Source: an uncultured Sphingobacteriales bacterium
Lineage (GTDB): Bacteria > Bacteroidota > Bacteroidia > Cytophagales > 172606-1
DNA length: 64,000 bases
NCBI GenBank assembly: GCA_963844325.1
Contig: CAWJNV010000002.1
Span: 3,897,824-3,961,823, forward strand
Direction of reading: 5' to 3'
In this document: positions 1 through 64,000 of the stretch, piece after piece
Layout of the letters: each line of letters opens with the position of its first letter
Numbering within the stretch: the first letter of the stretch is position 1
The notes under the pieces: model-generated
Told to the model about the DNA's origin: nothing
Database searches by the model: none
Seen by the model: the letters and a program-made list of their open reading frames with translations, nothing else
Program-made: the position numbers and the translations under genes

Positions 1-325
1 CCTTCGTGGTCCAGGTCGAAGTCCGGGTGCGCCGGGGGGCCGTTGTGGTTGCTCTGCTGGGAGCCGACGAAATCGACCGCGTAGCCGGCGTTTTTGAGCC
101 GGTGCCACAGCGGGCGGCGGTACGAGTCGTAGCCGGTGTACGACTGCGTGATTGAATTGCCCAGCGGCATGATGCGGATGGGCGCCGTCGAAAAAGCGGC
201 TGCCCGGGCCGGCGGGTGGGCCTCGGCCCGCAGAACGGGGGGGCCGGCAATGCCCAGGGTCAGCAGCACGGCGCCCAGCAGGCGCAACAAAAAGGAGGGG
301 GGAAACGGGGTTGTGAACGGGTACA
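1..325 (-). CDS. SGNH/GDSL-family hydrolase (partial, 5' part in window; signal peptide)
   Basis: Reverse translation from ATG at 325: MYPFTTPFPPSFLLRLLGAVLLTLGIAGPP...IRIMPLGNSITQ. The GNSIT block is typical of SGNH esterases. The N-terminal hydrophobic signal is present. The ORF runs off the window edge. Confidence 0.6.
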
Positions 326-663
326 TGACGGGTTGTTTAGCGGTCCGGGCCGTTGGCTTGCCGGTGATTGCCCGGGCACGGGGCGCAAGGGAGGAGAAAA
401 AGGCGGCGTAAATGTAGAAAGTAACACGTGAAAGTAACAATTTATCAGTAGTTACCAGGGGGATAAGTAGCTGCCGGAAGTATCAATGAGCAGGCTTATG
501 CGTAATTACTGGGCAAGTAAGAAAATTCCTTTCACGGATTAGAAAAAGATTAGCCGGTTGGTATGATTTATTGATAATCGTCACGAAATCCTTTGCTTTG
601 CCGGTAATTTGTTAATGATTGTAAAAAAATTGCAAAACTTGCGCCGGCGTAGTATCTTGGAAC

Positions 664-1698
664 ATGCCTTTTCCCCCGCGTAAGATCAAAGCCCCGGTTG
701 CCGCATTGCTGCTGCTTGGCCTCACCACGGCCTGCGAACTACCCCCGCGCGAGGCGGGTGGCACTGCGCAAACGGCCAACGTGGTCCCCGCCGGCGACGT
801 GGCCGTGAACCCCGACGAAGAGTACGTAATGGTGACTACGGCCATCAACATGCCCATGTACGTGAACCACGACCAGGCGGCATTCAAGCGGTGGGGCGAG
901 AAGATGGGCGTGAAAGTTTCGGTGCTCGGCCCGGCCGAGTGGGACGTGCCCGCCCAGATCGAAATCATCGAGCAGGTGATTGCCACCCGGCCGGCCGGGC
1001 TGCTCATCAACGGTACCGACCCCGGCATTGCCCGGGCCATCAACAAGGCCGTGGAGGCCGGCATCCCCACGGTGGTGTACGACTCCGACGTACCCGGCTC
1101 GCGGCGGCACGCCTTCCTGGGCACCGACTGGTACCAGATCGGCCAGATGCAGGGCGAGGAGATGGTCCGGCTTACCGGGGGCAAGGGCAAGGTGGCCTAC
1201 ATGGGCATCCTGGGCCTTACCAACATGGAGGACGGCTTCCGGGGGCTGCTCGACGTGCTCAAAAAATACCCCGGCATCCAGGTGGTGGGTAAATACGACG
1301 ACAAGGCCAGCGTGGAAACGGCCGCCCGCATTACTTCCGACCTGCTGGCAGCTTACCCCGACATTGCCGGCATCTGCGGCTTCGACTCCAACTCGGGCCC
1401 GGGCATTGCCCTGGCCGTGAAAGAAGCGGGCAAGGCCGGCAAGGTAAAAATTACGACGGTAGACTGGGAACCCGAGCACCTGCAACTGGTACGCGACGGG
1501 GTGATTCACATGCTGGCCGGCCAGAAACGGGAACTCTTCTGCTGGTACGGCGCGCAGTTCCTCTTCGACATGGTGCACCGCACCAACCGCCTGTCGGGCA
1601 ACGACGCCTCGCTGGGCATTTCGAACGTGCCCACCACGGTGAACACCGGGCTGCTGCGCGTTACCCGCGACAACGTGGGACAGTTTTTGAAGAAATAA
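664..1698 (+). CDS. Periplasmic sugar-binding protein (LacI/ribose-binding-type ABC substrate-binding lipoprotein)
   Basis: 344-aa ORF with lipoprotein-like signal (LLLLGLTTAC). The composition resembles type-I periplasmic binding proteins (VVYDSDVPG..., KVAYMGILG...). Confidence 0.55.
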   Translation: MPFPPRKIKAPVAALLLLGLTTACELPPREAGGTAQTANVVPAGDVAVNPDEEYVMVTTAINMPMYVNHDQAAFKRWGEKMGVKVSVLGPAEWDVPAQIEIIEQVIATRPAGLLINGTDPGIARAINKAVEAGIPTVVYDSDVPGSRRHAFLGTDWYQIGQMQGEEMVRLTGGKGKVAYMGILGLTNMEDGFRGLLDVLKKYPGIQVVGKYDDKASVETAARITSDLLAAYPDIAGICGFDSNSGPGIALAVKEAGKAGKVKITTVDWEPEHLQLVRDGVIHMLAGQKRELFCWYGAQFLFDMVHRTNRLSGNDASLGISNVPTTVNTGLLRVTRDNVGQFLKK

Positions 1699-2074
1699 AG
1701 GGGAAGGGGGGAGGTTAGGGTAGAAAGGTTGGGGAAAGGTCCGGAACGAACGCCGATGCCGGAACAATCCCGGTAAGATTCGGAGGCAGTCCTGAAGAAC
1801 TGCGCCTGCTTATATGGAAATGCTTGCTTTTTGTGTTTTCTTTGTGCCTTGCGGACCAGTACGTACGCTTCTCCGCATTTCATAACATCATTTGTTGCCC
1901 GTCCGGCCCCATCACCAGCTTGTAAAGAGGTATTTCTGATGAATGATGCACTTTTTTTTATAGTTAATCATTTTTTTCAGTAAATTCCGGCCGGTATTTG
2001 TTTTAGGTAATTAATGGGAGTTTTTCGCACTCCGACAGCCTCCTGAGGGGCTGTCATCAATCCCCTTTCAATTC

Positions 2075-3979
2075 GTGGCACAATCACTTGCAATGCCGAA
2101 TCCTGGGCAAGCCGCCCCGGAGCTTTTGATATTCATGGACTGGAAACCACTTCTGGCGAAGCTGGCCCGCTTTAAAGCCATTTTTGGCCATACTGATGTG
2201 CCGTATCCCTGGCCCGAAGACCCCCTGCTTTCCGAGTGGGTGGACGCACTCCGGCAGCACGGCGACGCTTTGCCCCCGCCTTTGCGCGCTTCCCTGGAAG
2301 GGTTGGACTTTGGGTGGAGCATCGCGGCCCGCTGGCCCACCTTTTTCGAGAAGCTCAGGGAGTACCACCGGCAGTCGGGCCACACCCGCGTAACGGCGAA
2401 GGCCGGTGCGGGAAACACCCTGCGGACGTGGACCGAGCAGCAGCGGCAGGCGCGGGCTGCACTGACCGAACAACGGGTGGCGCAACTCGACGGCCTGGGG
2501 TTTGCCTGGGAACTGCCCGACGAGAAGCAAGCCCGGTGGGAAGACATGTACGGGCAACTGGTGGCCTTCCGGGAAAAGCACGGCCACGTACGCGTGCCCT
2601 CGTCGTACACGCTCAACAAGCCGCTGGCCAAGTGGGTGGCGCGGCAACGGGAGCAGGGGGCGGCCATGCCGTCCGAACGGAAGGCCCGCCTCGAAGCCCT
2701 GGGCTTCCTCTGGAAGGAGGACCTGGAGGCCCTCGACGAGGAAGCCTGGCAGGAAAAGTACGACCAGCTCCGCGCCTTTTACGGGGAACACGGGCACTTC
2801 CGGGTGCCGGCCGGCCAGAAGCAATACCGCTCCCTGCGCATTTGGGTGGATCACCAGCGCAAGGGCCAGCAGAGCCTTCCCCCCGAGCGCCACCGGCAAC
2901 TCGACCAGATCGGCTTCCCGTGGGGCAACGACCTGGTGAAGCAGCAGGAGGACGCCTGGCAGCAGATGTACGCCAAACTGGCGGCCTTCCAGGCCCGCTT
3001 CGGCCACGTACGCGTGCCCAGCAAGTGGAAGGAAGACCCGGCACTGGGGGCCTGGGTGACCCGGCAGCGCCGCCGCAAGGACGCCCTGCCGCCCGCCCAG
3101 CGGGCCCAGCTCGACGCCCTGGGGTTTGCCTGGCCCGAACACATCAGCCGGAGCAAACAGCAACGCTGGCTCAAGTCGTACCGCGAACTGAAAGCTTTTA
3201 AGGAAAAGTACGGCCACTGCCGGGTGCCCGACCAGTACGAGGCCAACCCGGCCCTGGGCAAGTGGGTAAGCTGGCAGCGCAAGCAGGAACGGGAAGGCAA
3301 ACTGCCGCCGGGCCGTAAAAAACTGCTCGCCGAGATCGGCTTCGCCTGGGCCGATACGCTGCAACGGGAGTCGCGCCTGCGTTGGGAACGGATGTACCTG
3401 CGGCTCAAGCGGTTCTACCAGAAGAACGGCCACTCGCAGGTGCCCGAAGGCTGGAGCCACGACCCCAAGCTGGCCATCTGGGTTTCCATGCTGCGCCAGC
3501 ACGAGAAACGCCTCTCCAACGAGCAGCGGGCCCGGCTCAACGAACTGGCCTTCCCGTGGAAACGGACCCTGCGGCACGAACGCGAAAAGGTCTGGGAACA
3601 GATGTTCCAGAAACTGCTGGCCTTCCACCGCGAGAAGGGGCACTGCCGCGTAACGGTGAGCCACCCCGACCAGAAGTTTTTCCGCTGGGTAGCCAAACAA
3701 CGCCGCGACCGGCACAAACTGCCGCCGCACCGGTTCGCCAAACTCGACGCCCTGGGATTCTCCTGGAAGGAGGACAACCAGCAACTCAAGGAGAATAAAT
3801 GGGAGTCGATGTACAGCCAGTTGCTGGCCTTCCGGGATCGGTTCGGGCACTGCCGCGTACCGGACCGCTGGCCCGAAAACGTAAAACTCGCCAACTGGGT
3901 ATCCCACCAGCGCCGCAAAGCCGACAAACTCCCCCCCGGACGACGGGAAAAGCTGACAGAGATCGGGTTTTTCAGTTAG
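2075..3979 (+). CDS. Helicase-associated (HA) domain repeat protein, nine tandem repeats, no helicase core
   Basis: 634-aa ORF made of nine ~62-aa repeats of the form W..Y..L..F....GH.RVP.......L..WV..QR......L...R...L..LGF.W. This is the HA-domain signature. Confidence 0.7.
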   Translation: MAQSLAMPNPGQAAPELLIFMDWKPLLAKLARFKAIFGHTDVPYPWPEDPLLSEWVDALRQHGDALPPPLRASLEGLDFGWSIAARWPTFFEKLREYHRQSGHTRVTAKAGAGNTLRTWTEQQRQARAALTEQRVAQLDGLGFAWELPDEKQARWEDMYGQLVAFREKHGHVRVPSSYTLNKPLAKWVARQREQGAAMPSERKARLEALGFLWKEDLEALDEEAWQEKYDQLRAFYGEHGHFRVPAGQKQYRSLRIWVDHQRKGQQSLPPERHRQLDQIGFPWGNDLVKQQEDAWQQMYAKLAAFQARFGHVRVPSKWKEDPALGAWVTRQRRRKDALPPAQRAQLDALGFAWPEHISRSKQQRWLKSYRELKAFKEKYGHCRVPDQYEANPALGKWVSWQRKQEREGKLPPGRKKLLAEIGFAWADTLQRESRLRWERMYLRLKRFYQKNGHSQVPEGWSHDPKLAIWVSMLRQHEKRLSNEQRARLNELAFPWKRTLRHEREKVWEQMFQKLLAFHREKGHCRVTVSHPDQKFFRWVAKQRRDRHKLPPHRFAKLDALGFSWKEDNQQLKENKWESMYSQLLAFRDRFGHCRVPDRWPENVKLANWVSHQRRKADKLPPGRREKLTEIGFFS

Positions 3980-3980
3980 T

Positions 3981-4062
3981 CAATGATCAGTAATCAGTAA
4001 TCTACGTACTGCCTACTGCCGATTGTTCACTGATTACTGTTTACTGATTTACTGTTCACTGA
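3981..4062. repeat. Inverted repeat of 8-bp words (cagtaatc / gattactg) between convergent genes
   Basis: The left arm is caatgatcagtaatcagtaatc. The right arm is tgattactgtttactgatttactgttcactga, the reverse complement built from 8-mer words. Confidence 0.7.
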
Positions 4063-4065
4063 CCC

Positions 4066-5412
4066 TTACACCTTCGGAAACTTCCACGGGTCGCGGTACT
4101 GCGGCCGGGTCATGGCGGTGGCTTCTTTGTCGTTGAGGAAGGAACCTGAAGCGGCGTCCCAGGTGACCTTGCGGCCGGTGCGCAGGGCAATGTTGCCCAG
4201 GTGCGACACCACGGCGACTTTCCGGGCGGTTTCCACGTCGCACACGGGCTTGTTGCGGCTTTTGATGCACGACACGAAGTTTTTCACGTGCAGGGCCAGG
4301 TCTTTGCCGCCGCCCCGCTGCTCGGGCACCGCCGGGATGAGGTACTGGCCGTTGTCCGATTCGGGGAAGAGCCGCCATTTGTCGCGGTCTACCACCAGCG
4401 TGCCCTGCGTGCCCACGAAGGCCACGCCGCAGTAGTTGTTTCCGTAAAGGCCCGCCGACACCCCCATGCCGTGTTCCCAGGTGATCACGTAATTGCCGTA
4501 GTCGTAGAGGGCCATCTGCGTGTCGGGCGTCTCCATGCCGCTGTCGGGGAAGGCCAGCTTGCCGCCCGTCGCCTGCACGGTTTTGGGCATCCCGGCCTTC
4601 ATGCCGTAGAGGGCAAAGTCGATCAGGTGCACGCCCCAGTCGGTCATGATGCCGCCGCCGTAGTCCCAGTAGTACCGCCAGGTGCCGTGGAAGCGGTTGG
4701 GGTTGAAGGCCCGTTTGGGGGCCGGGCCGAGCCACAGGTCGTAGTCCACGCCGGCCGGGGGCGCCCCGTCGGCTGCCGGCGGGGTAGCCTTGCGGCTGTT
4801 GTAGTAGAGCCAGTTGCGCACCATGCTGATCTTGCCGAGCTTGCCCGAATGCACGTATTCAATGGCCGACTGCCAGTGGGGGCCGCTGCGCTGCCACTGG
4901 CCCACCTGTACCACCCGGTTGTACTTCTGGGCGGCCTGCACCATGGCGTTGCACTCTTCGATGGAACTGGCCATCGGCTTTTCCACGTACACGTCCTTGC
5001 CGGCCTGGCAGGCGTACACGGTCATCAGGCAGTGCCAGTGGTCGGGCGTGCCGATGATGACGGCGTCAATGTCCTTGCTGTCGAGCAGCTTGCGGAAGTC
5101 GGTGTAGAGGACCGGCTTTTTGCCCGTCATCTTTTCGAGTTCGGCGGCCCGGCTTTCGAGCACCGACGGGTCGATGTCGCACAGGGCCACGCATTCCACT
5201 TCGGGCAGGGCGACGTGTTCGCGCAGGTTGGCCCAGCCCATGTTCTTGCAGCCGATGAGGCCCACGCGGATCTTGTCGGCGGCCGACACGGCGGACCGGG
5301 CCGAAGCCGTGGCTGGTAAGGAAAAGGCGCCCAGCCCTACGCCGGCCACCAGGCGGGAGGTATCCCCCATAAAATCTCTTCTTGAATATCGGCCCATGTG
5401 GTTGGTTGACAA
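4066..5412 (-). CDS. Gfo/Idh/MocA-family oxidoreductase with Tat signal
   Basis: 448-aa ORF: MSTNHMGRYSRRDFMG..(twin-arginine)...KIRVGLIGCKNMGWANL. This is an NAD-binding Rossmann start typical of Gfo/Idh/MocA. Confidence 0.8.
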   Translation of the reverse strand: MSTNHMGRYSRRDFMGDTSRLVAGVGLGAFSLPATASARSAVSAADKIRVGLIGCKNMGWANLREHVALPEVECVALCDIDPSVLESRAAELEKMTGKKPVLYTDFRKLLDSKDIDAVIIGTPDHWHCLMTVYACQAGKDVYVEKPMASSIEECNAMVQAAQKYNRVVQVGQWQRSGPHWQSAIEYVHSGKLGKISMVRNWLYYNSRKATPPAADGAPPAGVDYDLWLGPAPKRAFNPNRFHGTWRYYWDYGGGIMTDWGVHLIDFALYGMKAGMPKTVQATGGKLAFPDSGMETPDTQMALYDYGNYVITWEHGMGVSAGLYGNNYCGVAFVGTQGTLVVDRDKWRLFPESDNGQYLIPAVPEQRGGGKDLALHVKNFVSCIKSRNKPVCDVETARKVAVVSHLGNIALRTGRKVTWDAASGSFLNDKEATAMTRPQYRDPWKFPKV

Positions 5413-5492
5413 TGGCTGAATAAATGGTAATTCACCAAGATAGAGGCCGGCAGGGCCGGGCGTATCCTGCCGTATCCGGTAGGGGCCTCCCC

Positions 5493-6758
5493 CTAATCCT
5501 GCAACCGGATTTGCAGCACCACTACGTCCTTCAGCTTGTCGGGGTCCTTCAATGAGCCGTCGGGCTGGAGGTTGCGCAGGTGGCTGTTGGTGATGTAGTA
5601 GAAAGATTTGCCCGCCAGCACGCCCGTAGTGGGAATGTTGAAGCCCGGGTGGTTGTTTTCGAGCACCCGCATTGCCGTTACCGACCGGCCGCCGTCGCCC
5701 AGCGTAAACCGCACGATGCGATCCGCCTCGATGCCGTTCTGCACCCCGATCAGCGTGTTTTCGTGGAAGTAGAGGCCGTCGATGCCGAACAGCGGAATGG
5801 TTCCGGGCGCCGCCAGCGGTTTGGTTTCCTTCGTCGTCAAATCAATCACCGAGATGCCGCCGTAGTGCGCCACGTAGAGCAGCCGGCCTTCCGGGAGGTG
5901 CGTAATGCCGTTGGGGTAGATCAGCCGCAGTTGGGGGTTGTAGACCACCAGTTGGTCCCGGGCGGGGTCCAGCGTGTACACGGTGCCCCCTTCGCTGTCG
6001 GTCACGTACAGTTCACCGTTTTCGAGCAGGGCCAGGTCGTTGAGCAGGTGCTTGGTTGTGGTGTCGGCCAGCACGTACCTGCGGGCCAGCTTCCCGGTTT
6101 TGAGGTCGTAGGCGAACAGGCCCGACCGGCCCGTCTGGAAGTTGGCGCTGCAAGCCCAAAGGAGGCGCCGGGGCCCGTCCACGCGCATCCCCAGCACCGC
6201 CCAGAGGCCATCCTGCCCGGGCTTGGTGAAGTCTTTGACGAGCCCTTTGGCATCTACCCGCACGATTTTGCGCTGGGCCATGCTGCCCACGAAAAAGCTT
6301 TTGGTGGCCGGGTCGTAGGCGATGCCCTCGGGAATGAAGCCCCGGTCGCGGATCACGAAGCCGGCCTGGCTGCGGAGGGCCGGCTGGGCGTGGCGGGCCA
6401 TCTGGGCGGCTACCTGCCCGAAGGCCGGCGACCCTTGCAGTGCGGCGAAGGCCGTGTCTTTCTGCAGGCGGTAGGGGAGTTGCATGGCGGCCAGTTCGCG
6501 CAGCACCGTCAGGGACGCCGCCGTGTCGCCGGCCAGGGCGTGCCCCCGGGCCATGTAGAGCAGCAGGGACGGTTGACGGCCGATCGACTTCACCACGCCT
6601 TCCATGTGCTGCAGGAACACCGGGTAGTCGCGCCGGTCCCAGGCCGCCTGTGCCGCCGCGAACGGGTCGCCTTCGGATTGGGCAAAACCGGCCCCTTGGA
6701 TCAGGCAAAAGAGAACGGCGAGTAAATGAGCGTAAGGGTTTCTCATAAAAAAAGGCAT
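5493..6758 (-). CDS. Secreted SMP-30/gluconolactonase/LRE-like beta-propeller protein with N-terminal TPR-like region
   Basis: 421-aa ORF with a signal peptide (LLAVLFCLIQGAGFAQS). The C-terminal half has repeated propeller-like blades (GIAYDP..., LYVTDSEGGTVY...). Confidence 0.45.
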   Translation of the reverse strand: MPFFMRNPYAHLLAVLFCLIQGAGFAQSEGDPFAAAQAAWDRRDYPVFLQHMEGVVKSIGRQPSLLLYMARGHALAGDTAASLTVLRELAAMQLPYRLQKDTAFAALQGSPAFGQVAAQMARHAQPALRSQAGFVIRDRGFIPEGIAYDPATKSFFVGSMAQRKIVRVDAKGLVKDFTKPGQDGLWAVLGMRVDGPRRLLWACSANFQTGRSGLFAYDLKTGKLARRYVLADTTTKHLLNDLALLENGELYVTDSEGGTVYTLDPARDQLVVYNPQLRLIYPNGITHLPEGRLLYVAHYGGISVIDLTTKETKPLAAPGTIPLFGIDGLYFHENTLIGVQNGIEADRIVRFTLGDGGRSVTAMRVLENNHPGFNIPTTGVLAGKSFYYITNSHLRNLQPDGSLKDPDKLKDVVVLQIRLQD

Positions 6759-6809
6759 TGGGGCAAAGATGAAAACTGAACCCGGACCGGGCTGTTAAGG
6801 AAAGGTTAA

Positions 6810-8021
6810 TCAACTCCGGAACCGGACCAGTGGAAAAGCCTGGCCCGCCGGGAACGTGTCCGTGCCCGCGTCCAGTTCCAGGAAGGCGTCGGCGTGGAGC
6901 AGGTTGGCAAAATCACCCGAGCCGCTGCCCGGCAGGGCTTTGGCGCACACGACGCCCTGCGCGTTCTGGTAGGTCCGTACGGGCACGAAGCAGGTGAGGG
7001 GCGGCGCAAAGCGGATCGTTTCGTCGAGTACGGCGCAGGCGGCCGGCAGGGGCGGCTGGCCGAGGACGGCCCGCAGCCAGGGCATCAGGTAGCGGTAGCA
7101 GCACAGGAACGTGGACACGGGGTTGCCCGGAAAGGCAAACACGGCCTTCCCCTCCGCCGACCGGCCGAACCAGAACGGCTTGCCCGGCCGCTGGGCTACT
7201 TTGTGAAAGAGCATTTCCACGCCCAGTTCGCCCAGCACTTCGGGCACGAAGTCCGACTTGCCCATCGATACGCCGCCGCTGAGCACCAGGCAGTCGTGGT
7301 CCGGCAGAAGGGCCTCCAGCGTGCGGCGGATGGCCGGCTTGTCGTCGGGCACGTGGAAGAGGGCCGGCGCCGCCGCGGCTTCCCGCAGGGCGGCGCCGAG
7401 CATGTGCGCATTGGAGCGCCGGATCTGGTGGGGCAGCGGGGACTGGTCTACTTCCACCAGTTCGTCGCCGGTAGAGACCACGGCTACCCGCAGCGGGCCC
7501 GAGACGGCCAGCGTGCCCCTGCCCACGGAAGCCGCCACGCCGATCTCGGCCGGGCCGAGCCGGGTACCCGCGGGAATCAGCAGGTCGCCCTGCCGCCCGT
7601 CGGTGCCGCGCCGGTGCACGTTGTGCCACGGTTTTTCGGGGAGCAGCCGGGGGGTGGCCCGCCGCCCGCCGGGTCCTTCGTCCAGTTGCAGGTCCTCGTA
7701 GCGGATCACCGTGTCGGCGCCTTCGGGCAGTACCGCCCCGGTCATGATCTCCAGGCACCCCTGCGGGTCGGTGAGGCGCCCCGGGGGCGTGCCCGCGTAG
7801 GCGGTGCCGGCCACCGGAAAGGTGCGTGGGCCGGCCTGCAGGGCGGCAAAAGCCACGGCAATGCCATCCATCGTGGCCCGGTGGAAGGGCGGAAAGTCAC
7901 GGTCGGCGTACACGGGTTCCCGGAGCACGCGGCCCACGGCTTCGGCCAGGCCAACCCGGGAGACCGGCGCCGCCCCCGCGTGCGACCCGATCAGGGCGGC
8001 CGCTTCCTGTACTGAAATCAT
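6810..8021 (-). CDS. moeA: Molybdopterin molybdotransferase MoeA
   Basis: 403 aa: MISVQEAAALI...FPPFHRATMDGIAV...the MoeA/gephyrin E-domain pattern. It lies within the Moco gene cluster. Confidence 0.85.
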   Translation of the reverse strand: MISVQEAAALIGSHAGAAPVSRVGLAEAVGRVLREPVYADRDFPPFHRATMDGIAVAFAALQAGPRTFPVAGTAYAGTPPGRLTDPQGCLEIMTGAVLPEGADTVIRYEDLQLDEGPGGRRATPRLLPEKPWHNVHRRGTDGRQGDLLIPAGTRLGPAEIGVAASVGRGTLAVSGPLRVAVVSTGDELVEVDQSPLPHQIRRSNAHMLGAALREAAAAPALFHVPDDKPAIRRTLEALLPDHDCLVLSGGVSMGKSDFVPEVLGELGVEMLFHKVAQRPGKPFWFGRSAEGKAVFAFPGNPVSTFLCCYRYLMPWLRAVLGQPPLPAACAVLDETIRFAPPLTCFVPVRTYQNAQGVVCAKALPGSGSGDFANLLHADAFLELDAGTDTFPAGQAFPLVRFRS

Positions 8022-8082
8022 AACGATGAATTTAACTTCTTACCTTTGCGGCTGCAAGGTACACTTTACGAACGGTCATTCT

Positions 8083-8574
8083 ATGGCGGAAGAAGGAGGC
8101 AACTTTACCCACCTCGATGCCGCGGGCAACCCGGCCATGGTGGATGTGGGCGACAAGCAGGTAACCCGGCGCACGGCCACGGCCCGCAGCCTGGTGGTGC
8201 TGCCCGAAGTGGTGCGGCAACAACTGTCGGGCGGGGAAATTCACACCAAAAAAGGCCCCGTGTTCGCGACGGCCATCGTGGCGGGCATCATGGGCGCCAA
8301 AAAGACGTCCGAACTCATTCCGCTCTGCCACCCGCTGGCCCTGGACAACTGCAAGATTACCATCGACCTGAACCCGGACGGCGAAGTGGAAATCCGGTGC
8401 ACGGCCCGCGTGACGGCCAAAACCGGCGTGGAGATGGAGGCCCTGACCGGCGCTACGGTGGCGGCCCTCACCATCTACGACATGTGCAAGGCGTTTTCGC
8501 AGGAAATCATCATCAAAGAAACCATGCTCATCGAAAAAACGGGAGGTAAAAGTGACTACCGCATCCAATCGTAA
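8083..8574 (+). CDS. moaC: Cyclic pyranopterin monophosphate synthase MoaC
   Basis: MAEEGGNFTHLDAAGNPAMVDVGDKQVTRRTA...LIPLCHPL...GVEMEALTGATVAALTIYDMCKA is the canonical MoaC. An alternative ATG at 8027 adds 19 aa. Confidence 0.85.
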   Translation: MAEEGGNFTHLDAAGNPAMVDVGDKQVTRRTATARSLVVLPEVVRQQLSGGEIHTKKGPVFATAIVAGIMGAKKTSELIPLCHPLALDNCKITIDLNPDGEVEIRCTARVTAKTGVEMEALTGATVAALTIYDMCKAFSQEIIIKETMLIEKTGGKSDYRIQS

Positions 8575-9730
8575 CGGGGGCCCCGACGCCCCTTCCCCCA
8601 AGCCCAAGCACGCCGCCCTGGCCCGGCCCGCCGGGGGGGAGTTCGGCCGCTTCGAACTGGCGGTCCTGGGTACGCCCTGCGACCGGATCAAACGGCTGGC
8701 CGCGGCCCTGATGGGGCACCTCCCGGCGCAACTGCGCGTGGCCTACGTGGACGCTGACCACAAGGGGGAGGAGGGGCCCGGCAACCCGTTCCTGCAGGCC
8801 GGCGCCACGCTGCACTACAACGACAAGATTGCCGCCAAACGCTTCGACTACCGCGGCGACCTCAACCCGTACCAGCTCAAGCCGTTTTTCGCCGGCCAGG
8901 ACCTGGTGCTGGTGAACGGCAACCACTTCGCGGCCCGCAGCCAGGTGGCGGTGGTGGACCCGGCCAAACCGCTCGAAAAGAAGCTCGACAAACTGACCGA
9001 CGTGCGGCTGGTGCTTCTGGCCGAAGGCGTTGCGGAGGTGCCGGCCTACCTGGCGGCCCACCTGCAACAGGCCGGTGAACTGCCCGTGCTGCGGTTGGAC
9101 GATACCGAAGGGATTGCCCGGCACATCCTCGCGCTTTGGCAGGCGCAGCTGCCCCCGTTGCACGGCCTCGTGCTGGCCGGCGGGCTGAGCACCCGGATGC
9201 AGCGGGACAAAGGTTTGCTCCACTACCACGGCCAGGCGCAGCGGGAATACGCCGCGGGCCTGCTGGCCCGGTACTGCCGCGAGGTGTACCTATCGTGCCG
9301 CCCCGACCAGGCCGCCGAGCCGGGAACCCGGTTCCCGCTCCTGCCCGACACGTTTACGGGCCTGGGGCCGCTCGGGGGCATCCTGTCGGCGCTGCGCCAC
9401 CAACCCGACGCCGCCTGGCTGGTGGTGGCCTGCGACTTGCCCCTGCTCGACGACGAGACGCTGCGCTTCCTGGTGACGCACCGCGACCCGTCCCGGGTAG
9501 CCACCGCCTTCCTCGATCCGGAAGGGAAATTTCCCGAACCCCTGGTAACGATCTACGAGCCCCGCAGCTACCCCGTGCTGTTGCAAATGCTGGGCCTGGG
9601 CTATTCCTGCCCCCGCAAAACCCTCATCAACCACGACGTAGCCCTCCTCCGCGCCCCCAATCCCCGCTCCCTCACCAACGTGAACGAACCGGGAGAGTAT
9701 GAGAAAATAGTCAGGGAGTTGGAAGGTTAG
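8552..9730 (+). CDS. mobA: Molybdenum cofactor guanylyltransferase MobA fused to an N-terminal MobB-like domain with degenerate P-loop
   Basis: The C-terminal half has GLVLAGGLSTRMQRDKGLL (the MobA nucleotidyltransferase G-loop). The N-terminal ~190 aa resembles MobB, but the Walker A is replaced by LGTPCDRIKRL. Confidence 0.65.
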   Translation: MTTASNRNGGPDAPSPKPKHAALARPAGGEFGRFELAVLGTPCDRIKRLAAALMGHLPAQLRVAYVDADHKGEEGPGNPFLQAGATLHYNDKIAAKRFDYRGDLNPYQLKPFFAGQDLVLVNGNHFAARSQVAVVDPAKPLEKKLDKLTDVRLVLLAEGVAEVPAYLAAHLQQAGELPVLRLDDTEGIARHILALWQAQLPPLHGLVLAGGLSTRMQRDKGLLHYHGQAQREYAAGLLARYCREVYLSCRPDQAAEPGTRFPLLPDTFTGLGPLGGILSALRHQPDAAWLVVACDLPLLDDETLRFLVTHRDPSRVATAFLDPEGKFPEPLVTIYEPRSYPVLLQMLGLGYSCPRKTLINHDVALLRAPNPRSLTNVNEPGEYEKIVRELEG

Positions 9731-9835
9731 AAGGCTGAATGGCTATATGGTTAAATGGCTATATGGCCATATGATTTTTCCTTTGAGAATCATTCCTCCC
9801 GCAGGCAACCATATAACCATATAACCATACAATCC
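9731..9835. repeat. 8-bp-word palindrome (CCATNNNN / NNNNATGG family) between convergent genes
   Basis: ggctgaatggctatatggttaaatggctatatgg ... caaccatataaccatataaccatacaatcc. Confidence 0.7.
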
Positions 9836-9836
9836 T

Positions 9837-10247
9837 TCAAGGATGCGCGGCGATCCAGGTCTCGCCGTTTTCGTAGACTTCCTTTTTCCAGATGGGCACC
9901 ACCTGCTTGATGGTGTCAATGATGTACTGGCAGGCCTCGAACGATTCGCGGCGGTGGGGCGTGGATACGGCAATGACCACGGCCGTTTCCCCGATTTGCA
10001 GGACGCCCTTGCGGTGCACCACCGCTACTTTTTCGACGGGCCACCGGCGACGGGCTTCCGCGGCCACTTCCTCCATCTTTTTAAGGGCCATCTTGTCGTA
10101 GGCTTCGTATTCGAGGCGCACCACCGTCCGGCGGGCGGCGTGGTTGCGCACCGTGCCGATGAACACGTTTACGGCCCCGGCCCGTTCCGACTGGGCGGCG
10201 GCAATGGCGGCGTCTACGTCAATGGGCTGGTCGGTAATGGCAATCAT
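9837..10247 (-). CDS. moaE: Molybdopterin synthase catalytic subunit MoaE
   Basis: 136 aa: ...VFIGTVRNHA...VRLEYEAY..MA...VHRKGVL.IGE..V. This is the MoaE signature. Confidence 0.85.
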   Translation of the reverse strand: MIAITDQPIDVDAAIAAAQSERAGAVNVFIGTVRNHAARRTVVRLEYEAYDKMALKKMEEVAAEARRRWPVEKVAVVHRKGVLQIGETAVVIAVSTPHRRESFEACQYIIDTIKQVVPIWKKEVYENGETWIAAHP

Positions 10248-10319
10248 AAGGCGGCAGTTGGGTAAATGGGCGAACTTACAGGGGGGCGGATGGACAGGCC
10301 TGATGGGGCTTCAAGCGGT

Positions 10320-10892
10320 TCAGGTTTCCAGCGCCACGTTGCGGTAAATGTCGGCAAGCGGTAGGTTGAGTCCGAAAGCGGCCAGGTGCAGGGAGTTGTC
10401 GAGGCCCTGGAGGGTACGGTAGTGCCAGCCGTCTTGCGCCTTTTCCCAGACGTGCAGGGCGTATTCGCGGCGCGAAACGACCACGTAAGCCAGCAGGCCC
10501 GGGATGTTGAGGTAATGGGTCAGCTTGGTGCTCAGGTCGTAGCCCTGCGTGCTTTTGGAAAGGACTTCCACGATCAGGGCCGGCTCCCGGACCGGCTTGT
10601 TGTCTTCCCGGTCGCGGGGAGAGCAGGTAACGGTAAGGTCGGAGTAGGTGTAGTACTGGTCGGCAATGACTTCCGGCAGAATGTTTTCGGTGAAAACGTC
10701 GCAGTGGCGCGGGGTGAAATGGGTGCGCAGGGCGACGTACAGGTTGCCCACACAGGCATTGTGGGACTTGGTGGTGCCGGCCACTGCGAATATTTCGCCC
10801 CGCCAGTACGCGTGCCTTTCCTCCGCCCATTCCTCCGCCCGGAAAAACTCCTCGGGCGTGTAATACCGTTTGTGCGCTACCGGATTTGCCAC
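10320..10892 (-). CDS. Uma2-family (DUF820) putative restriction-type endonuclease
   Basis: 190 aa: YYTPEEFF..EE.....YW.GEIF...G...HN..V.NL.  The pattern is characteristic of the Uma2 family. The gene is inserted between moaE and moaD. Confidence 0.6.
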   Translation of the reverse strand: MANPVAHKRYYTPEEFFRAEEWAEERHAYWRGEIFAVAGTTKSHNACVGNLYVALRTHFTPRHCDVFTENILPEVIADQYYTYSDLTVTCSPRDREDNKPVREPALIVEVLSKSTQGYDLSTKLTHYLNIPGLLAYVVVSRREYALHVWEKAQDGWHYRTLQGLDNSLHLAAFGLNLPLADIYRNVALET

Positions 10893-10898
10893 GTTGAA

Positions 10899-10930
10899 AA
10901 ATGACTAATGACCAATGACTAATGACCAAT
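10899..10930. repeat. Direct tandem array of 8-bp word (aatgacta / atgaccaa), no inverted partner
   Basis: aatgactaatgaccaatgactaatgaccaat sits in the 46-bp gap between the Uma2 gene and moaD. Confidence 0.6.
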
Positions 10931-10938
10931 ATTTTTTC

Positions 10939-11193
10939 CTACCCTCCGCTCACCGGCGGGATCAGGGCTACTTCGTCGCTTTCGGCCAGTTGCAGGTCAT
11001 CGTCGGCGTACTCGCTGTTGACGGCCACGGCCAGGGAGGAGAGGCGGCTCAGGGCGGGGTAGCGGCCCTTCAGGTCGGCCAGCAGCGCCTTTACGCTGAC
11101 GGGCCCGGCCACCTCGTATTGCAGGTGGGCGCCGCCGACAATGTCGCGGGTGACGCCGAACAAATCTACGCGGATGTGCATGGTGGTTTGCAA
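10939..11193 (-). CDS. moaD: Molybdopterin synthase sulfur-carrier subunit MoaD
   Basis: 84 aa with ThiS/MoaD-like fold and a C-terminal Gly-Gly (…IPPVSGG). Confidence 0.8.
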   Translation of the reverse strand: MQTTMHIRVDLFGVTRDIVGGAHLQYEVAGPVSVKALLADLKGRYPALSRLSSLAVAVNSEYADDDLQLAESDEVALIPPVSGG

Positions 11194-11280
11194 AATGGGG
11201 CACGTAACGGCCGCTCATCCCGGAGGGGGCCGCACAGCCGGAATAATTGCGTAATTTAGGGAGAATAATCCTGATCCGCA

Positions 11281-12288
11281 GTGGCCCTTACTCAACCTTC
11301 GCTCCTCGACAACCACGGCCGGCCGGTCAACTACCTGCGCCTGGCCGTCACGGACCGCTGTAACCTCCGGTGCTTCTACTGCATGCCCGAGGAGGGCATC
11401 CAGTACCTGCCCAAAAAGGCGCTGCTCACCTACGAAGAGATGGAACGCACTGTGCGCGTACTGGCCGGACTGGGCGTAAACAAGGTGCGCATCACCGGCG
11501 GCGAACCGTTCGTGCGCAACGGCCTGCTCGGCTTCCTGCGACGCCTGGGCGAGATTCCCGGCGTGGAGGCGCTGCACCTGACCACCAACGGCGTGCTCAC
11601 CGCGCCCCACGTGGCCGAACTGAAAGCCCTGGGCGTCCGCAGCGTCAACCTGAGCCTCGACACGCTGGACCGCGACCGCTTCCGCCACATCACCCGCCGC
11701 GACGAACTGCCCCGGGTGCTCGATACGCTCTACGCCTTGCTCGGCGTGGGCATCGAAGTGAAGATCAACATGGTGGTGATGGAGGGCAAAAACACGCAGG
11801 ACATCGGGCCCATGGCCGAACTCACCCGGCAGCACCCGGTGGCCGTCCGCTTCATCGAAGAGATGCCCTTCAACGGCGAAGGAGCCCGCCTGGCAGGCTT
11901 TACCTGGAACTACCGCCGCATCCTCGACGAACTAAAATCCGCTTACCCGGGCCTCTACAAGCTGAACGACGAACCCAATGCCACCGCCTACGGGTACGGC
12001 GTGCCGGGCCACGCGGGCACGTTCGGGGTCATTGCCGCCTTCAGCCGGAGCTTCTGCGGCACCTGCAACCGCATCCGCCTCACGGCGCAGGGCGTGCTCA
12101 AAACCTGCCTCTACGACGAAGGGGTGCTGGACCTCCGCCAACTGCTCCGCGGCGGGGCCACCGACGAGGCGCTGGCCGACGCCTTCCGCAACGCCTTCCG
12201 CCACCGCGCCAAAGACGGCTTCGAAGCCGAGTCCCGCCGCAATTCGCACCACCCGGCATCGGAATCCATGTCCACGATTGGGGGGTAG
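11281..12288 (+). CDS. moaA: GTP 3',8-cyclase MoaA (radical SAM)
   Basis: 335 aa: NYLRLAVTDRCNLRCFYCMPEEG carries the CxxxCxxC radical-SAM motif. C-terminal Cys residues are also present. Confidence 0.9.
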   Translation: MALTQPSLLDNHGRPVNYLRLAVTDRCNLRCFYCMPEEGIQYLPKKALLTYEEMERTVRVLAGLGVNKVRITGGEPFVRNGLLGFLRRLGEIPGVEALHLTTNGVLTAPHVAELKALGVRSVNLSLDTLDRDRFRHITRRDELPRVLDTLYALLGVGIEVKINMVVMEGKNTQDIGPMAELTRQHPVAVRFIEEMPFNGEGARLAGFTWNYRRILDELKSAYPGLYKLNDEPNATAYGYGVPGHAGTFGVIAAFSRSFCGTCNRIRLTAQGVLKTCLYDEGVLDLRQLLRGGATDEALADAFRNAFRHRAKDGFEAESRRNSHHPASESMSTIGG

Positions 12289-12329
12289 GACGTGGAATAA
12301 ATTTTAATTCGCATCCCCAGCATTCACGA

Positions 12330-12527
12330 ATGAAAATCCGGACTTCCCTGCTGCTGGTCCTGGTTGGTTTGTTCTTCCTTTCCATGCTTTTGGCGGGGGC
12401 TCACGGGCACCTGCGTTTCAGAGCCCATCGCGGTGAGGATTGGATTCTTTTTGGCCTGACTGCGCTGACACTTGGTACTGATTTGTTTACGCTGGCCCGA
12501 AAAGCATTTAAACGGATCAAGAGCTAA
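12330..12527 (+). CDS. Small hypothetical membrane protein (~65 aa, two TM helices)
   Basis: ATG at 12330: MKIRTSLLLVLVGLFFLSMLLAGAHG...ILFGLTALTLGTDLFTL. Local GC is lower than the flanks. Confidence 0.3.
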   Translation: MKIRTSLLLVLVGLFFLSMLLAGAHGHLRFRAHRGEDWILFGLTALTLGTDLFTLARKAFKRIKS

Positions 12528-12600
12528 CAACAATTGCGGGCAAGCCTGATCAGGTGCCATACTGGAAAAGCAAAATGAAGGATTTTGTAAAGTCAGGAAA

Positions 12601-13197
12601 ATGAGCAAGCAAACCGGCACGGGAAGCGAGGGTTTCTGGCTCACGCGGACGTGTAGAGATTGTGGATGGGAAGACCGCATTGCCTTAACCAAACGCGAAG
12701 CAGCGTTTCGATTGTATGATGCCCGGTCCATGGAGAACAAAGCTTGTACGCGGTGCGGGTCGTTTGCATGCCTTTCTGTTTCACGCGGGTTGGTTGAATT
12801 GGATCAGCAACTGCTCGATGAGTGGGGAATGAATGCCGGGTTGACCCTGTTGGATCAAGACGAAGAGTTACTTTTAGCCGAACCAGCGTACCTGCCAATG
12901 GTGTTGCGGGCGGTGGATGAGCAGTTATACCTGCCCTGGAAGATTGACCTCCTGCTGTCCTCGCTTTGCGTGCTGCTGTATGAGCACACGGCAGACCCGG
13001 ATGAGTATACCCCGGAGGAAAACCTGGACAGGAAACAAATCGCCGACCGGGTGAGGCCGGAATTGGCGCAGCGAAAGGAGGCAGTCAAAAGGGCGGCCGG
13101 ATTTATGAGCAGTTATGTTCAAGATGTTGTTTTTCCCCGGATAGGTTTGGGAAAAACGGGAGAGGAAACGGATTACCCCAACAACTTAATTTTCTAA
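12601..13197 (+). CDS. Hypothetical protein with CxxC...CxxC zinc-ribbon-like N-terminus
   Basis: 198-aa ORF: CRDCGW...x29...CTRCGS. It has a lower-GC codon composition than neighbouring genes. Confidence 0.4.
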   Translation: MSKQTGTGSEGFWLTRTCRDCGWEDRIALTKREAAFRLYDARSMENKACTRCGSFACLSVSRGLVELDQQLLDEWGMNAGLTLLDQDEELLLAEPAYLPMVLRAVDEQLYLPWKIDLLLSSLCVLLYEHTADPDEYTPEENLDRKQIADRVRPELAQRKEAVKRAAGFMSSYVQDVVFPRIGLGKTGEETDYPNNLIF

Positions 13198-13206
13198 CCA
13201 ATACGC

Positions 13207-13635
13207 ATGATCACGCACCACGACCTGGCTCCGCTGCGCTTGAAAGACTTCCTGCCCCAAACCGACCGGATCGAAGCAGTGGATGGCTGGGAATTCATGG
13301 ACAAGGTCTGGCTGGGCGAAGTGTACGGCTTTACCGAGTGGCTCCGGTTGCGGGAAGACCCGGAAGTGCTCCGTTCCGTTTCGCTGGACCTGGCGGACCT
13401 GGACCAGGAAACAGCCGACCGCATCCTGTCAACCTTGCAACTGCCGCTGGAATACGGAATGGAGCTGGAGGAGGTTAACGGAGTGCTGGGGGAGCCGTCC
13501 GGGCAGGTGCAGTTGGTGCCCAACCGGATCACCTACGAATATTTGGTTGGAAATCAGGAGAAATACTATATTTCTGCAACCATCGACCGGCTTGACGGCC
13601 TGGTGTACCTGGTGGCAATCGCCAAAGAGGAATAA
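13207..13635 (+). CDS. Hypothetical acidic protein
   Basis: 142-aa ORF starts 10 bp after the previous ORF. It has lower GC and no recognisable motifs. Confidence 0.35.
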   Translation: MITHHDLAPLRLKDFLPQTDRIEAVDGWEFMDKVWLGEVYGFTEWLRLREDPEVLRSVSLDLADLDQETADRILSTLQLPLEYGMELEEVNGVLGEPSGQVQLVPNRITYEYLVGNQEKYYISATIDRLDGLVYLVAIAKEE

Positions 13636-13645
13636 AAACAACCCA

Positions 13646-14140
13646 TTGAAAAACATCTTTACCCTGCTGTTGCTGCTCACGGTGGCCTACGACGGCGCCG
13701 GTCAGGCCGGCACGGAACCGGCCGACAAAGTGGTGGTGTACAAAAGCAAACGGCAGCTGCAACTGCTCCGCGCGGGCAAGGTACTGCGCACGTACCGCAT
13801 CGCCCTGGGGGACAACCCGAAGGGGCACAAACGGCAGGAGGGCGACGAAAAGACGCCCGAGGGCGCTTACGTGCTCGACTGGCGCAACCCCAACAGCCGC
13901 TACTACAAATCCATTCACATTTCCTACCCCAACGCGCAGGACCAGCAGCAGGCCCGGCGACGCGGCGTGTCACCCGGCGGCGACATCATGGTCCACGGTC
14001 GGAACGGGCCGACCGTACTGCCCGACGGTACCTGGAAATGGAAGGACTGGACCGATGGCTGCATTGCCGTTACGAACACCGAGATGGACGAAATCTGGAA
14101 GATGGTCAAAAACGGCACGCCCATCCACATCAATCCGTAG
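13646..14140 (+). CDS. L,D-transpeptidase (YkuD/ErfK family), secreted
   Basis: TTG start in frame: MKNIFTLLLLLTVAYDG (signal), then ...HISYPNAQD...VHG...DGCIAV. These are the catalytic His/Cys of YkuD-type L,D-transpeptidases. Confidence 0.65.
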   Translation: MKNIFTLLLLLTVAYDGAGQAGTEPADKVVVYKSKRQLQLLRAGKVLRTYRIALGDNPKGHKRQEGDEKTPEGAYVLDWRNPNSRYYKSIHISYPNAQDQQQARRRGVSPGGDIMVHGRNGPTVLPDGTWKWKDWTDGCIAVTNTEMDEIWKMVKNGTPIHINP

Positions 14141-14176
14141 CCTACCCACCAACAACGAGCAACGAACAACCCTCCC

Positions 14177-15316
14177 TCAGTACCGCTCCATCTCCTCGTC
14201 AATTTCCCGCGCCCAGGCGTCGATGCCGCCTTCCAGGTTGTAGAGGTTGGTAAAGCCGAACTCGGCTCGTAGCTGCTGCACCGCCCTTTCGCTCCGGCCG
14301 CCGAAGTGGCAGTACACCACCACCGGCCGGTCGCGGGGAATCTCGCCGGCCTGCGCCGCCACGTGCCGGAGCGGCACCAGCGTAGCCCCTTCCAGGCGGC
14401 ACACCTCGTACTCGTGGGGTTCCCGCACGTCGAGCAGGGCCACCGCTTCCCCGGCTTCCAGCTTGTCGTGCAGTTCGTGCACGGTGAGGGATTTAACGAC
14501 ATCGGCTTTTTCGTCGGCCGGGGCGCCGGCCCGGCAGAAAGCTTCGTAGTCGATCAGCCCGGTGACCTGGGCGGCGCGCGGGGTGCGGCGGAAGCGGATC
14601 TTGCGGAACGAGGTTTCGAGCAGGTCCAGCAGGAGCAGTTCGCCGCTCAGCACGTTGCCGTTGCCGGTGAGGGCCTTTACTACCTCGGTGGCTTGCAGCA
14701 GACCCACCACGCCCGGCAGCACGCCCAGCACCCCGGCTTCGGCGCAGTTGGGCACCTGGTCGGGCGGGGGCGGCTCGGCGAACAGGCAGCGGTACGTGGG
14801 CCCCGGCGCCCCGTCCGGCCCCGCGTGGTTGAACACCGACACCTGTCCCTCGAACCGGTGAATGGCCCCGTACACGAACGGTTTGCCGAGCAGCACACAG
14901 GCGTCGTTGATCAGGTAGCGGGCCGGGAAGTTGTCGGTGCAGTCCACCACCCAGTCGTACCCCGCCAGCAACTCCAGCGCATTGCTGCTCGACAAGTGGG
15001 CCGCGTGGACCGACACCGTGATCAGCGGGTTCATTTCCCGCAGGCGGCGGGCGGCCGTTTCGGCTTTGGGCCGGCCCACGTCGCCGGTCCCGTAGAGGAC
15101 CTGCCGGTGCAGGTTGCTGGCCGACACCACGTCGCCGTCGGCAATGCCCAGGGTACCCACGCCGGCAGCGGCCAGGTACAGCAGCACCGGGCAGCCCAGG
15201 CCCCCGGCACCGACCACCAGCACCTTGGCCCGTTTGAGTTTTTCCTGGCCTTCCGGACCCATGCCGGGCAACACCATCTGCCGGGCGTACCGGCCCCATT
15301 CTTCCTGACTAAGCAT
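14177..15316 (-). CDS. moeB: Molybdopterin-synthase adenylyltransferase MoeB/MoeZ with C-terminal rhodanese domain
   Basis: 379 aa: VLVVGAGGLGCPVLLYLAAAGVG is the ThiF/MoeB nucleotide fold. CxxC pairs are present. The C-terminal VYCHFGGRS is the rhodanese active-site Cys loop. Confidence 0.85.
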   Translation of the reverse strand: MLSQEEWGRYARQMVLPGMGPEGQEKLKRAKVLVVGAGGLGCPVLLYLAAAGVGTLGIADGDVVSASNLHRQVLYGTGDVGRPKAETAARRLREMNPLITVSVHAAHLSSSNALELLAGYDWVVDCTDNFPARYLINDACVLLGKPFVYGAIHRFEGQVSVFNHAGPDGAPGPTYRCLFAEPPPPDQVPNCAEAGVLGVLPGVVGLLQATEVVKALTGNGNVLSGELLLLDLLETSFRKIRFRRTPRAAQVTGLIDYEAFCRAGAPADEKADVVKSLTVHELHDKLEAGEAVALLDVREPHEYEVCRLEGATLVPLRHVAAQAGEIPRDRPVVVYCHFGGRSERAVQQLRAEFGFTNLYNLEGGIDAWAREIDEEMERY

Positions 15317-15320
15317 AAAA

Positions 15321-15368
15321 ATAATTACGAATTACGAATGACGAATGACGAATGACGAATGACGAATT
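15321..15368. repeat. Direct tandem array of 8-bp word (gaatgacg x4) between moeB start and modC end
   Basis: ataattacgaattacgaatgacgaatgacgaatgacgaatgacgaatt. Confidence 0.6.
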
Positions 15369-15370
15369 AT

Positions 15371-16249
15371 CTACTCAACCCTGGTAATGCGCAAATCCAG
15401 CAGCCGGGCCGAAAGGTGCACCCGGTCGCCCACCGTCAGTGTCTGGGCTTCCGCTGCCGGCATCATCCCCGTAACCACCTGCTGCCCATCAGACTGCACC
15501 CGTACCAGGCATTCCCCGCCGGCTCCGGTCACCGCGAGGACCCGGCCGTAGCCTTCGATCCCGTCGTTTGGCGCGCCGGCGCCCGGGAGGTCTTGCGGGG
15601 AACCCTGGTGTACCAGCCGGCCGTGGTCCATTTCCAGCACGTAGTCGGGGAGTTGGTAAATCTCCACGGGGTCGTGGCTCACCAGGATCGTGGTGAGGCC
15701 GAACTGGCGGTGGAAGGCCAGCAACTCGCTACGCAACGTGCTTTTGGTGGCAATGTCGAGGGCGGCAAACGGCTCGTCGAGGAGCAGCAGTTTGGGCTGC
15801 CGCACCAGCGTCCGGGCCAGGGCCACCCGTTGCTGTTGCCCGCCCGACAAGGTAGCCGGCCGACGGTTCGCCAGGCCCGTGAGCCCGGTGCGTTCGAGCA
15901 GGTCCGTTACCCGCCCCGCGTGCTTTTTGTCGTCGAGCCCGAAGGCCACATTTTCCCGCACCGTCAGGTTGGGAAACAGGGCGTAATCCTGGAACACCAG
16001 TCCCACGGCGCGGCGCTGCGGGGGCACCGATACCCTGTGGCGGGTGTCGAGCCAGGTTTCTTCGCCGACCGTCACCGTGCCGGCCTCCGGCTGCACCAGC
16101 CCCGCCAGGATTTTGAGCAGCGTGGTTTTGCCCGCCCCCGACGGCCCGTGGAGCGTCGCGAAGCTGCCCGGCGCCAGCGCAAAAGCGGCCTCCAGGTGCG
16201 CCTCGCCGGTAGCCAGGGAAAGTTTTTTGCGCACGTCCACCCGGATCAT
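15371..16249 (-). CDS. modC: Molybdate ABC transporter ATP-binding protein ModC (with C-terminal TOBE-like domain)
   Basis: Internal start MIRVDV... then GPSGAGKTT (Walker A), LSGGQQQRVALARTL (ABC signature) and LLLDEP (Walker B). It overlaps modB by 4 bp. Confidence 0.8.
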   Translation of the reverse strand: MIRVDVRKKLSLATGEAHLEAAFALAPGSFATLHGPSGAGKTTLLKILAGLVQPEAGTVTVGEETWLDTRHRVSVPPQRRAVGLVFQDYALFPNLTVRENVAFGLDDKKHAGRVTDLLERTGLTGLANRRPATLSGGQQQRVALARTLVRQPKLLLLDEPFAALDIATKSTLRSELLAFHRQFGLTTILVSHDPVEIYQLPDYVLEMDHGRLVHQGSPQDLPGAGAPNDGIEGYGRVLAVTGAGGECLVRVQSDGQQVVTGMMPAAEAQTLTVGDRVHLSARLLDLRITRVE

Positions 16250-16920
16250 CGGGCCGGCCGCCTCCCGAACCGGTGGTTGATGACGTACACGAACAACAGG
16301 ATGGCGAAAGAAAGGGCCAGCAGGATCGCCGAGTACCCGTGCGCCGCCGCGTAGTTGAGCGATTCCACCTCGTCGTACACGGCAATGGAGGCCACGCGGG
16401 TTTCGCCGGGCAAGTTGCCCCCGATCATCAGCACCAGGCCAAACTCGCCGATGGTGTGGGCAAACGACAGCACTGCCCCCGTGAAGATGGCCGTTCTGAC
16501 GTTGGGCAACAGCACCCGGAAGGCCGTTTGCAGCGGCGACTTGCCCAGCGTGTAGGCGGCTTCCCGCAGCGAACCGGGCAGGTTGACCAGCCCGGCGTGC
16601 ACGGGTTGCACCATGAACGGCAGGCTGTACACCACCGACGCCAGCACCAGCCCTTCGAACGAAAACACCAATTGCAGCCCCAGCCATTCTTGCAGCAGCG
16701 TACCCAGCCGGCCGGCGGGGCTAAAGGCCAGCAGCCAGTAAAAACCCAGCACCGACGGGGGCAGCACCAGGGGCAGGCTCAGCACGGCCTCCGCCACGGG
16801 CCGGAGCCGCGTGCGGGTGTAGGCCAGCCAGTACCCCATCGGAATGCCCACCAGCAGCAACAGGCCCGTAGTGACCGTCGCCAGTTTCAGGGTCAGCCAC
16901 AGCGGGGAAAGGTCGGGCAT
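16246..16920 (-). CDS. modB: Molybdate ABC transporter permease ModB
   Basis: 224-aa polytopic membrane protein. It has the EAA-like loop (EAAYTLGKSPLQTFRVLLP) typical of ModB/CysT-type permeases. Confidence 0.8.
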   Translation of the reverse strand: MPDLSPLWLTLKLATVTTGLLLLVGIPMGYWLAYTRTRLRPVAEAVLSLPLVLPPSVLGFYWLLAFSPAGRLGTLLQEWLGLQLVFSFEGLVLASVVYSLPFMVQPVHAGLVNLPGSLREAAYTLGKSPLQTAFRVLLPNVRTAIFTGAVLSFAHTIGEFGLVLMIGGNLPGETRVASIAVYDEVESLNYAAAHGYSAILLALSFAILLFVYVINHRFGRRPAR

Positions 16921-16947
16921 AAAAGTAATCAGTGGTTAACGTTCGTA

Positions 16948-16970
16948 GAGACGCGATTTATCGCGTCTTC
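16948..16970. other. Intra-operon hairpin between modA and modB with adjacent direct repeat atcgcgtcttc
   Basis: gagacgcgat tt atcgcgtcttc is a near-perfect inverted repeat. It is followed by a second copy of atcgcgtcttc at 16981-16991. Confidence 0.3.
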
Positions 16971-17048
16971 ATAAGATGTATCGCGTCTTCGTAAGGATAG
17001 TTGGCAAGCAGGGGTGAACCGCAACCGGACCGGTCACGCCCACCATTT

Positions 17049-17837
17049 TTAGTTTTCGATCAATTCCGTAAGATAGCCGTATTTTCTAAAAATGGCTTTG
17101 GCCGTGGCGCCGGACAGGAACTGGTAGAACTGCCGGGCGCCGGCGGAATTGCCTTTTTTGAGCAGCACCACGCTTTGGGCAATGGGTTGGTACGCCTTCC
17201 GGTCCACTTCCACCCAGGCGCCTTTGCCCTTGGCGGCCGGGTCGAGTACCACCGACTTGGCCGTAAAACCCACCGGGGCGGCGCCCGACAACACGTATTG
17301 GTTCACCTGGGCGATGCTTTCGCCGAATACCAGCTTTTGGGCTACCCGCGGGTACAGCTTGTAGTAGGTGAGGGCCTGCACGGCCGCCTCGCCGTAGGGG
17401 GCCAGCCGGGGGTTGGCTACCGCAATTCTGGCAATGTCGGCGCCGGTAAGGAAATTCAAATTCTGGGGCAGGGCCCGTTTCCGGCCGCTCCACAGCACCA
17501 GCGAACCGTAGGCGTACACCTTAGGGGCTTCGGCCGCAAAGCCGGCCTTGTGCAGTTCGTCGGGGTACTTGGTGTCGGCCGACAGGAACACTTCGTACGG
17601 GGCGCCGCTGCGGATCTGCGCCGTCAGCTTGCCCGACGAACTCACAATCGGTTCCAGGTCCGTGCCCGATTCGGCTTTAAAAGCTTTCCGCAACGCCTCC
17701 GCCACAAACTGCGCGTTGGCGGCCACGGCCACCTTCACTGCCTGCGCCGCCAGCCGGGGGCCCGGGAGGAACGTGAGGAGCAGCAGGAGGGGGAAGAAGC
17801 GGCGGATGCCTTGGGGCATTGCGAACAAAAGGAACAT
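17049..17837 (-). CDS. modA: Molybdate-binding periplasmic protein ModA
   Basis: 262 aa with a signal peptide: ...VAVAANAQF....SSSGKL..QI..GAP.DVF.SAD. This is the ModA family pattern. Confidence 0.8.
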   Translation of the reverse strand: MFLLFAMPQGIRRFFPLLLLLTFLPGPRLAAQAVKVAVAANAQFVAEALRKAFKAESGTDLEPIVSSSGKLTAQIRSGAPYEVFLSADTKYPDELHKAGFAAEAPKVYAYGSLVLWSGRKRALPQNLNFLTGADIARIAVANPRLAPYGEAAVQALTYYKLYPRVAQKLVFGESIAQVNQYVLSGAAPVGFTAKSVVLDPAAKGKGAWVEVDRKAYQPIAQSVVLLKKGNSAGARQFYQFLSGATAKAIFRKYGYLTELIEN

Positions 17838-18068
17838 GAATTTGGGTGGAAGTGGGTCCTAAAATACGGATAACCCACAAATTCATTGTTCTAACGAAAT
17901 TCCAATTGCCCACTGTCCCGAAACGGAAATTCCTTCAGGTTGAGAGAACGGCGGGAGTAATACGAAGGTGTGTTCTGGATAGATACATATATGTTAAGTA
18001 GTATTTGCTCTTATTCTGTTCCATATTATTCGAAAAAAGCATCAATCCACTGAGTTGTTGGAGTTCTT

Positions 18069-18207
18069 CCGCCAAACGCCGTGCTTGTCATTCTGAGCTT
18101 GCGAAGAATCCGGTACAAAAACACGGATTGCTGGGATGATCACACCTCTACACGAGTTATTCACCAGATGCTTCCTTCGTCAGCATGACAAGCACGGCGT
18201 TTGGCGG
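18069..18207. repeat. Long imperfect hairpin in the modA 5' leader (23-bp perfect outer arms)
   Basis: ccgccaaacgccgtgcttgtcat (18069-18091) is the exact reverse complement of atgacaagcacggcgtttggcgg (18185-18207). Partial inner complementarity continues inward. Confidence 0.6.
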
Positions 18208-18587
18208 GGAGACCCGAAAAGGTTGATTATGAATGTTTTAATTGGGCGTGTGTCCATCGGCCGATACCTTTTTTTAAGTACGTACGTGACCGCATAAGAC
18301 ACAACCACCTTGTCGCCGGGCCGCCGGGTACGCAGTCCCCCTTGCGGGTTGGCTTCAGGGGAGGGAAGGGGGGAGGGGGATGACTGGTTTACTTATCAAA
18401 TGACGCGACGTGACATAAGGCGCTGTAAGCCAATCGGCTGCTCTTTTGTTGCGTGCTCCGCGCCCCCGGCGGTTTAAAAAACAACCGCGTTCCCTCCTCC
18501 GGCCTCCTTTCCTCCGGTCTCCGGCCTCCTTTAACTTTCGGTCTCCCGTCTCCTTTTTTCCCTACCTTTGGTGCAATCCTTTCGATT

Positions 18588-18992
18588 ATGAAAACTGCCA
18601 GCAGCATCGTGCTCTTCGACGGGGTGTGCAACCTGTGCAACGGGGCCGTGCAATTCATCATCAACCGCGACCCGGAAGGGCGTTTTGCCTTTGCTTCCCT
18701 GCAATCGGCGACGGGGCAGGCCCGGCTCCGGCAGTTCGGGCTGTCTACGAATGCGTTGGACACGTTCGTACTGGTGGAAGGGGGGAAGGCCTACACCCGT
18801 TCCACGGCCGCCCTCCGCATCGCCCGGCGGTTGCCCGGCGCCTGGCGGTTCCTGTACGCCCTGATGATCATTCCCCGTCCCGTCCGCGACTGGGTGTACG
18901 GGCTGGTGGCCCGCAACCGCTACCGCCTCTTCGGCCGCCGCGACGCCTGCCTGATTCCCACCCCGGAGCTGAAGGCCAAATTCCTGGAATGA
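18588..18992 (+). CDS. Thiol-disulfide oxidoreductase DCC family (DUF393)
   Basis: MKTASSIVLFDGVCNLCNGAVQFI...  The FDGxCxLC motif is diagnostic of DCC proteins. Confidence 0.75.
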   Translation: MKTASSIVLFDGVCNLCNGAVQFIINRDPEGRFAFASLQSATGQARLRQFGLSTNALDTFVLVEGGKAYTRSTAALRIARRLPGAWRFLYALMIIPRPVRDWVYGLVARNRYRLFGRRDACLIPTPELKAKFLE

Positions 18993-19066
18993 TGGTCAGA
19001 AAGTTGTAAGCATACGCTGGCATTCGAACAACGAACAACGAATAACCAACAACTCCTTATCTGTTC

Positions 19067-19903
19067 ATGAACCAAAAGACACGTCGTAGTTTTTTGAAGC
19101 GTACCGTCGGCTCGGCGGCGGCGCTGGCGGGAACGGCCGTGGGAACGACCATTGAGGCAACCGCCGGGACTTCGGCAGGGAAGGCGCCGGTGCGGCTGCG
19201 GTTTGCGGTGGCTTCCGACGGACACTACGGACAGCCGGACACCGATTACGCCGGCTTTTACGGCAACATCGTCGTCTGGCTCAACCAGGAGAACGAACTG
19301 AACGGACTCGACTTCTGCGTGTTCAACGGCGACATCATCCACGACGGGCCCGAATTTCTGCCGCAGGCCAAGGCGGCCCTGGACGGGCTGAAAGTGCCGT
19401 ACTACGTCACCCGCGGCAACCACGACCGGGTATCGGCCGAAACCTGGCAGCAGACCTGGGGCTACCCGCCCGACCACAGCTTCGCCCGGGGCGACTACGC
19501 CTTCCTGCTGGGCAACACTTCCAACGAAAAAGGGGAATACCTGTGCGCCGACGTACGCTGGCTGAAGGAGACGCTCGAAAAGTACCGCCGGAAAACCCAC
19601 GTGTTCGTGTTCCTGCACATCACCCAGCGCAAGTGGACCGGCGCCGGCACCGAATGCCCCGAGGTGATGCAAACCCTGGCGGCCTACCCCAACGTGGCGG
19701 CCGTCTTCCACGGCCACGACCACGACGAACACGGCATCAAGACGGCCGACGGCAAGTCATACGTGTTCGACGGACACTTCGGCGGCAACTGGGGCGTGCC
19801 CTACAAAGGCTACCGCATCGTGGAAGTACCCGCCACCGGCAAGGTCAAAACCTACCAGTACAACCCGGAGGTGAATCCCATCGTCAATCTGAGCCAATTG
19901 TAA
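19067..19903 (+). CDS. Tat-secreted metallophosphoesterase (calcineurin-like)
   Basis: MNQKTRRSFLK (Tat signal); ASDGHYG, NGDIIHDG, TRGNHD and FHGHDHDEHG are the metallophosphatase motifs. Confidence 0.8.
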   Translation: MNQKTRRSFLKRTVGSAAALAGTAVGTTIEATAGTSAGKAPVRLRFAVASDGHYGQPDTDYAGFYGNIVVWLNQENELNGLDFCVFNGDIIHDGPEFLPQAKAALDGLKVPYYVTRGNHDRVSAETWQQTWGYPPDHSFARGDYAFLLGNTSNEKGEYLCADVRWLKETLEKYRRKTHVFVFLHITQRKWTGAGTECPEVMQTLAAYPNVAAVFHGHDHDEHGIKTADGKSYVFDGHFGGNWGVPYKGYRIVEVPATGKVKTYQYNPEVNPIVNLSQL

Positions 19904-20124
19904 TGGTTGAATGGCTGCATGGCTGCATGGCTATATGGCTATATGGCTATATGGTTGTTGATCGGGAAGGAGTCGTGCGCCAGCCCAACCATACAGCCAT
20001 TCAACCATACAGCCATATAACCATGCAGCCATATAACCATACAGCCATATAACCATACAGCCATATAACCATACAGCCATATAACCATACAGCCATATAA
20101 CCATACAGCCATATAACCATACAA
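19904..20124. repeat. Large 8-bp-word palindrome (CCATNNNN family) with unique core, between convergent genes
   Basis: Left arm ggttgaatggctgcatggctgcatggctatatgg...; core ttgttgatcgggaaggagtcgtgcgccagcccaacc. The right arm has about 17 units of ccatacag/ccatataa. The arm generates spurious ORFs MIVWLYGCMV.... Confidence 0.8.
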
Positions 20125-20502
20125 TCATCTCCCGTGTTTTTTCTCGAAGTACGCGTAGGCTTCGTTGAGCTTCTGGGTGACGGCTTCGGCGAACTGCTTC
20201 TTTTGCGGCTCGTTGTGGAACCGGTCGGGGTGGTATTTCTTCATCATCGTTTTGTAGGCCCGCTTAATCTCTTCGAATGACGCATTGGCGGGGAGTTCGA
20301 GGGCGGCGTAGTAGCCCGCTTCGGGACCGGCGGGTGGAGGTGGGGTTGCCGGCGGGGGATTGGTCGGGCCCGACCTGGGTTGCCAATCGGCGTAATTTTG
20401 CGAACTTGTATCGAAGGCATCTGGCCCCTGCGGCGTGGGCAGGTCCGATGACAGTAAACTGGCCCGCACCAGGCGGCCGAAGCGGCGGAAGAGGGAAGAC
20501 AT
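20125..20502 (-). CDS. J-domain (DnaJ-like) protein
   Basis: C-terminal YYAALELPANASFEEIKRAYKTMMKKYHPDR is a J-domain with the HPD motif. The N-terminal region is proline-rich. Confidence 0.8.
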   Translation of the reverse strand: MSSLFRRFGRLVRASLLSSDLPTPQGPDAFDTSSQNYADWQPRSGPTNPPPATPPPPAGPEAGYYAALELPANASFEEIKRAYKTMMKKYHPDRFHNEPQKKQFAEAVTQKLNEAYAYFEKKHGR

Positions 20503-20569
20503 GGGTTACTGATTGGCGGTTTTTTACATATATTACGTTTTAATTCCAGTAACCCAAATTAGTAACCTT

Positions 20570-21238
20570 ATGGGATTTCTCAGCCGTTTCCTCGACGTAT
20601 TCCGATCAAATGTGAACAGTGCCCTCGACCGGGCTGAGGACCCGGAAAAGATGATCAAACTGATGGTGCTCGAAATGGAGGAATCCGTGGAGAAGGCCAA
20701 CCATGCGCTGGCTTCGGCCATGGGCACCGAAAAACGCCTCGAACGGCAGTACCAGGACATGGTAAAGGGCTCCGAGGACATGGAGAACAAGGCCCTTACG
20801 GCGCTGCGGGCCAACAATGAACACCTGGCCAAGGTGGCCCTGACCAAAAAGGGCCAGCTCGACACGCAGGCCACGCAGTACAAGCAAATGCACGAAAATG
20901 CCGTTGCCACCACCCGCCAGCTCAAGGAACAGATCGAACAACTGAAATCCAAACTACAGGACGCCCGCATGAAAGAAGCCACCCTCATTGCCCGGAGCAA
21001 AAACGCCAAGGCCCAGGCCGAAATGGCCAAACAACTGAGCGGCATGGGCAACCATTCCTTCGCCAAGTTCGACAAGTACGAGGAAAAAATCCTCAAGCTC
21101 GAAGCTGACGCCCAGGCCCTTACCGAACTCTCGTCGGCCGAATCCACCCGCGACGTGGATTACCAGTTCAAACAACTCGAACAAAACACCAAGGTGGACG
21201 ACGAACTGGCCCGTCTCAAGGCGCTGCTCAACAAGTAA
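20570..21238 (+). CDS. pspA: PspA/IM30-family protein
   Basis: MGFLSRFLDVFRSNVNSALDRAEDPEKMIKLMVLEMEESVEKA... is the canonical PspA/Vipp1 N-terminus. The coiled-coil continues through the ORF. Confidence 0.8.
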   Translation: MGFLSRFLDVFRSNVNSALDRAEDPEKMIKLMVLEMEESVEKANHALASAMGTEKRLERQYQDMVKGSEDMENKALTALRANNEHLAKVALTKKGQLDTQATQYKQMHENAVATTRQLKEQIEQLKSKLQDARMKEATLIARSKNAKAQAEMAKQLSGMGNHSFAKFDKYEEKILKLEADAQALTELSSAESTRDVDYQFKQLEQNTKVDDELARLKALLNK

Positions 21239-21325
21239 GGATCAGGATTCTCAGAATTAGAGGATGAACAGGATCAGATACCCACGTGGTGTTGTCGAGC
21301 AGTGATCCGGTAATGCCAGTCCCGC

Positions 21326-21410
21326 CACAAAGGCACGAAGACACCAGGGAACACGAAGGTTTGCCGGCCGCAGCCGCCTTTGTGTTCCCTGGTGTCTTCG
21401 TGTTTTTGTG
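21326..21410. terminator. Bidirectional Rho-independent terminator between pspA and the convergent dehydrogenase gene
   Basis: cacaaaggcacgaagacaccagggaacacgaagg / loop / cctttgtgttccctggtgtcttcgtg, followed by tttttg. The stem is about 26 bp with one mismatch. Confidence 0.65.
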
Positions 21411-21419
21411 ACGTATTCT

Positions 21420-23585
21420 CTACCTGACGAGTACTACCTTGCCGGTCAGTGGTTTGCCTTTTTGCCCAACGGTAACCGTGTAGGTTCCTCTTTTCAGGTT
21501 CCCCACGAACAAGTCCACCTGATTCATGCCCGCCGCAACGGACCGGGTCGTGCTCAGCGCACTCCGGCCCTGGGCGTCGGTGAGCTGGAGGGATACCTGT
21601 GCTGCTTCGGGAGCCGCGAAGCTTACCCGGACCCAGTCGGTGCCCGGGTTGGGATGCACGCGCAGGCTGCCCTCCGTAGCGGACGCTTCCCCGGCAGTTT
21701 CCGCAACCGCCCGTGCGCCGGTGCCGGCCCGGAACAAGGCAGTGGTTGGAATGGCTCTTTTCGCAATGCCCGGCCCGGCGTAACTTACGTTGAGTACCTC
21801 CCCTCCCGTCTTTTCGAAGAAGGTTACTGTCAGGGCGTGTTTGCCCGCGCGCAACCGGATGGTTCCGGCGCGTTCACGGGGGCCGTGCAGCCCGTCGTTG
21901 TTCACCACCAGGGTATTGCCGATGTAGAGCCTGGAGCCGTCGTCGGAGGAGGTATAAAAGGTGTACAGCCCATTGGCGGGTACTTGCACGTAGCCCGTGA
22001 ACCGGAAGGCGAAATTGTCGCTGCGGTTGCGGGGCGCCAGCGAGAAATTAGTTACGGTACCCGTTTTCAGAGGAGTCAGACCGGAGAAATCAGGTAAGAC
22101 ATTCCAGTTGCCTTCGTAGTAAGTGTAATTGAGCCCGCCTGCCGTACTGGCGGGGTTCTCCGGGGAACGCAGGTAGGATAACTTATAGATCGTATGGCTG
22201 TAGTCATCGGAAATGAGCATATCCCCCTGGTGATCGATTGCCACGTCAACCGGCCGGCCGAGTACGCTCTGGGTTGCCTCATTGAGAAAACCCTTTACCA
22301 GGTCAATCTGGCCGGTGGGCGTCTGCGTTGCGCTGTTCCAGGGGAAAAAAGCTACCTTGTACCCCGTTTTCTTCGTTCGGTTCCAGGAACCGTGCATCCC
22401 TACGGCCGCTCCGGCCCGGTACCCATTGGCAAAGGAAGTGCTCTGCAGGAAGGTCAGGCCCAGCGGGGCCGAATGGGCCTGGATGCCCCGGTTGATGCGC
22501 GTCATGCCGTTGCAATCTACCTGCCCATTGCGGTTGAATTCGTAGTCACGGTCAAAGGGCATGTTTACCAGGGTGTTGTCGGGGTTAGGGTTACAAAAGG
22601 GCCAGCCGTAATTCCCCCCATCCTGCACGTAGGTAAACTCCTCGGGCGGATGATTGTCGACGTAACTCTGCAGCACCTTGCCGTAGTCATTGGTGCCGTC
22701 TCCGTTGAAATCACGGTTGAAGGGGTAGGCGATATTGTCGCGGTTGTTTACCACTGCCCACAGCCGGTTCGTGCCCGGCACGAAGGCAAGCCCCTCCGCA
22801 TTGCGCAGGCCCTGGGCAAACAGGCGCCGGCCGGTGCCATCTGCATTGTATTGGTAGATGGCGGCGCGGATGGGATCACTCTGCGAATCGGCCGAGCAAG
22901 CATTGCAGGAAGAAGCAATGGAGACGTACAGTTTATGGTTGCCGTCGAGGGCGATGTTTTTTAACCGGTGGCGGAAAGTCCCGTTCAGTTCGGGCGTGCT
23001 GGCAACGGGCAGACCCGTCACTACAATCTGCCGGTGGTGGGCCGTCAGGTCGCCCGCATTGTACACGTAGCGGTTGATCTGGTGGCTTTCGGCAATGTAC
23101 ACGTAGGTGGTAGTGCCAATTTGGTGAAAAACGATATCGTGCGGAAAGGAGAGGCCCGTAGCAAAATCGGAGATCAGCGGAGCGCCGCCGCCGTTAGGCC
23201 GTACCAGGAGCACTTTGCCGGTAGTGGGTTGTGAGACGAGCAGGTCCCCGTTGGGCGCAATTGCCATAAAACGCGGCTGGTTCACGCGGGCATAGACCGA
23301 GATGGTAAAATCGGGCGGTACCGTCAGGTAACGGTCCACGTGGAAGGGAGTCCAACGCATACTGGCCGGTACCTGCACTTTCACGGATACGGAAGCCGCC
23401 GGCGGGCTTTGGGCGTAACCCGGCCCGGCCAACAGCACCCATACAAGAGATAGATACGGCAATAGACGCACCCAACGGTGCTCCCGGGGAAGGGGTGATA
23501 CGGAGGCAGGAGTGTCCATAACGGTAAAGATTTGGTGAGGAAAGGAAGCAGAGAGGGTTAAAAGCGTAACCAGCCGGATCACCAC
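21420..23585 (-). CDS. PQQ-dependent sugar (glucose/sorbosone-type) dehydrogenase with PA14 domain and T9SS C-terminal sorting domain
   Basis: 721 aa with a signal peptide. Beta-propeller blocks (NGDLLVSQPTTGKV, GRPVDVAIDHQGDMLISD) indicate the dehydrogenase. The PA14-like segment is GLYTFYTSSDDGSRLYIG. The C-terminus ...LRVHPNPGTDWVRVSF...GTYTVTV...KVVLVR indicates a T9SS CTD. Confidence 0.65.
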   Translation of the reverse strand: MVIRLVTLLTLSASFPHQIFTVMDTPASVSPLPREHRWVRLLPYLSLVWVLLAGPGYAQSPPAASVSVKVQVPASMRWTPFHVDRYLTVPPDFTISVYARVNQPRFMAIAPNGDLLVSQPTTGKVLLVRPNGGGAPLISDFATGLSFPHDIVFHQIGTTTYVYIAESHQINRYVYNAGDLTAHHRQIVVTGLPVASTPELNGTFRHRLKNIALDGNHKLYVSIASSCNACSADSQSDPIRAAIYQYNADGTGRRLFAQGLRNAEGLAFVPGTNRLWAVVNNRDNIAYPFNRDFNGDGTNDYGKVLQSYVDNHPPEEFTYVQDGGNYGWPFCNPNPDNTLVNMPFDRDYEFNRNGQVDCNGMTRINRGIQAHSAPLGLTFLQSTSFANGYRAGAAVGMHGSWNRTKKTGYKVAFFPWNSATQTPTGQIDLVKGFLNEATQSVLGRPVDVAIDHQGDMLISDDYSHTIYKLSYLRSPENPASTAGGLNYTYYEGNWNVLPDFSGLTPLKTGTVTNFSLAPRNRSDNFAFRFTGYVQVPANGLYTFYTSSDDGSRLYIGNTLVVNNDGLHGPRERAGTIRLRAGKHALTVTFFEKTGGEVLNVSYAGPGIAKRAIPTTALFRAGTGARAVAETAGEASATEGSLRVHPNPGTDWVRVSFAAPEAAQVSLQLTDAQGRSALSTTRSVAAGMNQVDLFVGNLKRGTYTVTVGQKGKPLTGKVVLVR

Positions 23586-24139
23586 CCTGGGTAGGTGCCC
23601 GGCACGGGTTCAGCGGCGTTACCGCCCTTTCCGGTCAATAAGGAAAAGCGGCCCTGACGGGAAGTACGAAAACACAGTTTGGCAAAAGGAGCTAACGTTG
23701 CCGTTAAGCACGGCCCTTATCACAAAAAGATGTTGAGCAGCAAGATCGTAGCCAGGAGGTATACCGCAATGACGGTGCGGAAGAGAGGTAAAGCAGACAT
23801 TCTGGAGGCTAGCCCAAAGCACGCTGGTCAGCCGTAAGCCTACCCGTGAATACGCGTATTCGAAATCAGAGAACCCAACTCAGTACTTACACTTGCTGGA
23901 GCACAAAAAAAACCTGGCTGAATGTGCACAGCTTTTAAGTATAAATCAATACCTACTTTTAGGTATTTTTCTACCCGACGTCTTCCTGATCACCCCGCTG
24001 GCCCGGTACGCCAGGCACCACGGGCTGCCCAGATGAACCCGGTACGCAGCCTGTGCAGCGGACAGCCCCGCGGTGAAGGCCGGCCGGGATTGCGGGGCTT
24101 GCCGGTCCTTTCGTATCTTCGGGCAAAATTTTGCCCCTT

Positions 24140-24763
24140 ATGGGAGACGTACTCCTGAAACACAAACGCCTGCTGCTGCTCCTTGCCCTGTTGCCCGTCC
24201 TGCTGCCCGCCCGTGCGCAGGCCGTTTCCTTCGGCATCAAATTTTCGGGCCTCGCCATTCACCCCCGTCCGCAGCCCGTAGCCGGCCAGTACGGCGGCCG
24301 CCTCGACCGCAAGGGTTACGCAGTGATCACCCAGGGCCTGGCCCTCACCCTCGACGTGAACGTGTACCGTAACGTGGGCCTCAAGTTCATCCAGGCGCTG
24401 GTGTGGCGCGACTGCGCCAACAAGTTCGCCATGCTCAGCCACGTGGGCGTCAACTTCTTCGGGGCGGGCACCACGCTGGGCAAGGGTCGGCACGGGTTCA
24501 GCTGGAGCCTGGGACCGGTACTCTACCGGCGGCAATCGTGGAAGGACGTGCCGGGCTACGTGCCCGACGACAGTTGGCTCAAAGCTCCCGCTGGCAGCCG
24601 GTGGGAAACCAAGCTGGTGCTGCTGGGCGGCCAGCTGGAGTACAACTACTATTTCCGCGAGAATTACGGCCTGTCGCTCAACGTGTTGCCGGGCTACCCC
24701 GACGTGATCAGCGTGTCGGGCGGGGTGGGCAGAAGATCAGGATTAACAAGATTAAAGGATTAA
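24140..24763 (+). CDS. Hypothetical secreted/outer-membrane protein (possible PagL-like acyl hydrolase barrel); 3' end runs into repeat
   Basis: MGDVLLKHKRLLLLLALLPVLLPARAQA is the signal. Beta-strand-like alternation follows. The last 9 codons and the stop lie inside the ggattaa-word palindrome. Confidence 0.4.
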   Translation: MGDVLLKHKRLLLLLALLPVLLPARAQAVSFGIKFSGLAIHPRPQPVAGQYGGRLDRKGYAVITQGLALTLDVNVYRNVGLKFIQALVWRDCANKFAMLSHVGVNFFGAGTTLGKGRHGFSWSLGPVLYRRQSWKDVPGYVPDDSWLKAPAGSRWETKLVLLGGQLEYNYYFRENYGLSLNVLPGYPDVISVSGGVGRRSGLTRLKD

Positions 24764-24968
24764 CCGGATGGATCGGGATTAATCGGATTAAAGGATTAGC
24801 AGGATTACGACGACCGAAATCCTCTTAATCTTTTAATCCGGTTAATCCCAATCCTAATCCGGTTAATCTCAATCCGGTTAATCCCGATCCTAATCCGGTT
24901 AATCTCAATCCTAATCCGGTTAATCCCGATCCATCCGGTTAATCCTTTAATCTTGTTAATCCTGATCC
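24735..24968. repeat. 8-bp-word palindrome (ttaatcnn / nngattaa) spanning the 3' ends of two convergent genes
   Basis: gatcaggattaacaagattaaaggattaa (24736-24765) is the reverse complement of ttaatcctttaatcttgttaatcctgatc (24941-24965). Between them lie about 20 tandem 8-bp units (ccggttaatcccaatcctaat...). Confidence 0.8.
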
Positions 24969-27900
24969 TGGCTTCCTGACCCCTTCGGCAATCACCTCGC
25001 GGATGGCGTTGAGTCCTTCGCCGAGGGTGGAGAGTTGGACCATGAGCTGGCCCATCTGGTCGCCGGAGGCGAGGCCCTTGAACTGCTGGTTTTTGCGGAA
25101 AGTCGTTTTGATCTCCGTCCAGCGGGCTTTTTCCTCCTCGGTCAGCAGGCCGTTCAGTTCCTTGAACTTGAGCAGGTTGGCTTCCGCGCCGGTGGTCAGC
25201 GTCTGGGCCTCGTTTTCGTAGTGCGAAAGGATCAGCGTGCGCAGTTCGGCCTCGTTCATGATGGCTACCACCTTGCCGGCAATCTTGTTCATGTTCCGGT
25301 ACGAACCCTGGAGCTTGAACGGCGGTTCGGTACGGAACTCATCGGCTTGAGCCGCCGAATGGATGTACTGGAGGTTGTTGCGCAGGATGAAGTCGCGCAC
25401 CACGAACAGCTTCTTGAGCACGGCCACGTATTCGTTCAGTTCTTCGGCCGCGTAGCCCGCGTCAAATTCCAGCCCGTCCTGGCTATCCGTTTCGGCCAGT
25501 TTGATCAACGTGTAAATGTCCTTCTGGCTCCTCGTGAGCAGCTTGTTGAGGGCCGGGTTGGCCGTGAGGCAGTTTTCGATGTAGCTGAGTTTAAAAATGC
25601 TTTCCGTGTCGCCGATGATGTCACCCAGGTTGTAGGTGTCGGCCCGGTTGGCCAGCATGTCGGGAATTTTGAACTTTTCGCCGCTCTCCGTGTAGGGGTT
25701 GCCGGCCATCACCACGCACACTTTCTTGCCGCGCAGGTCGTAGGTTTTGGGCTTGCCCTGGTAGACGCCCTCAATGCGGCGCTGTCCGTCGCAGAGGGAA
25801 ATGAATTTTTGCAGGAATTCCGGGTTGCAGTGCTGGATGTCGTCCACGTAGATCATCACGTTGTCGCCCATCTCGAAGGCCAGGTTCAGCTTGTTCATCT
25901 CCTCGCGGGCCCCGGCGTTGGGGGCTTCGGCGGGGTCGAGCGACGTAACCCGGTGCCCGATGGCCGGCCCGTTGATCTTCATGAAGATGAGGCCGAGCCG
26001 GTTGGCGACGTACTCCATGAGGGTGGTTTTGCCGTAGCCCGGCGGCGAAATGAGCAGCAGCATGCCCATCAGGTCGGTGCGTTTTTCGGCGCCCACCACC
26101 CCGATCTGCTTGGCGAGGTTGTCGCCGATGAGGGGCAGGTAGAGCTGGTCAATGAGCTTGTTGCGCACGAACGAGGTCAGCACGCGGGGCGTGAATTCCG
26201 CCAGGCGCATCTCCTTCCGCAGCCCTTCGGCCAGCGATTTTTTGCGTTCGTTGAATTGCAGGTAACGCGGTACGGTTTGCCCGGCAAAGCCGGAAAGCCT
26301 TGCCAGGAATGCGTTGAAGTGCAGCGCGTAGGCGTGGTCCCGGATGACCGGGTGCGTGCCGAGCAGGCCCGTCACGGTGCGGCGGGTAGTGGCCGGCACG
26401 ACGCGGCCGCCGTCGAAGCTGCCCAGAAAAAGCAGGGCGGCCGTTTCGTCCACGTAGTCGGCGGCGTCTTCGATCTTGGTGAGGCACTGGCCCACGAAAG
26501 CCTTTACCCAGTGGCGGGCCATGGCGAACCGTTCGGGCGGGGCGGCTTCCAGTTGGGCCAAAGACTGCCGGAAGGTGGTTTCGTGTCCCTGGGCGTGCAG
26601 CGACTCGTGGAAGGCTTCGTACAGCCCGGCGGCTTCGGCGCTGATGATGAACGCATCGCCGCGGGTCAGTTCTTCGAACAGGTAGTCGGCGGCCGGTCCG
26701 GCCAGCGCCGGGTCGAGCAGTTTGGTTTCGGCCACGAACGTTTCCAGTTCATGCCGGAGGTCGGCCAGCACGCTGCCGAAGTCGCGGGTGTGCGGGAATA
26801 CCTTGCGGATGACGCCGATGCCTTTGATCTGGTGGTGCAGCAGCGCCTTGCGGTCGGCGGGAACGAAGCTCTGCCAGTACAACGCGGCCAGGGCCCGGGC
26901 CGGGGCCGCAAAACGCAAGAGGTCGATCTGCCCGTCCAGGTCGAGCAGGGCTTTGAGGAGCAGGGCGGCGTCGTGGTCGTGCACGCCCTTGACGTAGCCT
27001 TCCACGTAACGCGGGGCCATGTAGGCCTGCACGTACGCCAGCAGGGCATCACCCGAAAGCCCGGCCAGTTGGGCCCTGGAGAGATTGTCGCCGGGAGCCG
27101 GTTTGTGGCCGGCCGGCAGGGACCCGGTGCCCGGCGCGGCGGTGGCCTGCCCGTAGATCTGGTAAGCCAGGTACTCGGCCCGGTACACGTCCCCGTTTTC
27201 AGAAACCAGTTCCTGGCCCCACAGGTCGCGGTTGGTGAGCAGGTCGGGGTGGGAGAGGGGTTCGTAGAAGTTGGTGCCGGTCAGGTGGTAATACATTTCC
27301 CCGTCGCGGGTAAGGATGGTCAGGTCCAGCGGCTGGGTGTTCACCGAAAAGGCGTGCTTGCCCAGGCGGATCACGTTCTGGCCGTCCACGAACAAGTCCT
27401 GGCGGTCTTTAAGCTGCCGCACGGCGTCTTCCCGAATGGTTTTGAGGCGGCTCTCGATCTCGTCGGCCTTCACGGGGTCTTCCATCGCCGTGAGCTGCGC
27501 CACGATGTCGCGCACCTTGCCGATCATCAGGTCGCCGGCGAAGTAGCCGTTGATCTCGTTGACGGTCTTGAAGCCGGCCACGCGGTTGGCGATGCCCTTC
27601 AGGATGCGGTCGGCGGCCGACAGCAGCGACTGGGCCCGTTTGTTGCGGGCGTCGGTGAGGACCTGCTTTTTGGCCTCGAAGGCGCTGTACGTCTCTTCGC
27701 GTTTGCCGGCCAGCAGCGTAATGAACTCGTCGAACTCGGCAAACCTGCCTTCCAGTTCTTCCAGTTGCACCATCAGCTTGGTCAGGTACTCGTCGCACCT
27801 GGCGGGGGTGTCGCACACGTCGAGGTAGTTGATGATGCCCTGGGCAATGAGCTTGAGCTGGGCGGCAAATTCGGCCTGGGCCTCCGTGCCGAGCAGGTCC

Positions 27901-29939
27901 CGCTTCCGCGACTTGAGGGTGGCCTTGGCCCCGTTCAACTGGGCGTAAATACCCGAAATGCCGTCGATGATGGCCGTGGTCTGGGTGGAATCGTCGATCT
28001 TGAGGTTGCTCACGATTTCGATGAGCAGGTCGAGTTCCTTGCCGGTGGCGTCGAGTTCGGCTTCGCGTTTCTGGGCGTCGGCCACCTTGGTGATGCCGGG
28101 GATGCCCGCCTGCCGGGTTTCTACTTGCTGCCGGTAGTACTTGAGCGAATCAGGGTTGAGCAGGAAGGTAACCGTGTCGGCAGAGAGTTGCCGGGTCTGG
28201 GCTTCCAGGACTTCTTCCTGGGCGGCCACGACCGCCAGGTCCACGTACCGCAGGTCTTTGAGCGAAATCACCTCGCCGCGCAGCCCGCGCAGCGACGCCA
28301 GGGCCTGCACGAACTTATCGACCTGGTCAAAGGGCGTTTTTTTGATCCCTCCCACCAGGGCTTTTACCTGCCCCACCACCGCGTCGGTCCGGGCCTGCGT
28401 GTTCTTACGCACCCGCACCACCTTTTCGAATTCCTCGATGGCCGACGAGGCGGCGGTACGAATCTCCGCAATGGCCGCATTGAGGTTAAACGCCTCTTCG
28501 GACTTGAGCCAGTAGTAGGTGTCCTGCATGCCGCCGGTCTTTTTCACCAGGTCGGAGTACAAGGTGGCGTACACGTCCTCGCGGCCCACCAGGTTGATCA
28601 CGTCGTGGGCCTCGGCCATGGCCCGCACAATGTCCTTGTTGCCGATCTTGTAGAGGTAGTTGTCGGTGCTCACGGGCGGCACGTAGTCGGCCCCCACGAA
28701 GGGCGTCTGCCACACCTGGATGAGGTGGTTCTTGCCCGGCTCCTCCTGGGAACGGAAGTAGCAGAGTTCGCCGTTGCCGAACAGCGAAAAGCCGTTGCAC
28801 AGCACCGGGTTCTCCACTTTCTGCTCGATGAGGTTGTAGGGCAGCAGCACGTAGGTGCCCGTTTCGAGGTTGTGGAACACGTACAGCACGTCCTCGCCGT
28901 TGGGCGACGGAATGGTTTTTTCGAACTGCATCCCGCCGGGCAGGTTGTCGAACTGCTTCACGCCGCCGCTCTGGAGGTAGTAGCCGTTGGCAAAGAGCAG
29001 GCCCTGGCCGTCGGGCAGCAGCACGCAGGCTTCGCCGATGGCGTCGATGCGGAGGGCCTTTTTGAGCTTGTCGTTGAAAACGATGTAGCGGTAGTCCTTT
29101 TCCTGGTAGGGCCGCACTTTGAGCAGGATCAGGTTGCCCAGGCCCGCGTAGAAAAATTCGGCGTCGTCGAGCGACTGTTCGGCGTGTTCTACTTTTTCGG
29201 AAAAAATACCCTCGCCGGTGTCGGTGTTGTCTTCGACCTTGATGGTGAGGTCGCCGCCGACGGTTTCGACGAAAATGCGGTCTTCGACGGAAATGTGGGG
29301 GTGCTTGCCCTTGCGCTGGTAGTCGCGCCGGGTGCGTTTCCACTCAAATTCCTGCTGGGGCGGGAACTTGAATTCGTGGTCGCTGCGGTTGTCGAGGTAG
29401 TGCAGCCCGTCGCCCTTGATGAGCCACTTAAAGGTTTTGATGTCGCGCACGCCCTTGCCGATGCGGAACACCATGAACAGGTGCGGCCCGATGATGGCAA
29501 ACTTGGTGAAGGTGGTGAGCTTGTAGTACTTGTAGAGTTCTTCTACCTGCCCCTCAAACTCGGCGTTGCGGATCAGGTCGGGGGGTTGCTGGTGGAAGGA
29601 GTGGTCGCCCTTGTCGAACGAGAACACGCTGAACACGTCCGACAGGTCAATTTCTGACTTGAGTCCCAGGTGCACGTTGTAGCCGAAGATGAACAGGCGG
29701 CCCACCGGGATCATGTCCTGGGGAATGCAGTTGTGTTCGGTAACGATCCGGTTGTTGGCAATCAGTTTGGTTTCGATGGAGCCGAATACCTCCTTGCGGG
29801 CCGCGTTGAGCCCTTTGAGCCGGTCGCGCAGGTCACCGGCGTGGCTTTCGAGCCGCTTGCGGATGATCTCGTATGTGCCGCTTTCGAGCTGGACGGCGGG
29901 GGCAGGGGTGGGCAGGGTGGAGGTATCGGTGGCGGCCAT
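24939..29939 (-). CDS. Giant (1666-aa) multidomain P-loop/AAA+ ATPase: N-terminal beta-rich region, long coiled-coil, C-terminal AAA+ module
   Basis: Walker A LLLISPPGYGKTTLMEY; Walker B NVMIYVDDIQH; sensor-1-like VCVVMAGNPY; Arg-containing KIPDMLANRADTYNL. The central ~600 aa is strongly coiled-coil-like. The likely start is ATG at 29939 (MAATDTSTLP). The ORF-track start at 30017 would extend into REP sequence. Confidence 0.7.
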   Translation of the reverse strand: MAATDTSTLPTPAPAVQLESGTYEIIRKRLESHAGDLRDRLKGLNAARKEVFGSIETKLIANNRIVTEHNCIPQDMIPVGRLFIFGYNVHLGLKSEIDLSDVFSVFSFDKGDHSFHQQPPDLIRNAEFEGQVEELYKYYKLTTFTKFAIIGPHLFMVFRIGKGVRDIKTFKWLIKGDGLHYLDNRSDHEFKFPPQQEFEWKRTRRDYQRKGKHPHISVEDRIFVETVGGDLTIKVEDNTDTGEGIFSEKVEHAEQSLDDAEFFYAGLGNLILLKVRPYQEKDYRYIVFNDKLKKALRIDAIGEACVLLPDGQGLLFANGYYLQSGGVKQFDNLPGGMQFEKTIPSPNGEDVLYVFHNLETGTYVLLPYNLIEQKVENPVLCNGFSLFGNGELCYFRSQEEPGKNHLIQVWQTPFVGADYVPPVSTDNYLYKIGNKDIVRAMAEAHDVINLVGREDVYATLYSDLVKKTGGMQDTYYWLKSEEAFNLNAAIAEIRTAASSAIEEFEKVVRVRKNTQARTDAVVGQVKALVGGIKKTPFDQVDKFVQALASLRGLRGEVISLKDLRYVDLAVVAAQEEVLEAQTRQLSADTVTFLLNPDSLKYYRQQVETRQAGIPGITKVADAQKREAELDATGKELDLLIEIVSNLKIDDSTQTTAIIDGISGIYAQLNGAKATLKSRKRDLLGTEAQAEFAAQLKLIAQGIINYLDVCDTPARCDEYLTKLMVQLEELEGRFAEFDEFITLLAGKREETYSAFEAKKQVLTDARNKRAQSLLSAADRILKGIANRVAGFKTVNEINGYFAGDLMIGKVRDIVAQLTAMEDPVKADEIESRLKTIREDAVRQLKDRQDLFVDGQNVIRLGKHAFSVNTQPLDLTILTRDGEMYYHLTGTNFYEPLSHPDLLTNRDLWGQELVSENGDVYRAEYLAYQIYGQATAAPGTGSLPAGHKPAPGDNLSRAQLAGLSGDALLAYVQAYMAPRYVEGYVKGVHDHDAALLLKALLDLDGQIDLLRFAAPARALAALYWQSFVPADRKALLHHQIKGIGVIRKVFPHTRDFGSVLADLRHELETFVAETKLLDPALAGPAADYLFEELTRGDAFIISAEAAGLYEAFHESLHAQGHETTFRQSLAQLEAAPPERFAMARHWVKAFVGQCLTKIEDAADYVDETAALLFLGSFDGGRVVPATTRRTVTGLLGTHPVIRDHAYALHFNAFLARLSGFAGQTVPRYLQFNERKKSLAEGLRKEMRLAEFTPRVLTSFVRNKLIDQLYLPLIGDNLAKQIGVVGAEKRTDLMGMLLLISPPGYGKTTLMEYVANRLGLIFMKINGPAIGHRVTSLDPAEAPNAGAREEMNKLNLAFEMGDNVMIYVDDIQHCNPEFLQKFISLCDGQRRIEGVYQGKPKTYDLRGKKVCVVMAGNPYTESGEKFKIPDMLANRADTYNLGDIIGDTESIFKLSYIENCLTANPALNKLLTRSQKDIYTLIKLAETDSQDGLEFDAGYAAEELNEYVAVLKKLFVVRDFILRNNLQYIHSAAQADEFRTEPPFKLQGSYRNMNKIAGKVVAIMNEAELRTLILSHYENEAQTLTTGAEANLLKFKELNGLLTEEEKARWTEIKTTFRKNQQFKGLASGDQMGQLMVQLSTLGEGLNAIREVIAEGVRKPGSGLTRLKD

Positions 29940-29954
29940 TGGAATTACTGGTTG

Positions 29955-30060
29955 ATATTTGGGATAGGGTTGAAACCCTATCCTATGGATATTGGGCGCA
30001 GAAGCTTGTATCTTCAACCATCTCGTTGGTAGGATAGGGTTTCAACACTATCCTACTGAT
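29955..30060. repeat. REP-like palindromic units (ggatagggtt-aaaccctatcc) downstream of RAYT gene
   Basis: gggatagggttgaaaccctatcctatgg and ggtaggatagggtttcaacactatcctactg are separated by ggatattgggcgcagaagcttg. Confidence 0.75.
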
Positions 30061-30075
30061 CGGAGACGGTGGGGG

Positions 30076-30516
30076 CTACGGTTCAATGCCAAGGGGAATA
30101 ATGGATGTCCTCAGCGATTCGAGTTCGGCTTCGAAGCCTACCGTTTTGTGGTGCGTCTCCTGGTTCTTGATGTAATTCCGCACGCGTTGTACGTTGGATG
30201 GGCTTACTGAAAAAGCGGCGTAACCATCCTGCCACTCGAATGGCCCCTCCATCAAGCCTTGCCGGTTCAGCCAGTGGGACGAAGCACCTTTGATGTTTTT
30301 GGCAATCTGGCTGATTGAAAGACTGGGCGGCACCGAAAACAGGCAGTGTACGTGATCCTCCACGCCGTTGATGAAATCCAGCTGATACCCCTTCTGCGCC
30401 GCGATGATCCTGATCTGTTTATACAAGGGAATGCGAATTGACTTGTGCAAGATGGGCTCCCGGTTCTTGGTTGCCCAGATCAGGTGAACCCAGAGTGCAG
30501 TAAAAGTTTGTGGCAT
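30076..30516 (-). CDS. IS200/IS605-like Y1 (HUH) transposase, REP-associated tyrosine transposase (RAYT)
   Basis: MPQTFTALWVHLIWATKNREPIL...EDHVHCLFSVPP (HuH motif)...conserved Tyr region (QDGYAAFSV). It is about 147 aa and flanked on both sides by inverted REP clusters. Confidence 0.8.
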   Translation of the reverse strand: MPQTFTALWVHLIWATKNREPILHKSIRIPLYKQIRIIAAQKGYQLDFINGVEDHVHCLFSVPPSLSISQIAKNIKGASSHWLNRQGLMEGPFEWQDGYAAFSVSPSNVQRVRNYIKNQETHHKTVGFEAELESLRTSIIPLGIEP

Positions 30517-30609
30517 TTGCAGGAATAGAAAAGAGTTTGGAACAAGGTTTTGACCCTGTTTCATTCATTAAAGCGAACGTTGAAAAGAAGGAGTCGAATG
30601 TGCTGTGAT

Positions 30610-30880
30610 TGAGTAGGATAGGGTTCGGGGAATAGGAATAGGGTTTGGATATGGGATAGGGTTAAAACCCTATCCTATGGATATTGGGGAGGAAGCTTGC
30701 TAGGTTGGTCATAGCTCAGGTAGGATAGCAGGATAGGGTTTAAACCCTATCCTGCCAATGGGCAAATTGAACCCGCGAACCCAATATCCATAGGATAGGG
30801 TTTTAACCCTATCCCATATCCAAACCCTATCCAAAAAAAACATCCCGCCAACGCTACTCGCCCCGAACCCTATTCCCCAA
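30610..30880. repeat. REP/BIME-like cluster (ggatagggtt-aaaccctatcc units) upstream of RAYT gene
   Basis: At least four units: gggatagggttaaaaccctatcctatgg, caggatagggtttaaaccctatcctg, ataggatagggttttaaccctatcc and others. The same spacer motif ggatattggg..gaagcttg occurs as in the downstream cluster. Confidence 0.8.
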
Positions 30881-30892
30881 ATCCCCCCAGCC

Positions 30893-33109
30893 CTACAACA
30901 CCGACGTCGCCTTCCGTTCCGAAATTCCGCTCTTCTCGGCCGTATCCAGCAATTCGGCCAGCACGCCGCGGAGGCCGTCGTCGTGGGTCATCGTGATCAT
31001 TTTCACGATCAGGGCCGAGATCGTCAGGTTCTTGATGTCCTCCGATTTGAGGTTGAACTGGCCGACGAACTTCTTGAGGTTGTCGCCCAGGCTCACGTCC
31101 TTGCCGTTGGCGTCCTTGCCGTTGCCGTTGCCGAGCAGGGCCGTCTTCACGCCCTTGATCACTTCGCTATTGTTGACGAAGCTGTCCACCGACTTGCCCT
31201 TGGTGATGGCACCCATGATGTTTTCGTAGAACATCGTTTCGCCGCCCACGATGCTGATGTTGGAAGCCTTCAGCGCCTCGCTGATCACGCTGGCCTGGGC
31301 GTTGGCAATGTCCTTCTGAATGTTGATCTGGGCCAGGGCAATGTCGGTTTCCTGCTGCACGCGCAGCTTGAACTCCTCGTGCTCCTTGCCCACCCCGTCG
31401 AGCTTTTTCATGGCGTTGGCTTTGGCTTCGATGCCCAGGGCGTCGGCCAGGCCCTTCTTCTCGCGGACGTTGGCTTCGGCCAGGCCTTCTTTTTCGAGGG
31501 CTTCGGCTTTCGATTGCGTTACCTTGGCTTCGGCCAGGCCCTTCTTCTCCAGCACGCCGGCCTCCACCAGTCCTTTCTTTTCCATGACCCCGGCTTCCAC
31601 AAGGCCCTGCTTTTCGTCCGCTTCAATTTCGGCCTGCCGCTTCACTTTGATGCCGGTGGCTTCGGCAATGGCCCGCTTTTCGATGATGACCGCGTCCACC
31701 AGGCCCTGCTTTTCGTTGGCGTCGGCCTTGGCTTCCAGCACCCGTACTTCGGCCAGCCCCTTGGCGGCTTCTTCCTTTACCCGGGCGTCGGCCAGGAGCT
31801 TCTTGGCTTCGGCCGTCTTTTCGGCGGCCTGCCGGTCGGCGTTGGCCTGGATGATGGATTGTTCGGCGCGTAGTTCGGCGGACCGCTTGTCGGCTTCGGC
31901 CGACTTGATCTGCTGCACGAGGGCTTCTTCGGCGACTTGCTCGGCGTGCTTGATGGCCACCGACTTTTCGCGTTCGGCCGTGGCAAAGGCCCGGGCGTCT
32001 TTGATGAGTTCTTCTTCCACCACCACGGCCTTTTCCACCACTACGCGTTCGCGGATCACTTCCTGGATGTTCTTGCGTTCTTCTTCGAGGGCTTTTTCTT
32101 TTTCAATGCGGGCCAGTTCCACGATGCGTTCCCGTTCGTTGGCTTCGAGCATCTGTTCGCGTTTCACCCGTTCGTTTTCCACGGCCTCGGTTTTCTCCTT
32201 GCTCTTCTGGGCCACCACGATCTGGCGCAGCTTGTTCTGCTCGGCCACCTGGAGTTCTTCTTCCGTCTGGATGCGGGCCCGTTGCGATTTAAGCCGTTCT
32301 TCCTGGGTAACTTTCTCGGTTTCGGCTTCTTCGCGGGCTTTGATGGAGGCAATTTCCCGCTTCTGCTTTTCTTCCTTTTCGGCCAGCTGCTTGTTGAGTT
32401 CGAGGATGGCTTCGCGGGCCTCCACGTTCTGCTTGGTGATCACTTTTTCCTCCTCGCGGCGGATCAGGTTGGCCTTGATCTTCTGCTGGGCGGTGAGTTC
32501 GGTGATCTTCTTGATGCCTTCCGAGTCGAGGATGTTGTCGGCGTTGAGGAAGGTGATGGGCGTCTGTTCGAGGTAGTCGATGGCGCAGTCGTCGAGCACG
32601 TAGCCGTTGAGGTCGCGGCCGATGGCTTCGAGGATTTCGTTCTTGAACTTCTCGCGGGAGTCGTAGAGTTCCACGAAGTCGAACCGTTTGCCCACGGTTT
32701 TGAGGGCTTCGGAGAACTTGGCTTCGAAGAGTTGCACCATCTGGCCGGGGTCGGAGGCCCGGGCGCAGCCGATGGACTGGGCTACTTTCTCCACGTCTTC
32801 CTTGGTTTTGTTGACCCGCACGAAGAACGCCACCTTGATGTCGGCCCGCATGTTGTCCTTGCAGATGAGGCCTTCCTTGCCCACGCGGTTGATCTCAATG
32901 CTCTTGAGGGAGGTCTCCATGATTTCGAGCTTGTGCAGCACCGGAAACACGAACATGCCGTTGAAGCTCACGGTCAGGTCGCCGAAGCCGGTACGCACCA
33001 GGGCGGCACCCTGCTGTACTTTCTTGTAACAGTTGAAAATCAGGGCAATGAAGCCGAACAGGAACACGGCCAGGATGACCGTAACCGCAATGGTAAGATT
33101 TGCAAGCAT
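30893..33109 (-). CDS. Flotillin / SPFH (band 7) domain protein, YqiK-like, with long coiled-coil and EA-repeat region
   Basis: 738 aa. It has an N-terminal TM helix, then an SPFH domain (ALVRTGFGDLTVSFNGMFVFPVLHKLEIM...) and extended E/A/K-rich coiled-coil with flotillin-type repeats. Confidence 0.8.
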   Translation of the reverse strand: MLANLTIAVTVILAVFLFGFIALIFNCYKKVQQGAALVRTGFGDLTVSFNGMFVFPVLHKLEIMETSLKSIEINRVGKEGLICKDNMRADIKVAFFVRVNKTKEDVEKVAQSIGCARASDPGQMVQLFEAKFSEALKTVGKRFDFVELYDSREKFKNEILEAIGRDLNGYVLDDCAIDYLEQTPITFLNADNILDSEGIKKITELTAQQKIKANLIRREEEKVITKQNVEAREAILELNKQLAEKEEKQKREIASIKAREEAETEKVTQEERLKSQRARIQTEEELQVAEQNKLRQIVVAQKSKEKTEAVENERVKREQMLEANERERIVELARIEKEKALEEERKNIQEVIRERVVVEKAVVVEEELIKDARAFATAEREKSVAIKHAEQVAEEALVQQIKSAEADKRSAELRAEQSIIQANADRQAAEKTAEAKKLLADARVKEEAAKGLAEVRVLEAKADANEKQGLVDAVIIEKRAIAEATGIKVKRQAEIEADEKQGLVEAGVMEKKGLVEAGVLEKKGLAEAKVTQSKAEALEKEGLAEANVREKKGLADALGIEAKANAMKKLDGVGKEHEEFKLRVQQETDIALAQINIQKDIANAQASVISEALKASNISIVGGETMFYENIMGAITKGKSVDSFVNNSEVIKGVKTALLGNGNGKDANGKDVSLGDNLKKFVGQFNLKSEDIKNLTISALIVKMITMTHDDGLRGVLAELLDTAEKSGISERKATSVL

Positions 33110-33111
33110 AG

Positions 33112-33278
33112 CGTATGGGAAAATGGAATTTGATTGCTCGAAGGGAATGGTACACGGGATAATGGTGCACTGATTGGTTATGATGATTATGGTTTATTAT
33201 GATCTTTTCTCCGAACCCTTTTTTAAATCAGTCCCAATCATACTCATCATAATCAATCCGTGTACCATCAAACGGGTA
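33112..33278. repeat. 8-bp-word palindrome (gattatga family) inside the yqiJ-flotillin operon
   Basis: ggtacacgggataatggtgcactgattggttatgatgattatggtttattatgatc ... cataatcaatccgtgtaccatcaaacgggtac. A second copy of this family is at 51565-51698. Confidence 0.7.
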
Positions 33279-33935
33279 CTATTTAACCAGCGTACTGTCG
33301 CCGGTGTCGTAGGGCTCAATGAGAAAAGTGTGGTCTTTTTTATCGTAGTCGATGATCAGTCCTTTTTCGCCGCGGGCCATGCGGTTGCCGGCGGTGGTAC
33401 GTACGGTGAGCAGGAGGGGGGCTCCGCGCTGAATGGGCACTTCGGCCTGCCCGATCTTTTTGTCATTGACCGGCAGCACCACCGTACACGTCCGGCCGAT
33501 CACCTGTTGGTTGCCTGCCACCTCGTTGGGGTCTTCGCGAAAAATCCACTTGAGGGGGCTGGTGACCAGTTTGGTCAGGAGCAGGCTCACCAGCAGGTTG
33601 GGTACCAAGAGCAGCAGGCTCATCCACGCGGGACCGGGCAGGTAGTAGTTGCCCAGGATGGCGCCCACCCACAGGAACAGGGACGTGAAGCTGATCAGGA
33701 TCATGAAGGGCACCGAGCCTACGTTGAAAAAGGCCAGCACCACGCCCCACCAGCCCGCCTGGAGGTCCACCTCCACGTTGACGCCTTTGTCTACGTGCAG
33801 GTCGTGATGGATCTGGAACTGTCCCAGGTCGAGCACCCCCACGATGACCGAAGCCCAGTACAGCAGCACCAGGATCAGCAGGAGCGTAAAGGGAATGTTC
33901 ACCGGCGCGAAAGCGAAGTGTAGCAGTTCAATCAT
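33279..33935 (-). CDS. NfeD-like/YqiJ-family inner-membrane protein (TM helices + C-terminal OB-fold)
   Basis: 218 aa. It has multiple TM helices, then VIGRTCTVVLPVNDKKIGQAEVPIQRGAPLLLTVRT (an NfeD short-form OB domain). This is the usual partner of flotillin (the yqiJ-yqiK arrangement). Confidence 0.65.
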   Translation of the reverse strand: MIELLHFAFAPVNIPFTLLLILVLLYWASVIVGVLDLGQFQIHHDLHVDKGVNVEVDLQAGWWGVVLAFFNVGSVPFMILISFTSLFLWVGAILGNYYLPGPAWMSLLLLVPNLLVSLLLTKLVTSPLKWIFREDPNEVAGNQQVIGRTCTVVLPVNDKKIGQAEVPIQRGAPLLLTVRTTAGNRMARGEKGLIIDYDKKDHTFLIEPYDTGDSTLVK

Positions 33936-34115
33936 ACGCTTGGGAGTAGAGTAGGCGGGGGGTAAAAACAGGGGTCACGGTAAAATGGACAAATAAAAGC
34001 TTTTCCGCGATCACAGTTCAGGCAATGGCAGGCAATACCTTACAGGCGGCCTTTTTTATCCTTGATGGCAGGCCGGGCGGATCGTAACCCTAAGGTAATC
34101 AAAAAATTATTCGTG

Positions 34116-34478
34116 TCAATCCTCCGGGTAGGGCAGGAACACAAAATTGGTAAAATCGTAATCTATTACGAAAAGGCAGCAGTATTCGTCGGGGTCCTTA
34201 TACGCCGCCTTGAAGGCTTCCTGGTCTTCCACCAGGCCGCGCTGCACGAATTCGTCGAGGAAAGAGGCGTAGAAGTTCCATTCCAGCTTCAGGTCGCGCC
34301 GGTGGATGAGCAGCTGGCCGGTGACTTGTTCCACCCGGCTGATGGGAAAAACGGGATAATCTGAAAAGCCCCGCTTGCGGATGGCGTACGAGGCTTCCTT
34401 CAACGTGTCGGACACCACCACGAAGTCCTTGGTAATGGTGCCCAGGTATTTGCCGTTCAGTTCGGGATCGTTGACCAT
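34116..34478 (-). CDS. Hypothetical protein (120 aa), immediately upstream of yqiJ-like gene
   Basis: ORF with no motifs recognised. Its start codon abuts the palindrome at 34479. Confidence 0.35.
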   Translation of the reverse strand: MVNDPELNGKYLGTITKDFVVVSDTLKEASYAIRKRGFSDYPVFPISRVEQVTGQLLIHRRDLKLEWNFYASFLDEFVQRGLVEDQEAFKAAYKDPDEYCCLFVIDYDFTNFVFLPYPED

Positions 34479-34612
34479 TGGGTTGTATGGTTAAAGGGCT
34501 ATATGGTTAAGTGTTGAATGGCTGTATGGTTGATTGTTGGGGCTGGTGCAGGCGTAAGCAAAACCATTCAGCCATGTGACCATACAGCCATTCAACAATC
34601 AACCATACACCT
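34479..34612. repeat. 8-bp-word palindrome (CCATNNNN family) with related core
   Basis: ggttgtatggttaaagggctatatggttaagtgttgaatggctgtatgg...ggggctggtgcaggcg...ccattcagccatgtgaccatacagccattcaacaatcaaccataca. Confidence 0.7.
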
Positions 34613-34613
34613 C

Positions 34614-36029
34614 CTAACTCCTTAACTCCAGAAGTGCTACGTTTTCGACATGGTACGTGTGCGGGAACATGTCCACGGGTTGTACGTCTTTTACGGCGTA
34701 CCGGGCGTCGAGGATGGCCAGGTCGCGGGCCTGCGTGGCCGGGTTGCAGCTCACGTACACAATGCGTTGCGGGGCGGCCCTGAGCAGCATCCGGGTCACG
34801 GCCTCGTCCATGCCGGCGCGGGGCGGGTCGGTAATCACCACGTCGGGGCGGCCGTGGGTGTCGAGGAAGTCGTCGGTGAGCAGGTCCTTGATGTCGCCGG
34901 CGAAAAACTGCGCGTTGGCAATGCCGTTGATCTGGGCGTTCACCCTGGCGTCGGCAATGGCCATGGGCACGTATTCGAGGCCGACCACCTTTTGCGCCTG
35001 CCGGGCCACGAAGTTGGCAATGGTACCGGTACCCGTGTAGAGGTCGTACACGGTTTCGTGGCCCTGCAAGCCGGCGAAGGAACGGGCAATCTGGTAGAGT
35101 TCGTAGGCCTGCGCGGCGTTGGGCTGGTAAAACGACTTGGGTCCCACCCGGAACTCGAGGTCCTCCATCCGTTCGGTGATGTAGGGCTGGCCGTGGAAGG
35201 GTTTCACCTCCAGGTCCTGGAAGGTGTCGTTGCCCTTGTTGTTGACCACGTACTGGAGCGAAGTGATTTCCGGGAACCGGTCGCGCAGGTGCACCAGCAG
35301 CCCTTCGAGCCATTCCCACCGGTCGTAGGCCACCTGCACGATCACCATCACTTCGCCCGTAAGGGTGGTGCGCACCACCAGGTTGCGCACGAAGCCTTCC
35401 CAGGTGACCGGGTCGTAGAACGGCAGCTTATGGGCCCGGGCGTAGTCGCGGGCGGCCAGCCGGATGGCGTTGGAAGGGTCGGGTTGCAGGTAGCAGTGCT
35501 CCACGTCCACGATCTTGTCGAAGCGGCGCGGCACGTGGAAGCCCAGGGCCGACCGTTCCAGGTCTTCGCGGACGGCCATTTCGGCCGGGGTGAGCCAGCG
35601 GTTTGACGAAAACGTGAATTCGAGCTTGTTGCGGTAGTAGGTGGTGCGGGCCGAGGCCCGGATGGGCCGGATGGGCGGCAGGGCCACCTTGGCAATGCGG
35701 GTGAGGCTGTCCACCACCTGCTGGTGCTTGTAGCCGAGCTGGGCCTCGTAGGTGATGTGCTGCCACTTGCAGCCGCCGCACACGCCGAAGTGCTGGCAGA
35801 ACGGCTCGGTCCGCACGTCGGAGTACTGGTGGTAGGCCACCGGCACGCCCTCGGCGAAGTTCTTCTTCTTGCGGGTCAGCCGCACGTCCACCACGTCGCC
35901 GGGGGCCGCCGTGTCGCCGTCCAGGAACACGACCATGTCTTCGTGACGGGCCAGGCATTTCCCCTCGGCCGCCACGGCGCTGACGGTGAGTTTCTCGAGT
36001 ACGGGTAAGGCTTTCTTGTTTTTTCTCAT
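34614..36029 (-). CDS. rlmD: 23S rRNA (uracil-C5)-methyltransferase RlmD/RumA (TRAM + Fe-S + SAM MTase)
   Basis: Start MRKNKKALP.  The Cys cluster (CQHFGVCGGCKWQH), the SAM motif (VYDLYTGTGTIANFVA) and the catalytic DPPRAG...C nucleophile region are all present. Confidence 0.8.
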   Translation of the reverse strand: MRKNKKALPVLEKLTVSAVAAEGKCLARHEDMVVFLDGDTAAPGDVVDVRLTRKKKNFAEGVPVAYHQYSDVRTEPFCQHFGVCGGCKWQHITYEAQLGYKHQQVVDSLTRIAKVALPPIRPIRASARTTYYRNKLEFTFSSNRWLTPAEMAVREDLERSALGFHVPRRFDKIVDVEHCYLQPDPSNAIRLAARDYARAHKLPFYDPVTWEGFVRNLVVRTTLTGEVMVIVQVAYDRWEWLEGLLVHLRDRFPEITSLQYVVNNKGNDTFQDLEVKPFHGQPYITERMEDLEFRVGPKSFYQPNAAQAYELYQIARSFAGLQGHETVYDLYTGTGTIANFVARQAQKVVGLEYVPMAIADARVNAQINGIANAQFFAGDIKDLLTDDFLDTHGRPDVVITDPPRAGMDEAVTRMLLRAAPQRIVYVSCNPATQARDLAILDARYAVKDVQPVDMFPHTYHVENVALLELRS

Positions 36030-36311
36030 ACGGGGCCGCAAAGGTACGAAATGCGGCCGTTTCTGACCCCGTTTCGCCGGCAGGAGGCCCGGCGCCGCGG
36101 GGTGGGGCGGCGGGGCCCGGGTCCAGAAAATATGCAAGAATGCTTTCACTTAATCGTGCTTTTATTTAATTTTAGCAGGAGCCCGCTTTCCCCGCCCGCC
36201 ATTCCGGCCGGAAAGCCGTGGTTTTCAGCCAAAACATTTCGTACCCAATCTTAAAAATCCTTACGGGTGTACCTTTTGGGGTGCTCCTTTACGACCTGAG
36301 AGGAGAACATT

Positions 36312-38534
36312 ATGAAGAATATCTACATTGCCCTGGTCCTGTTTTTCCTGTGTATCTGCCACGCCCGGGCCACCCACATCGTGGGCGGCGAGTTTGAACT
36401 GCGCTACAAGGGCACCCGCGGTCTGGAGTATACGCTTACGCTGAACCTGTACTTCGACGAGATCAACGGCGACCCCGGCGCGGAAGACCCCAGCGTGCAG
36501 GCGGTCATCTTCAGCAAGCGCACCAACCAGCTGATGGACGTGTTCGTGCTGCCCAAAATAGCGCAGCAGCAGGTGTACTACTCCAACCCCGTTTGTACCG
36601 ACGCCCGGCTCAACACCCGCCAGATCAAGTACGCCAGCGACATCATCCTCAACCCGGCCGTCTACAAAGACCCGGAAGGCTATTACGTGGTGTGGGAACG
36701 CTGCTGCCGCAACCGGGTGGTCACCAACATCCAGGACCCGGGTTCGGCCGGCAACAGCTTTTACATGGAATTCCCGGCCGTGGCCTCGCCCGACGGCAAG
36801 CCCTTCATCAACAATTCGCCCACCTTCCTGGTGCCCAAGGGCGACTACGCCTGCATCAACACGCCCTTCGTGTTTGAGTTCGGGGCCACCGACCCCGACG
36901 GCGACGAACTGCGCTATTCCCTCGTGGCGCCCATCTCCGGCCACAGCAGCCGCAACTACCCCAACCCTTCGGCCCTCAACCCGCCGGTGTACCGCCCCGC
37001 CCCGTACCCCTCGGTGATATGGTCGCCGGGCATTGACCTCAACAACGTGATTCCCGGCCCGGCGCCGCTGCGGGTCAACGCCCGGACCGGCCAGCTTACT
37101 TTCACGGCCAACAAACTCGGCCTGTACGTGTTTTCCGTCCGCTGCGAGGAGTTCCGCGCCGGCCGCAAGATCGGGGAAGTCCGCCGCGACTTTCAGCTCA
37201 TGGTCATCGACTGCCCCGTGAACCTGGGCCCGGCCGTGCGGATGAAGGTTCCCGGCCAGGGGGGCTTCTACGTGGAAAGCCAGCTCATCACGATCACCGA
37301 CCCCAACCAGCGTTGCCTCGACCTGCTCATCACCGACGCCAACCGGCAGGAGAACGTGAAACTGACCGTCCGCCCCGTGAATTTCGGCGCCGACCTGGCC
37401 TCCGTTGCCCCGTCGGGCGGGGTGATCCAGGGGCCGGGCGATACGCTGCGGGCCAAGATTTGCCTGAGCACCTGCCTGGAAAGCCCGGGACCCTACTGGG
37501 TCGATATCATTGCCACCGACGCCGGCTGCCCGGCCCCCAAGAGCGACACAATGCGCGTGCAGTTCAACGTGCCGGTGCTGGCCAACGCAACCCCCGACGT
37601 GGTAACCTCCCTGCCGGGCAACGCCGGCTTCGTACGGGACGGCGAGACGCTTAACTTCGCCGTCACGGGCACTGACCCCGACGGCGACCAGATTTCCATC
37701 GAAGCCGCCGGCCGCGGGTTCAACCTGGAAGACCTCGGCATGTCATTCCCCGGCGGCACGGGCGCAGCCCCCCTCACTGCTCCCTTTTCCTGGAAACCGA
37801 ACTGCGACCAGGTACGGTCGGGCGTGGTCTACGTGGTGGATTTCACCGTGACCGACAAGCGTTGCCCCAACAGCACCAAAAAAGACGTGATCACCGTCCG
37901 CCTGGAGTACCAGGAGCGTGACAACGAACGGCCGGACGTAAGCACCGACCTGGCCGGTAACACGGCCGTCGTCAAACCGGGCCAGACCATTGCCTTCAAC
38001 GTGCTGGGCGCCGATGCCGACAATGACCCCATTACCGTCCGGGCCGTGGGCCGCGGGTTCGATATGGCCGCCACGGGCATGCAGTTCGAAAGCGGCAAGG
38101 CGGGCATCGGGCGCCTTACGGCACCCTTCTCGTGGTCGCCCGACTGCGCCACGCTGGAGGCGTTCGGCAGCTACTTCGTCATTGACTTCGTTCTCCAGGA
38201 CAACCGCTGCGCCGCCAACCGGGCCGATACCGTTTCGGTAACCATTGACCTGACGGACTACGAAGTGGTGCCCGGCGTATTTGAGCCCTACAATGTATTT
38301 ACGCCCGACGGCGACGACAAAAACCCCGCCTTCATGCTGCCCAACCTGCCGCCCGACAACTGCAAGGACCAGTTCCAGCGCATCGAGGTGTACAACCGCT
38401 GGGGCAAACTGGTGTACCAGAGCGGCCGCCGCGACTTCGCCTGGACCGGTGAGGGCTACCCCGTCGGCATCTACTATTACCTGATCAAATACCGCAACAG
38501 CGTCTACAAAGGCACGGTATCGTTGCTTAGATAA
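36312..38534 (+). CDS. T9SS type-B (gliding-motility-associated) C-terminal-domain surface protein with Ig-like/HYR-type repeats
   Basis: 740 aa with a signal peptide. Repeated ~100-aa modules contain paired Cys. The C-terminal YNVFTPDGDDKNPAFMLPNL...IEVYNRWGKLVYQS...YYYLIKY is the gliding_CTERM / CHU_C type-B sorting domain. Confidence 0.7.
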   Translation: MKNIYIALVLFFLCICHARATHIVGGEFELRYKGTRGLEYTLTLNLYFDEINGDPGAEDPSVQAVIFSKRTNQLMDVFVLPKIAQQQVYYSNPVCTDARLNTRQIKYASDIILNPAVYKDPEGYYVVWERCCRNRVVTNIQDPGSAGNSFYMEFPAVASPDGKPFINNSPTFLVPKGDYACINTPFVFEFGATDPDGDELRYSLVAPISGHSSRNYPNPSALNPPVYRPAPYPSVIWSPGIDLNNVIPGPAPLRVNARTGQLTFTANKLGLYVFSVRCEEFRAGRKIGEVRRDFQLMVIDCPVNLGPAVRMKVPGQGGFYVESQLITITDPNQRCLDLLITDANRQENVKLTVRPVNFGADLASVAPSGGVIQGPGDTLRAKICLSTCLESPGPYWVDIIATDAGCPAPKSDTMRVQFNVPVLANATPDVVTSLPGNAGFVRDGETLNFAVTGTDPDGDQISIEAAGRGFNLEDLGMSFPGGTGAAPLTAPFSWKPNCDQVRSGVVYVVDFTVTDKRCPNSTKKDVITVRLEYQERDNERPDVSTDLAGNTAVVKPGQTIAFNVLGADADNDPITVRAVGRGFDMAATGMQFESGKAGIGRLTAPFSWSPDCATLEAFGSYFVIDFVLQDNRCAANRADTVSVTIDLTDYEVVPGVFEPYNVFTPDGDDKNPAFMLPNLPPDNCKDQFQRIEVYNRWGKLVYQSGRRDFAWTGEGYPVGIYYYLIKYRNSVYKGTVSLLR

Positions 38535-38552
38535 AAAGGACAAACGAAAGTT

Positions 38553-38939
38553 ATGAGTTGGGATATTTTGCTGGTCAATTCCAGAACGCCGGTCGATATT
38601 GAGGCCGATGCGTACCCGCCCATTCCCCCGCGGCCCGAATTCATTGCGAAGGTGAACCAGGTGTTTCCGGGCGTTGACTGGTCGGACCCGGCGCTGGGCA
38701 TCCTCGACAGTGAGGACATTGTGGCCGAAATCGACCTGGGCGATGAGGACGACCTGGGCTACACCGTGCTGGTGAACGTGTACGGCGGCGAAGACCCCGT
38801 GGCGGCCCTCGTCCGGCTGTGCAAAAAGCACGGCTGGCAGGCCTTCGACGTTTCCACCGAAAGCTACCTCGACCTCGACAACCCGTCCCGGGAAAGCTGG
38901 GCGGATTTTGAACGCGGCCGGGGAACCGGTGGCGCCTGA
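38553..38939 (+). CDS. Hypothetical acidic protein (128 aa)
   Basis: ORF 19 bp downstream of the adhesin gene. No motifs recognised. Confidence 0.35.
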   Translation: MSWDILLVNSRTPVDIEADAYPPIPPRPEFIAKVNQVFPGVDWSDPALGILDSEDIVAEIDLGDEDDLGYTVLVNVYGGEDPVAALVRLCKKHGWQAFDVSTESYLDLDNPSRESWADFERGRGTGGA

Positions 38940-38959
38940 ACCACCTTGCCCAACTTCAA

Positions 38960-39994
38960 ATGCCAACCTTGACTGACTCTTTTGGTGACCGGCAAGAACC
39001 GCGGAAGCTGGGCGTGGCCCTCGTGGGACTGGGCAACTACAGCACCCTGCAACTGGCCCCCGCCCTCCAGCAAACCCGCCGGTGCCGGCTGGCCGGCGTG
39101 GTCACCGGTTCGCCGGAAAAGGCCGGGACCTGGGCCGCCAAGTACAACCTGCCGCCCGGCAACCTCTACAACTACGCCAACTTCGACGCCATCCGCGACA
39201 ACCCCGACATTGACATTGTGTACGTGGTGTTGCCCAACGCCATGCACGCCGAATACACCATCCGGGCGGCCAGGGCCGGCAAGCACGTCATCTGCGAAAA
39301 ACCGATGGCCCTCTCCGTGCGGGAAGGCCAGCAAATGATCGACGCCTGCCGCGCCGCCGGCCGCCAGTTGTCGGTGGGCTACCGGCTCTACTTCCAGCCG
39401 CACCACCTCGAAGCCCGGCGCCTCGGCACCGGCCAGGCGTACGGGCCGCTGCGGGTGGTGGAGGCCAGCTTGGGGTTTTCCATGGCAAACCCCAACTCGT
39501 GGCGCCTCGACAAAGGGTTGGGCGGGGGCGGCGCCCTGGTGGATCTGGGCCTTTACGCCATTCAGGGAGCCCGGCGGGTGGTCGGGGAGGAGCCCGTCGG
39601 GGTACGGGCCCAGGCTTTCAACACCAATCCCCAGGTGTTCAGGGGCATTCCCGAAACGGTGTTGTGGCAAATGCAGTTTCCGGGCGGGGCCGTCGCCAAT
39701 TCGAGCACCAGCTACAGTGCGTACGTGGACCGGCTGTACGTAGCGGCCGAACGGGGCGCCTTTGGCCTGGGGCCGGCTTTCAACGCCGTGGGCACGCAGG
39801 GCTACTCGAAAGAGGGACCCATGCAGTTTACCACCAAGCCTTACCAGCAGACCGACCAGCTCGACGACTTTGCCGGCTGCATCCTGGACGGCCGGCAAAG
39901 CCAGGTTTCGGGCGAAGAAGCCCTCAAGGACCTGAGAATCATCGAGGCCATCTGGAAGTCCATCGAGACGGATGCCGTGGTAAAAATCGCGTGA
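38960..39994 (+). CDS. Gfo/Idh/MocA-family oxidoreductase
   Basis: KLGVALVGLGNYS...VYVVLPNAMHAEY...GKHVICEKPMA is the classic Gfo/Idh/MocA N-terminal Rossmann region with the EKP motif. Confidence 0.8.
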   Translation: MPTLTDSFGDRQEPRKLGVALVGLGNYSTLQLAPALQQTRRCRLAGVVTGSPEKAGTWAAKYNLPPGNLYNYANFDAIRDNPDIDIVYVVLPNAMHAEYTIRAARAGKHVICEKPMALSVREGQQMIDACRAAGRQLSVGYRLYFQPHHLEARRLGTGQAYGPLRVVEASLGFSMANPNSWRLDKGLGGGGALVDLGLYAIQGARRVVGEEPVGVRAQAFNTNPQVFRGIPETVLWQMQFPGGAVANSSTSYSAYVDRLYVAAERGAFGLGPAFNAVGTQGYSKEGPMQFTTKPYQQTDQLDDFAGCILDGRQSQVSGEEALKDLRIIEAIWKSIETDAVVKIA

Positions 39995-39995
39995 T

Positions 39996-41030
39996 ATGGA
40001 AATTACCCAGTACAATCCGCGCTGCGTCCGCGTAGCCCTGCACGTAGCCTTTGGTGACGACGAAAAGGCGACGGTCCGGTTCTGCCAGCGAATGGGGATT
40101 GCCGGCGAAACCCTCCTTTCGCCGGCGGGCCACTTATCCCCCCACCAGTTTGAACGCATCTGGCAGGGGTTGCAGGAAGTATTCGGAACGCCGTACGTCG
40201 GGTTGTTGCAGGGGCAACGGATCGGGCTCTCCAGCGGGGGCTTCGCCAGCCTCATCGCGCAGGTAAGTCCCACGCTGCTCGACGCCATGAAGCAGTTTGG
40301 CCTGCACCACGCGTTGTTCACCGACCCGGCGTACTACCAGTGTTTCGGGGCCTTCAGCCGGGGCGAAGAAGCGGGGTTCGAAATTACCCTGGCGCCCGTG
40401 ATCCGGGAGCACAGCCCGGTCTTTGCCCGCAGTACCGCCGAATGCATGTTCGTGGTGCTGGTGCGGGCCCTTTGCGAATACGGCAAGCACCCGGTCCGTC
40501 CCGTGCGGGCCGAACTGGCGTTTGACCCGCCGGCCGAACCGGAGGCTTACCGGGAAGCCCTGAAGGCGCCGGTCACTTTCGGCCACGGGCACAACCGCCT
40601 GTATTTCCGCCGCCGCGACCTGGAGCGACCCGTGCTGACCCATAATGCCGCGCTGTACAACCATTTCCAGGAAGTAGTGCGTATGCACCTGGAGGAACAA
40701 CGGGACCATTCGCCGGCCGACCGGGTGCGCACCACCGTCCTCAAACGGCTCAACAACCACCAGGCTACGACCATCGAAGGGGTGGCGCAGGACCTGGCGG
40801 TTTCGGTCCGGTCGCTCCAGCGCCAGTTGGAAGGGAACGGCGTGACGTTCGGGCAACTGGCCGAGGAGGCGCGCCGCGAGGTCGCCCTGCAACTGGTGGG
40901 CCGCGGCAACCACTCGGTGGCCCAGATCGCCGCCCTGGTGGGGTACGACGAGCCCAGTTCCTTCCGGCGGGCCTTTAAACGCTGGACGGGCCAGACGCCC
41001 AAAGCCTTTCAGGCCGTCCGCAAGCCCTGA
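39996..41030 (+). CDS. AraC-family transcriptional regulator
   Basis: The C-terminal ...VAQIAALVGYDEPSSFRRAFKRWTGQTPKAFQ is the AraC HTH signature. The start codon is 2 bp after the oxidoreductase stop. Confidence 0.8.
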   Translation: MEITQYNPRCVRVALHVAFGDDEKATVRFCQRMGIAGETLLSPAGHLSPHQFERIWQGLQEVFGTPYVGLLQGQRIGLSSGGFASLIAQVSPTLLDAMKQFGLHHALFTDPAYYQCFGAFSRGEEAGFEITLAPVIREHSPVFARSTAECMFVVLVRALCEYGKHPVRPVRAELAFDPPAEPEAYREALKAPVTFGHGHNRLYFRRRDLERPVLTHNAALYNHFQEVVRMHLEEQRDHSPADRVRTTVLKRLNNHQATTIEGVAQDLAVSVRSLQRQLEGNGVTFGQLAEEARREVALQLVGRGNHSVAQIAALVGYDEPSSFRRAFKRWTGQTPKAFQAVRKP

Positions 41031-41476
41031 GCAACCCCGCGCTCCGATGCCTCAAGCCTTTTTTTAGCCCGCAGCACGTCTTTTGCCATTTGCTGCCGGA
41101 ACATCACCCGCACGAGCGGCGACAATACCTTCCACCAGCCCGGCAACTCCACGTGGGCTTCGTAGGTAAAGCGGGTACCCTCGGGGTGGGGTTCGAACAA
41201 CCGCTGTCCCCAGGCCCGCATCGGCCCCTGTACGGTGCGGAAGGCCGTCCGGCGGTCGGGCTCGGCAGCCACCACGTCGGCAATGAAAACGACCTCCCGG
41301 CCCATCATTTGCATGACTTCGCGGGTTTGCATGGGCACCGACGGCGGCCCCGGCCGGTCCTGCTGCATGGACACTACGCCGGTGCGCCAGTGCACGTCGT
41401 TGTCGTACCAGCCCAGAAAGGCGTACACTTCGTGCGGGGGCCGGTGAATGAGTTGGGTTATGCGGATGGTGATCAT
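41009..41476 (-). CDS. SRPBCC (Bet v1/polyketide-cyclase-like) family protein
   Basis: 155 aa, with size and pattern resembling SRPBCC ligand-binding proteins. It converges on and overlaps the AraC gene by 22 bp. Confidence 0.4.
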   Translation of the reverse strand: MITIRITQLIHRPPHEVYAFLGWYDNDVHWRTGVVSMQQDRPGPPSVPMQTREVMQMMGREVVFIADVVAAEPDRRTAFRTVQGPMRAWGQRLFEPHPEGTRFTYEAHVELPGWWKVLSPLVRVMFRQQMAKDVLRAKKRLEASERGVAQGLRTA

Positions 41477-42033
41477 GCCGTTACGGAGGAAGAGCGGGTG
41501 GGCAATTGGTAACCGAGCAGTTTGCCGAGGCGGGCCAGGCCGTACAACAGCCGGCCCGTGGCCCCGGTCATCGTCTGCACGTCCCGGAAATGGTCGTACA
41601 TGAGGCCGGCGTAGACCAGCGAACGCAGTTCCCTGATCGAGTTAAGCCGGCCCGTCCCGATCAGGGCGGCGTACATCCGGATCAGTTCCTCGAATCGCTT
41701 GCCGGGTGATACCTGGCAGCGGTACAGGCAGGGAACGTCGCGGGAGTTGCGGATGGTGTGTACGTGGCCGGGCGGAACGGTAAAGGTTTGCCCCGCACCC
41801 ACCGGGTGCCATTGGTCGTGCATAAAAACGTCCAACCGGCCCTCCAGCACGGTAAAGGTTTCCGTCATGGTGCGGTGGAGGTGGCAAGGCACGTCGGCGG
41901 CCCGGGGACTCGCGTAAAAGATCAGGTCGGAAATGCCCGGCGTGGTGCGGAACCACACTTTGCCCCGGAAGGCGGGTTCGAAAGTAGCATCCGGCCGGGT
42001 GTCCGGAACGGCCGGTAAGTCTTGGGTTTGCAT
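41473..42033 (-). CDS. Cupin-domain protein
   Basis: Internal start MQTQDL.  It contains HLHRTMTETFTVLEGRLDV...VPPGHVHTI, the two-His cupin motifs. Confidence 0.55.
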   Translation of the reverse strand: MQTQDLPAVPDTRPDATFEPAFRGKVWFRTTPGISDLIFYASPRAADVPCHLHRTMTETFTVLEGRLDVFMHDQWHPVGAGQTFTVPPGHVHTIRNSRDVPCLYRCQVSPGKRFEELIRMYAALIGTGRLNSIRELRSLVYAGLMYDHFRDVQTMTGATGRLLYGLARLGKLLGYQLPTRSSSVTA

Positions 42034-42261
42034 GGTTTTGAGGAAGCGTTTATGGGACAAAAATAAACCATGCCGGCCCGGCGGCAGGTGACACATGACG
42101 CCAAAAAAGAGACAACCGGTGCCAATCTGCCCGGAGGCAACCAAAAAAAGGGGCCCAACGAACCGCCGGGGCAAAAGGGCGGGTCACTGGGCCGGAAGGG
42201 ATGATGCGGAGAGCAGGCAGGGCGGGGGCCGGAAAAGGGTTGGGGGCGCAACGAAAGCGGC

Positions 42262-42627
42262 TCAGGGCTGCGCCTTGTCGCCCGATACTTCCTGCCCCAT
42301 CAGTTTGAGGGTGAGGCCCGTCACCTTTTTGCTCTGCCCGTCCCGCGTAAATACGTAGAGGGTGCCGTACGAACTGGTGGATTTAAAGGTGTCAGGTTCG
42401 TCCTGCGGAAGCAGTTTGTAGTTGCCGTTGCCGTCTACCTCGCCGAACAGGGCGCCGTCCTGCGCGGTAACGGTGGCCGTCTGAAAGAACTCCTTCATTT
42501 TGTAGGTGCCGGTGTAGTCGTTCAGGTCGGCCCGGGGCGTGGAAGCCGGCGGGATCACCGGACGGGGGTAAGACCAGACTAATCCGAAAAGCAGCGAAAA
42601 ACCGTACAGCAGTAGCATGATTTTCAT
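42262..42627 (-). CDS. Hypothetical secreted protein (121 aa)
   Basis: Signal peptide MKIMLLLYGFSLLFGLVWS. No further motifs recognised. Confidence 0.4.
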   Translation of the reverse strand: MKIMLLLYGFSLLFGLVWSYPRPVIPPASTPRADLNDYTGTYKMKEFFQTATVTAQDGALFGEVDGNGNYKLLPQDEPDTFKSTSSYGTLYVFTRDGQSKKVTGLTLKLMGQEVSGDKAQP

Positions 42628-42759
42628 GGCGTTGGCGGATTTAGGTGAAGGATAGAGTCAATATAAACATCTTTTTCCAAAACCTCCTCGGCCGCCCGCC
42701 TAAATCTTCGCCAACCCGCCTTGTGCCGATGGGACGAGTACGTAGGTGTACCGACAAAC

Positions 42760-42893
42760 GGTTGTATGGCTGAATGGCTGAATGGCTGAATGGTTATATG
42801 GCTAAATGGCTGTATGGTTGACCGGATAGGTCATAGACCATGTAACCATTTAGCCATTCAGCCATATAGCCATTCAGCCATACAACCATTTGC
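42760..42893. repeat. 8-bp-word palindrome (CCATNNNN family)
   Basis: ggttgtatggctgaatggctgaatggctgaatggttatatggctaaatggctgtatgg ... ccatttagccattcagccatatagccattcagccatacaacc. Confidence 0.75.
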
Positions 42894-42907
42894 TAGAAAG
42901 ACGCCAC

Positions 42908-44023
42908 CTACTTGATCTCGGGGGCCAACGGGCCGTCGGGCTTGAGGTACGGCTTTAGTTGGGCAAAGGTAAATACAAAGCTGTCGTCAGGTTGCCGGGC
43001 CAGCACCGCGTTTGGGAACCCGAACGGGTAGTAAAAAGTGATGCCCTCTTTGGTGACGGTAAAGTCGTCCAGGTTCTCCACCGTGAAGCGCTTGCCGCTC
43101 AGCAGTTCGTCGAGCCACGTGGCCTCTTCGCTGCCGGCCGCCGCCTGCCGGGCTTCCTTCACGCGGGCTTGCAGGCGTTTGTCGGCCTGCCGGGCCAGTT
43201 CCGGCAGGGCCGCCGGCAGCAGCAACTGACCGATGGGCAGCCGTTCCCCCGTCCGGGTGCTCAGCACCAGCCGTTCGGTGGAAAAAGACAAGTAGGCGCC
43301 GAGTGATTCAAACTGCACCGACAGGGCCAGCACGCCGTTGCGGTTGTAATCCACCGAGTAGCTCGCATGGACCAGCCCGCAGCCGCACCCGGCAAAGTTT
43401 TCCCTGATTTCCGGCTCCGTCTGGTCGGCCAGCTTCCTGACGGTGAGGTGCGCCTTCAGCTTCGCCAGGGCGGGGTGTCCGGCGGGGCCGGTCACGCGGG
43501 GAAACGAATATTCGCCCTCCGTGCCGTTGGGCCCTTTTACCGAAAAGCGGTACGCCGTGACGGTGACCGCGTCGGTGGTTTCGCCCGCGCCGGCCGGGGC
43601 TTCCTCCAGGGCAAGGGGCAACGTTTTGTCGCTGCCGGGTTTGCGCCAGGTGCCCGTTACGCCCCCGCCGGCCCCGATCTTGCCCGCAAATTCGCCCGTT
43701 ACCTGCCCCTTGTCGTCGAACTCGCGGAGGGAAAACGTGCCGTCGGCTTCCACCGTACCGGCGAGGCGAATCTGCTGGCCCACTTTGGTGTACGCGTAGC
43801 TGCCCGTCAGGGCCGTGCCGTCGCGCCGCAGGCGCATGGTGACGGGGTACTTGCCGGCGATGCTGCCCGCGTAGGTTTTTTCGGCGGCGCCAGCCGTTTT
43901 TGCCGGTGCCGCGGCCGGGGTGCGGGCTTGGGCCTTACATTCGCCCGGCCGCAGGGAAAAAGCCGCCAGGCCCAGCAGCAAGCCGAGCCGAAGGAGGGGG
44001 ATCAGGTGCGTAAACAATGGCAT
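42908..44023 (-). CDS. Secreted hypothetical protein (DUF3298/RsiV-like C-terminal region)
   Basis: 371 aa with a signal peptide. A CGCG pair is present. The C-terminal ...FTVTKEGITFYYPFGFPNAV... resembles DUF3298. Confidence 0.4.
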   Translation of the reverse strand: MPLFTHLIPLLRLGLLLGLAAFSLRPGECKAQARTPAAAPAKTAGAAEKTYAGSIAGKYPVTMRLRRDGTALTGSYAYTKVGQQIRLAGTVEADGTFSLREFDDKGQVTGEFAGKIGAGGGVTGTWRKPGSDKTLPLALEEAPAGAGETTDAVTVTAYRFSVKGPNGTEGEYSFPRVTGPAGHPALAKLKAHLTVRKLADQTEPEIRENFAGCGCGLVHASYSVDYNRNGVLALSVQFESLGAYLSFSTERLVLSTRTGERLPIGQLLLPAALPELARQADKRLQARVKEARQAAAGSEEATWLDELLSGKRFTVENLDDFTVTKEGITFYYPFGFPNAVLARQPDDSFVFTFAQLKPYLKPDGPLAPEIK

Positions 44024-44151
44024 GGCGCGTTGATTCGGTGGGGCAATGATGCATTAAGAATGGGCCACAAAGGCACCAGGGCACAAAGAAACACGATTTC
44101 GATCACGTAGTCAGGCAATCCCGTGACCAAGTGCTCATTTGGGTACGTAAT

Positions 44152-44871
44152 CTACCCTTTGTGTACGTCTTTGAACCGGAGCATGTCCGCAAGGCGCTGT
44201 TCCTTATCGTTGTCGAAGCCGCAGGTGCTCCTGAATTCCTTCGGGTTGCGGTACGTACCGAAAAGCATGTCCCACCACACGATGTCGCCGTAATTGTGGG
44301 AATGCTTTTCGTACTCGTGGTGGATGCGGTGCATTTCCGGCCGCTGGAAGATGTAGCCGATCCACTGGGGCGTCTGCACGTTGGTGTGGTAAAAAAACTC
44401 TCCCAGGGCGGTGCACAGCGTGTACACGGCGCCGGCCTCCGGGCTCAGTCCCAGCAGCGTGTACACCAGCAGGCTGCCAATGACTGAATTTACCGTCATT
44501 TCCAGTGGATGTTTGTAAAAGGAGGTAATTACTTCGAGCCGCTGCGGGCTGTGGTGAATCTGGTGAAAACGCGTCCACAGGAAGTCATATTCGTGCCGCC
44601 ACCGGTGCCACCAGTAAAACACGAACGTAGCCATGAAGTACGCAATCATGCCACCGGCCCCGTCGGGCACGTAGTCCGACAGGTGGAAAAGGCTTTCCCG
44701 CGAAAGCCATCTTTCCCACGACACCCCGGCCAGCACCACCACGCCGAGCTGCACGAAGTTGACGGCCAGGACCCGGACCGTCCAAGTGGGTACCTCGGGC
44801 AGTTTCCAGCCCGGCAGCAGGCGTTCGAGCAGGAAACAAAACCCGAACACCAGGAAAATGATGGTTAACAT
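44152..44871 (-). CDS. Sterol desaturase / fatty-acid hydroxylase superfamily membrane protein
   Basis: His boxes HRWRH, HQIHH and HRIHH lie in a polytopic membrane protein. Confidence 0.75.
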   Translation of the reverse strand: MLTIIFLVFGFCFLLERLLPGWKLPEVPTWTVRVLAVNFVQLGVVVLAGVSWERWLSRESLFHLSDYVPDGAGGMIAYFMATFVFYWWHRWRHEYDFLWTRFHQIHHSPQRLEVITSFYKHPLEMTVNSVIGSLLVYTLLGLSPEAGAVYTLCTALGEFFYHTNVQTPQWIGYIFQRPEMHRIHHEYEKHSHNYGDIVWWDMLFGTYRNPKEFRSTCGFDNDKEQRLADMLRFKDVHKG

Positions 44872-44915
44872 AAGGTTTGCTGTTTGTTACTAGGTTGTAG
44901 TAGAACCCCGTCGGA

Positions 44916-45587
44916 TCAATAAACCGCGGCAACCGGTTCGGGCCGGGCTTTTCGGGAAAAGAGCTTTTTGAGCAGAAAGGTGAGCAGCATGGCCAGCATG
45001 GCGCCGCAGTAGGCCAGGCCCATGTCCTTCTGGGCGTCCCACACGTCGCCCTGCGTGCCCAGGTACGCCACGCCTTCCGCCGGGAAAAACACGTCGGCCA
45101 CGGCCCACTCGATGAGTTCGTACAAGCCGCTGAAGGAGAGGGTGATTTCCACGGGCAGCGTCCAGCACACCCAGGCGGGCCAGTCGAAGCGGTTGCGGAA
45201 AAAGTCGCGCATGGGGTAAGCCAGCAGGAAGCCGAAGCTGAAGTGGACGATGCGGTCGTAATGGTTGCGGGCCAGGTGCAACGCGTCTTTCAGCCAGTAG
45301 CCCAGCGGGTTTTCGGCGTAGGTGTACTGCGCCCCGTAAATGTGCAGCAGCAGGTACACGAACACCAGCGTATAGCTCAGGTCGCTGAGCCGGAACCGGC
45401 GGTGGGTTGCCGCCAGGGTCGCCAGGAACAAGGCGGTGAGGGTATTTTCGGTGTACCAGTTGGTGCGGTCGGTGGTGAAGGCGAACGTCGCCAGCCAGGC
45501 GGCCAGGAAGGCCACCAGGTACACTTGCAGCAGGCGGTTCCGCCCGAACGGCGTGCGGTCCGGGGAACCAGTCGTTGTGAATTGCAT
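44916..45587 (-). CDS. Polytopic membrane protein (DUF2238/YjdF-like)
   Basis: Internal start MQFTT. It has several TM helices. No catalytic motif recognised. Confidence 0.4.
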   Translation of the reverse strand: MQFTTTGSPDRTPFGRNRLLQVYLVAFLAAWLATFAFTTDRTNWYTENTLTALFLATLAATHRRFRLSDLSYTLVFVYLLLHIYGAQYTYAENPLGYWLKDALHLARNHYDRIVHFSFGFLLAYPMRDFFRNRFDWPAWVCWTLPVEITLSFSGLYELIEWAVADVFFPAEGVAYLGTQGDVWDAQKDMGLAYCGAMLAMLLTFLLKKLFSRKARPEPVAAVY

Positions 45588-45794
45588 ACGTAGAAGGAGT
45601 TGAGGTACCGGCAAACGCCTGAACCTTGCATTTGCCGGTACCAAAATAACGGCCCGGCCCGCCCCGAAGAAACCCGTGCCGGGGCGGTAACCGCCCGGTG
45701 CCGGGCAGCCCGCGTCAGGATTCGTCCCGTTGCGCAGGTTTGCGGGAAAAATGTACCGCGAACCGGGGGAAAACCTATGTTTCATTTTATACTA

Positions 45795-46140
45795 CGGTAC
45801 ACGACCTCACCCCCAACCCCTCTCCCGGGGAGCTACGATTAGGACACTTTATCTTTTCATCAGGATGAGTACCTTAAAACGCTTTTGGTACCGTCAGGGA
45901 GACACGGGCGGGCGGCCTGCGGACCCTTAGCCGGGTTGATTCCGGGCCGTGGTCAGTTTCGGCTTCGCCGCCGTCAGGGTCTCACTGACGGCTTTTTTGC
46001 GCATTTCGAAGATGTGTCCCAAGCGTAGCTCCCGGGGAGAGGGGAGAAGAATGTGTTCTACAAATATTTGTACAACAGTCCGTTATATCTCCCCTCTCCA
46101 TTTGGAGAGGGGCCGGGGGTGAGGTCGTGTACCGTAGTAT
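45795..46140. repeat. Composite palindromic element of the cccctctcc/ggagagggg family, interrupted by a ~180-bp insert
   Basis: Left half ggtacacgacctcacccccaacccctctcccggggagct (45795-45833). The right part is a full nested palindrome agctcccggggagaggggag...loop...ctcccctctccatttggagaggggccgggggtgaggtcgtgtacc (46016-46140). The insert 45834-46015 ends with the hairpin gccgtcagggtctcactgacggc followed by tttttt. Confidence 0.7.
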
Positions 46141-46148
46141 AGTTTCGT

Positions 46149-46424
46149 TTACACCGATTCGTATTCTTTCAGGATTTTTTCCGTTTTGGCGCCGGTGATC
46201 CGGTTGATGAGTTTGCCGGCTTCGTAGTCGTCGCGCAGCGTTTTAGCCAGGGTGAAGCAGGAGGCCACCGTAAATACCGTACCCATCATCAGGTAGCCCT
46301 TGATCCACAGGTCGACGGGCAGGTAGCAGATGCCGATGACCAGGAGGGTGAATGATAAGGCGAAAGAAGCCCAAACCTGGAAGCGAAAAGCCGCCGTGTT
46401 CTGATTCGTTAGGGGAGTTTCCAT
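46149..46424 (-). CDS. YiaA/B two-helix membrane protein
   Basis: METPLTNQNTAAFRFQVWASFALSFTLLVIGICYLP...MMGTVFTVASCFTLAKTLRD is the YiaAB family pattern. Confidence 0.55.
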   Translation of the reverse strand: METPLTNQNTAAFRFQVWASFALSFTLLVIGICYLPVDLWIKGYLMMGTVFTVASCFTLAKTLRDDYEAGKLINRITGAKTEKILKEYESV

Positions 46425-46598
46425 TGTCTTGCTGTATGCTTGATTGATGAACCAAAGGTAGGGGAGGCCCGCCGGGGGAGAAAACCAGGTTTGGAAGAAT
46501 ACGGATTTTTGAAATACCTGATTTTGTGAATTAAATATTTGATAATTATGCAGTTGTATAATAAAATACTTATTTCGTAAAATGCGTAAAACTTTGCC

Positions 46599-48107
46599 TT
46601 GGACCACCTGAAAACCATTCTCGCCACCCTCACCACCGACGAGCAGAAGGAACTCAGCCGGTTCATCGGGCGGCAGAAGCAGAAAAAGGGCCGCAAGGAC
46701 CTGGAACTGTACCGGCTGCTGCTGCAAAAACAAGACTTTACGGCCACTGACTTGGTCAAAAAGCTCTACCCGGATGCACCCAACGTACCGGCCTACCACG
46801 CCCTGCGGAAGCGGCTGTTCAACCACCTGGCCGACTTTATCCTCCTCAAACGGCAGGAAAACGACCCCACGGCCGCCGCTTCGGTGCGGGCCATGCTGTC
46901 GCTGGCGGGCTACTTATTTGAGAAACGCGCCGACCAGATGGGTTGGAACGTGCTGCGCAAAGCCGAAAAGCTGGCCGAAACCAACGAGCAGTACGACCTG
47001 CTCAACGCCGTGTACACCCTCCAGATCGAACACGCCCAGAGCCCCCACGGCGACCCCCTGCCCGGCATCATCGACAAACACACCCGCAACAAGGCCCGGG
47101 CCGACGAGGAGGAACGGGCCGGCATTGCCTGCGGCTGGGTGAACTACTACCTGCGGGAAGCCAAGGCGCAGGGCGGCGACCTGCCCTTTGAGGCCATTAC
47201 GGGGCAGGTGCTGGCGCAACTGAACCTCACCCAGGTGGCCGCCGGCCGGCCCAAACTCATGTACCAGTTGCTGTCCATCGCCCGGGGCGCCGTACTCGTC
47301 CGCAAGGATTTCTACGCCTTCGAGCCGTACCTGGTGGGGAAGTACGAGGCCCTGGCCGCCCGGGGCGCCTTCGGGCCGCGGCACGGGTCATACAATACGG
47401 GCCTGCTCTACATGATTGCCCAGACCCAGTACCGCAACCGCAAGTTTGCCGCCTCCCTGGCGCGGCTCGCCGAACTGCGCGACGCCCTGGCCGCCTCGTC
47501 GAAGGCCGACCAGCAGCAGCTAACCCCCCGCTACACGCTGCTGTGGGCCATGAACCACGTGTACCTGGGCAAAAACGACGAGGCCGTGGCGGTGCTGGAA
47601 AAAGTGCTGGAAGGGGAGGCCGCCGACTGGCCGGTGGCGCACCTGCTCAATGCCCGCATCAACCTGGCCTTCTGCTACTTCCAGCGGGGCGACTACGCCC
47701 GGGCCAACCGGCTGCTGCTCCAGATGGGCCACTCGGACCGCTGGAATACCAAAAAAATGGGCCGCGAATGGACCCTCAAAAAGAACCTGAGCGAAATCAT
47801 CATTCAGTACGAACTGGGCAACGTAGACCTGGTGCTCAACAAGGTGCGGTCCATCGAGCGGAACTTCGACGCGTTGCTGCGCAGCCCCGTGTACGCCAAC
47901 GTGCGCACCTACCTGCAATTCATCCGGCAACTGACCGACCGGCCGGGCGCCGCGGCCGACAAAGCCTTTTTGGCTGGGGTGGACCGCGCCTTCCGGTTCC
48001 TGCCCGTGGAGCAGGAGGATTTGCAGGCCATGAGCTTCTACGCCTGGCTCAAGTCAAAAATGCTCAAACGCGACTACTACCCGGTGCTGCTCGAACTCGT
48101 CGCCTGA
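46599..48107 (+). CDS. Hypothetical helical-repeat (TPR-like) protein, possible regulator
   Basis: 502-aa ORF with a TTG start. It is alpha-helical throughout. No DNA-binding motif recognised with confidence. Confidence 0.4.
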   Translation: MDHLKTILATLTTDEQKELSRFIGRQKQKKGRKDLELYRLLLQKQDFTATDLVKKLYPDAPNVPAYHALRKRLFNHLADFILLKRQENDPTAAASVRAMLSLAGYLFEKRADQMGWNVLRKAEKLAETNEQYDLLNAVYTLQIEHAQSPHGDPLPGIIDKHTRNKARADEEERAGIACGWVNYYLREAKAQGGDLPFEAITGQVLAQLNLTQVAAGRPKLMYQLLSIARGAVLVRKDFYAFEPYLVGKYEALAARGAFGPRHGSYNTGLLYMIAQTQYRNRKFAASLARLAELRDALAASSKADQQQLTPRYTLLWAMNHVYLGKNDEAVAVLEKVLEGEAADWPVAHLLNARINLAFCYFQRGDYARANRLLLQMGHSDRWNTKKMGREWTLKKNLSEIIIQYELGNVDLVLNKVRSIERNFDALLRSPVYANVRTYLQFIRQLTDRPGAAADKAFLAGVDRAFRFLPVEQEDLQAMSFYAWLKSKMLKRDYYPVLLELVA

Positions 48108-48215
48108 TTCGAGTAGTGAGTATTGAGTATTGAGTACAGCGCTGCTCATGTAATCCGGGCAAGTTTAAATACGCGGTACTCAATACTCAATACTCACTAC
48201 TTAATACTAACTACC
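48108..48215. repeat. 8-bp-word palindrome (gagtattg / caatactc)
   Basis: gagtagtgagtattgagtattgagtac ... gtactcaatactcaatactcactacttaatactaactacc. Confidence 0.75.
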
Positions 48216-49520
48216 CAACTTCACCCCCAGCACCAGGATATCGTCGGTCTGGCGCCCGGTACCCATCCAGTCGGAGAGGGTTCCTTCGAGGATTTGTTGC
48301 TGGCGTTGCAGGGGTTGGTCGTGGATGGCGTGCAGCAGTTCGCGCAGGCGTTTGCCCATGAACTTGCCCCCGGCCGGTCCGCCGAACTGGTCCTGGAAGC
48401 CGTCGGAGAGCAGGTACAGCACCGACGCGTTCGACAGGTCGAAGGGGTGCAGCCGGAACAGGCGTTCTTCCTCCTTCTGCAAGCCGCCGATGGAATGCTT
48501 GTCGGCCTTTATCTCGTGCAGTTGCCCGTCCTGCACCATCAGGAGTGATGTGCCGGCGCCGGCAAATTCGAGCCGGTTTTCCTTCCGGTCGATCACGCAG
48601 AGGGAGATTTCCATGCCGTCGTGGTTGCCGCCGTCCGACTGGTTGAGGATCTGTCGCACCTTGCCGTGCAGTTCGTAAAGGATCAGGTCGGGCGAAGTAA
48701 TGCCCCACACGTTCACGATCTCGTTGAGCATCGACTGGGCCAGCATGGACAGCAAGGCCCCCGGCACGCCGTGGCCCGTGCAATCAATGGCGGCCAGCAG
48801 CACTTTGTGTCCCCGCTTGCTGCACCAGTACGTATCGCCGCTCACGATGTCGCGCGGCTTGAAGAACACGAACACTTCGGGAAACAGCGTGTGCAGGTAC
48901 GCCAGGCTGGGCATTACGGCCTGCTGAATGCGGCCGCCATACGTGATGCTGGCCAGGATTTTCGCATTTTTTTCCTCCACCAGCTTTTTCTGCGCTTCCA
49001 GTTCGGCCGTGATTAGTTCGGCCCGCCGCAGGTGCAGCCGGAGTTCCAGTTGCGTGATCACCTGCCGGGCCAGGATGCGCAGGGCCTCGAGTTGTTCTTC
49101 GGTCAACCGGCGGGGCTGGCGGTCGATCACGCACAGGGTACCCAGGTTGTAGCCGTCGGGGGTGGTGAGGGGCATGCCCGCGTAAAAACGGATGTTGGGG
49201 TCGCCGGTCACCAGCGGGTTTTCCCGGAAACGGGGGTCGAGGCGGGCGTCGGGCACCTGGAACAATTCGGTGCCCTGAATGGCGTGGGCGCAGAAGGCCC
49301 ATTCGCGGGGCGTTTCAGTCAGGGGCAGCCCCACCCGCGATTTGAACCACTGCCGGCTTTCGTCGAGCAGGGTAATGAGCGAAATGGGCGTGTTGCAGAG
49401 CTGGGAGATGACCTGGGTGATCTCGTCAAATTCTGCTTCAATTTCCGTATCTAGTATTTCGTAGCGCAGCAAAGCCGCGAGTCGTTCGGCCTCGTTGGTC
49501 GGGAGTTGGGCAATGATCAT
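48207..49520 (-). CDS. GAF-domain PP2C-family (SpoIIE/RsbU-like) protein serine/threonine phosphatase
   Basis: The N-terminal GAF region is followed by a C-terminal PP2C: ...SGDTYW...AAIDCTGHGVPGALLSML...LYLLSDGF.DQF.... Confidence 0.75.
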   Translation of the reverse strand: MIIAQLPTNEAERLAALLRYEILDTEIEAEFDEITQVISQLCNTPISLITLLDESRQWFKSRVGLPLTETPREWAFCAHAIQGTELFQVPDARLDPRFRENPLVTGDPNIRFYAGMPLTTPDGYNLGTLCVIDRQPRRLTEEQLEALRILARQVITQLELRLHLRRAELITAELEAQKKLVEEKNAKILASITYGGRIQQAVMPSLAYLHTLFPEVFVFFKPRDIVSGDTYWCSKRGHKVLLAAIDCTGHGVPGALLSMLAQSMLNEIVNVWGITSPDLILYELHGKVRQILNQSDGGNHDGMEISLCVIDRKENRLEFAGAGTSLLMVQDGQLHEIKADKHSIGGLQKEEERLFRLHPFDLSNASVLYLLSDGFQDQFGGPAGGKFMGKRLRELLHAIHDQPLQRQQQILEGTLSDWMGTGRQTDDILVLGVKLGS

Positions 49521-49869
49521 TGGTGCGTTAAACGGATTGGGGCCTGGGTGGCTGAAAGCACAAAAATAGGCTCCGGCAACCCTCCCCGGCGTTTTTTCAC
49601 CGCCCGCACCTTACCCGGCTGCTTTTTCGCCGGGATGACGGAGGGCATTCTTTGACGGGCTTTCAGCTCTTTGGGTACCAGTGAGTTGGTACGCCCATCC
49701 TTTTAGGGGACGCCGCCGGCGGGCCGGGCAGGCTGCCGGCAGGGGCGGGGCCACCCCGAAAAGCACTCTTCCCGGCATTTTCCTTACGCGGGAATGCGTG
49801 CCTTTGCCGGTTACCTTTGCCGGATTTGTTTACGAAAAAATGAAATGGGCAACAGACAGCGGCGGATGA

Positions 49870-50940
49870 TCATCCATTCCGTTTCGCGTCGGTGTACTCC
49901 ACCAGGTAGCAGGTAACGGTAGTGCCCCGCCCGACGGTGCTGTCGAACCGGATTTTGCCGCCGTTTTTCTCCACCATGTTCTTGACCAGGTACAGGCCCA
50001 GTCCCTTGCCGTCGCCCCGGGTCGTGAGACGGGAAAACGGCCGGAAAAGCTTGTGGCCCTGCCGCGTGAGGTCAATGCCCGCGCCGTTGTCGGCAAAGGC
50101 CAGCGTTACAAACTCCCCTTCCCGGCCCGACGCTACGGCAATGGCCGGGGGGCGGTCCTCCGACCGGTACTTGGCGGCGTTGCCCAGCAGGTTGCGGAAA
50201 ATGCTTTCGAGGTACGCCCGGATGTAGCTCACCCGGGGGCAGGCGGTAAAGTCGGCCGCCACCGTAAGGGTCGCTCCCGCCGGGTCGGCCGCCAGTTCTT
50301 TCCGCACCCCGGCCAGGATCGCTTCCAGGGAGACGGGCTGCACGGTCACGTGGAAAGTGCTCTGTACTTCCAGCACCTCCACGAGTCCCTTGATCGTGCG
50401 GTCGAGCTGGGCCACCGACTGCTGCGTGGTTTCCAGCAGGACCTGCCGCTGGGCCTCCTCGGGGTCGCCCATGAGCAGTTTGGTGAGCACGATCAGGTTG
50501 GCTACCGGCGCCCTCAGGTCGTGGGCCGCCGTGTAGACGAACGTTTCCAGGTGCCCGCTTACCTTGGCCAGTTCGGCCTGCGACCGGCGCAGGTCCGACA
50601 GGTTGCGCAGCACCGACAACGCGCCGGTTGCCGGGAGGCCGCCGGGCGTGGTTTCGGGGACTACCTCCACGGCGTAGTGCCGGGGGGCGGACGGGTCGCC
50701 GCAGCGCACCTCGGCCGCGCCGGGAGACCGGGAGCCCAGCACCGCCCGCAGGGCAACGTCCCAGGCGCCGGCCCCGTCCAGGGAAGTCAGCCCCGGCACC
50801 GGCCGGCCCAGCACCGTTGCCGCCGGCAGGCCCGTTTCCCGCTCAAACGCCGCGTTGACGAACGTGATTACGCCGTCGCCGTCGTGCCGGGCAATGGCTA
50901 CCGGCAAGGTGTTGAGCAGTGTTTTCCAGCTTTCTTCCAT
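49870..50940 (-). CDS. PAS-domain sensor histidine kinase (cytoplasmic)
   Basis: The N-terminal PAS (ITFVNAAFERETGLPAATVLGRP) is followed by the H-box FVYTAAHDLRAPVANL and the N/G boxes NLLGNAAKY, DNGAGIDL and GKGLGLYLV. The start is ATG at 50940; an in-frame TTG lies at 50955. Confidence 0.8.
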   Translation of the reverse strand: MEESWKTLLNTLPVAIARHDGDGVITFVNAAFERETGLPAATVLGRPVPGLTSLDGAGAWDVALRAVLGSRSPGAAEVRCGDPSAPRHYAVEVVPETTPGGLPATGALSVLRNLSDLRRSQAELAKVSGHLETFVYTAAHDLRAPVANLIVLTKLLMGDPEEAQRQVLLETTQQSVAQLDRTIKGLVEVLEVQSTFHVTVQPVSLEAILAGVRKELAADPAGATLTVAADFTACPRVSYIRAYLESIFRNLLGNAAKYRSEDRPPAIAVASGREGEFVTLAFADNGAGIDLTRQGHKLFRPFSRLTTRGDGKGLGLYLVKNMVEKNGGKIRFDSTVGRGTTVTCYLVEYTDAKRNG

Positions 50941-50955
50941 CGTTGTTTTCTGCAA

Positions 50956-51088
50956 GGTTGAATGGCTATATGGCTGAATGGCTGAAAGTTGATTGTTGAA
51001 TGGCTATATGGTTGGGCTGGCGCACGACTCCTTCCCGATCAACAACCATTCAGCCATACAGCCATTCAACCATATAACCCTTTAGGTC
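50956..51088. repeat. 8-bp-word palindrome (CCATNNNN family) sharing the unique core of the 19904 element
   Basis: The core atggttgggctggcgcacgactccttcccgatcaacaaccat is the exact reverse complement of 19949-19990. Confidence 0.8.
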
Positions 51089-51553
51089 CTATACATTTTT
51101 CGGTTTCCGGTAGCTGGGCAGGTCGTTGACCAGCAGCCAGTAGTGTACCACTTCGGCAATGGTAAGGGAATATTTGACGAAGTTCATTGCCTTGATGATG
51201 AAGCTGTTGGCGCCCAGCTGGTACGCTTCCCGCATCTGTTCTTCGGAGGCCGATACGGTAATGACTACCACCGGGATGCTGCTGGTGGCGGGATCGGTTT
51301 TAAGGGCTTCGAGCACCTCGTTGCCCCGCACCTTCGGAAGGTCGAGGTCGAGCAGGATGAGCAGCGGCAGGCTGTACTCCCGGCCCTGGTAGGCCCCCCG
51401 GCGGAACAGGTAATCGAGGGCCTCTGCCCCGTCGCGGATGTGGTGGTACTGGAGGGCCGGCATTTTGGCCTTCAATGCCTTGAACGTCAACTCGGCGTCG
51501 TAGTCGCTGTCTTCGATCAGCAGCAGTTCGGGATGGGCGGCAAGCATAGGCAT
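51089..51553 (-). CDS. Stand-alone response-regulator receiver (CheY-like) protein
   Basis: LLIEDSDYDAEL...LLILLDLDLPKVRG...ANSFIIK has the receiver Asp pocket and the phospho-acceptor D in LDLDLP. Confidence 0.8.
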   Translation of the reverse strand: MPMLAAHPELLLIEDSDYDAELTFKALKAKMPALQYHHIRDGAEALDYLFRRGAYQGREYSLPLLILLDLDLPKVRGNEVLEALKTDPATSSIPVVVITVSASEEQMREAYQLGANSFIIKAMNFVKYSLTIAEVVHYWLLVNDLPSYRKPKNV

Positions 51554-51564
51554 CTAAAATGAAG

Positions 51565-51698
51565 GGTACACTGACATTGGTACACTGATCGGTTAGGATG
51601 ATTATGATTTTTTATGATCTTTTTTTAGCATTCTTTTCTGATTCGTTTTAATCATAATTATCATAACCCATCAGTGTACCATCCATCCGTGTACAAAT
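51565..51698. repeat. 8-bp-word palindrome, second copy of the gattatga family seen at 33112
   Basis: ggtacactgacattggtacactgatcggttaggatgattatgatt ... aatcataattatcataacccatcagtgtaccatccatccgtgtac. Confidence 0.7.
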
Positions 51699-51834
51699 TG
51701 TCCCCGTAAAGCTAGGCAGAAAAACGTTCCGGGGGCCGAACTCCCCCTTTCGCGTTTGCGTTAAGCCGTTTTAAGGTGTTACGGGCCTGGTGGTGCCTGT
51801 AAAGGGTAAAAACGGTTCTGTCCATTGCTTCCGT

Positions 51835-54153
51835 ATGCGGCACATTTCCCTGCGCAGTAAAATTTACCTCGGTTTCCTGGTGGCGGTACTGCTGATCGGG
51901 GCCACCCGGTATTTTTATTTTCTGAGCACCAACCAGTACATTGACACCGCCCTGCAAATCCAGCGCACGCAGCAGGTGATGGGGCAACTGGAAACGGTCA
52001 TTTCCCTGGCCAAGGACGCCGAGACGGGCGAACGGGGCTACATCATCACCCGGCAGGAAAGCTTCCTGGAACCCTTTGCGCTGGCCCTCCGCAACCTGGA
52101 CCGCGAGATGAAGGACCTGCAAACGATGACGGCCCGCAACCCCTACTACCCGCCCCGCATCCGGCAACTCGAAACCCTGGTGCAACGGCAGATCGGCATC
52201 CTCAACGCCAACGTGGTGCGGGTGCGGTCGGGCCGCTACGGGGAGGCCGCCCGCGACGTGGCCGCCGGGACGGGCAAACGGGTCCTGGACGACATGCGCC
52301 GCCTGGTGGGCAGCATGCAGGCGCACGAACGGTCCCAACTGAACTTCCTGCTGGAACGGCTGGAAAGCAAGGCCCGCCTCAACAACCAGGTGAATTTGCT
52401 CAGCATTACGGTGCTGGCCCTGCTGTCGGCGCTGGGCATGTACACCATTCTGCGCGACCTGCGCCGCCGCGAACGCCTGGAAAGCGAACTGACCCTCAAG
52501 AACGAGCAACTCGAAGAACTCAACGCCGGCCAGCAACACCTGCTCAGCCTGCTCGAAGAGGCCCAGGAAATCGGCCGGCTCGGCAGCTTTACGCTCGACG
52601 CCGGGACGCGGATGTTTACGGCCAGCCTCCAGCACTGCCTCAACTACGGCCTCGACCCGCAACTGGCGGGGGGGCCTTCCCCCATCGCCCTGCTCTTCGA
52701 GCGGCTGCACCCCGAAGACCGGGAACGGGTGCAGCAGGCCGTGGACACTTCGCTCACGCAGGGGGTGCCTTACCGCCAGGAGTACCGCGTGGTGCTGCCC
52801 GACGGACAGCAGAAGTACATCCTCGTGCGGGGCCGGCCGGCCCGCAACGGCAACGGGGTGCTGCTGCGGGGCACTACCCTCGACACGACTGAGCACAAGG
52901 AGGCCGAAGCCGAACTGCGGGCCTCCGAAACCCGGTTCCGGGCCCTGCTCGAATCGGCCCCCGACGCCATGATCATCACCGACGAAGGAAGCCACATTCA
53001 ACTGGTGAACGCCCAGACCGAACGCCTGTTTGGCTACACCCGGGCCGAACTGGTGGGCCAGCCCGTCGAGGTCCTCATCCCGGCCAGCCTGGCGGCCCGG
53101 CACCGGCAGCACCGGGCCGCCTACGCCCAGGCTCCCAAGCTCCGCGGCATGGGCGTGGGGCTCGACCTGAAGGGGGTGCGCAAAGACGGCACGGAGTTCC
53201 CGGTGGAAATCAGCCTGAGCCCCATCCAGACGCGCGAAGGACTGCTGGTAGCCGCCGCCATCCGCGACGTGAGCGAACGCAAACGCTACGAAGCCCAGCT
53301 CGAACAGCTCAACCAGGCGTTGCAGGCCACCAACGAAGAACTGGCCGCCAACGTGGAAGAACTGGCCGCCGCCGGCGAAAAGATCCAGGAGTACAGCGAT
53401 GAGGTGGAACAGAAAAACTTGCAGTTGCAACGCACCAACGCCGACCTGGAAGCCTTTTCCTACTCCATCTCCCACGACCTCAAGTCGCCGCTCCGGTCGG
53501 TGCTCTCGTTTGCGGCCATCCTCCAGGACGAGTACGGCGTCAGCCTCGACCCGGAGGCCAACCGGCTCATCGGCATCGTGGTGAGGAACGCCCGCTTCAT
53601 GAACGAACTGATCGAGGCGCTGCTCCAGTTTGCCCGGCTGGGCCGCACGGCCGTCCGGAAAGAGGCCGTGGACCTGGACAAGATGGTGCACGGGCTGGTG
53701 ACCGAACTGCTGGCCGACCGCCCAACCCAGCCCGCCGTCATCATCAACCCGCTGGGGGTAGCCAGCACGGACCGCCAGCTCATCCGGCAGGTGTGGCAAA
53801 ACCTGTTGAGCAACGCCCTCAAATTTTCGGCCACCAAGCCCGAGCCCCGCATTGAAATAGGACACCAGTTGATTGCGGGCGAAGCCGTATATTACGTACG
53901 CGACAACGGGGTCGGCTTCAACCCTGCCTACGCGGGCGAACTGTTCGGCGTGTTCAAACGCCTGCACCCGGCGGGCGTTTTCCCCGGCACGGGCGTCGGC
54001 CTGGCCATCTGCCAGCGCATCGTTGCCAGCCACGGCGGCCGCATCTGGGCCGAAGCCGCGGAGGGCAAAGGCGCAACGTTTTATTTTACTTTGAAAGGAG
54101 ACGTTCTCCAGGGAGACCGGAGCCCGGAACGAAAGGAGACATGCACTACGTAG
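51835..54153 (+). CDS. CHASE3/PAS/PAS sensor histidine kinase
   Basis: Start MRHISLRSKIYLGFLVAVLL (TM). A CHASE3-like periplasmic region and a second TM follow, then two PAS domains, the H-box FSYSISHDLKSPLRSV and an HATPase (NLLSNALKF, DNGVGF, GTGVGLAIC). Confidence 0.8.
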   Translation: MRHISLRSKIYLGFLVAVLLIGATRYFYFLSTNQYIDTALQIQRTQQVMGQLETVISLAKDAETGERGYIITRQESFLEPFALALRNLDREMKDLQTMTARNPYYPPRIRQLETLVQRQIGILNANVVRVRSGRYGEAARDVAAGTGKRVLDDMRRLVGSMQAHERSQLNFLLERLESKARLNNQVNLLSITVLALLSALGMYTILRDLRRRERLESELTLKNEQLEELNAGQQHLLSLLEEAQEIGRLGSFTLDAGTRMFTASLQHCLNYGLDPQLAGGPSPIALLFERLHPEDRERVQQAVDTSLTQGVPYRQEYRVVLPDGQQKYILVRGRPARNGNGVLLRGTTLDTTEHKEAEAELRASETRFRALLESAPDAMIITDEGSHIQLVNAQTERLFGYTRAELVGQPVEVLIPASLAARHRQHRAAYAQAPKLRGMGVGLDLKGVRKDGTEFPVEISLSPIQTREGLLVAAAIRDVSERKRYEAQLEQLNQALQATNEELAANVEELAAAGEKIQEYSDEVEQKNLQLQRTNADLEAFSYSISHDLKSPLRSVLSFAAILQDEYGVSLDPEANRLIGIVVRNARFMNELIEALLQFARLGRTAVRKEAVDLDKMVHGLVTELLADRPTQPAVIINPLGVASTDRQLIRQVWQNLLSNALKFSATKPEPRIEIGHQLIAGEAVYYVRDNGVGFNPAYAGELFGVFKRLHPAGVFPGTGVGLAICQRIVASHGGRIWAEAAEGKGATFYFTLKGDVLQGDRSPERKETCTT

Positions 54154-54554
54154 ACATCCTGCACATTGAAGACGACCCGCATTGCGTGGAACTCATGCAG
54201 CGGGCCATTGGGAAGCTGGGCCGGCCGCTGGATGTCCACGCGGTAACCGACGGGGAACTGGCGCTGAAGTTCCTGTCGGCGCGGGAGTGGCCGCCCCGGC
54301 TGATCGTGCTCGACCTGAAGATACCCAAGGTGAACGGCTTGCAGCTACTGGCGCAGTTGCGGGCGGAGGAGAAGACGCGCACCGTGCCCGTGATCGTGTT
54401 TTCCTCTTCGAAGGAGCCCCGCGACGTGGCCCTCTCGTACCAGGCCGGCGCCAACAGCTACGTGATCAAACCCCTCGAATACAAAGACTTCTTCGAAGCC
54501 GTCCAGCGCATCATCAACTACTGGCTCGGCGTCAACTACGCGGACGGGGGGTGA
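54141..54554 (+). CDS. Stand-alone response-regulator receiver protein
   Basis: ILHIEDDPHCVEL...LIVLDLKIPKVNG...ANSYVIKP. It overlaps the kinase gene by 13 bp. Confidence 0.8.
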   Translation: MHYVDILHIEDDPHCVELMQRAIGKLGRPLDVHAVTDGELALKFLSAREWPPRLIVLDLKIPKVNGLQLLAQLRAEEKTRTVPVIVFSSSKEPRDVALSYQAGANSYVIKPLEYKDFFEAVQRIINYWLGVNYADGG

Positions 54555-54722
54555 GGTTGAAAAGCTGTATGGTTGTATGGTTGTATGGTTAGATGGCTGA
54601 AGGGCCGGGGGGATAACTGGACCGGAGGGTTTTGTAGCCCTTCGGTTTTTATTTGCGGGGAAAAAATCAATTTTTGTACACCATACAACCATACAACCAT
54701 ACAACCATACAACCATACAACT
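54555..54722. repeat. 8-bp-word palindrome (ccatacaa x5 / ttgtatgg) with internal terminator-like stem
   Basis: ggttgaaaagctgtatggttgtatggttgtatggttagatgg ... ccatacaaccatacaaccatacaaccatacaaccatacaac. The core carries ccggagggttttgtagcccttcgg followed by ttttt. Confidence 0.75.
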
Positions 54723-54752
54723 TCCTAACCTCCCAACCCCTAACCTCCTCCT

Positions 54753-56087
54753 ATGCGCAAAATTACGCTGAGTGTTTTTTCCCTGTTGTTGTGCGGAGCC
54801 GCCTTCGGGCAGGCCGACCGGCTGCGGGCCGCCATCGACCGGGAAGCCGATAAACTGGAGCCGAAGATGATTGAGTGGCGCCGGCATTTCCACCAGAACC
54901 CCGAACTCTCGAACCGGGAAGTGAAAACGGCCGAGAAGATTGCCGCCCACCTCAAAAGCCTGGGCCTGGAAGTGCAGACGGGCGTAGCCAAAACCGGCGT
55001 GGTCGCCCTCCTGCGCGGCGACAAGCCCGGCCCGGTGGTGGCCCTGCGCGCCGACATGGACGCCCTGCCCGTAACCGAACGCAACAGCCTGCCCTTCGCC
55101 TCCAAGGCCCAGGGCGAATACAACGGCCAGACCGTGGGCGTAATGCACGCCTGCGGCCACGACACCCACGTAGCCATGCTCATGGGCGCCGCCCAAATCC
55201 TGGCCGGCATGAAGAAAGACCTGAAGGGCACGGTGAAGTTCATTTTCCAGCCGGCCGAAGAAGGCGCCCCCGCCGGCGAGGAAGGCGGCGCCAAAGTAAT
55301 GGTGCAGGAAGGCGTGCTCGACAAGCCGAAGGTAGACGCCATTTTCGGCATCCACATCAACTCGCAGCTCGAAGCGGGCAAGGTGGGCTACCGGCCCGGG
55401 GGCACCATGGCCAGCGTCAACTCATTCACCATCAAGGTCAACGGCCGCCAGACCCACGGCGCCTACCCCTGGTCGGGCGTAGACCCCATCGTCGTGTCGG
55501 CCCAGATGATCAACGCGCTGCAAACCATCGTGAGCCGCCAGATTGACATCACCGAAAATGCCGCCGTGGTAACGGTGGGCAGCATCCACGGAGGCGTGCG
55601 CAGCAACATCATTCCCGAGGAGGTCAACATGGAAGGCACCATCCGGGCGCTGAGCCCCGAAGACCGCCAGCAAATCCTCGACAAAGTGCGCCGCGTGGTG
55701 ACCAACGTGGCCGAAAGCGCCGGCGCCACTGCCGAGGTGAAGTTCAATGAGGGCTACCCCGTGACCTACAACGACCCGGACCTGACCAAGCGGATGGTGC
55801 CCACGCTGGAGGCGACGGCCGGCCGCGAAAACGCGGTGCTGCGGAAAGCCGTTACCGGCGCCGAAGACTTCTCGTTTTTCCAGGAGAAGGTACCCGGGGT
55901 GTTCGTGTTCGTGGGCGGCATGCCCAAGGGAAAAAAAGCCGAAGAGGTGCCGGCGCACCACACGCCGGATTTCTTCATTGACGAGAGCGGCCTGAAACTG
56001 GGCATGCGGCTGTACTGCACGATGGCCGTCGATTACCTGGAAGGGGGGAAGGACGCCGGGAAGTCGGCCAACAGCACGGGCAAGTAG
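54753..56087 (+). CDS. M20D-family amidohydrolase (aminoacylase/hippuricase-like), secreted
   Basis: Signal peptide. Then ...VALRADMDALP...MHACGHDTHVAMLMGAA...GTVKFIFQPAEEG are the metal-binding motifs of peptidase M20D. Confidence 0.8.
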   Translation: MRKITLSVFSLLLCGAAFGQADRLRAAIDREADKLEPKMIEWRRHFHQNPELSNREVKTAEKIAAHLKSLGLEVQTGVAKTGVVALLRGDKPGPVVALRADMDALPVTERNSLPFASKAQGEYNGQTVGVMHACGHDTHVAMLMGAAQILAGMKKDLKGTVKFIFQPAEEGAPAGEEGGAKVMVQEGVLDKPKVDAIFGIHINSQLEAGKVGYRPGGTMASVNSFTIKVNGRQTHGAYPWSGVDPIVVSAQMINALQTIVSRQIDITENAAVVTVGSIHGGVRSNIIPEEVNMEGTIRALSPEDRQQILDKVRRVVTNVAESAGATAEVKFNEGYPVTYNDPDLTKRMVPTLEATAGRENAVLRKAVTGAEDFSFFQEKVPGVFVFVGGMPKGKKAEEVPAHHTPDFFIDESGLKLGMRLYCTMAVDYLEGGKDAGKSANSTGK

Positions 56088-56289
56088 GACGGGGTTCGCA
56101 GGATGAAGGGATGACCGGGTTTGGAACCGGGTCATTCACACCAGACCAGGCCCGCCGGGAACGTTTCTCGGCGGGTTTTTTATGACCACTGACCAACAGT
56201 TATCCTAAAACGACTTCATGATCACGTATTTGTTCGCTTGTAATTCCTTCTAAAACAGGAAAGTACGAACAACCCACAACGAATGCGGA

Positions 56290-56688
56290 TTACTCCTTTC
56301 CCGCTCCCGGCTGGTGGTTGGCGTTGGAGGGGGAATTGCTGCTTTTGAGGCGCTTTACTTCTTCGCGGCATTCCTCCAGTTGTTCGATCTTCAGGTTCAT
56401 GTCCCGCATCAGGATCGAAATCTGTTCGTCCTTTGAGAGGTAGCGGGGCTCATTTTCATTGGCCCGGTTGTTGGAGTCGTGCCGCGACGCTTCGAGCCGC
56501 TCATCGAAAAAGTAGGTGATCGGCAGCCCCAGTACGTTGCAGATTTTCTGAAGCTGGCTCAGCTTGATGTCGTTGTTGGACAGTACGCTGCTCAGGTTTT
56601 GCTTACTCATCTCGATCTTCTTCGCCAGGTGCGTCAGGTTGATGCCCTTCGACTCAATGTATGCCTTGATCTTTTCGTTGACAGTCAT
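56290..56688 (-). CDS. XRE-family helix-turn-helix transcriptional regulator
   Basis: MTVNEKIKAYIESKGINLTHLAKKIEMSKQNLSSVLSNNDIKLSQLQKICNVLGL is a Cro/C1-type HTH. The region is low-GC. Confidence 0.7.
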   Translation of the reverse strand: MTVNEKIKAYIESKGINLTHLAKKIEMSKQNLSSVLSNNDIKLSQLQKICNVLGLPITYFFDERLEASRHDSNNRANENEPRYLSKDEQISILMRDMNLKIEQLEECREEVKRLKSSNSPSNANHQPGAGKE

Positions 56689-56818
56689 TTGTGTTTCAAT
56701 CGCTTATAATTCCGGTAAGAATAATGTTGAACAATAATTTGACTTTGGTAAAAACGATATTTAATATTATGGTTTCAAAAGAACAAATATACAACCTAGT
56801 ACAAACGACTGCAAAAGA

Positions 56819-57127
56819 ATGTTCATTAACTCCGGCAGGCAATCCATGATCAAGGCATCTCAGGCAGAAAAAATTCAGACAAAACACATCATTGAGCGCA
56901 TCACTGACCACATTCCGACGTCGGGATACGTACAAGCCGTACAGGCGGTACTCTCCAAGCGGGGCATCGTAAAGCCCGGCAGCGGCGAACCGTACGGACC
57001 CGAACAGATCCGCAACACGCGCAATTTGAGGGCGTACCATTTGCCGGTCGCCAGGATTTTTGAGGAACTCTATGACCCGGCCAACGGCCAGAAGCCGGCC
57101 GGGGAGCCGCCGCGGCAACCGTCGTGA
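56819..57127 (+). CDS. Hypothetical small protein divergent from the XRE regulator
   Basis: 102-aa ORF in the low-GC islet. No motif recognised. Confidence 0.3.
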   Translation: MFINSGRQSMIKASQAEKIQTKHIIERITDHIPTSGYVQAVQAVLSKRGIVKPGSGEPYGPEQIRNTRNLRAYHLPVARIFEELYDPANGQKPAGEPPRQPS

Positions 57128-57721
57128 CCCGCCGGGGCGGCCCCTGAAACTGGGGGCAACCGTCGTTAAAACGGCAAGGGCAGGGACCGGGCTTACCATC
57201 CCGTCGCCAAAAAAAGGGACTGTTTGGATTTAAAAATACGCCGGGCGTTCGTTTTTCCGAATCCGCTTAATGTGGGTTCTCCGTATGTAGGGCGTATTTA
57301 ACGAATCGGTCCGTGAGCCCCGGTCTTATGGGCTGGCGGTCAGCGGCTTGCTCCCTTGAATGCGTAACGCTGAGTGCGTAGCGGTGTTAACCGGCCGGTT
57401 TGCAACAAATTTTTGACCAGCCGGAGTCCCCGAAAGGATTTTTTCCCATGCGTAATTACAATTCCGTCAGTGGCCGCCCCCGGGCAGGCCCCTGCTTGTG
57501 CAACCTTAACTTAACTTCTCCCGATGATGCTGGCTGTTACCATCAACATGAGCATTCCTGAATACAATAGTATGAAGGAAGCCATTGGCCGTTTTTCGGA
57601 GCCCGTGCGTTACAAAGACGTGCTGGTCACGGACATGGCCGCCACGGTTACCCTCTACGTGTCGCGCCCCGCCGTCCTCTTCCAACTCGCCCTGACCATG
57701 GATAAGGTGAGGAGGAAGTAG

Positions 57722-57925
57722 GGAATGAAGGAGTTGGGGAGTTTAGGAGTTAGGGAGTTTGAGCGTTGGAGGGTTGGAGAAATTGAGCGTTGGGTAAATA
57801 CACATTCATAAAAACACCAGTGCGTAAAAGTGTGTCCAGAATTTCTCTTTTGCGCAGAAATTCCAACTCCCTTTCAACGCTCAAATTCCCTAACTCCATA
57901 ACTCCCAAACTCTCTAACTCCCTAC
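57722..57925. repeat. 8-bp-word palindrome (nnnttgga / tccaannn)
   Basis: gaatgaaggagttggggagtttaggagttagggagtttgagcgttggagggttggagaaattgagcgttggg ... ttccaactccctttcaacgctcaaattccctaactccataactcccaaactctctaactccc. Confidence 0.75.
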
Positions 57926-60608
57926 AGCCTCGGGTCGAGGGGTTCGCTTTCGAGGGCCAGGACGGCAAAGACGCATTCGTGCACGTGGCGGAGGGGCGCC
58001 CCGCCCACGAAGCGTTCGAGGGCTTCCAGGCCCAGGGCGAACTCGCGCAGGGCCAGCGACCGCTTGGCCCCCAGGCCCCGTTGCCGGAGCCGCTCCAGGT
58101 TGGCCGGGGCGTCGTATTCGGGGCCGTAGATGATGCGCAGGTATTCGGGGCCGCGGCACTTGACGGCCGGCTGCACGAGGCCCTTGCTCCCCCGGGTCAC
58201 GTAATCCAGGGGTTTTACCACCATGCCCTCGCCGCCCTTGCCGGTCAGGCCGAGCCACCACTCGATGGCAGCGGCCCGCTGGTCGTCGCGGGAGAGGTCT
58301 ACCACGCGGTAGGGCGTAGCCACCAGCCACTGCGGGTCGGCGGCGCAGACCTCGCGGATGCTGTCCAGGTGCCACCCGTGGTCCTTGTCGGCGTGCACGG
58401 CCCCTTCGGTCGCCAGGAGGTGGAAGGGCGCCAGGCGGTAGTCGTCCAGCGAATGCACCGGCCAGCAGTACCGCCGGTAGGCTTCCGTGAAACGCTCCGC
58501 CATCCCTTGCCGGGCCGCGTACGCATCGAGCAGCCCGTCTACGGCCAACCCCCGCGACCGGGCGGCGCTTGAGGGCGTCGAGCACGGCCGGCAGGGCGGC
58601 CCGGGAAGCGGCACCCACGGCGGCGTACTGGTTTTGCAGCAGTGCCTGCGCCTTGGCCGACCACGGCATCAGCTCGGTGTCGAGGCACACCCAGTCGGTG
58701 TTGAACTTTCTCCCAGAAGCCCGAACCGGTGAGGGCGGCGCGGACCCGTTCGAGGAAGGCGTTTTCCAGTGCCCCGTCGTTGAAGAAGGGGCGGCCGGTG
58801 CGGGTGTAGCACACGCCGGTTTCCCGCGCCGACCCGAACCGGCGCAGGGCCGCCGCTTCGTCGCGGCACACCACCACGACCGCCCGGGAACCCATGTGTT
58901 TTTCCTGGCATACCACCGTGCGCACGCCCACCGAGGCGTAGTGCGCCAGGGCTTCGGCCGGGTGTTCGAGGTAGCCCGGCAGCTTGCTGGTCTCCGACGG
59001 CGACATGGTGGGCGGCAGGTAGATCAGCCACTTGGGGTCCACGGCGAAGCGGCTCATCACCTCCAGGGCCGCCGACGCGTTTTCCGCCCGCACCGAGACG
59101 TTGTTGGCCAGCCGGGTGACCACGATGCGCTTGCCCAGCACCTCGTCGATGTCGAGCAACGCGTCGCTCTGCTGCTGCGCCGACGGGGCGTCGGCCCGTT
59201 CGTCGGGCTGGCGCAGGGGCCGCGCCGGTTCGTAGTACACCCGGCCGGCGGGCACGCTCACCAGTTCCCGCTCGGGATACCGCAGGGCCGTCAGTTCGCC
59301 CCCGAACACGCAGCCCGTGTCGATGTCGATGGTGTTGTTGAGCCATTCGGGCTCGGGTACCGGCGTGTGGCCGTACACCACCATTGCCTTGCCCCGGTAG
59401 TCGGCGGCCCAGTTGTAGCGGACGGGCAGGCCAAACTCGTCGGTCTCGCCGGTGGTTTCGCCGAAGAGGCAAACGACCGCACCGCCCCCGAGCCGCGGCC
59501 CTGCATTTCTTCTTTCAGCCCGGCGTGGGCCACCACCAGCCGGCCCCCGTCGAGCACGTAGTGGCTCACCAGCCCGTCGATGAATTGCCGTACTTGTGCC
59601 AGAAAAGCATCCGGCTCCCCGGCCAGTTGTTCCATCGTCTGGGCCAGGCCGTGCTTGATCTGCACGTTTTTGCCCCACAGTTTGCGCAGGAGCTTTATCG
59701 TCGTGGTTGCCGGGCACGCACAGGGCCGTGCCGGCGCGGACCATGCCCATCACCAGCCTGAGCACGGCCGGCGAGTCGGGTCCGCGGTCCACGAGGTCGC
59801 CCACGAACACGGCCGTGCGGCCCGGCGGGGGCACTACTTCGGTTTCGCCCGGAGCCCCGCCGGCCGGCCGTACTTCGTAGCCCAGCTTTTCGAGCAGCTG
59901 GGCCAGTTCGGCGTAGCAGCCGTGCACGTCGCCGATGATGTCGAAGGGGCCCGTGCGGTGGCGGAGGTTGTTGTAGAGGGGCTGCCGTTCGATGCCCGCC
60001 ACGGCGTCCACTTCTTCCGCGGAACGCAGCACGTGCACGTGGCGGAAGCCTTCCCGCTTGAGGTCGGGCAGGGAGCGGCGCAACTGGCTGCGGTGCTGGG
60101 CAATCACGTGGCGGCCGAAGTTGCGGTCGGGGCGGGCCTGGTTGCGGTCCTGGCACAGCCGTTCGGGCACGTCGAGCACAATGGCCACGGGCAGGCAGTG
60201 GAATTCGCGGGCCAGCTGCACGAGCGGCTTGCGGCTTTCGGGCTGCACGTTGGTGGCGTCCACGACGGTGAGCAGGCCGCGTTTGAGCCGCTTGCGGACG
60301 ATGAAGTGCAGCAGTTCGAAGGCGTCGCCGCTGGCGGACTGGTTGTTTTCGTCGTCCGACACCACGCCGCGGCAGGCGTCCGACGACACGATTTCGGTGG
60401 GCTTGAAGTGCCGGCGGGCAAACGTCGATTTACCCGAACCGGACGCCCCGATCAGCACCACCAGCGACAATTCGGGAATTTGTAGGGTCATATTGGTTTT
60501 GTTTAAGGAGTGAGAAGCGAGGAGCGAGAAGTGAGGAGTGAAAAGGCGGAGCACGAACTTGTACTGGGCTAACGGGTAAAGTACGTCTCCATTCTTCTCG
60601 CTTCTCAC
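57922..60608 (-). pseudogene. pnkp: Polynucleotide kinase-phosphatase/ligase Pnkp (RNA repair), disrupted by at least four frameshifts
   Basis: N-terminal kinase MTLQIPELSLVVLIGASGSGKSTFARRHF; phosphatase FDIIGDVHGCYAEL...ALCVPGNHDDK; C-terminal ligase-like region. The reading frame switches near 59697, 59480, 58700 and 58590; tracks 58539..60608, 59291..59665, 57914..58690 and 57922..58614 each carry part of the protein. Confidence 0.75.
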
Positions 60609-62026
60609 TCCTCGCTTCTCGCTCCTTTTTCAAACACTGCCATTTGCGACGGGGCGCCGGCATCGGGCGATTCGGGGCCGACGGGGTGGAAGCGGACCGA
60701 GTAGCCGTAGGTGCCGGCGATCTGGCCGCCCCAGGCTTCGAACTCGGCGCGGGTCCACTCGAACCGGTGGTCGGCGTGGCGGAAGGCGCCGGCCGACAGG
60801 GATTCGTAGAGCCGGTTGTACTCGGCGTTGGGCGTAGTGACCACCACTGTGCCCGGCCGGGCGTGGCCGAACACCACCCCTCCGAAGGCTTCCAGCCGTC
60901 CCGGGTCAAGGTGTTCGATCACTTCCACCACCGCCGCCGCGTCGTAGCCCATCAGGCGCTTGTCGCGGTACACCACCGACCCCTGCATGAGCGTAATGCG
61001 TTGCCGTTCGCGTTCGGGCAGGCGGTCGAAGTTGAGCTTGTCGCGGGCCATCTCCAGGGAGCGGGGCGACACGTCCATGCCCAGGATCGTTTGGAACTGT
61101 TTTTCGCGGAGCAACAGCCGCAGCAGTTTCCCTTCGCCGCAGCCCAGGTCGAGCACCCGGGTGGCGCCCGAGGCTTTGAGTTGTTCGAAGGCCGACTCCA
61201 GGCGCAACAGGTGCAGCGACTGCCGTTGGGCAACCACTTCGGCGGGTACCTCGTCGGGGTCGTCGGCTTCCGGGTCGCCGGCCTCCAGCAGCGAGAAGGC
61301 CTGCCGGGTGAGGGCGCCCAGGTTTTTGAGGTAGCGCCGCGTGATCTGTTCCCGTTCCGGGTGCGTTTGCAGCCAGCCTTCCCCCTTTGCCAGCAGCTTT
61401 TCCACCTCGTGTTCGCCGATCCAGTAGTGCTTGTCGTTGTCGAGCACCGGGATGAGCACGTAGAGGTGGGCCAGCAGGTCGCGGAGGCGCCGCCGCCCGG
61501 AGAGGGTCACCGTGAAGTAGCGGCTCGGGCCCCAGTCGGGAAACGTTTCGTCGAGCGGGTAGCCCTGCGCGTCTACGGCGTAGCCCAGCGGCTCGAACAG
61601 GCGCCGCAGCAGCCCTTCGCCGCCCCGTACGGGCAGCACCGACAGCGTCACCGTGAAGGGCAAGGGCGTGTCCACCAGTTCGGGCCGGTCCTTGCAGGTG
61701 CCGTTCATGGCCGTGGCAAAAGCTTTGGCGAGGGCCACTGCCAGGAACGACGAGGCCACGTACGGCCGGTCGTTGACGTAGTGTTCGAGGGCGAAGTTGT
61801 CGCCGGCGGGGCCTTTGGCGTTGCGCACCAGCCCGACCGGGTCAATGTCGAGCAGCAGGGCCACCGTGCAGCGTTCCGCGGAGGCTTCCGGGTAGAAAAT
61901 GTGCGCCTGGCCCGCCGAAAGCTCCACCGACTGCACCCTTGCCGGGTTCTTGTGCAGCAGGTAGCCCAGGTCGGTGGCGGGGGTATGGGTAGTAGTGATG
62001 GTGAGGAGCATGGGGTAAAGGGTCAA
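60605..62026 (-). CDS. hen1: Hen1 3'-terminal RNA ribose 2'-O-methyltransferase (bacterial Pnkp partner)
   Basis: 473 aa. The C-terminal MTase has RVLDLGCGEGKLL (SAM motif I) and VVEVIEHLDP. An N-terminal Hen1-specific domain is present. The 4-bp start/stop overlap with pnkp is typical of the pnkp-hen1 operon. Confidence 0.8.
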   Translation of the reverse strand: MTLYPMLLTITTTHTPATDLGYLLHKNPARVQSVELSAGQAHIFYPEASAERCTVALLLDIDPVGLVRNAKGPAGDNFALEHYVNDRPYVASSFLAVALAKAFATAMNGTCKDRPELVDTPLPFTVTLSVLPVRGGEGLLRRLFEPLGYAVDAQGYPLDETFPDWGPSRYFTVTLSGRRRLRDLLAHLYVLIPVLDNDKHYWIGEHEVEKLLAKGEGWLQTHPEREQITRRYLKNLGALTRQAFSLLEAGDPEADDPDEVPAEVVAQRQSLHLLRLESAFEQLKASGATRVLDLGCGEGKLLRLLLREKQFQTILGMDVSPRSLEMARDKLNFDRLPERERQRITLMQGSVVYRDKRLMGYDAAAVVEVIEHLDPGRLEAFGGVVFGHARPGTVVVTTPNAEYNRLYESLSAGAFRHADHRFEWTRAEFEAWGGQIAGTYGYSVRFHPVGPESPDAGAPSQMAVFEKGARSEE

Positions 62027-62135
62027 TAGTCATTGGTACATTGGTCATTGGTTGATTGGTCACGGGTCAATAGTCATCCGGATGCGTTGACTTACGCGTA
62101 CCCAATGACTAATGCACCAATGACCAATGACCGTC
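62027..62135. repeat. 8-bp-word palindrome (gtcattgg / ccaatgac)
   Basis: gggtcaatagtcattggtacattggtcattggttgattggtcac ... gtacccaatgactaatgcaccaatgaccaatgacc. Confidence 0.75.
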
Positions 62136-62930
62136 CTAATTGAGCAGCAACTGCCGGCCTTCGGTTTCGCCGGGGGAATGGGTGATCAGGTTGAGGATCA
62201 TTTCGCGGTAGCCGGCGATGGGCAGTTCCACCTCGCGGTGCAAGGTACGGCGCAGCACCTGGGTTTCGGTGTTGCGCACCGGGTCGAAGCCTTTGCGCTG
62301 GGCCATCTTCCAGTAGAAGCCCATGCCCCGTTTCTGCCAGGCGGGCAGGTCGTTGTAGTTGATGCCCAGGCTGAAGAGCAGTTCGTTCTTTTCGCTCACC
62401 GACAGCTTGTAGATGCGTTCCGAGGCTTCGCGCAGCGAGAGGCCCCGTTCGCGGAGCTTCCAGTAGCAGTAGGCGCTCAGGGCATTGCGGTTGGCGTCTT
62501 CGGCCCGCCAGCTGAAGTAGTCGGCCACCACCTTTTCGGTGGGCAGCACCGACAGCCGGGCGTCGAAGGCGCCGATGTGGCCCAGGGCGTGCGTAAAGGC
62601 GGCGCTGGCTTCACCGGCCAGGACTGAGAGCAGCTTGCGGTGCAGGCGGTTGAACGAGGCGTCGTCGCGGTGGAAGAGCAGGGAGATTTCGTCGCTCTGC
62701 GTGTAGCCGTAGGTGAAGTTGAAGCCGCTCTGCATGAGGTGTTCGGTGGCGGCACTCATGGCTTCGCGGAACCGGAAGTCGAAAGGTTTTTCCAGGTACA
62801 GGGTTTCTTTGGTCAGCTTGGTAAAGCCCCGGCCGTCGAGGCGGGCCACGATGTAAAACCCGGGCGGTACCGACTGGTCGGCGGCCGTTTCGTAGAGCCG
62901 CATCTTCTCGTCCAGTTGCGAAAATTTCAT
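62136..62930 (-). CDS. Thg1-like protein (tRNA-His guanylyltransferase family, 3'-5' nucleotidyltransferase)
   Basis: MKFSQLDEKMRLYETAADQSVPPGFYIVARLDGRGFTKLTKE...YGYTQSDEISLLF has the Thg1 N-terminal catalytic Asp/Glu pattern. The upstream in-frame extension to 63200 is non-protein-like. Confidence 0.75.
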   Translation of the reverse strand: MKFSQLDEKMRLYETAADQSVPPGFYIVARLDGRGFTKLTKETLYLEKPFDFRFREAMSAATEHLMQSGFNFTYGYTQSDEISLLFHRDDASFNRLHRKLLSVLAGEASAAFTHALGHIGAFDARLSVLPTEKVVADYFSWRAEDANRNALSAYCYWKLRERGLSLREASERIYKLSVSEKNELLFSLGINYNDLPAWQKRGMGFYWKMAQRKGFDPVRNTETQVLRRTLHREVELPIAGYREMILNLITHSPGETEGRQLLLN

Positions 62931-63438
62931 ATAGCTAGTATTTTGAGTCAGTTGAGACATGGGTTGAGGACATGGGTTGGTACAAGTACCGGAAACAGGC
63001 ATTACGGGCAGCCACAGCAAGGGCAACCCGGCAAGCAGGGTCGGGCGGACGGGCCATTGGGGTCCTTTTCGCCCTTTTTGCCACCAAGACACTACGGCAC
63101 GAAGGAGCACCAGGAGAAACCCCTGCGCGTACCGGCACCACAAGCCGGGTGCGGCCGGAACAGCGGTCAGACAAACTCCCGGGGCGGCGGATGATTGCAT
63201 AAATAATCTTTAGGAATCTTCAGGAAAAACGGGCAACAGCGTGCCGGGCAAAAACACATAACGGACGAAATGCCGGATACGGGATAGCCGGTCCGGAGAA
63301 AGTATTTTACTGCTTTGGTTTAGAAGTCGGTTTCACGAAAAAGAGGGTTTCACGAAAAAGTGGGTTTCACGCAAAGACGCAAAGGAAGACCGCAAAGGGC
63401 GCAAAGAAGGAGCCCTAACTGCCGCATTCTCTTTCTTG

Positions 63439-63742
63439 CGTCGCAAAGGGCCGCGTCGCGGGAAAGGGTCGCGTCGCGGCTCCCCTCCTCGGAGGGGTTA
63501 GGGGGTGGGTTTACCTCCATGCGACGAGCTATATAGGGATCACCGCATTGCGTTGATCTCCCTCACACCACTGCTAAACTTTCTGCGAATTCTCCCTTCT
63601 GCGGAATTCCCATTGTGGTGATCCCCAGATCACGCGGGGCATGGAAGTAAACCCACCCCCTAACCCCTCCGAGGAGGGGAGCCGCGACGCGACCCTTTCC
63701 CGCGACGCGACCCTTTCCCGCCATGCGGCCCTTTTGCGACGC
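63439..63742. repeat. Large inverted repeat (~75-bp arms, ~130-bp centre), MITE-like
   Basis: gcgtcgcaaagggccgcgtcgcgggaaagggtcgcgtcgcggctcccctcctcggaggggttagggggtgggtttac is the reverse complement of gtaaacccaccccctaacccctccgaggaggggagccgcgacgcgaccctttcccgcgacgcgaccctttcccgcc...gcgacgc. Confidence 0.75.
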
Positions 63743-63755
63743 AAGGAAAAGTAGC

Positions 63756-63906
63756 GTGCTATACTAAGGTGCAAGACCTCACCCCCGGCCCCTCTCCCAA
63801 GGAGAGGGGAGAATAACCTGTTTTATAATAACCTGTTTGACAAATATTTATGTCTCCCCTCTCCTTGGGAGAGGGGCCGGGGGTGAGGTCTTGCACCTTA
63901 GTATGG
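63756..63906. repeat. Nested palindrome of the cccctctcc/ggagagggg family (intact copy of the 45795-46140 element)
   Basis: tatactaaggtgcaagacctcacccccggcccctctccc aaggagaggggaga ...loop... tctcccctctcc ttgggagaggggccgggggtgaggtcttgcaccttagtat. Confidence 0.75.
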
Positions 63907-64000
63907 TGCCGTGCCCATATGACGCTTTGTTACTTTGGTCTTCTTCACTTTGTGCCCTTTTCCGCGTCAGCCTCCTTCCCGATCCTCCTCCGGTCTGCCG

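Follow-up and report, generated by a model that had tools for sequence, protein, structure and literature searches.

What is a gene for a Thg1-like protein (TLP) doing beside hen1 and pnkp? In the 64,000-nucleotide stretch of DNA analysed here (the window), three RNA-repair genes lie together on the minus strand (Table 1), and a preliminary description had read them as a complete anti-ribotoxin toolkit. We favour, with rather better than even confidence, the view that this locus is a Pnkp-Hen1 RNA-repair cassette with an acquired TLP that would rebuild RNA 5' ends, and that the copy in this genome was most likely recently inactivated.

Table 1. Coordinates of the cluster and its flanking features in the window
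Feature	Positions	Strand	Description
Upstream of TLP	62931-64000	.	Non-coding, full of long palindromes (ORF/homology, inverted-repeat and motif scans)
TLP (Thg1-like protein)	62136-62930	-	264 aa from MKFSQ, intact; Pfam Thg1 and Thg1C
TLP-hen1 hairpin ("word-palindrome", GGTCATT-type words)	62021-62132	-	Inverted repeat I7; fold -52.3 kcal/mol, z = -6.3
hen1	60605-62011	-	Pfam Hen1_L and methyltransferase domain; TIGR04074
hen1-pnkp hairpin (GAGAAGCGAG-type words)	60498-60634	-	Inverted repeats I5, I8, I9; fold -63 kcal/mol, z = -9.0
pnkp	57922-60491	-	Kinase, phosphatase and ligase domains; four 1-nt indels
pnkp out-of-frame stretch	59473-59697	-	Frameshift 1 (+T) to frameshift 2 (-T); VVAHAGL metal-ligand motif in the correct frame
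pnkp frameshifts 3 and 4	58567-58711	-	+A ~58711 and +C ~58567, inside the ligase domain
Large hairpin over pnkp stop codon (GGGAGTT-type words)	57712-57931	-	Inverted repeats I2, I4; fold z = -5.1

The positions, common strand and family assignments of the three genes in the preliminary description all agreed with profile searches and open reading frames (ORFs). The TLP reading frame is open upstream as far as 63200, and all homologues begin at MKF (62930). Both the catalytic and the C-terminal domain of the family were recognized (Pfam Thg1 PF04446, 3.7e-30, profile positions 2-126 of 130; Thg1C PF14413, 1.8e-14). The best match in the PDB was the Methanosarcina TLP 5AXK (1e-30, 110 bits), compared to 81 and 78 bits for eukaryotic Thg1 structures and only 76 bits for the Bacillus TLP. 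Three catalytic, metal-binding palm carboxylates, D32, D80 and E81, are invariant in a 12-sequence alignment (A1) and line up with the DGR and SDE motifs of solved Thg1/TLP structures. In place of DCHINNLYN of the Candida and human enzymes the protein has EDANRNALSAYCYW, so that NRNALSA stands where eukaryotic enzymes carry the anticodon-recognition motif HINNLYN. Judged by its sequence, the gene belongs to the TLP branch of the Thg1 superfamily and is not a bona fide Thg1. TLPs of Bacillus, Myxococcus and Methanosarcina catalyze template-dependent 3'-5' nucleotide addition to 5'-truncated tRNA in vitro (PMC3061083, PMC4820378), and a 2019 review stated that the biological substrates of bacterial Thg1-like proteins "remain to be identified" (PMC6471195).

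Hen1 is full length, with the N-terminal Pnkp-ligase-activating domain (Pfam Hen1_L, 1.5e-115, profile positions 1-241 of 242) followed by a C-terminal SAM-dependent methyltransferase, and it matches the NCBIfam equivalog TIGR04074 over positions 1-462 of 462 with 713 bits against a cut-off of 340. Its gene differs from those of relatives only by indels in multiples of three nucleotides. hen1 and pnkp are adjacent and co-oriented, with the hen1 stop at 60605 and the pnkp start at 60491, as they are in 57 metagenome loci. Similarity searches with PADLOC returned only generic methyltransferase and HTH matches, and the cluster is therefore not a catalogued defence system. No tRNA gene or Rfam family was detected anywhere in the window.

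The three-gene cluster stands as far as the presence and orientation of its genes are concerned, but pnkp is not a single ORF. Matches to Pfam AAA_33, Metallophos and PNKP_ligase fall in three different frames, and the frame that opens at the ATG (60491) reaches a stop at 58539. Compared with four relatives whose genes are intact (L003, L166, L165 and L163), pnkp carries four single-nucleotide indels found in none of them: +T at ~59697, -T at ~59473, and the two in the ligase domain. These indels spare the kinase domain, shift residues 265-339 out of frame and abolish the ligase C-terminus; in all, the frameshifts remove a metal-binding segment of the phosphatase and ~260 C-terminal ligase residues. 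After correction, the protein matches TIGR04075 over positions 1-851 of 851 (1455 bits), includes the lysine-adenylylation motif EKHMGS of the ligase, and compares with 853-855 aa in relatives. The gene is thus a Pnkp member by descent and not an intact gene as sequenced: a P-loop 5'-kinase, a binuclear metallophosphoesterase and an adenylyltransferase/ligase are not encoded in a single polypeptide. Given four indels that no intact relative shares, pnkp as sequenced cannot yield a working phosphatase or ligase. The toolkit is therefore not complete as the preliminary description had it, and it is doubtful that the present allele heals, methylates and seals ribotoxin-cleaved tRNA. These frameshifts, in a locus where TLP, hen1 and the kinase domain are still intact, lead us to consider recent inactivation most likely.

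An alternative, to which we give appreciable weight while thinking it somewhat improbable, is that the four indels stem from errors in sequencing or assembly and that the organism has an intact pnkp and a fully functional cluster. The dN/dS ratios of TLP, hen1 and pnkp are 0.13-0.25, and against L003 every segment of pnkp, even the out-of-frame stretch when read in the correct frame, has a ratio as low as those of TLP and hen1. Such values are expected of either a recent inactivation or a local assembly error. The gene has no in-frame stops or larger deletions, its first two frameshifts compensate each other, one indel is a T4-to-T3 change in run length, and no part of the window is richer in G+C than the one holding pnkp (0.70); moreover, a related metagenome contig, L163, is visibly full of errors. 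Set against these observations, three of the four indels are insertions outside homopolymer runs, and frame-breaking indels within genes across ~12 kb of synteny are confined to pnkp, leaving six other genes intact (histidine kinase, response regulator, M20 peptidase, HTH gene, hen1 and TLP). In the independent relative L001, too, hen1 and pnkp are frameshifted; RlaP is also broken there, and TLP is present. A metagenome scan for near-identical pnkp genes returned nothing above 74% identity, and a protein search found intact relatives at 90-95% identity, none of which shares or resolves the frameshifts.

The association of TLP with hen1 and pnkp extends well beyond this genome. TLP adjoins hen1 in every close relative in which the region is covered (L003, L163, L164, L167 and L001), contrary to the possibility, raised in the preliminary description, that the two are never adjacent in related genomes. 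The neighbourhood survey proposed there found hen1/pnkp within 10 kb of TLP in 8 of 82 TLP loci, from unrelated phyla: Cytophagales (Bacteroidota), a cyanobacterium, a Bacillota MAG and a Pirellulales MAG (Planctomycetota). Fewer than 0.4 of the 82 would be expected by chance, even if every 5-Mb genome is granted one hen1-pnkp operon, so the adjacency is far beyond chance. Linked loci show two gene orders, and the linked proteins are dispersed over the TLP and Pnkp trees alike. Searching from the other side, in 4 of the 57 Hen1-Pnkp metagenome loci a small kinase gene and TLP separate hen1 from pnkp. In total, seven loci are arranged in this way; three are tight (L011, L112 and L113), and the other four (L077, L079, L124 and L130) include extra sequence or genes inside the cassette. 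Among the genes downstream of TLP, none related to RNA recurs other than hen1 and pnkp. The three-gene linkage is therefore recurrent in several phyla and not a local accident. At the same time, ~90% of TLP genes lie away from hen1 and pnkp, indicating that TLP has no need of them. The preliminary description had called the three-way linkage not commonly described, and our literature search found no paper joining Thg1, Hen1 and Pnkp; queries for Thg1 with Hen1 or with Pnkp returned irrelevant matches or reference-list entries only. A prior description in Burroughs & Aravind 2016, which lay outside the coverage of the search, is possible.

Other genes accompany TLP as well. In at least 62 of 81 TLP loci, the gene before TLP encodes a small AAA_33 kinase (148 aa), and linkage of bacterial Thg1 to polynucleotide kinase, and sometimes to RNA ligase, was published in 2010 (PMC2904730). 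No such kinase precedes TLP in the window, L003, L001 or L164; specifically, the window has no ~150-aa P-loop kinase gene directly upstream of, and overlapping, the Thg1-family gene. The closest relatives have two genes for RlaP, a nucleotidyltransferase that adds one or two nucleotides to the 3'-OH of damaged RNA (PMC12776372), upstream of TLP. Of the 82 TLP loci, 10 have a pair of RlaP genes with TLP, among them 5 of the 8 linked to Hen1/Pnkp; the close relative L164 has such a pair as well. Neither RlaP nor a small kinase was found, as an ORF or by homology, between TLP and the end of the window. The 2010 kinase-Thg1 link, the lack of the kinase in this clade and the two RlaP genes of the relatives had been missed in the preliminary description.

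Comparison with characterized systems shows what is shared and what is particular to this locus. Like the Pnkp-Hen1 system of Clostridium thermocellum and Anabaena variabilis studied in the Shuman and Huang laboratories (PMC3675462), it has hen1 directly upstream of pnkp on one strand, a Hen1 with Pnkp-binding N-terminal and methyltransferase domains, a Pnkp with kinase, binuclear metallophosphoesterase and ligase modules, and full-length matches of Hen1 and (corrected) Pnkp to NCBIfam equivalog models; unlike that system, it has TLP upstream, a frameshifted pnkp and long hairpins between the genes, and its relatives have two RlaP genes. The polynucleotide kinase-Thg1 module of Anantharaman, Iyer and Aravind (2010, PMC2904730) similarly links a Thg1-family gene to 5'-kinase activity in predicted RNA repair. 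In the present clade, however, the 148-aa stand-alone kinase is missing and the only nearby kinase is the N-terminal domain of Pnkp, and Hen1 is absent from the 2010 paper and its supplement. RtcB-RlaP-RtcA and other ligase-RlaP operons (Burroughs and Aravind 2016, as cited; PMC12776372) likewise combine an RNA-ligase cassette with a nucleotidyltransferase that restores lost nucleotides before sealing, but RlaP extends a 3'-OH whereas TLP would restore the 5' end by templated 3'-5' addition, and the ligase here is of the Pnkp type, not RtcB. Finally, the Pnkp1-Rnl-Hen1 complex of Capnocytophaga gingivalis (PMC4411300) is another remodelling of the canonical two-gene Hen1 cassette within Bacteroidota. 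That complex has a separate Rnl ligase and no TLP, whereas at this locus the ligase is part of Pnkp, the classical arrangement.

How might TLP cooperate with Pnkp and Hen1? In the sequence of steps that we propose, a ribonuclease toxin would cut a tRNA, after which Pnkp would heal both ends, its phosphatase taking off the 2',3'-cyclic phosphate while its kinase phosphorylates the 5'-OH. Where nucleotides had been lost on the 5' side of a base-paired end, in the acceptor or another stem, TLP could then re-add them in a templated manner, starting from the 5'-phosphate made by the Pnkp kinase; RlaP would be responsible for the equivalent restoration at 3' ends. Hen1 would subsequently 2'-O-methylate the 3'-terminal ribose, and the Pnkp ligase would seal the break, leaving a methylated junction that should withstand re-cleavage. 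In the present clade, the Pnkp kinase domain would stand in for the 148-aa kinase that usually precedes TLP. Only tentatively do we extend this scheme to the proposal that some Pnkp-Hen1 systems have TLP, often with RlaP, as a dedicated accessory that rebuilds 5'-side losses before methylation and sealing, with Pnkp kinase replacing the small kinase in this clade. One point that counts against a role in the cassette is that TLP chemistry needs a template strand, which a break in the anticodon loop does not offer.

Long hairpins stand between all three genes. The "word-palindrome" noted earlier between TLP and hen1 is real, with 31-nt arms; relatives have a hairpin at the matching site that is made of different words. 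The hen1-pnkp hairpin covers the final codons of hen1, and at the hairpin over its stop codon pnkp is convergent with a plus-strand ORF of 65 aa. At least 15 hairpins of this kind occur in the window, also at other gene boundaries, and the one between TLP and hen1 belongs to a genome-wide class and is not special to the cluster. Within the cluster, near-matches to the Bacteroidetes -7 promoter motif were found only upstream of TLP (63387, 63256 and 63205); no exact match was present, and the spacers between TLP, hen1 and pnkp had no promoter-like motif. A sigma-70 scan found no promoter, and terminator-like sites were fewer than in shuffled sequence. Because the hairpins between the genes are strong (z -6 to -9) and resemble those at other boundaries, co-transcription of the three genes is unproven.

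These hairpins, which insulate TLP, hen1 and pnkp from each other, also speak for an alternative that we regard as unlikely: TLP could be a mere neighbour, engaged in its own tRNA 5'-end quality control or in upkeep of the G-1 of tRNA-His, and could lie next to hen1-pnkp because genes for RNA repair and defence tend to gather in shared islands and travel together. Most TLPs are without Hen1/Pnkp neighbours, and the gene is also found next to BREX on a plasmid, as well as in 161 phage records. Its persistence where pnkp or hen1 decay, namely intact next to the broken pnkp in the window and present in L001, where hen1, pnkp and RlaP are broken, suggests that TLP has a job of its own. What such an explanation accommodates poorly is the insertion of small kinase and TLP between hen1 and pnkp in seven loci, three of them tight, which turns up in separate parts of the Pnkp tree and would scarcely be expected without selection for co-expression. 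We consider it very unlikely that TLP serves ligation by adenylylating the 5'-phosphate to App-RNA, as a pre-activated end for the Pnkp ligase or a bypass of ligase adenylylation: Thg1/TLP enzymes activate 5'-monophosphate RNA with ATP (PMC6471195) and Anantharaman et al. raised ligation via a 5' App intermediate as a possibility (PMC2904730), but the Pnkp ligase carries a lysine-adenylylation motif of its own, the three TLP polymerase carboxylates are all conserved, and co-occurrence with the end-extending RlaP is a better fit to nucleotide restoration.

If TLP does act within a Pnkp-Hen1 cassette, the long-sought physiological role of bacterial Thg1-like proteins would be anti-ribotoxin repair. 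The recurrent linkage of TLP in several phyla with RlaP, and with the RNA-repair machine that is best understood in bacteria, makes this a testable hypothesis and offers a choice of intact clusters for testing. The linkage also points to some repair cassettes being able to replace lost nucleotides on both sides of a break, and not just to reseal a clean cut. Fast decay of conflict-related cassettes may be exemplified by pnkp in this genome and by hen1 and pnkp in L001, all of them broken.

Two further parts of the window deserve mention. Downstream of pnkp (56290-57721), an HTH gene and two small ORFs had no informative matches and are syntenic only in the closest clade; they were left out of the cluster. 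Additional frameshifts suspected at 7801-9727 and 13198-14137 were rejected, as these regions contain intact MoaC, MobA-like and YkuD genes.

A gene for a Thg1-like 3'-5' polymerase (TLP), hen1 and pnkp all lie on the minus strand within 57922-62930. The TLP assignment made in the preliminary description survives profile searches (Pfam Thg1, 3.7e-30; Thg1C, 1.8e-14), and the closest solved structure is that of the Methanosarcina acetivorans Thg1-like protein (5AXK, 1e-30). The palm-domain carboxylates D32, D80 and E81 are shared by all 12 sequences of an alignment. At the site of the eukaryotic Thg1 DCHINNLYN motif the window protein has EDANRNALSAYCYW, a replacement which argues that it is a TLP and not a bona fide tRNA-His guanylyltransferase. 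Because all homologues begin with MKFSQLDEKMR, we placed the start at 62930. The reading frame is open back to 63200, a further 90 codons 5' of the conserved start, and one public annotation (P0002) uses a long form of 353 amino acids; no other TLP has anything homologous to this extension, which is probably untranslated. The hen1 product scores 713 bits against the NCBIfam equivalog TIGR04074 (cut-off, 340).

Features of the RNA-repair cluster and of the surrounding window
Feature	Position	Strand	Details
TLP	62136-62930	minus	264 aa; homologue-defined start
TLP upstream extension	62931-63200	minus	probably not translated
hen1	60605-62011	minus	Pfam Hen1_L end to end, 1.5e-115; TIGR04074
pnkp	ATG at 60491	minus	kinase, metallophosphoesterase and ligase domains
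pnkp indel	near 59697		extra T
pnkp indel	near 59473		missing T (T4 to T3)
pnkp indel	near 58711		extra A
pnkp indel	near 58567		extra C
XRE-type HTH gene	56290-56688	minus	
TLP-hen1 hairpin			-52 kcal/mol, z = -6.3
hen1-pnkp hairpin			-63 kcal/mol, z = -9.0
Post-pnkp hairpin			-46 kcal/mol, z = -5.1
Window hairpins	19903-20048, 21323-21413, 24735-24967, 30638-30830, 42755-42892, 45817-46044, 48112-48201, 50956-51071, 51578-51681, 54546-54739, 57712-57931, 60498-60634, 62021-62132, 63445-63716, 63761-63904		

Of the cluster given in the preliminary description, the genes and the hairpin (its word-palindrome) are confirmed, but not an unbroken pnkp. The homology of pnkp is split among three reading frames by four single-base indels, which DNA alignments with four relatives (L003, L166, L165 and L163) show only in the window; in relatives, Pnkp is an unbroken protein of 853-855 amino acids. 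Translated from its ATG, pnkp in the window has an intact kinase domain, 75 out-of-frame residues in place of the segment bearing VVAHAGL (presumably a phosphatase metal ligand, by analogy with the Clostridium enzyme), and the N-terminal part of the ligase, including the lysine motif EKHMGS, before a stop at 58539 removes about 260 ligase residues. With the four sites corrected, the protein covers TIGR04075 in full (positions 1-851 of 851; 1455 bits). Between the window and its close relative L003, dN/dS is 0.13-0.25 for TLP and hen1 and likewise for each segment of pnkp, the out-of-frame one being read in its correct frame; pnkp must therefore have been under purifying selection until very recently. 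We lean towards a young pseudogene over local assembly errors as the explanation. The low dN/dS in every segment counts against real frameshifts, but these four are the only frame-breaking indels inside genes in the roughly 12 kb that are syntenic with L165 and L164, and three of them are insertions outside homopolymer runs. Other suspicious ORF pairs in the window were ruled out as frameshifted genes and are intact.

Linkage of TLP to hen1 and pnkp in other genomes, the neighbourhood check proposed in the preliminary description, was borne out by a survey of 80 genome loci and two contigs (L001-L082). Using tblastn, Hen1 and Pnkp were found within 10 kb of TLP in 8 of the 82 loci, compared to fewer than 0.4 expected by chance. 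The order is TLP-hen1-pnkp in two Cytophagales loci (L001, L003), kinase-TLP-hen1-pnkp in a Bacillota MAG (L078), and hen1-kinase-TLP-pnkp in an uncultured bacterium (L011), the cyanobacterium Dendronalium (L077, with extra sequence between hen1 and kinase) and a Pirellulales MAG (L079, with four extra genes there); in Dawidia (L042), the genes are 6 kb apart. From the Pnkp side, hen1 was present in 57 of 80 metagenome loci, four of which have kinase and TLP between hen1 and pnkp and one the kinase alone. Linked members are dispersed over both the TLP and Pnkp trees, which indicates repeated gain or loss and not a single accident. At one metagenome locus (L122:5112-9530), hen1, a small polynucleotide kinase and pnkp occur with no TLP between them, an arrangement that may be a remnant of a kinase-TLP insertion.

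In at least 62 of 81 loci, the gene directly upstream of TLP, which overlaps the TLP start, encodes an AAA_33 kinase of about 148 amino acids; this pairing is the module of Anantharaman et al. 2010 (PMC2904730). Downstream genes are heterogeneous, and the only recurrent RNA-related ones are Pnkp and Hen1. At three of the surveyed loci, the small kinase's usual place before TLP is taken by an ORF that matches PemK/MazF-type endoribonuclease toxins, which may tie TLP directly to a ribotoxin. TLP homologues also occur in 161 phage records and on the 417-kb plasmid pTs417 of Candidatus Thiodictyon syntrophicum (L168; NZ_CP020371.1:318705-320463), where TLP and a nucleotidyltransferase gene downstream of it overlap, with a BREX-2 system a few kb away.

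From a histidine kinase gene to TLP, the window is syntenic throughout with its nearest relatives (L164/L165 and L163), which carry upstream of TLP two genes for RlaP, a nucleotidyltransferase that extends RNA 3' ends. In the window, 62931-64000 is non-coding and palindromic, and the sequence ends before any RlaP position. Ten of the 82 loci have a pair of RlaP genes close to TLP, and five of these ten are among the eight linked to Hen1/Pnkp. For example, the Pirellulales MAG has an eight-gene RNA-repair cluster (L079:5155-13371) in the order Hen1, NIF-type phosphatase, RlaP, R2K-clade ATP-grasp, RlaP, small polynucleotide kinase, TLP and Pnkp. In the closest intact relatives, a 161-aa ORF absent from the window separates hen1 and pnkp (L164:7422-7907, L165:1172-1657); it matches nothing in Pfam, NCBIfam or PADLOC and could be an extra cassette component or an insertion. 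A more distant relative, L001 (GCA_030448035.1; TLP 71% identical), has a split RlaP and frame changes in hen1 (two) and pnkp (one) at L001:6831-12849, with TLP and flanking genes intact. Here the Hen1/Pnkp portion has decayed a second time, independently of the window.

Pnkp both heals and seals RNA breaks, acting on 2',3'-cyclic-phosphate and 5'-OH ends. Hen1 activates the ligase and methylates the junction 2'-OH (PMC3675462, PMC4411300), TLPs use ATP activation and then templated nucleotide addition on 5'-monophosphate ends of truncated tRNAs (PMC3061083, PMC4820378), and RlaP extends the 3'-OH of damaged RNA by one or two nucleotides, returning function to over-damaged tRNA (PMC12776372). 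In extended cassettes, TLP might restore nucleotides lost from the 5' side of a base-paired end and RlaP might do the equivalent on the 3' side. The Pnkp kinase could supply the 5'-phosphate for TLP, which would explain why the small kinase is dispensable in the window's clade. Against this mechanism, the majority of TLPs lack Hen1 or Pnkp linkage, TLP outlasts pnkp and hen1 in two genomes, and TLP has no template at anticodon-loop breaks. The RNA-repair interpretation is partly supported. In 2010, bacterial Thg1 homologues were assigned to RNA repair alongside a polynucleotide kinase and, in some cases, an RNA ligase (PMC2904730); Hen1 is mentioned in neither that paper nor its supplement, and a 2021 paper repeated the kinase-Thg1 idea for jumbo phages. 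Among the papers that could be searched, a set without the 2016 survey of Burroughs and Aravind, none brings Thg1 together with Hen1 and Pnkp. The Thg1-kinase idea was already known, and the TLP-Hen1-Pnkp variant of it is unsurprising in principle. According to a 2019 review (PMC6471195), what bacterial and archaeal TLPs act on in the cell has yet to be identified, and the linkage is a useful, testable lead on the role of TLPs.

Long imperfect hairpins, built of tandem 7-10-nt words and their reverse complements, occupy both spacers of the cluster (TLP-hen1 and hen1-pnkp) and the stretch that follows pnkp. At least 15 such hairpins, made up of several word families, occur at intergenic sites across the window; they form a genome-wide class and are not specific to the cluster. 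We take them to resemble cyanobacterial STRR heptamer repeats. Every close-clade member has a TLP-hen1 hairpin, with words that differ from genome to genome and, in the relatives, are entirely unlike those of the window: GGTCATT in the window, GTCGTAA in L003 and L164, GGTAAGT in L163, and GAGTTCAT in L167 (TLP 98% identical). The architecture at this site is conserved and its sequence hypervariable. In L001 and the Bacillota locus, the spacers are short and without structure. The hairpins are not followed by a U-tract, neither sigma-70 nor Bacteroidetes-type promoter motifs were found in the TLP-hen1 and hen1-pnkp spacers, and the only promoter near-matches of the cluster lie upstream of TLP; co-transcription of the three genes is plausible. 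Downstream of pnkp, G+C falls to 0.53 within 56290-57721, which contains an XRE-type HTH gene on the minus strand and two small plus-strand ORFs (102 and 65 aa) with no family match. This stretch is conserved among the closest relatives only.

What the first reader, a model, noticed from the sequence alone, without database searches (positions are those of the whole stretch)
57922..60608. pnkp is broken by multiple frameshifts while hen1 and the Thg1-like gene are intact
The Pnkp reading frame must switch at least four times. After GNHDDK (~59697) a single extra g converts KLLRKLWGKNVQIKHG into APAQTVGQKRADQ. It switches back near 59480, again near 58700, and again near 58590. The rest of the window shows no such errors, so this looks like genuine pseudogenisation. 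The closely coupled hen1 (4-bp overlap) remains full length. This may mean loss of the ligase/healing function with retention of the methyltransferase, or a very recent decay.
Basis: seen in the sequence. Interest (0 to 1): 0.6.

Follow-up and report, generated by a model that had tools for sequence, protein, structure and literature searches.

The report
Four frameshifts in an otherwise pristine pnkp
The RNA-repair gene pnkp is interrupted by four single-base indels but shows no other decay, so this is either a local assembly error or a very recent, ordinary gene loss.

Summary
On the minus strand, pnkp (ATG 60491, stop 57922) differs from six intact close relatives (89-94% nt identity) by exactly four private 1-nt indels: +T at 59697, -T in the run at 59471-59473, +A at 58711 and +C at 58567. 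Reverting them gives a clean 855-aa kinase-phosphatase-ligase. hen1 and the Thg1-like gene are intact. No other gene in the 64 kb shows a frameshift signature.

The interpretation of genuine pseudogenisation is not established. The gene shows no decay. dN/dS is 0.16-0.18, against 0.19-0.21 among intact relatives. All 242 near-invariant family positions are kept, and there are no nonsense codons. hen1 and thg1 are equally constrained.

The window comes from an unannotated single 7.72-Mb contig, probably a long-read assembly. The closest lineage found is a Logan contig from run ERR11592907. It is exactly colinear with the window, and its pnkp frame is open where the window's +C forces a TGA.

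I favour a local consensus or assembly artefact (about 0.55). A very recent real inactivation is the rival (about 0.35). Only reads can decide.

The claimed 4-bp hen1/pnkp overlap is an ORF-extension artefact. The genes are 113 nt apart, across a strong hairpin.

Either way this is an ordinary, known Pnkp-Hen1 cassette.

The parts
57922..60491 (-). pnkp (polynucleotide kinase / 2',3'-phosphatase / ligase). It is broken into five frame segments by four 1-nt indels; repaired length is 855 aa.
   Evidence: The repaired protein is 95% identical to P0001 over 855 aa. It aligns end to end with the C. thermocellum Pnkp kinase, phosphatase and ligase crystal chains.
59697..59697 (-). Indel 1: extra T (codon 265, GAC GA[T] AAA G). 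It shifts the frame after GNHD.
   Evidence: It is absent from all six relatives. It lies in a variable codon.
59471..59473 (-). Indel 2: TTT where all relatives have TTTT (codon 340). It returns reading to the original frame after 75 garbled codons.
58711..58711 (-). Indel 3: extra A (codon 594, TGG G[A]G AAA G). It ends the correct frame in the middle of the ligase domain.
   Evidence: Relative P0423 and C. thermocellum both read GFWG(K/D)FNTDW here.
58567..58567 (-). Indel 4: extra C (codon 642, AAG [C]GCC GCC).
   Evidence: The Logan contig from ERR11592907 has a 249-codon open frame through this site. The window cannot give that frame, because it has a TGA at 58669-58671.
58539..60608 (-). 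Longest ORF as written (689 aa from a spurious GTG; 650 aa from the real ATG). It holds an intact kinase, a phosphatase with 75 out-of-frame codons, the ligase N-terminal part up to codon 593, and then an out-of-frame tail.
   Evidence: (P0172).
60498..60634 (.). Hairpin element filling the 113-nt hen1-pnkp spacer. Its left arm supplies the last 7 codons of hen1.
   Evidence: RNA fold -66.7 kcal/mol, z = -7.6.
60605..62011 (-). hen1, intact (468 aa; Hen1_L and methyltransferase domains).
   Evidence: dN/dS 0.13-0.19.
62136..62930 (-). Thg1-like gene, intact (264 aa).
   Evidence: dN/dS 0.09-0.14.
57524..57721 (+). Conserved 65-aa ORF 201 nt beyond the pnkp stop. It was used as the handle that found the closest lineage.

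Best explanation
The locus is an ordinary Thg1-like / Hen1 / Pnkp RNA-repair cassette. In the organism, pnkp is most likely still a continuous 855-codon gene. The four private 1-nt indels, all within 1.13 kb, are most likely errors of the consensus sequence at this spot in a long-read-type assembly.

Shown: the indels exist in the deposited sequence, they are private to it, and the gene carries no other sign of decay.

Inferred: they arose during assembly or polishing. One possible route is mixing of reads from co-occurring near-identical strains. Each of the three insertions sits in a variable codon and can be read as both alleles of a SNP being kept (GA[T|A]AAG, GGG[A|G]AAAG, AAG[C|G]CC).

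If the gene is intact, it would work as described for C. thermocellum Pnkp-Hen1. The kinase and phosphatase heal 5'-OH and 2',3'-cyclic-phosphate ends of ribotoxin-cut RNA. The ligase, activated by the Hen1 N-terminal domain, seals them. Hen1 2'-O-methylates the junction.
For: 1. No relaxation of constraint. Substitutions on the window branch are 37 synonymous to 16 non-synonymous, against 32:18 and 50:28 in intact sisters. Pairwise dN/dS with the window is 0.158-0.182, against 0.186-0.206 among intact genes.
2. The repaired protein keeps all 242 near-invariant positions of 119 full-length homologues. Every private replacement is at a variable site. There are no nonsense codons.
3. A likelihood profile allows at most about 12 neutral substitutions since any inactivation. 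At an assumed indel:substitution ratio of 0.1 (my own ballpark, not a figure from a cited paper), four or more indels then has P < 0.04.
4. The partners hen1 and thg1-like are intact and constrained.
5. The window's proteins map to one unannotated 7,719,408-bp contig in NCBI/ENA, which suggests a long-read (meta)genome. Long-read contigs from relatives and other organisms show how common indel-broken pnkp calls are (L004, L087, L088).
6. The closest lineage is a Logan contig from ERR11592907. Its gene map is colinear with window 55143-58673 to the base, including a 201-nt spacer seen in no other relative. Its pnkp is called as 249 codons running off the contig edge. That is impossible with the window's +C, which puts a TGA at 58669-58671.
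7. All four changes are exactly 1 nt, and the three insertions lie in variable codons 265, 594 and 642.
Against: The clustering is hard to explain by ordinary error. There are four indels in 1.13 kb and none in about 47 kb of other coding sequence. The chance of all four falling in one gene under uniform error is about 1e-4. The 197 homopolymers of 5 nt or more outside pnkp, and nine inside it, are all in frame. Three of the four indels are not in homopolymers, so they do not look like typical nanopore, HiFi or 454 errors.

High GC does not single out pnkp, because moeA at 6.8-8.0 kb is as GC-rich and is intact. A dead gene is exactly where real indels would accumulate.

I could not obtain the reads, the sequencing platform or the DNA of the Logan contig. 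That contig is not the same clone: its HTH protein is not identical to the window's. It covers only site 4.
Confidence: 0.55

Rival explanations
1. Genuine but very recent inactivation. A first frameshift killed pnkp and three more 1-nt indels followed. This happened so recently that neither pnkp, hen1 nor thg1 has yet accumulated detectable neutral substitutions. The cell would keep a Pnkp fragment with only the kinase active, plus Hen1 and the Thg1-like enzyme. RNA end-sealing by this cassette would be lost.
For: The indels occur only in this gene, which is what a dead gene predicts. The rest of the window is clean, including 197 homopolymers of 5 nt or more, so the assembly is generally accurate. 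Counts of insertions and deletions in bacterial pseudogenes are nearly equal (ratio 0.76-0.94; PMC6054270), so 3 insertions to 1 deletion is not unusual. If the indel:substitution ratio (an assumed value) were as high as 0.3, four indels with 10-13 or fewer neutral substitutions is not improbable. Pnkp-Hen1 cassettes are accessory genes.
Against: There is no excess of non-synonymous change, no hit at any of 242 invariant positions and no nonsense codon. At an assumed ratio of about 0.1, four indels would come with about 40 neutral substitutions, which is rejected (delta logL about -10). All four are exactly 1 nt, and three lie outside runs where slippage would act. The nearest lineage is intact at site 4. 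Only one hit is needed for loss of function, so nothing selects for four.
Confidence: 0.35
2. Old pseudogene in steady decay, with the methyltransferase retained for another role.
For: There are four frameshifts.
Against: dN/dS is equal to or lower than in intact orthologues. All invariant residues are kept. There are no stops and no indels larger than 1 nt. hen1 and thg1 are equally constrained.
Confidence: 0.03
3. The gene is expressed through programmed recoding (+1, -1, +1, +1 ribosomal frameshifts or transcriptional slippage).
For: Sites 1 and 3 both read GA-N-AAA-G, where a tRNA-Lys could in principle slip +1.
Against: None of the orthologues examined (six aligned at DNA level, more than 120 at protein level) needs a shift. 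Sites 2 and 4 have no slippery sequence. There are no long homopolymers for transcriptional slippage. The AAAG motifs are ancestral lysine codons and were not created by the indels. Four different recoding events in one gene have no precedent that I know of (own knowledge).
Confidence: 0.02

Closest known systems
Clostridium thermocellum Pnkp-Hen1 RNA repair system (PDB 4gp6, 4j6o, 4drf, 3ty8; PMC3675462)
   Same: The three-module architecture is the same: P-loop kinase 1-171, binuclear metallophosphoesterase 172-424 and adenylyltransferase ligase 445-855. The repaired protein aligns end to end with E-values of 1e-67 to 1e-161. The motifs GASGSGKS, GDVHG, GDLVDRG, GNHD, VVAHAG, GHTP and KHMGS are all present. 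hen1 lies immediately upstream with Hen1_L and methyltransferase domains.
   Different: As written, the ORF is interrupted four times. The equivalent of His323 and everything after codon 593 are out of frame. hen1 and pnkp are separated by a 113-nt hairpin-forming spacer. A Thg1-like gene lies upstream.
Cytophagales soil-crust orthologues (P0001, JGI 3300055067; MBD0256902.1; CAA9345558.1 from MAG AVDCRST_MAG56)
   Same: They share 90-95% protein identity over 853-855 aa. Synteny is the same: Thg1-like, Hen1, Pnkp, a 65-aa ORF, a ~100-aa ORF, an XRE regulator and an M20 peptidase.
   Different: All have continuous ORFs. Spacer lengths and hairpin elements differ.
Indel-fragmented genes in long-read assemblies (for example PMC9262707 and PMC12007338, both seen only as search-result abstracts; contigs L004, L087, L088 here)
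   Same: Single-base indels split an otherwise perfectly conserved gene. The source is a very long single contig without annotation.
   Different: In L004, L087 and L088 the breaks hit most genes. Here they are confined to one gene and are mostly outside homopolymers.
Young bacterial pseudogenes (PMC2916853, seen only as a search-result abstract; PMC6054270)
   Same: The gene is inactivated by small frameshifting indels and its neighbours are intact.
   Different: Here there are four hits without any accompanying substitutional decay, and all four are exactly 1 nt.

Membership tests
Pnkp (bacterial polynucleotide kinase-phosphatase-ligase) | N-terminal P-loop polynucleotide 5'-kinase module | tested here: met
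   AAA_33 E = 1.4e-29. Residues 1-171 align to 4gp6 at E = 2.6e-67. GASGSGKS lies at 15-22. This module is in frame as written.
Pnkp (bacterial polynucleotide kinase-phosphatase-ligase) | Central binuclear metallophosphoesterase with the essential Asp187, His189, Asp233, Arg237, Asn263, His264, His323, His376 and Asp392 equivalents (PMC3675462) | tested here: inconclusive
As written, codons 265-339, which include the His323 equivalent (H322 in VVAHAG), are out of frame.
Pnkp (bacterial polynucleotide kinase-phosphatase-ligase) | C-terminal PNKP_ligase adenylyltransferase domain, full length, with the KxxG lysine | tested here: inconclusive
K531 lies in EKHMGS. As written, the frame is lost after codon 593, so GEGMVVK and VKCRG are out of frame.
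Pnkp (bacterial polynucleotide kinase-phosphatase-ligase) | One continuous ORF of about 850-870 codons | tested here: not met
   There are four private 1-nt indels. The longest ORF from the true ATG is 650 aa.
Pnkp-Hen1 operon | Adjacent hen1 encoding a Pnkp-binding N-terminal domain plus a 2'-O-methyltransferase | tested here: met
   Hen1_L matches 1-241 of 242 positions at E = 1.5e-115, with methyltransferase domains as well. The gene is 113 nt upstream on the same strand.
Thg1-like protein (TLP) | Thg1 catalytic domain plus Thg1 C-terminal domain | tested here: met
   PF04446 E = 3.7e-30 and PF14413 E = 1.8e-14. The 264-aa protein is 94% identical to intact relatives.
Decaying pseudogene | Relaxed selective constraint (raised dN/dS, hits at invariant residues, nonsense codons) | tested here: not met
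Programmed ribosomal frameshift gene | The shift is conserved in orthologues and occurs at a slippery motif | tested here: not met
   All orthologues are continuous. There is no slippery heptamer at sites 2 and 4.
Assembly or consensus error | The indels are absent from the underlying reads | not testable with these tools
The only indirect evidence is the gene-call geometry at site 4.

The most novel reading that the evidence does not exclude
The four indels are real and arose together in one burst of localised, indel-only mutagenesis, for example error-prone repair of clustered breaks in pnkp. The lineage would be left with a kinase-only Pnkp fragment working with intact Hen1 and a Thg1-like enzyme in a re-wired RNA end-modification pathway that does not ligate.
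Probability: 0.04. Interest if true: 0.5.

Novelty: already known. Interest (0 to 1): 0.12.

Why it matters
It matters little beyond annotation hygiene. If the indels are errors, the organism has a normal, complete Pnkp-Hen1-TLP RNA-repair cassette, and the gene should not be counted as lost. If they are real, it is one more very young pseudogene in an accessory system.

The useful general point is methodological. A gene with several frameshifts but unchanged dN/dS and untouched invariant residues should be treated as suspect sequence until reads are checked.

Tried and rejected
1. Two scans of metagenome contigs looked for same-strain DNA. One used a strain-specific pattern across site 2 and one used a 30-mer conserved in all relatives. 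Both found nothing. The collection evidently lacks even the JGI contigs already in hand.
2. A short-protein search across sites 1-2 returned only short, distant fragments (80% identity or less). It was uninformative.
3. Exact look-ups of the window's own hen1, the 689-aa ORF, the M20 peptidase and thg1 were not on record. The source record and its platform could therefore not be identified. A literature search for ERR11592907 gave nothing.
4. GC-driven coverage loss is not specific to pnkp, because moeA is equally GC-rich and intact.
5. Recombination or a mosaic origin for the indel-bearing segment is rejected. The window is closest to L001 and L085 along the whole gene.
6. Global assembly noise is rejected by the codon-LLR scan and Pfam checks of suspicious junctions.
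7. I dropped insertion bias as an argument against real mutation after reading PMC6054270, which reports an insertion:deletion count ratio of about 0.8-0.9.
8. I tried to read strain heterogeneity from where the Logan contig ends. This was inconclusive and I dropped it.
9. There are no Rfam families or tRNAs in the window.

Full report
**What is there**

The region 57,922-63,000 of the minus strand carries three genes: a Thg1-like gene (62136-62930), hen1 (60605-62011) and pnkp (ATG 60491, stop 57922). Pfam finds Thg1 and Thg1C, Hen1_L plus methyltransferase, and, on a conceptually repaired Pnkp, AAA_33 kinase, Metallophos and a full-length PNKP_ligase domain (377 of 377 positions, E = 7.5e-182). 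The repaired protein aligns end to end with the three crystallised modules of Clostridium thermocellum Pnkp.

**The observation**

Three-frame translation shows that the Pnkp sequence jumps frame four times. I fetched six intact orthologous genes from metagenome contigs and MAGs of Cytophagales (L001, L085, L002/L003, L086, L005). They are 89-94% identical in DNA and share the window's synteny.

In the DNA alignment the window differs by exactly four private 1-nt indels: +T at 59697, loss of one T from a TTTT run at 59471-59473, +A at 58711 and +C at 58567. The relatives differ from one another only by 3-nt and 6-nt indels. Reverting the four changes gives an 855-codon ORF with no internal stop. 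It is 95.0% identical to P0001.

As written, the longest product has three parts:
- An intact kinase.
- A phosphatase in which codons 265-339 are out of frame. This removes the equivalent of His323, an essential metal ligand of the C. thermocellum enzyme (PMC3675462; mapping).
- A ligase that ends after codon 593. It keeps the adenylylated lysine (K531) but loses the later nucleotidyltransferase motifs.

One detail is wrong. The '4-bp overlap' with hen1 comes from extending the ORF to a GTG at 60608. Every homologue starts at the ATG at 60491 (M-x-x-x-IPELSLVV). hen1 and pnkp are 113 nt apart, and the spacer folds into a hairpin of -66.7 kcal/mol, z = -7.6.

**Is the rest of the window clean?**

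I trained a codon-usage log-odds score on long ORFs of the window. I then looked in all six frames for coding segments that stop well before their stop codon, which is the signature of a frameshift. Only the three pnkp pieces do so, at 62, 66 and 215 codons short. Every other strong segment ends within 26 codons of its stop.

Same-strand ORF junctions that looked suspicious turned out to be separate genes with complete Pfam domains. Outside pnkp there are 197 homopolymers of 5 nt or more in 47 kb of coding sequence, none with a frameshift.

Global noise is therefore excluded. By contrast, the long-read-type contigs L004 (a relative) and L087 and L088 (other organisms) have many of their genes broken.

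**Has the gene decayed?**

It has not.
- **Branch substitutions.** Parsimony-polarised substitutions on the window branch are 37 synonymous to 16 non-synonymous. The intact sisters show 32:18 and 50:28.
- **Pairwise dN/dS.** Nei-Gojobori dN/dS for pairs that include the window is 0.158-0.182. Among intact genes it is 0.186-0.206. There is no excess inside the indel-bearing interval.
- **Invariant residues.** In an alignment with 119 full-length homologues, the repaired protein keeps all 242 near-invariant positions. All 16 private replacements fall at variable positions, nearly all to residues seen in other family members.
- **Partner genes.** hen1 and the Thg1-like gene are equally constrained, at 0.09-0.19.
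- **Likelihood bound.** A simple Poisson profile allows at most about 12 neutral substitutions since any inactivation. With an assumed indel:substitution ratio of 0.1 (my own ballpark), four or more indels in that time has P < 0.04. With an assumed ratio of 0.3 it is not improbable.

An old or steadily decaying pseudogene is excluded. Only a very recent event or an artefact remains.

**Provenance and the closest lineage**

Exact look-up shows that the window's proteins come from one unannotated 7,719,408-bp contig held by NCBI and ENA. This suggests a long-read (meta)genome assembly. I could not retrieve the record.

Looking up the 65-aa ORF that lies 201 nt beyond the pnkp stop found a 3,532-nt Logan contig from run ERR11592907.
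- M20 ends at 946.
- The HTH regulator is at 1149-1547.
- The 102-aa ORF is at 1678-1986.
- The 65-aa ORF is at 2383-2580.
- The pnkp stop is at 2781.

The 201-nt spacer is found in no other relative, where it ranges from 44 to 723 nt. This is therefore the nearest lineage known.

Its pnkp fragment is called as 249 codons running off the contig edge. In the window as written, that frame has a TGA at 58669-58671, exactly at the edge codon, because of the +C at 58567. As I recall Prodigal's rules (assuming a Prodigal-type caller was used), such a call would not be possible there. The simplest reading is that the nearest lineage lacks indel 4.

The contig is not the same clone, because its HTH protein is not identical to the window's. 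It stops 38 nt short of site 3.

**Weighing the two live explanations**

For an artefact:
- The gene shows no decay.
- hen1 and thg1 are intact.
- The source looks like a long-read assembly.
- The nearest lineage is intact at site 4.
- All four changes are exactly 1 nt.
- The three insertions lie in variable codons 265, 594 and 642. Each can be read as both alleles of a SNP being retained, which is the kind of consensus error that I would expect mixed strains to produce (inference, not tested).

Against an artefact, and for a real event:
- The indels are confined to one gene. The chance under uniform error is about 1e-4.
- They are mostly outside homopolymers, while all longer runs are correct.
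- High GC does not single out pnkp.

I withdrew an argument from insertion bias. Bacterial pseudogenes show nearly equal counts of insertions and deletions (PMC6054270).

Programmed recoding is rejected. All orthologues examined are continuous, and two of the sites have no slippery sequence.

My estimate is 0.55 for a local consensus or assembly artefact, 0.35 for a very recent real inactivation, and the remainder for other scenarios.

**Comparison with what is known, and novelty**

The cassette is a standard Pnkp-Hen1 RNA-repair system with an associated Thg1-like enzyme. In relatives there are RlaP genes just upstream (PMC12776372 and PMC3061083). Neither an assembly-broken gene nor a young pseudogene is new. 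Interest is low.

**What would settle it**

Read mapping over 58,400-59,800 would settle it, as would Sanger sequencing or the ERR11592907 contigs that cover sites 1-3.

Noticed in passing
window 54546-54739, 57712-57931, 60498-60634, 62021-62132, 63445-63716, 63761-63904; also 19903-20120, 24735-24967, 30638-30830, 42755-42892, 48112-48201, 50956-51079: Many intergenic spacers, including every one checked at 54-64 kb, carry a long imperfect hairpin. Arms are 30-106 nt and loops are mostly 20-120 nt. The arms are built from short tandem-like units, often with 8-nt periodicity (for example ATGGCTGA/ATGGTTGT, GGATTAAN, CATTGGTC). Arm sequence differs between spacers and the loops are unrelated. 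This looks like a genome-wide family of structured intergenic elements. I do not know a described equivalent.
   Followed up: partly
window 60605-60634 (3' end of hen1): The left arm of the hen1-pnkp spacer hairpin supplies the last codons of hen1 (…MAVFEKGARSEE* against …MAVFEINQ* in relatives). In L002/L003 the same spacer is about 590 nt long, hen1 is extended to 496 aa and a 161-aa ORF is called inside the spacer. The spacer is a hot spot for such insertions.
   Followed up: partly
window 56290-57721; L002 8612-10057, L085 3040-4467, L086 3946-5392: A trio is conserved next to pnkp in all relatives: a 65-aa ORF, a 102-105-aa ORF (neither has a Pfam match) and an XRE-type HTH regulator (132 aa). 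They lie in a lower-GC stretch (0.45-0.54). They could be a regulatory or toxin-antitoxin-like module linked to the repair cassette.
   Followed up: no
L002 426-2268; L004 1170-2214: Two RlaP (PF10127) nucleotidyltransferase genes precede the Thg1-like gene in relatives. The window ends at 64000, before they would appear. Window 63200-64000 holds only hairpin repeats.
   Followed up: no
L004 (JGI 3300041964), L087 and L088 (ENA ERZ25039493, ERZ25039465): These long contigs have many or most genes split into fragments (M20 in four pieces, RlaP in three, hen1 truncated, pnkp with two extra Cs). They look like unpolished long-read assemblies. Many 'short Metallophos' proteins in the large protein database are such Pnkp fragments.
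   Followed up: partly
window 21420-23609 (minus strand): A 729-aa ORF with GSDH-like, PA14 and Por_Secre_tail (T9SS sorting) domains has a markedly weaker codon-usage score than its neighbours. It may have been acquired recently.
   Followed up: no
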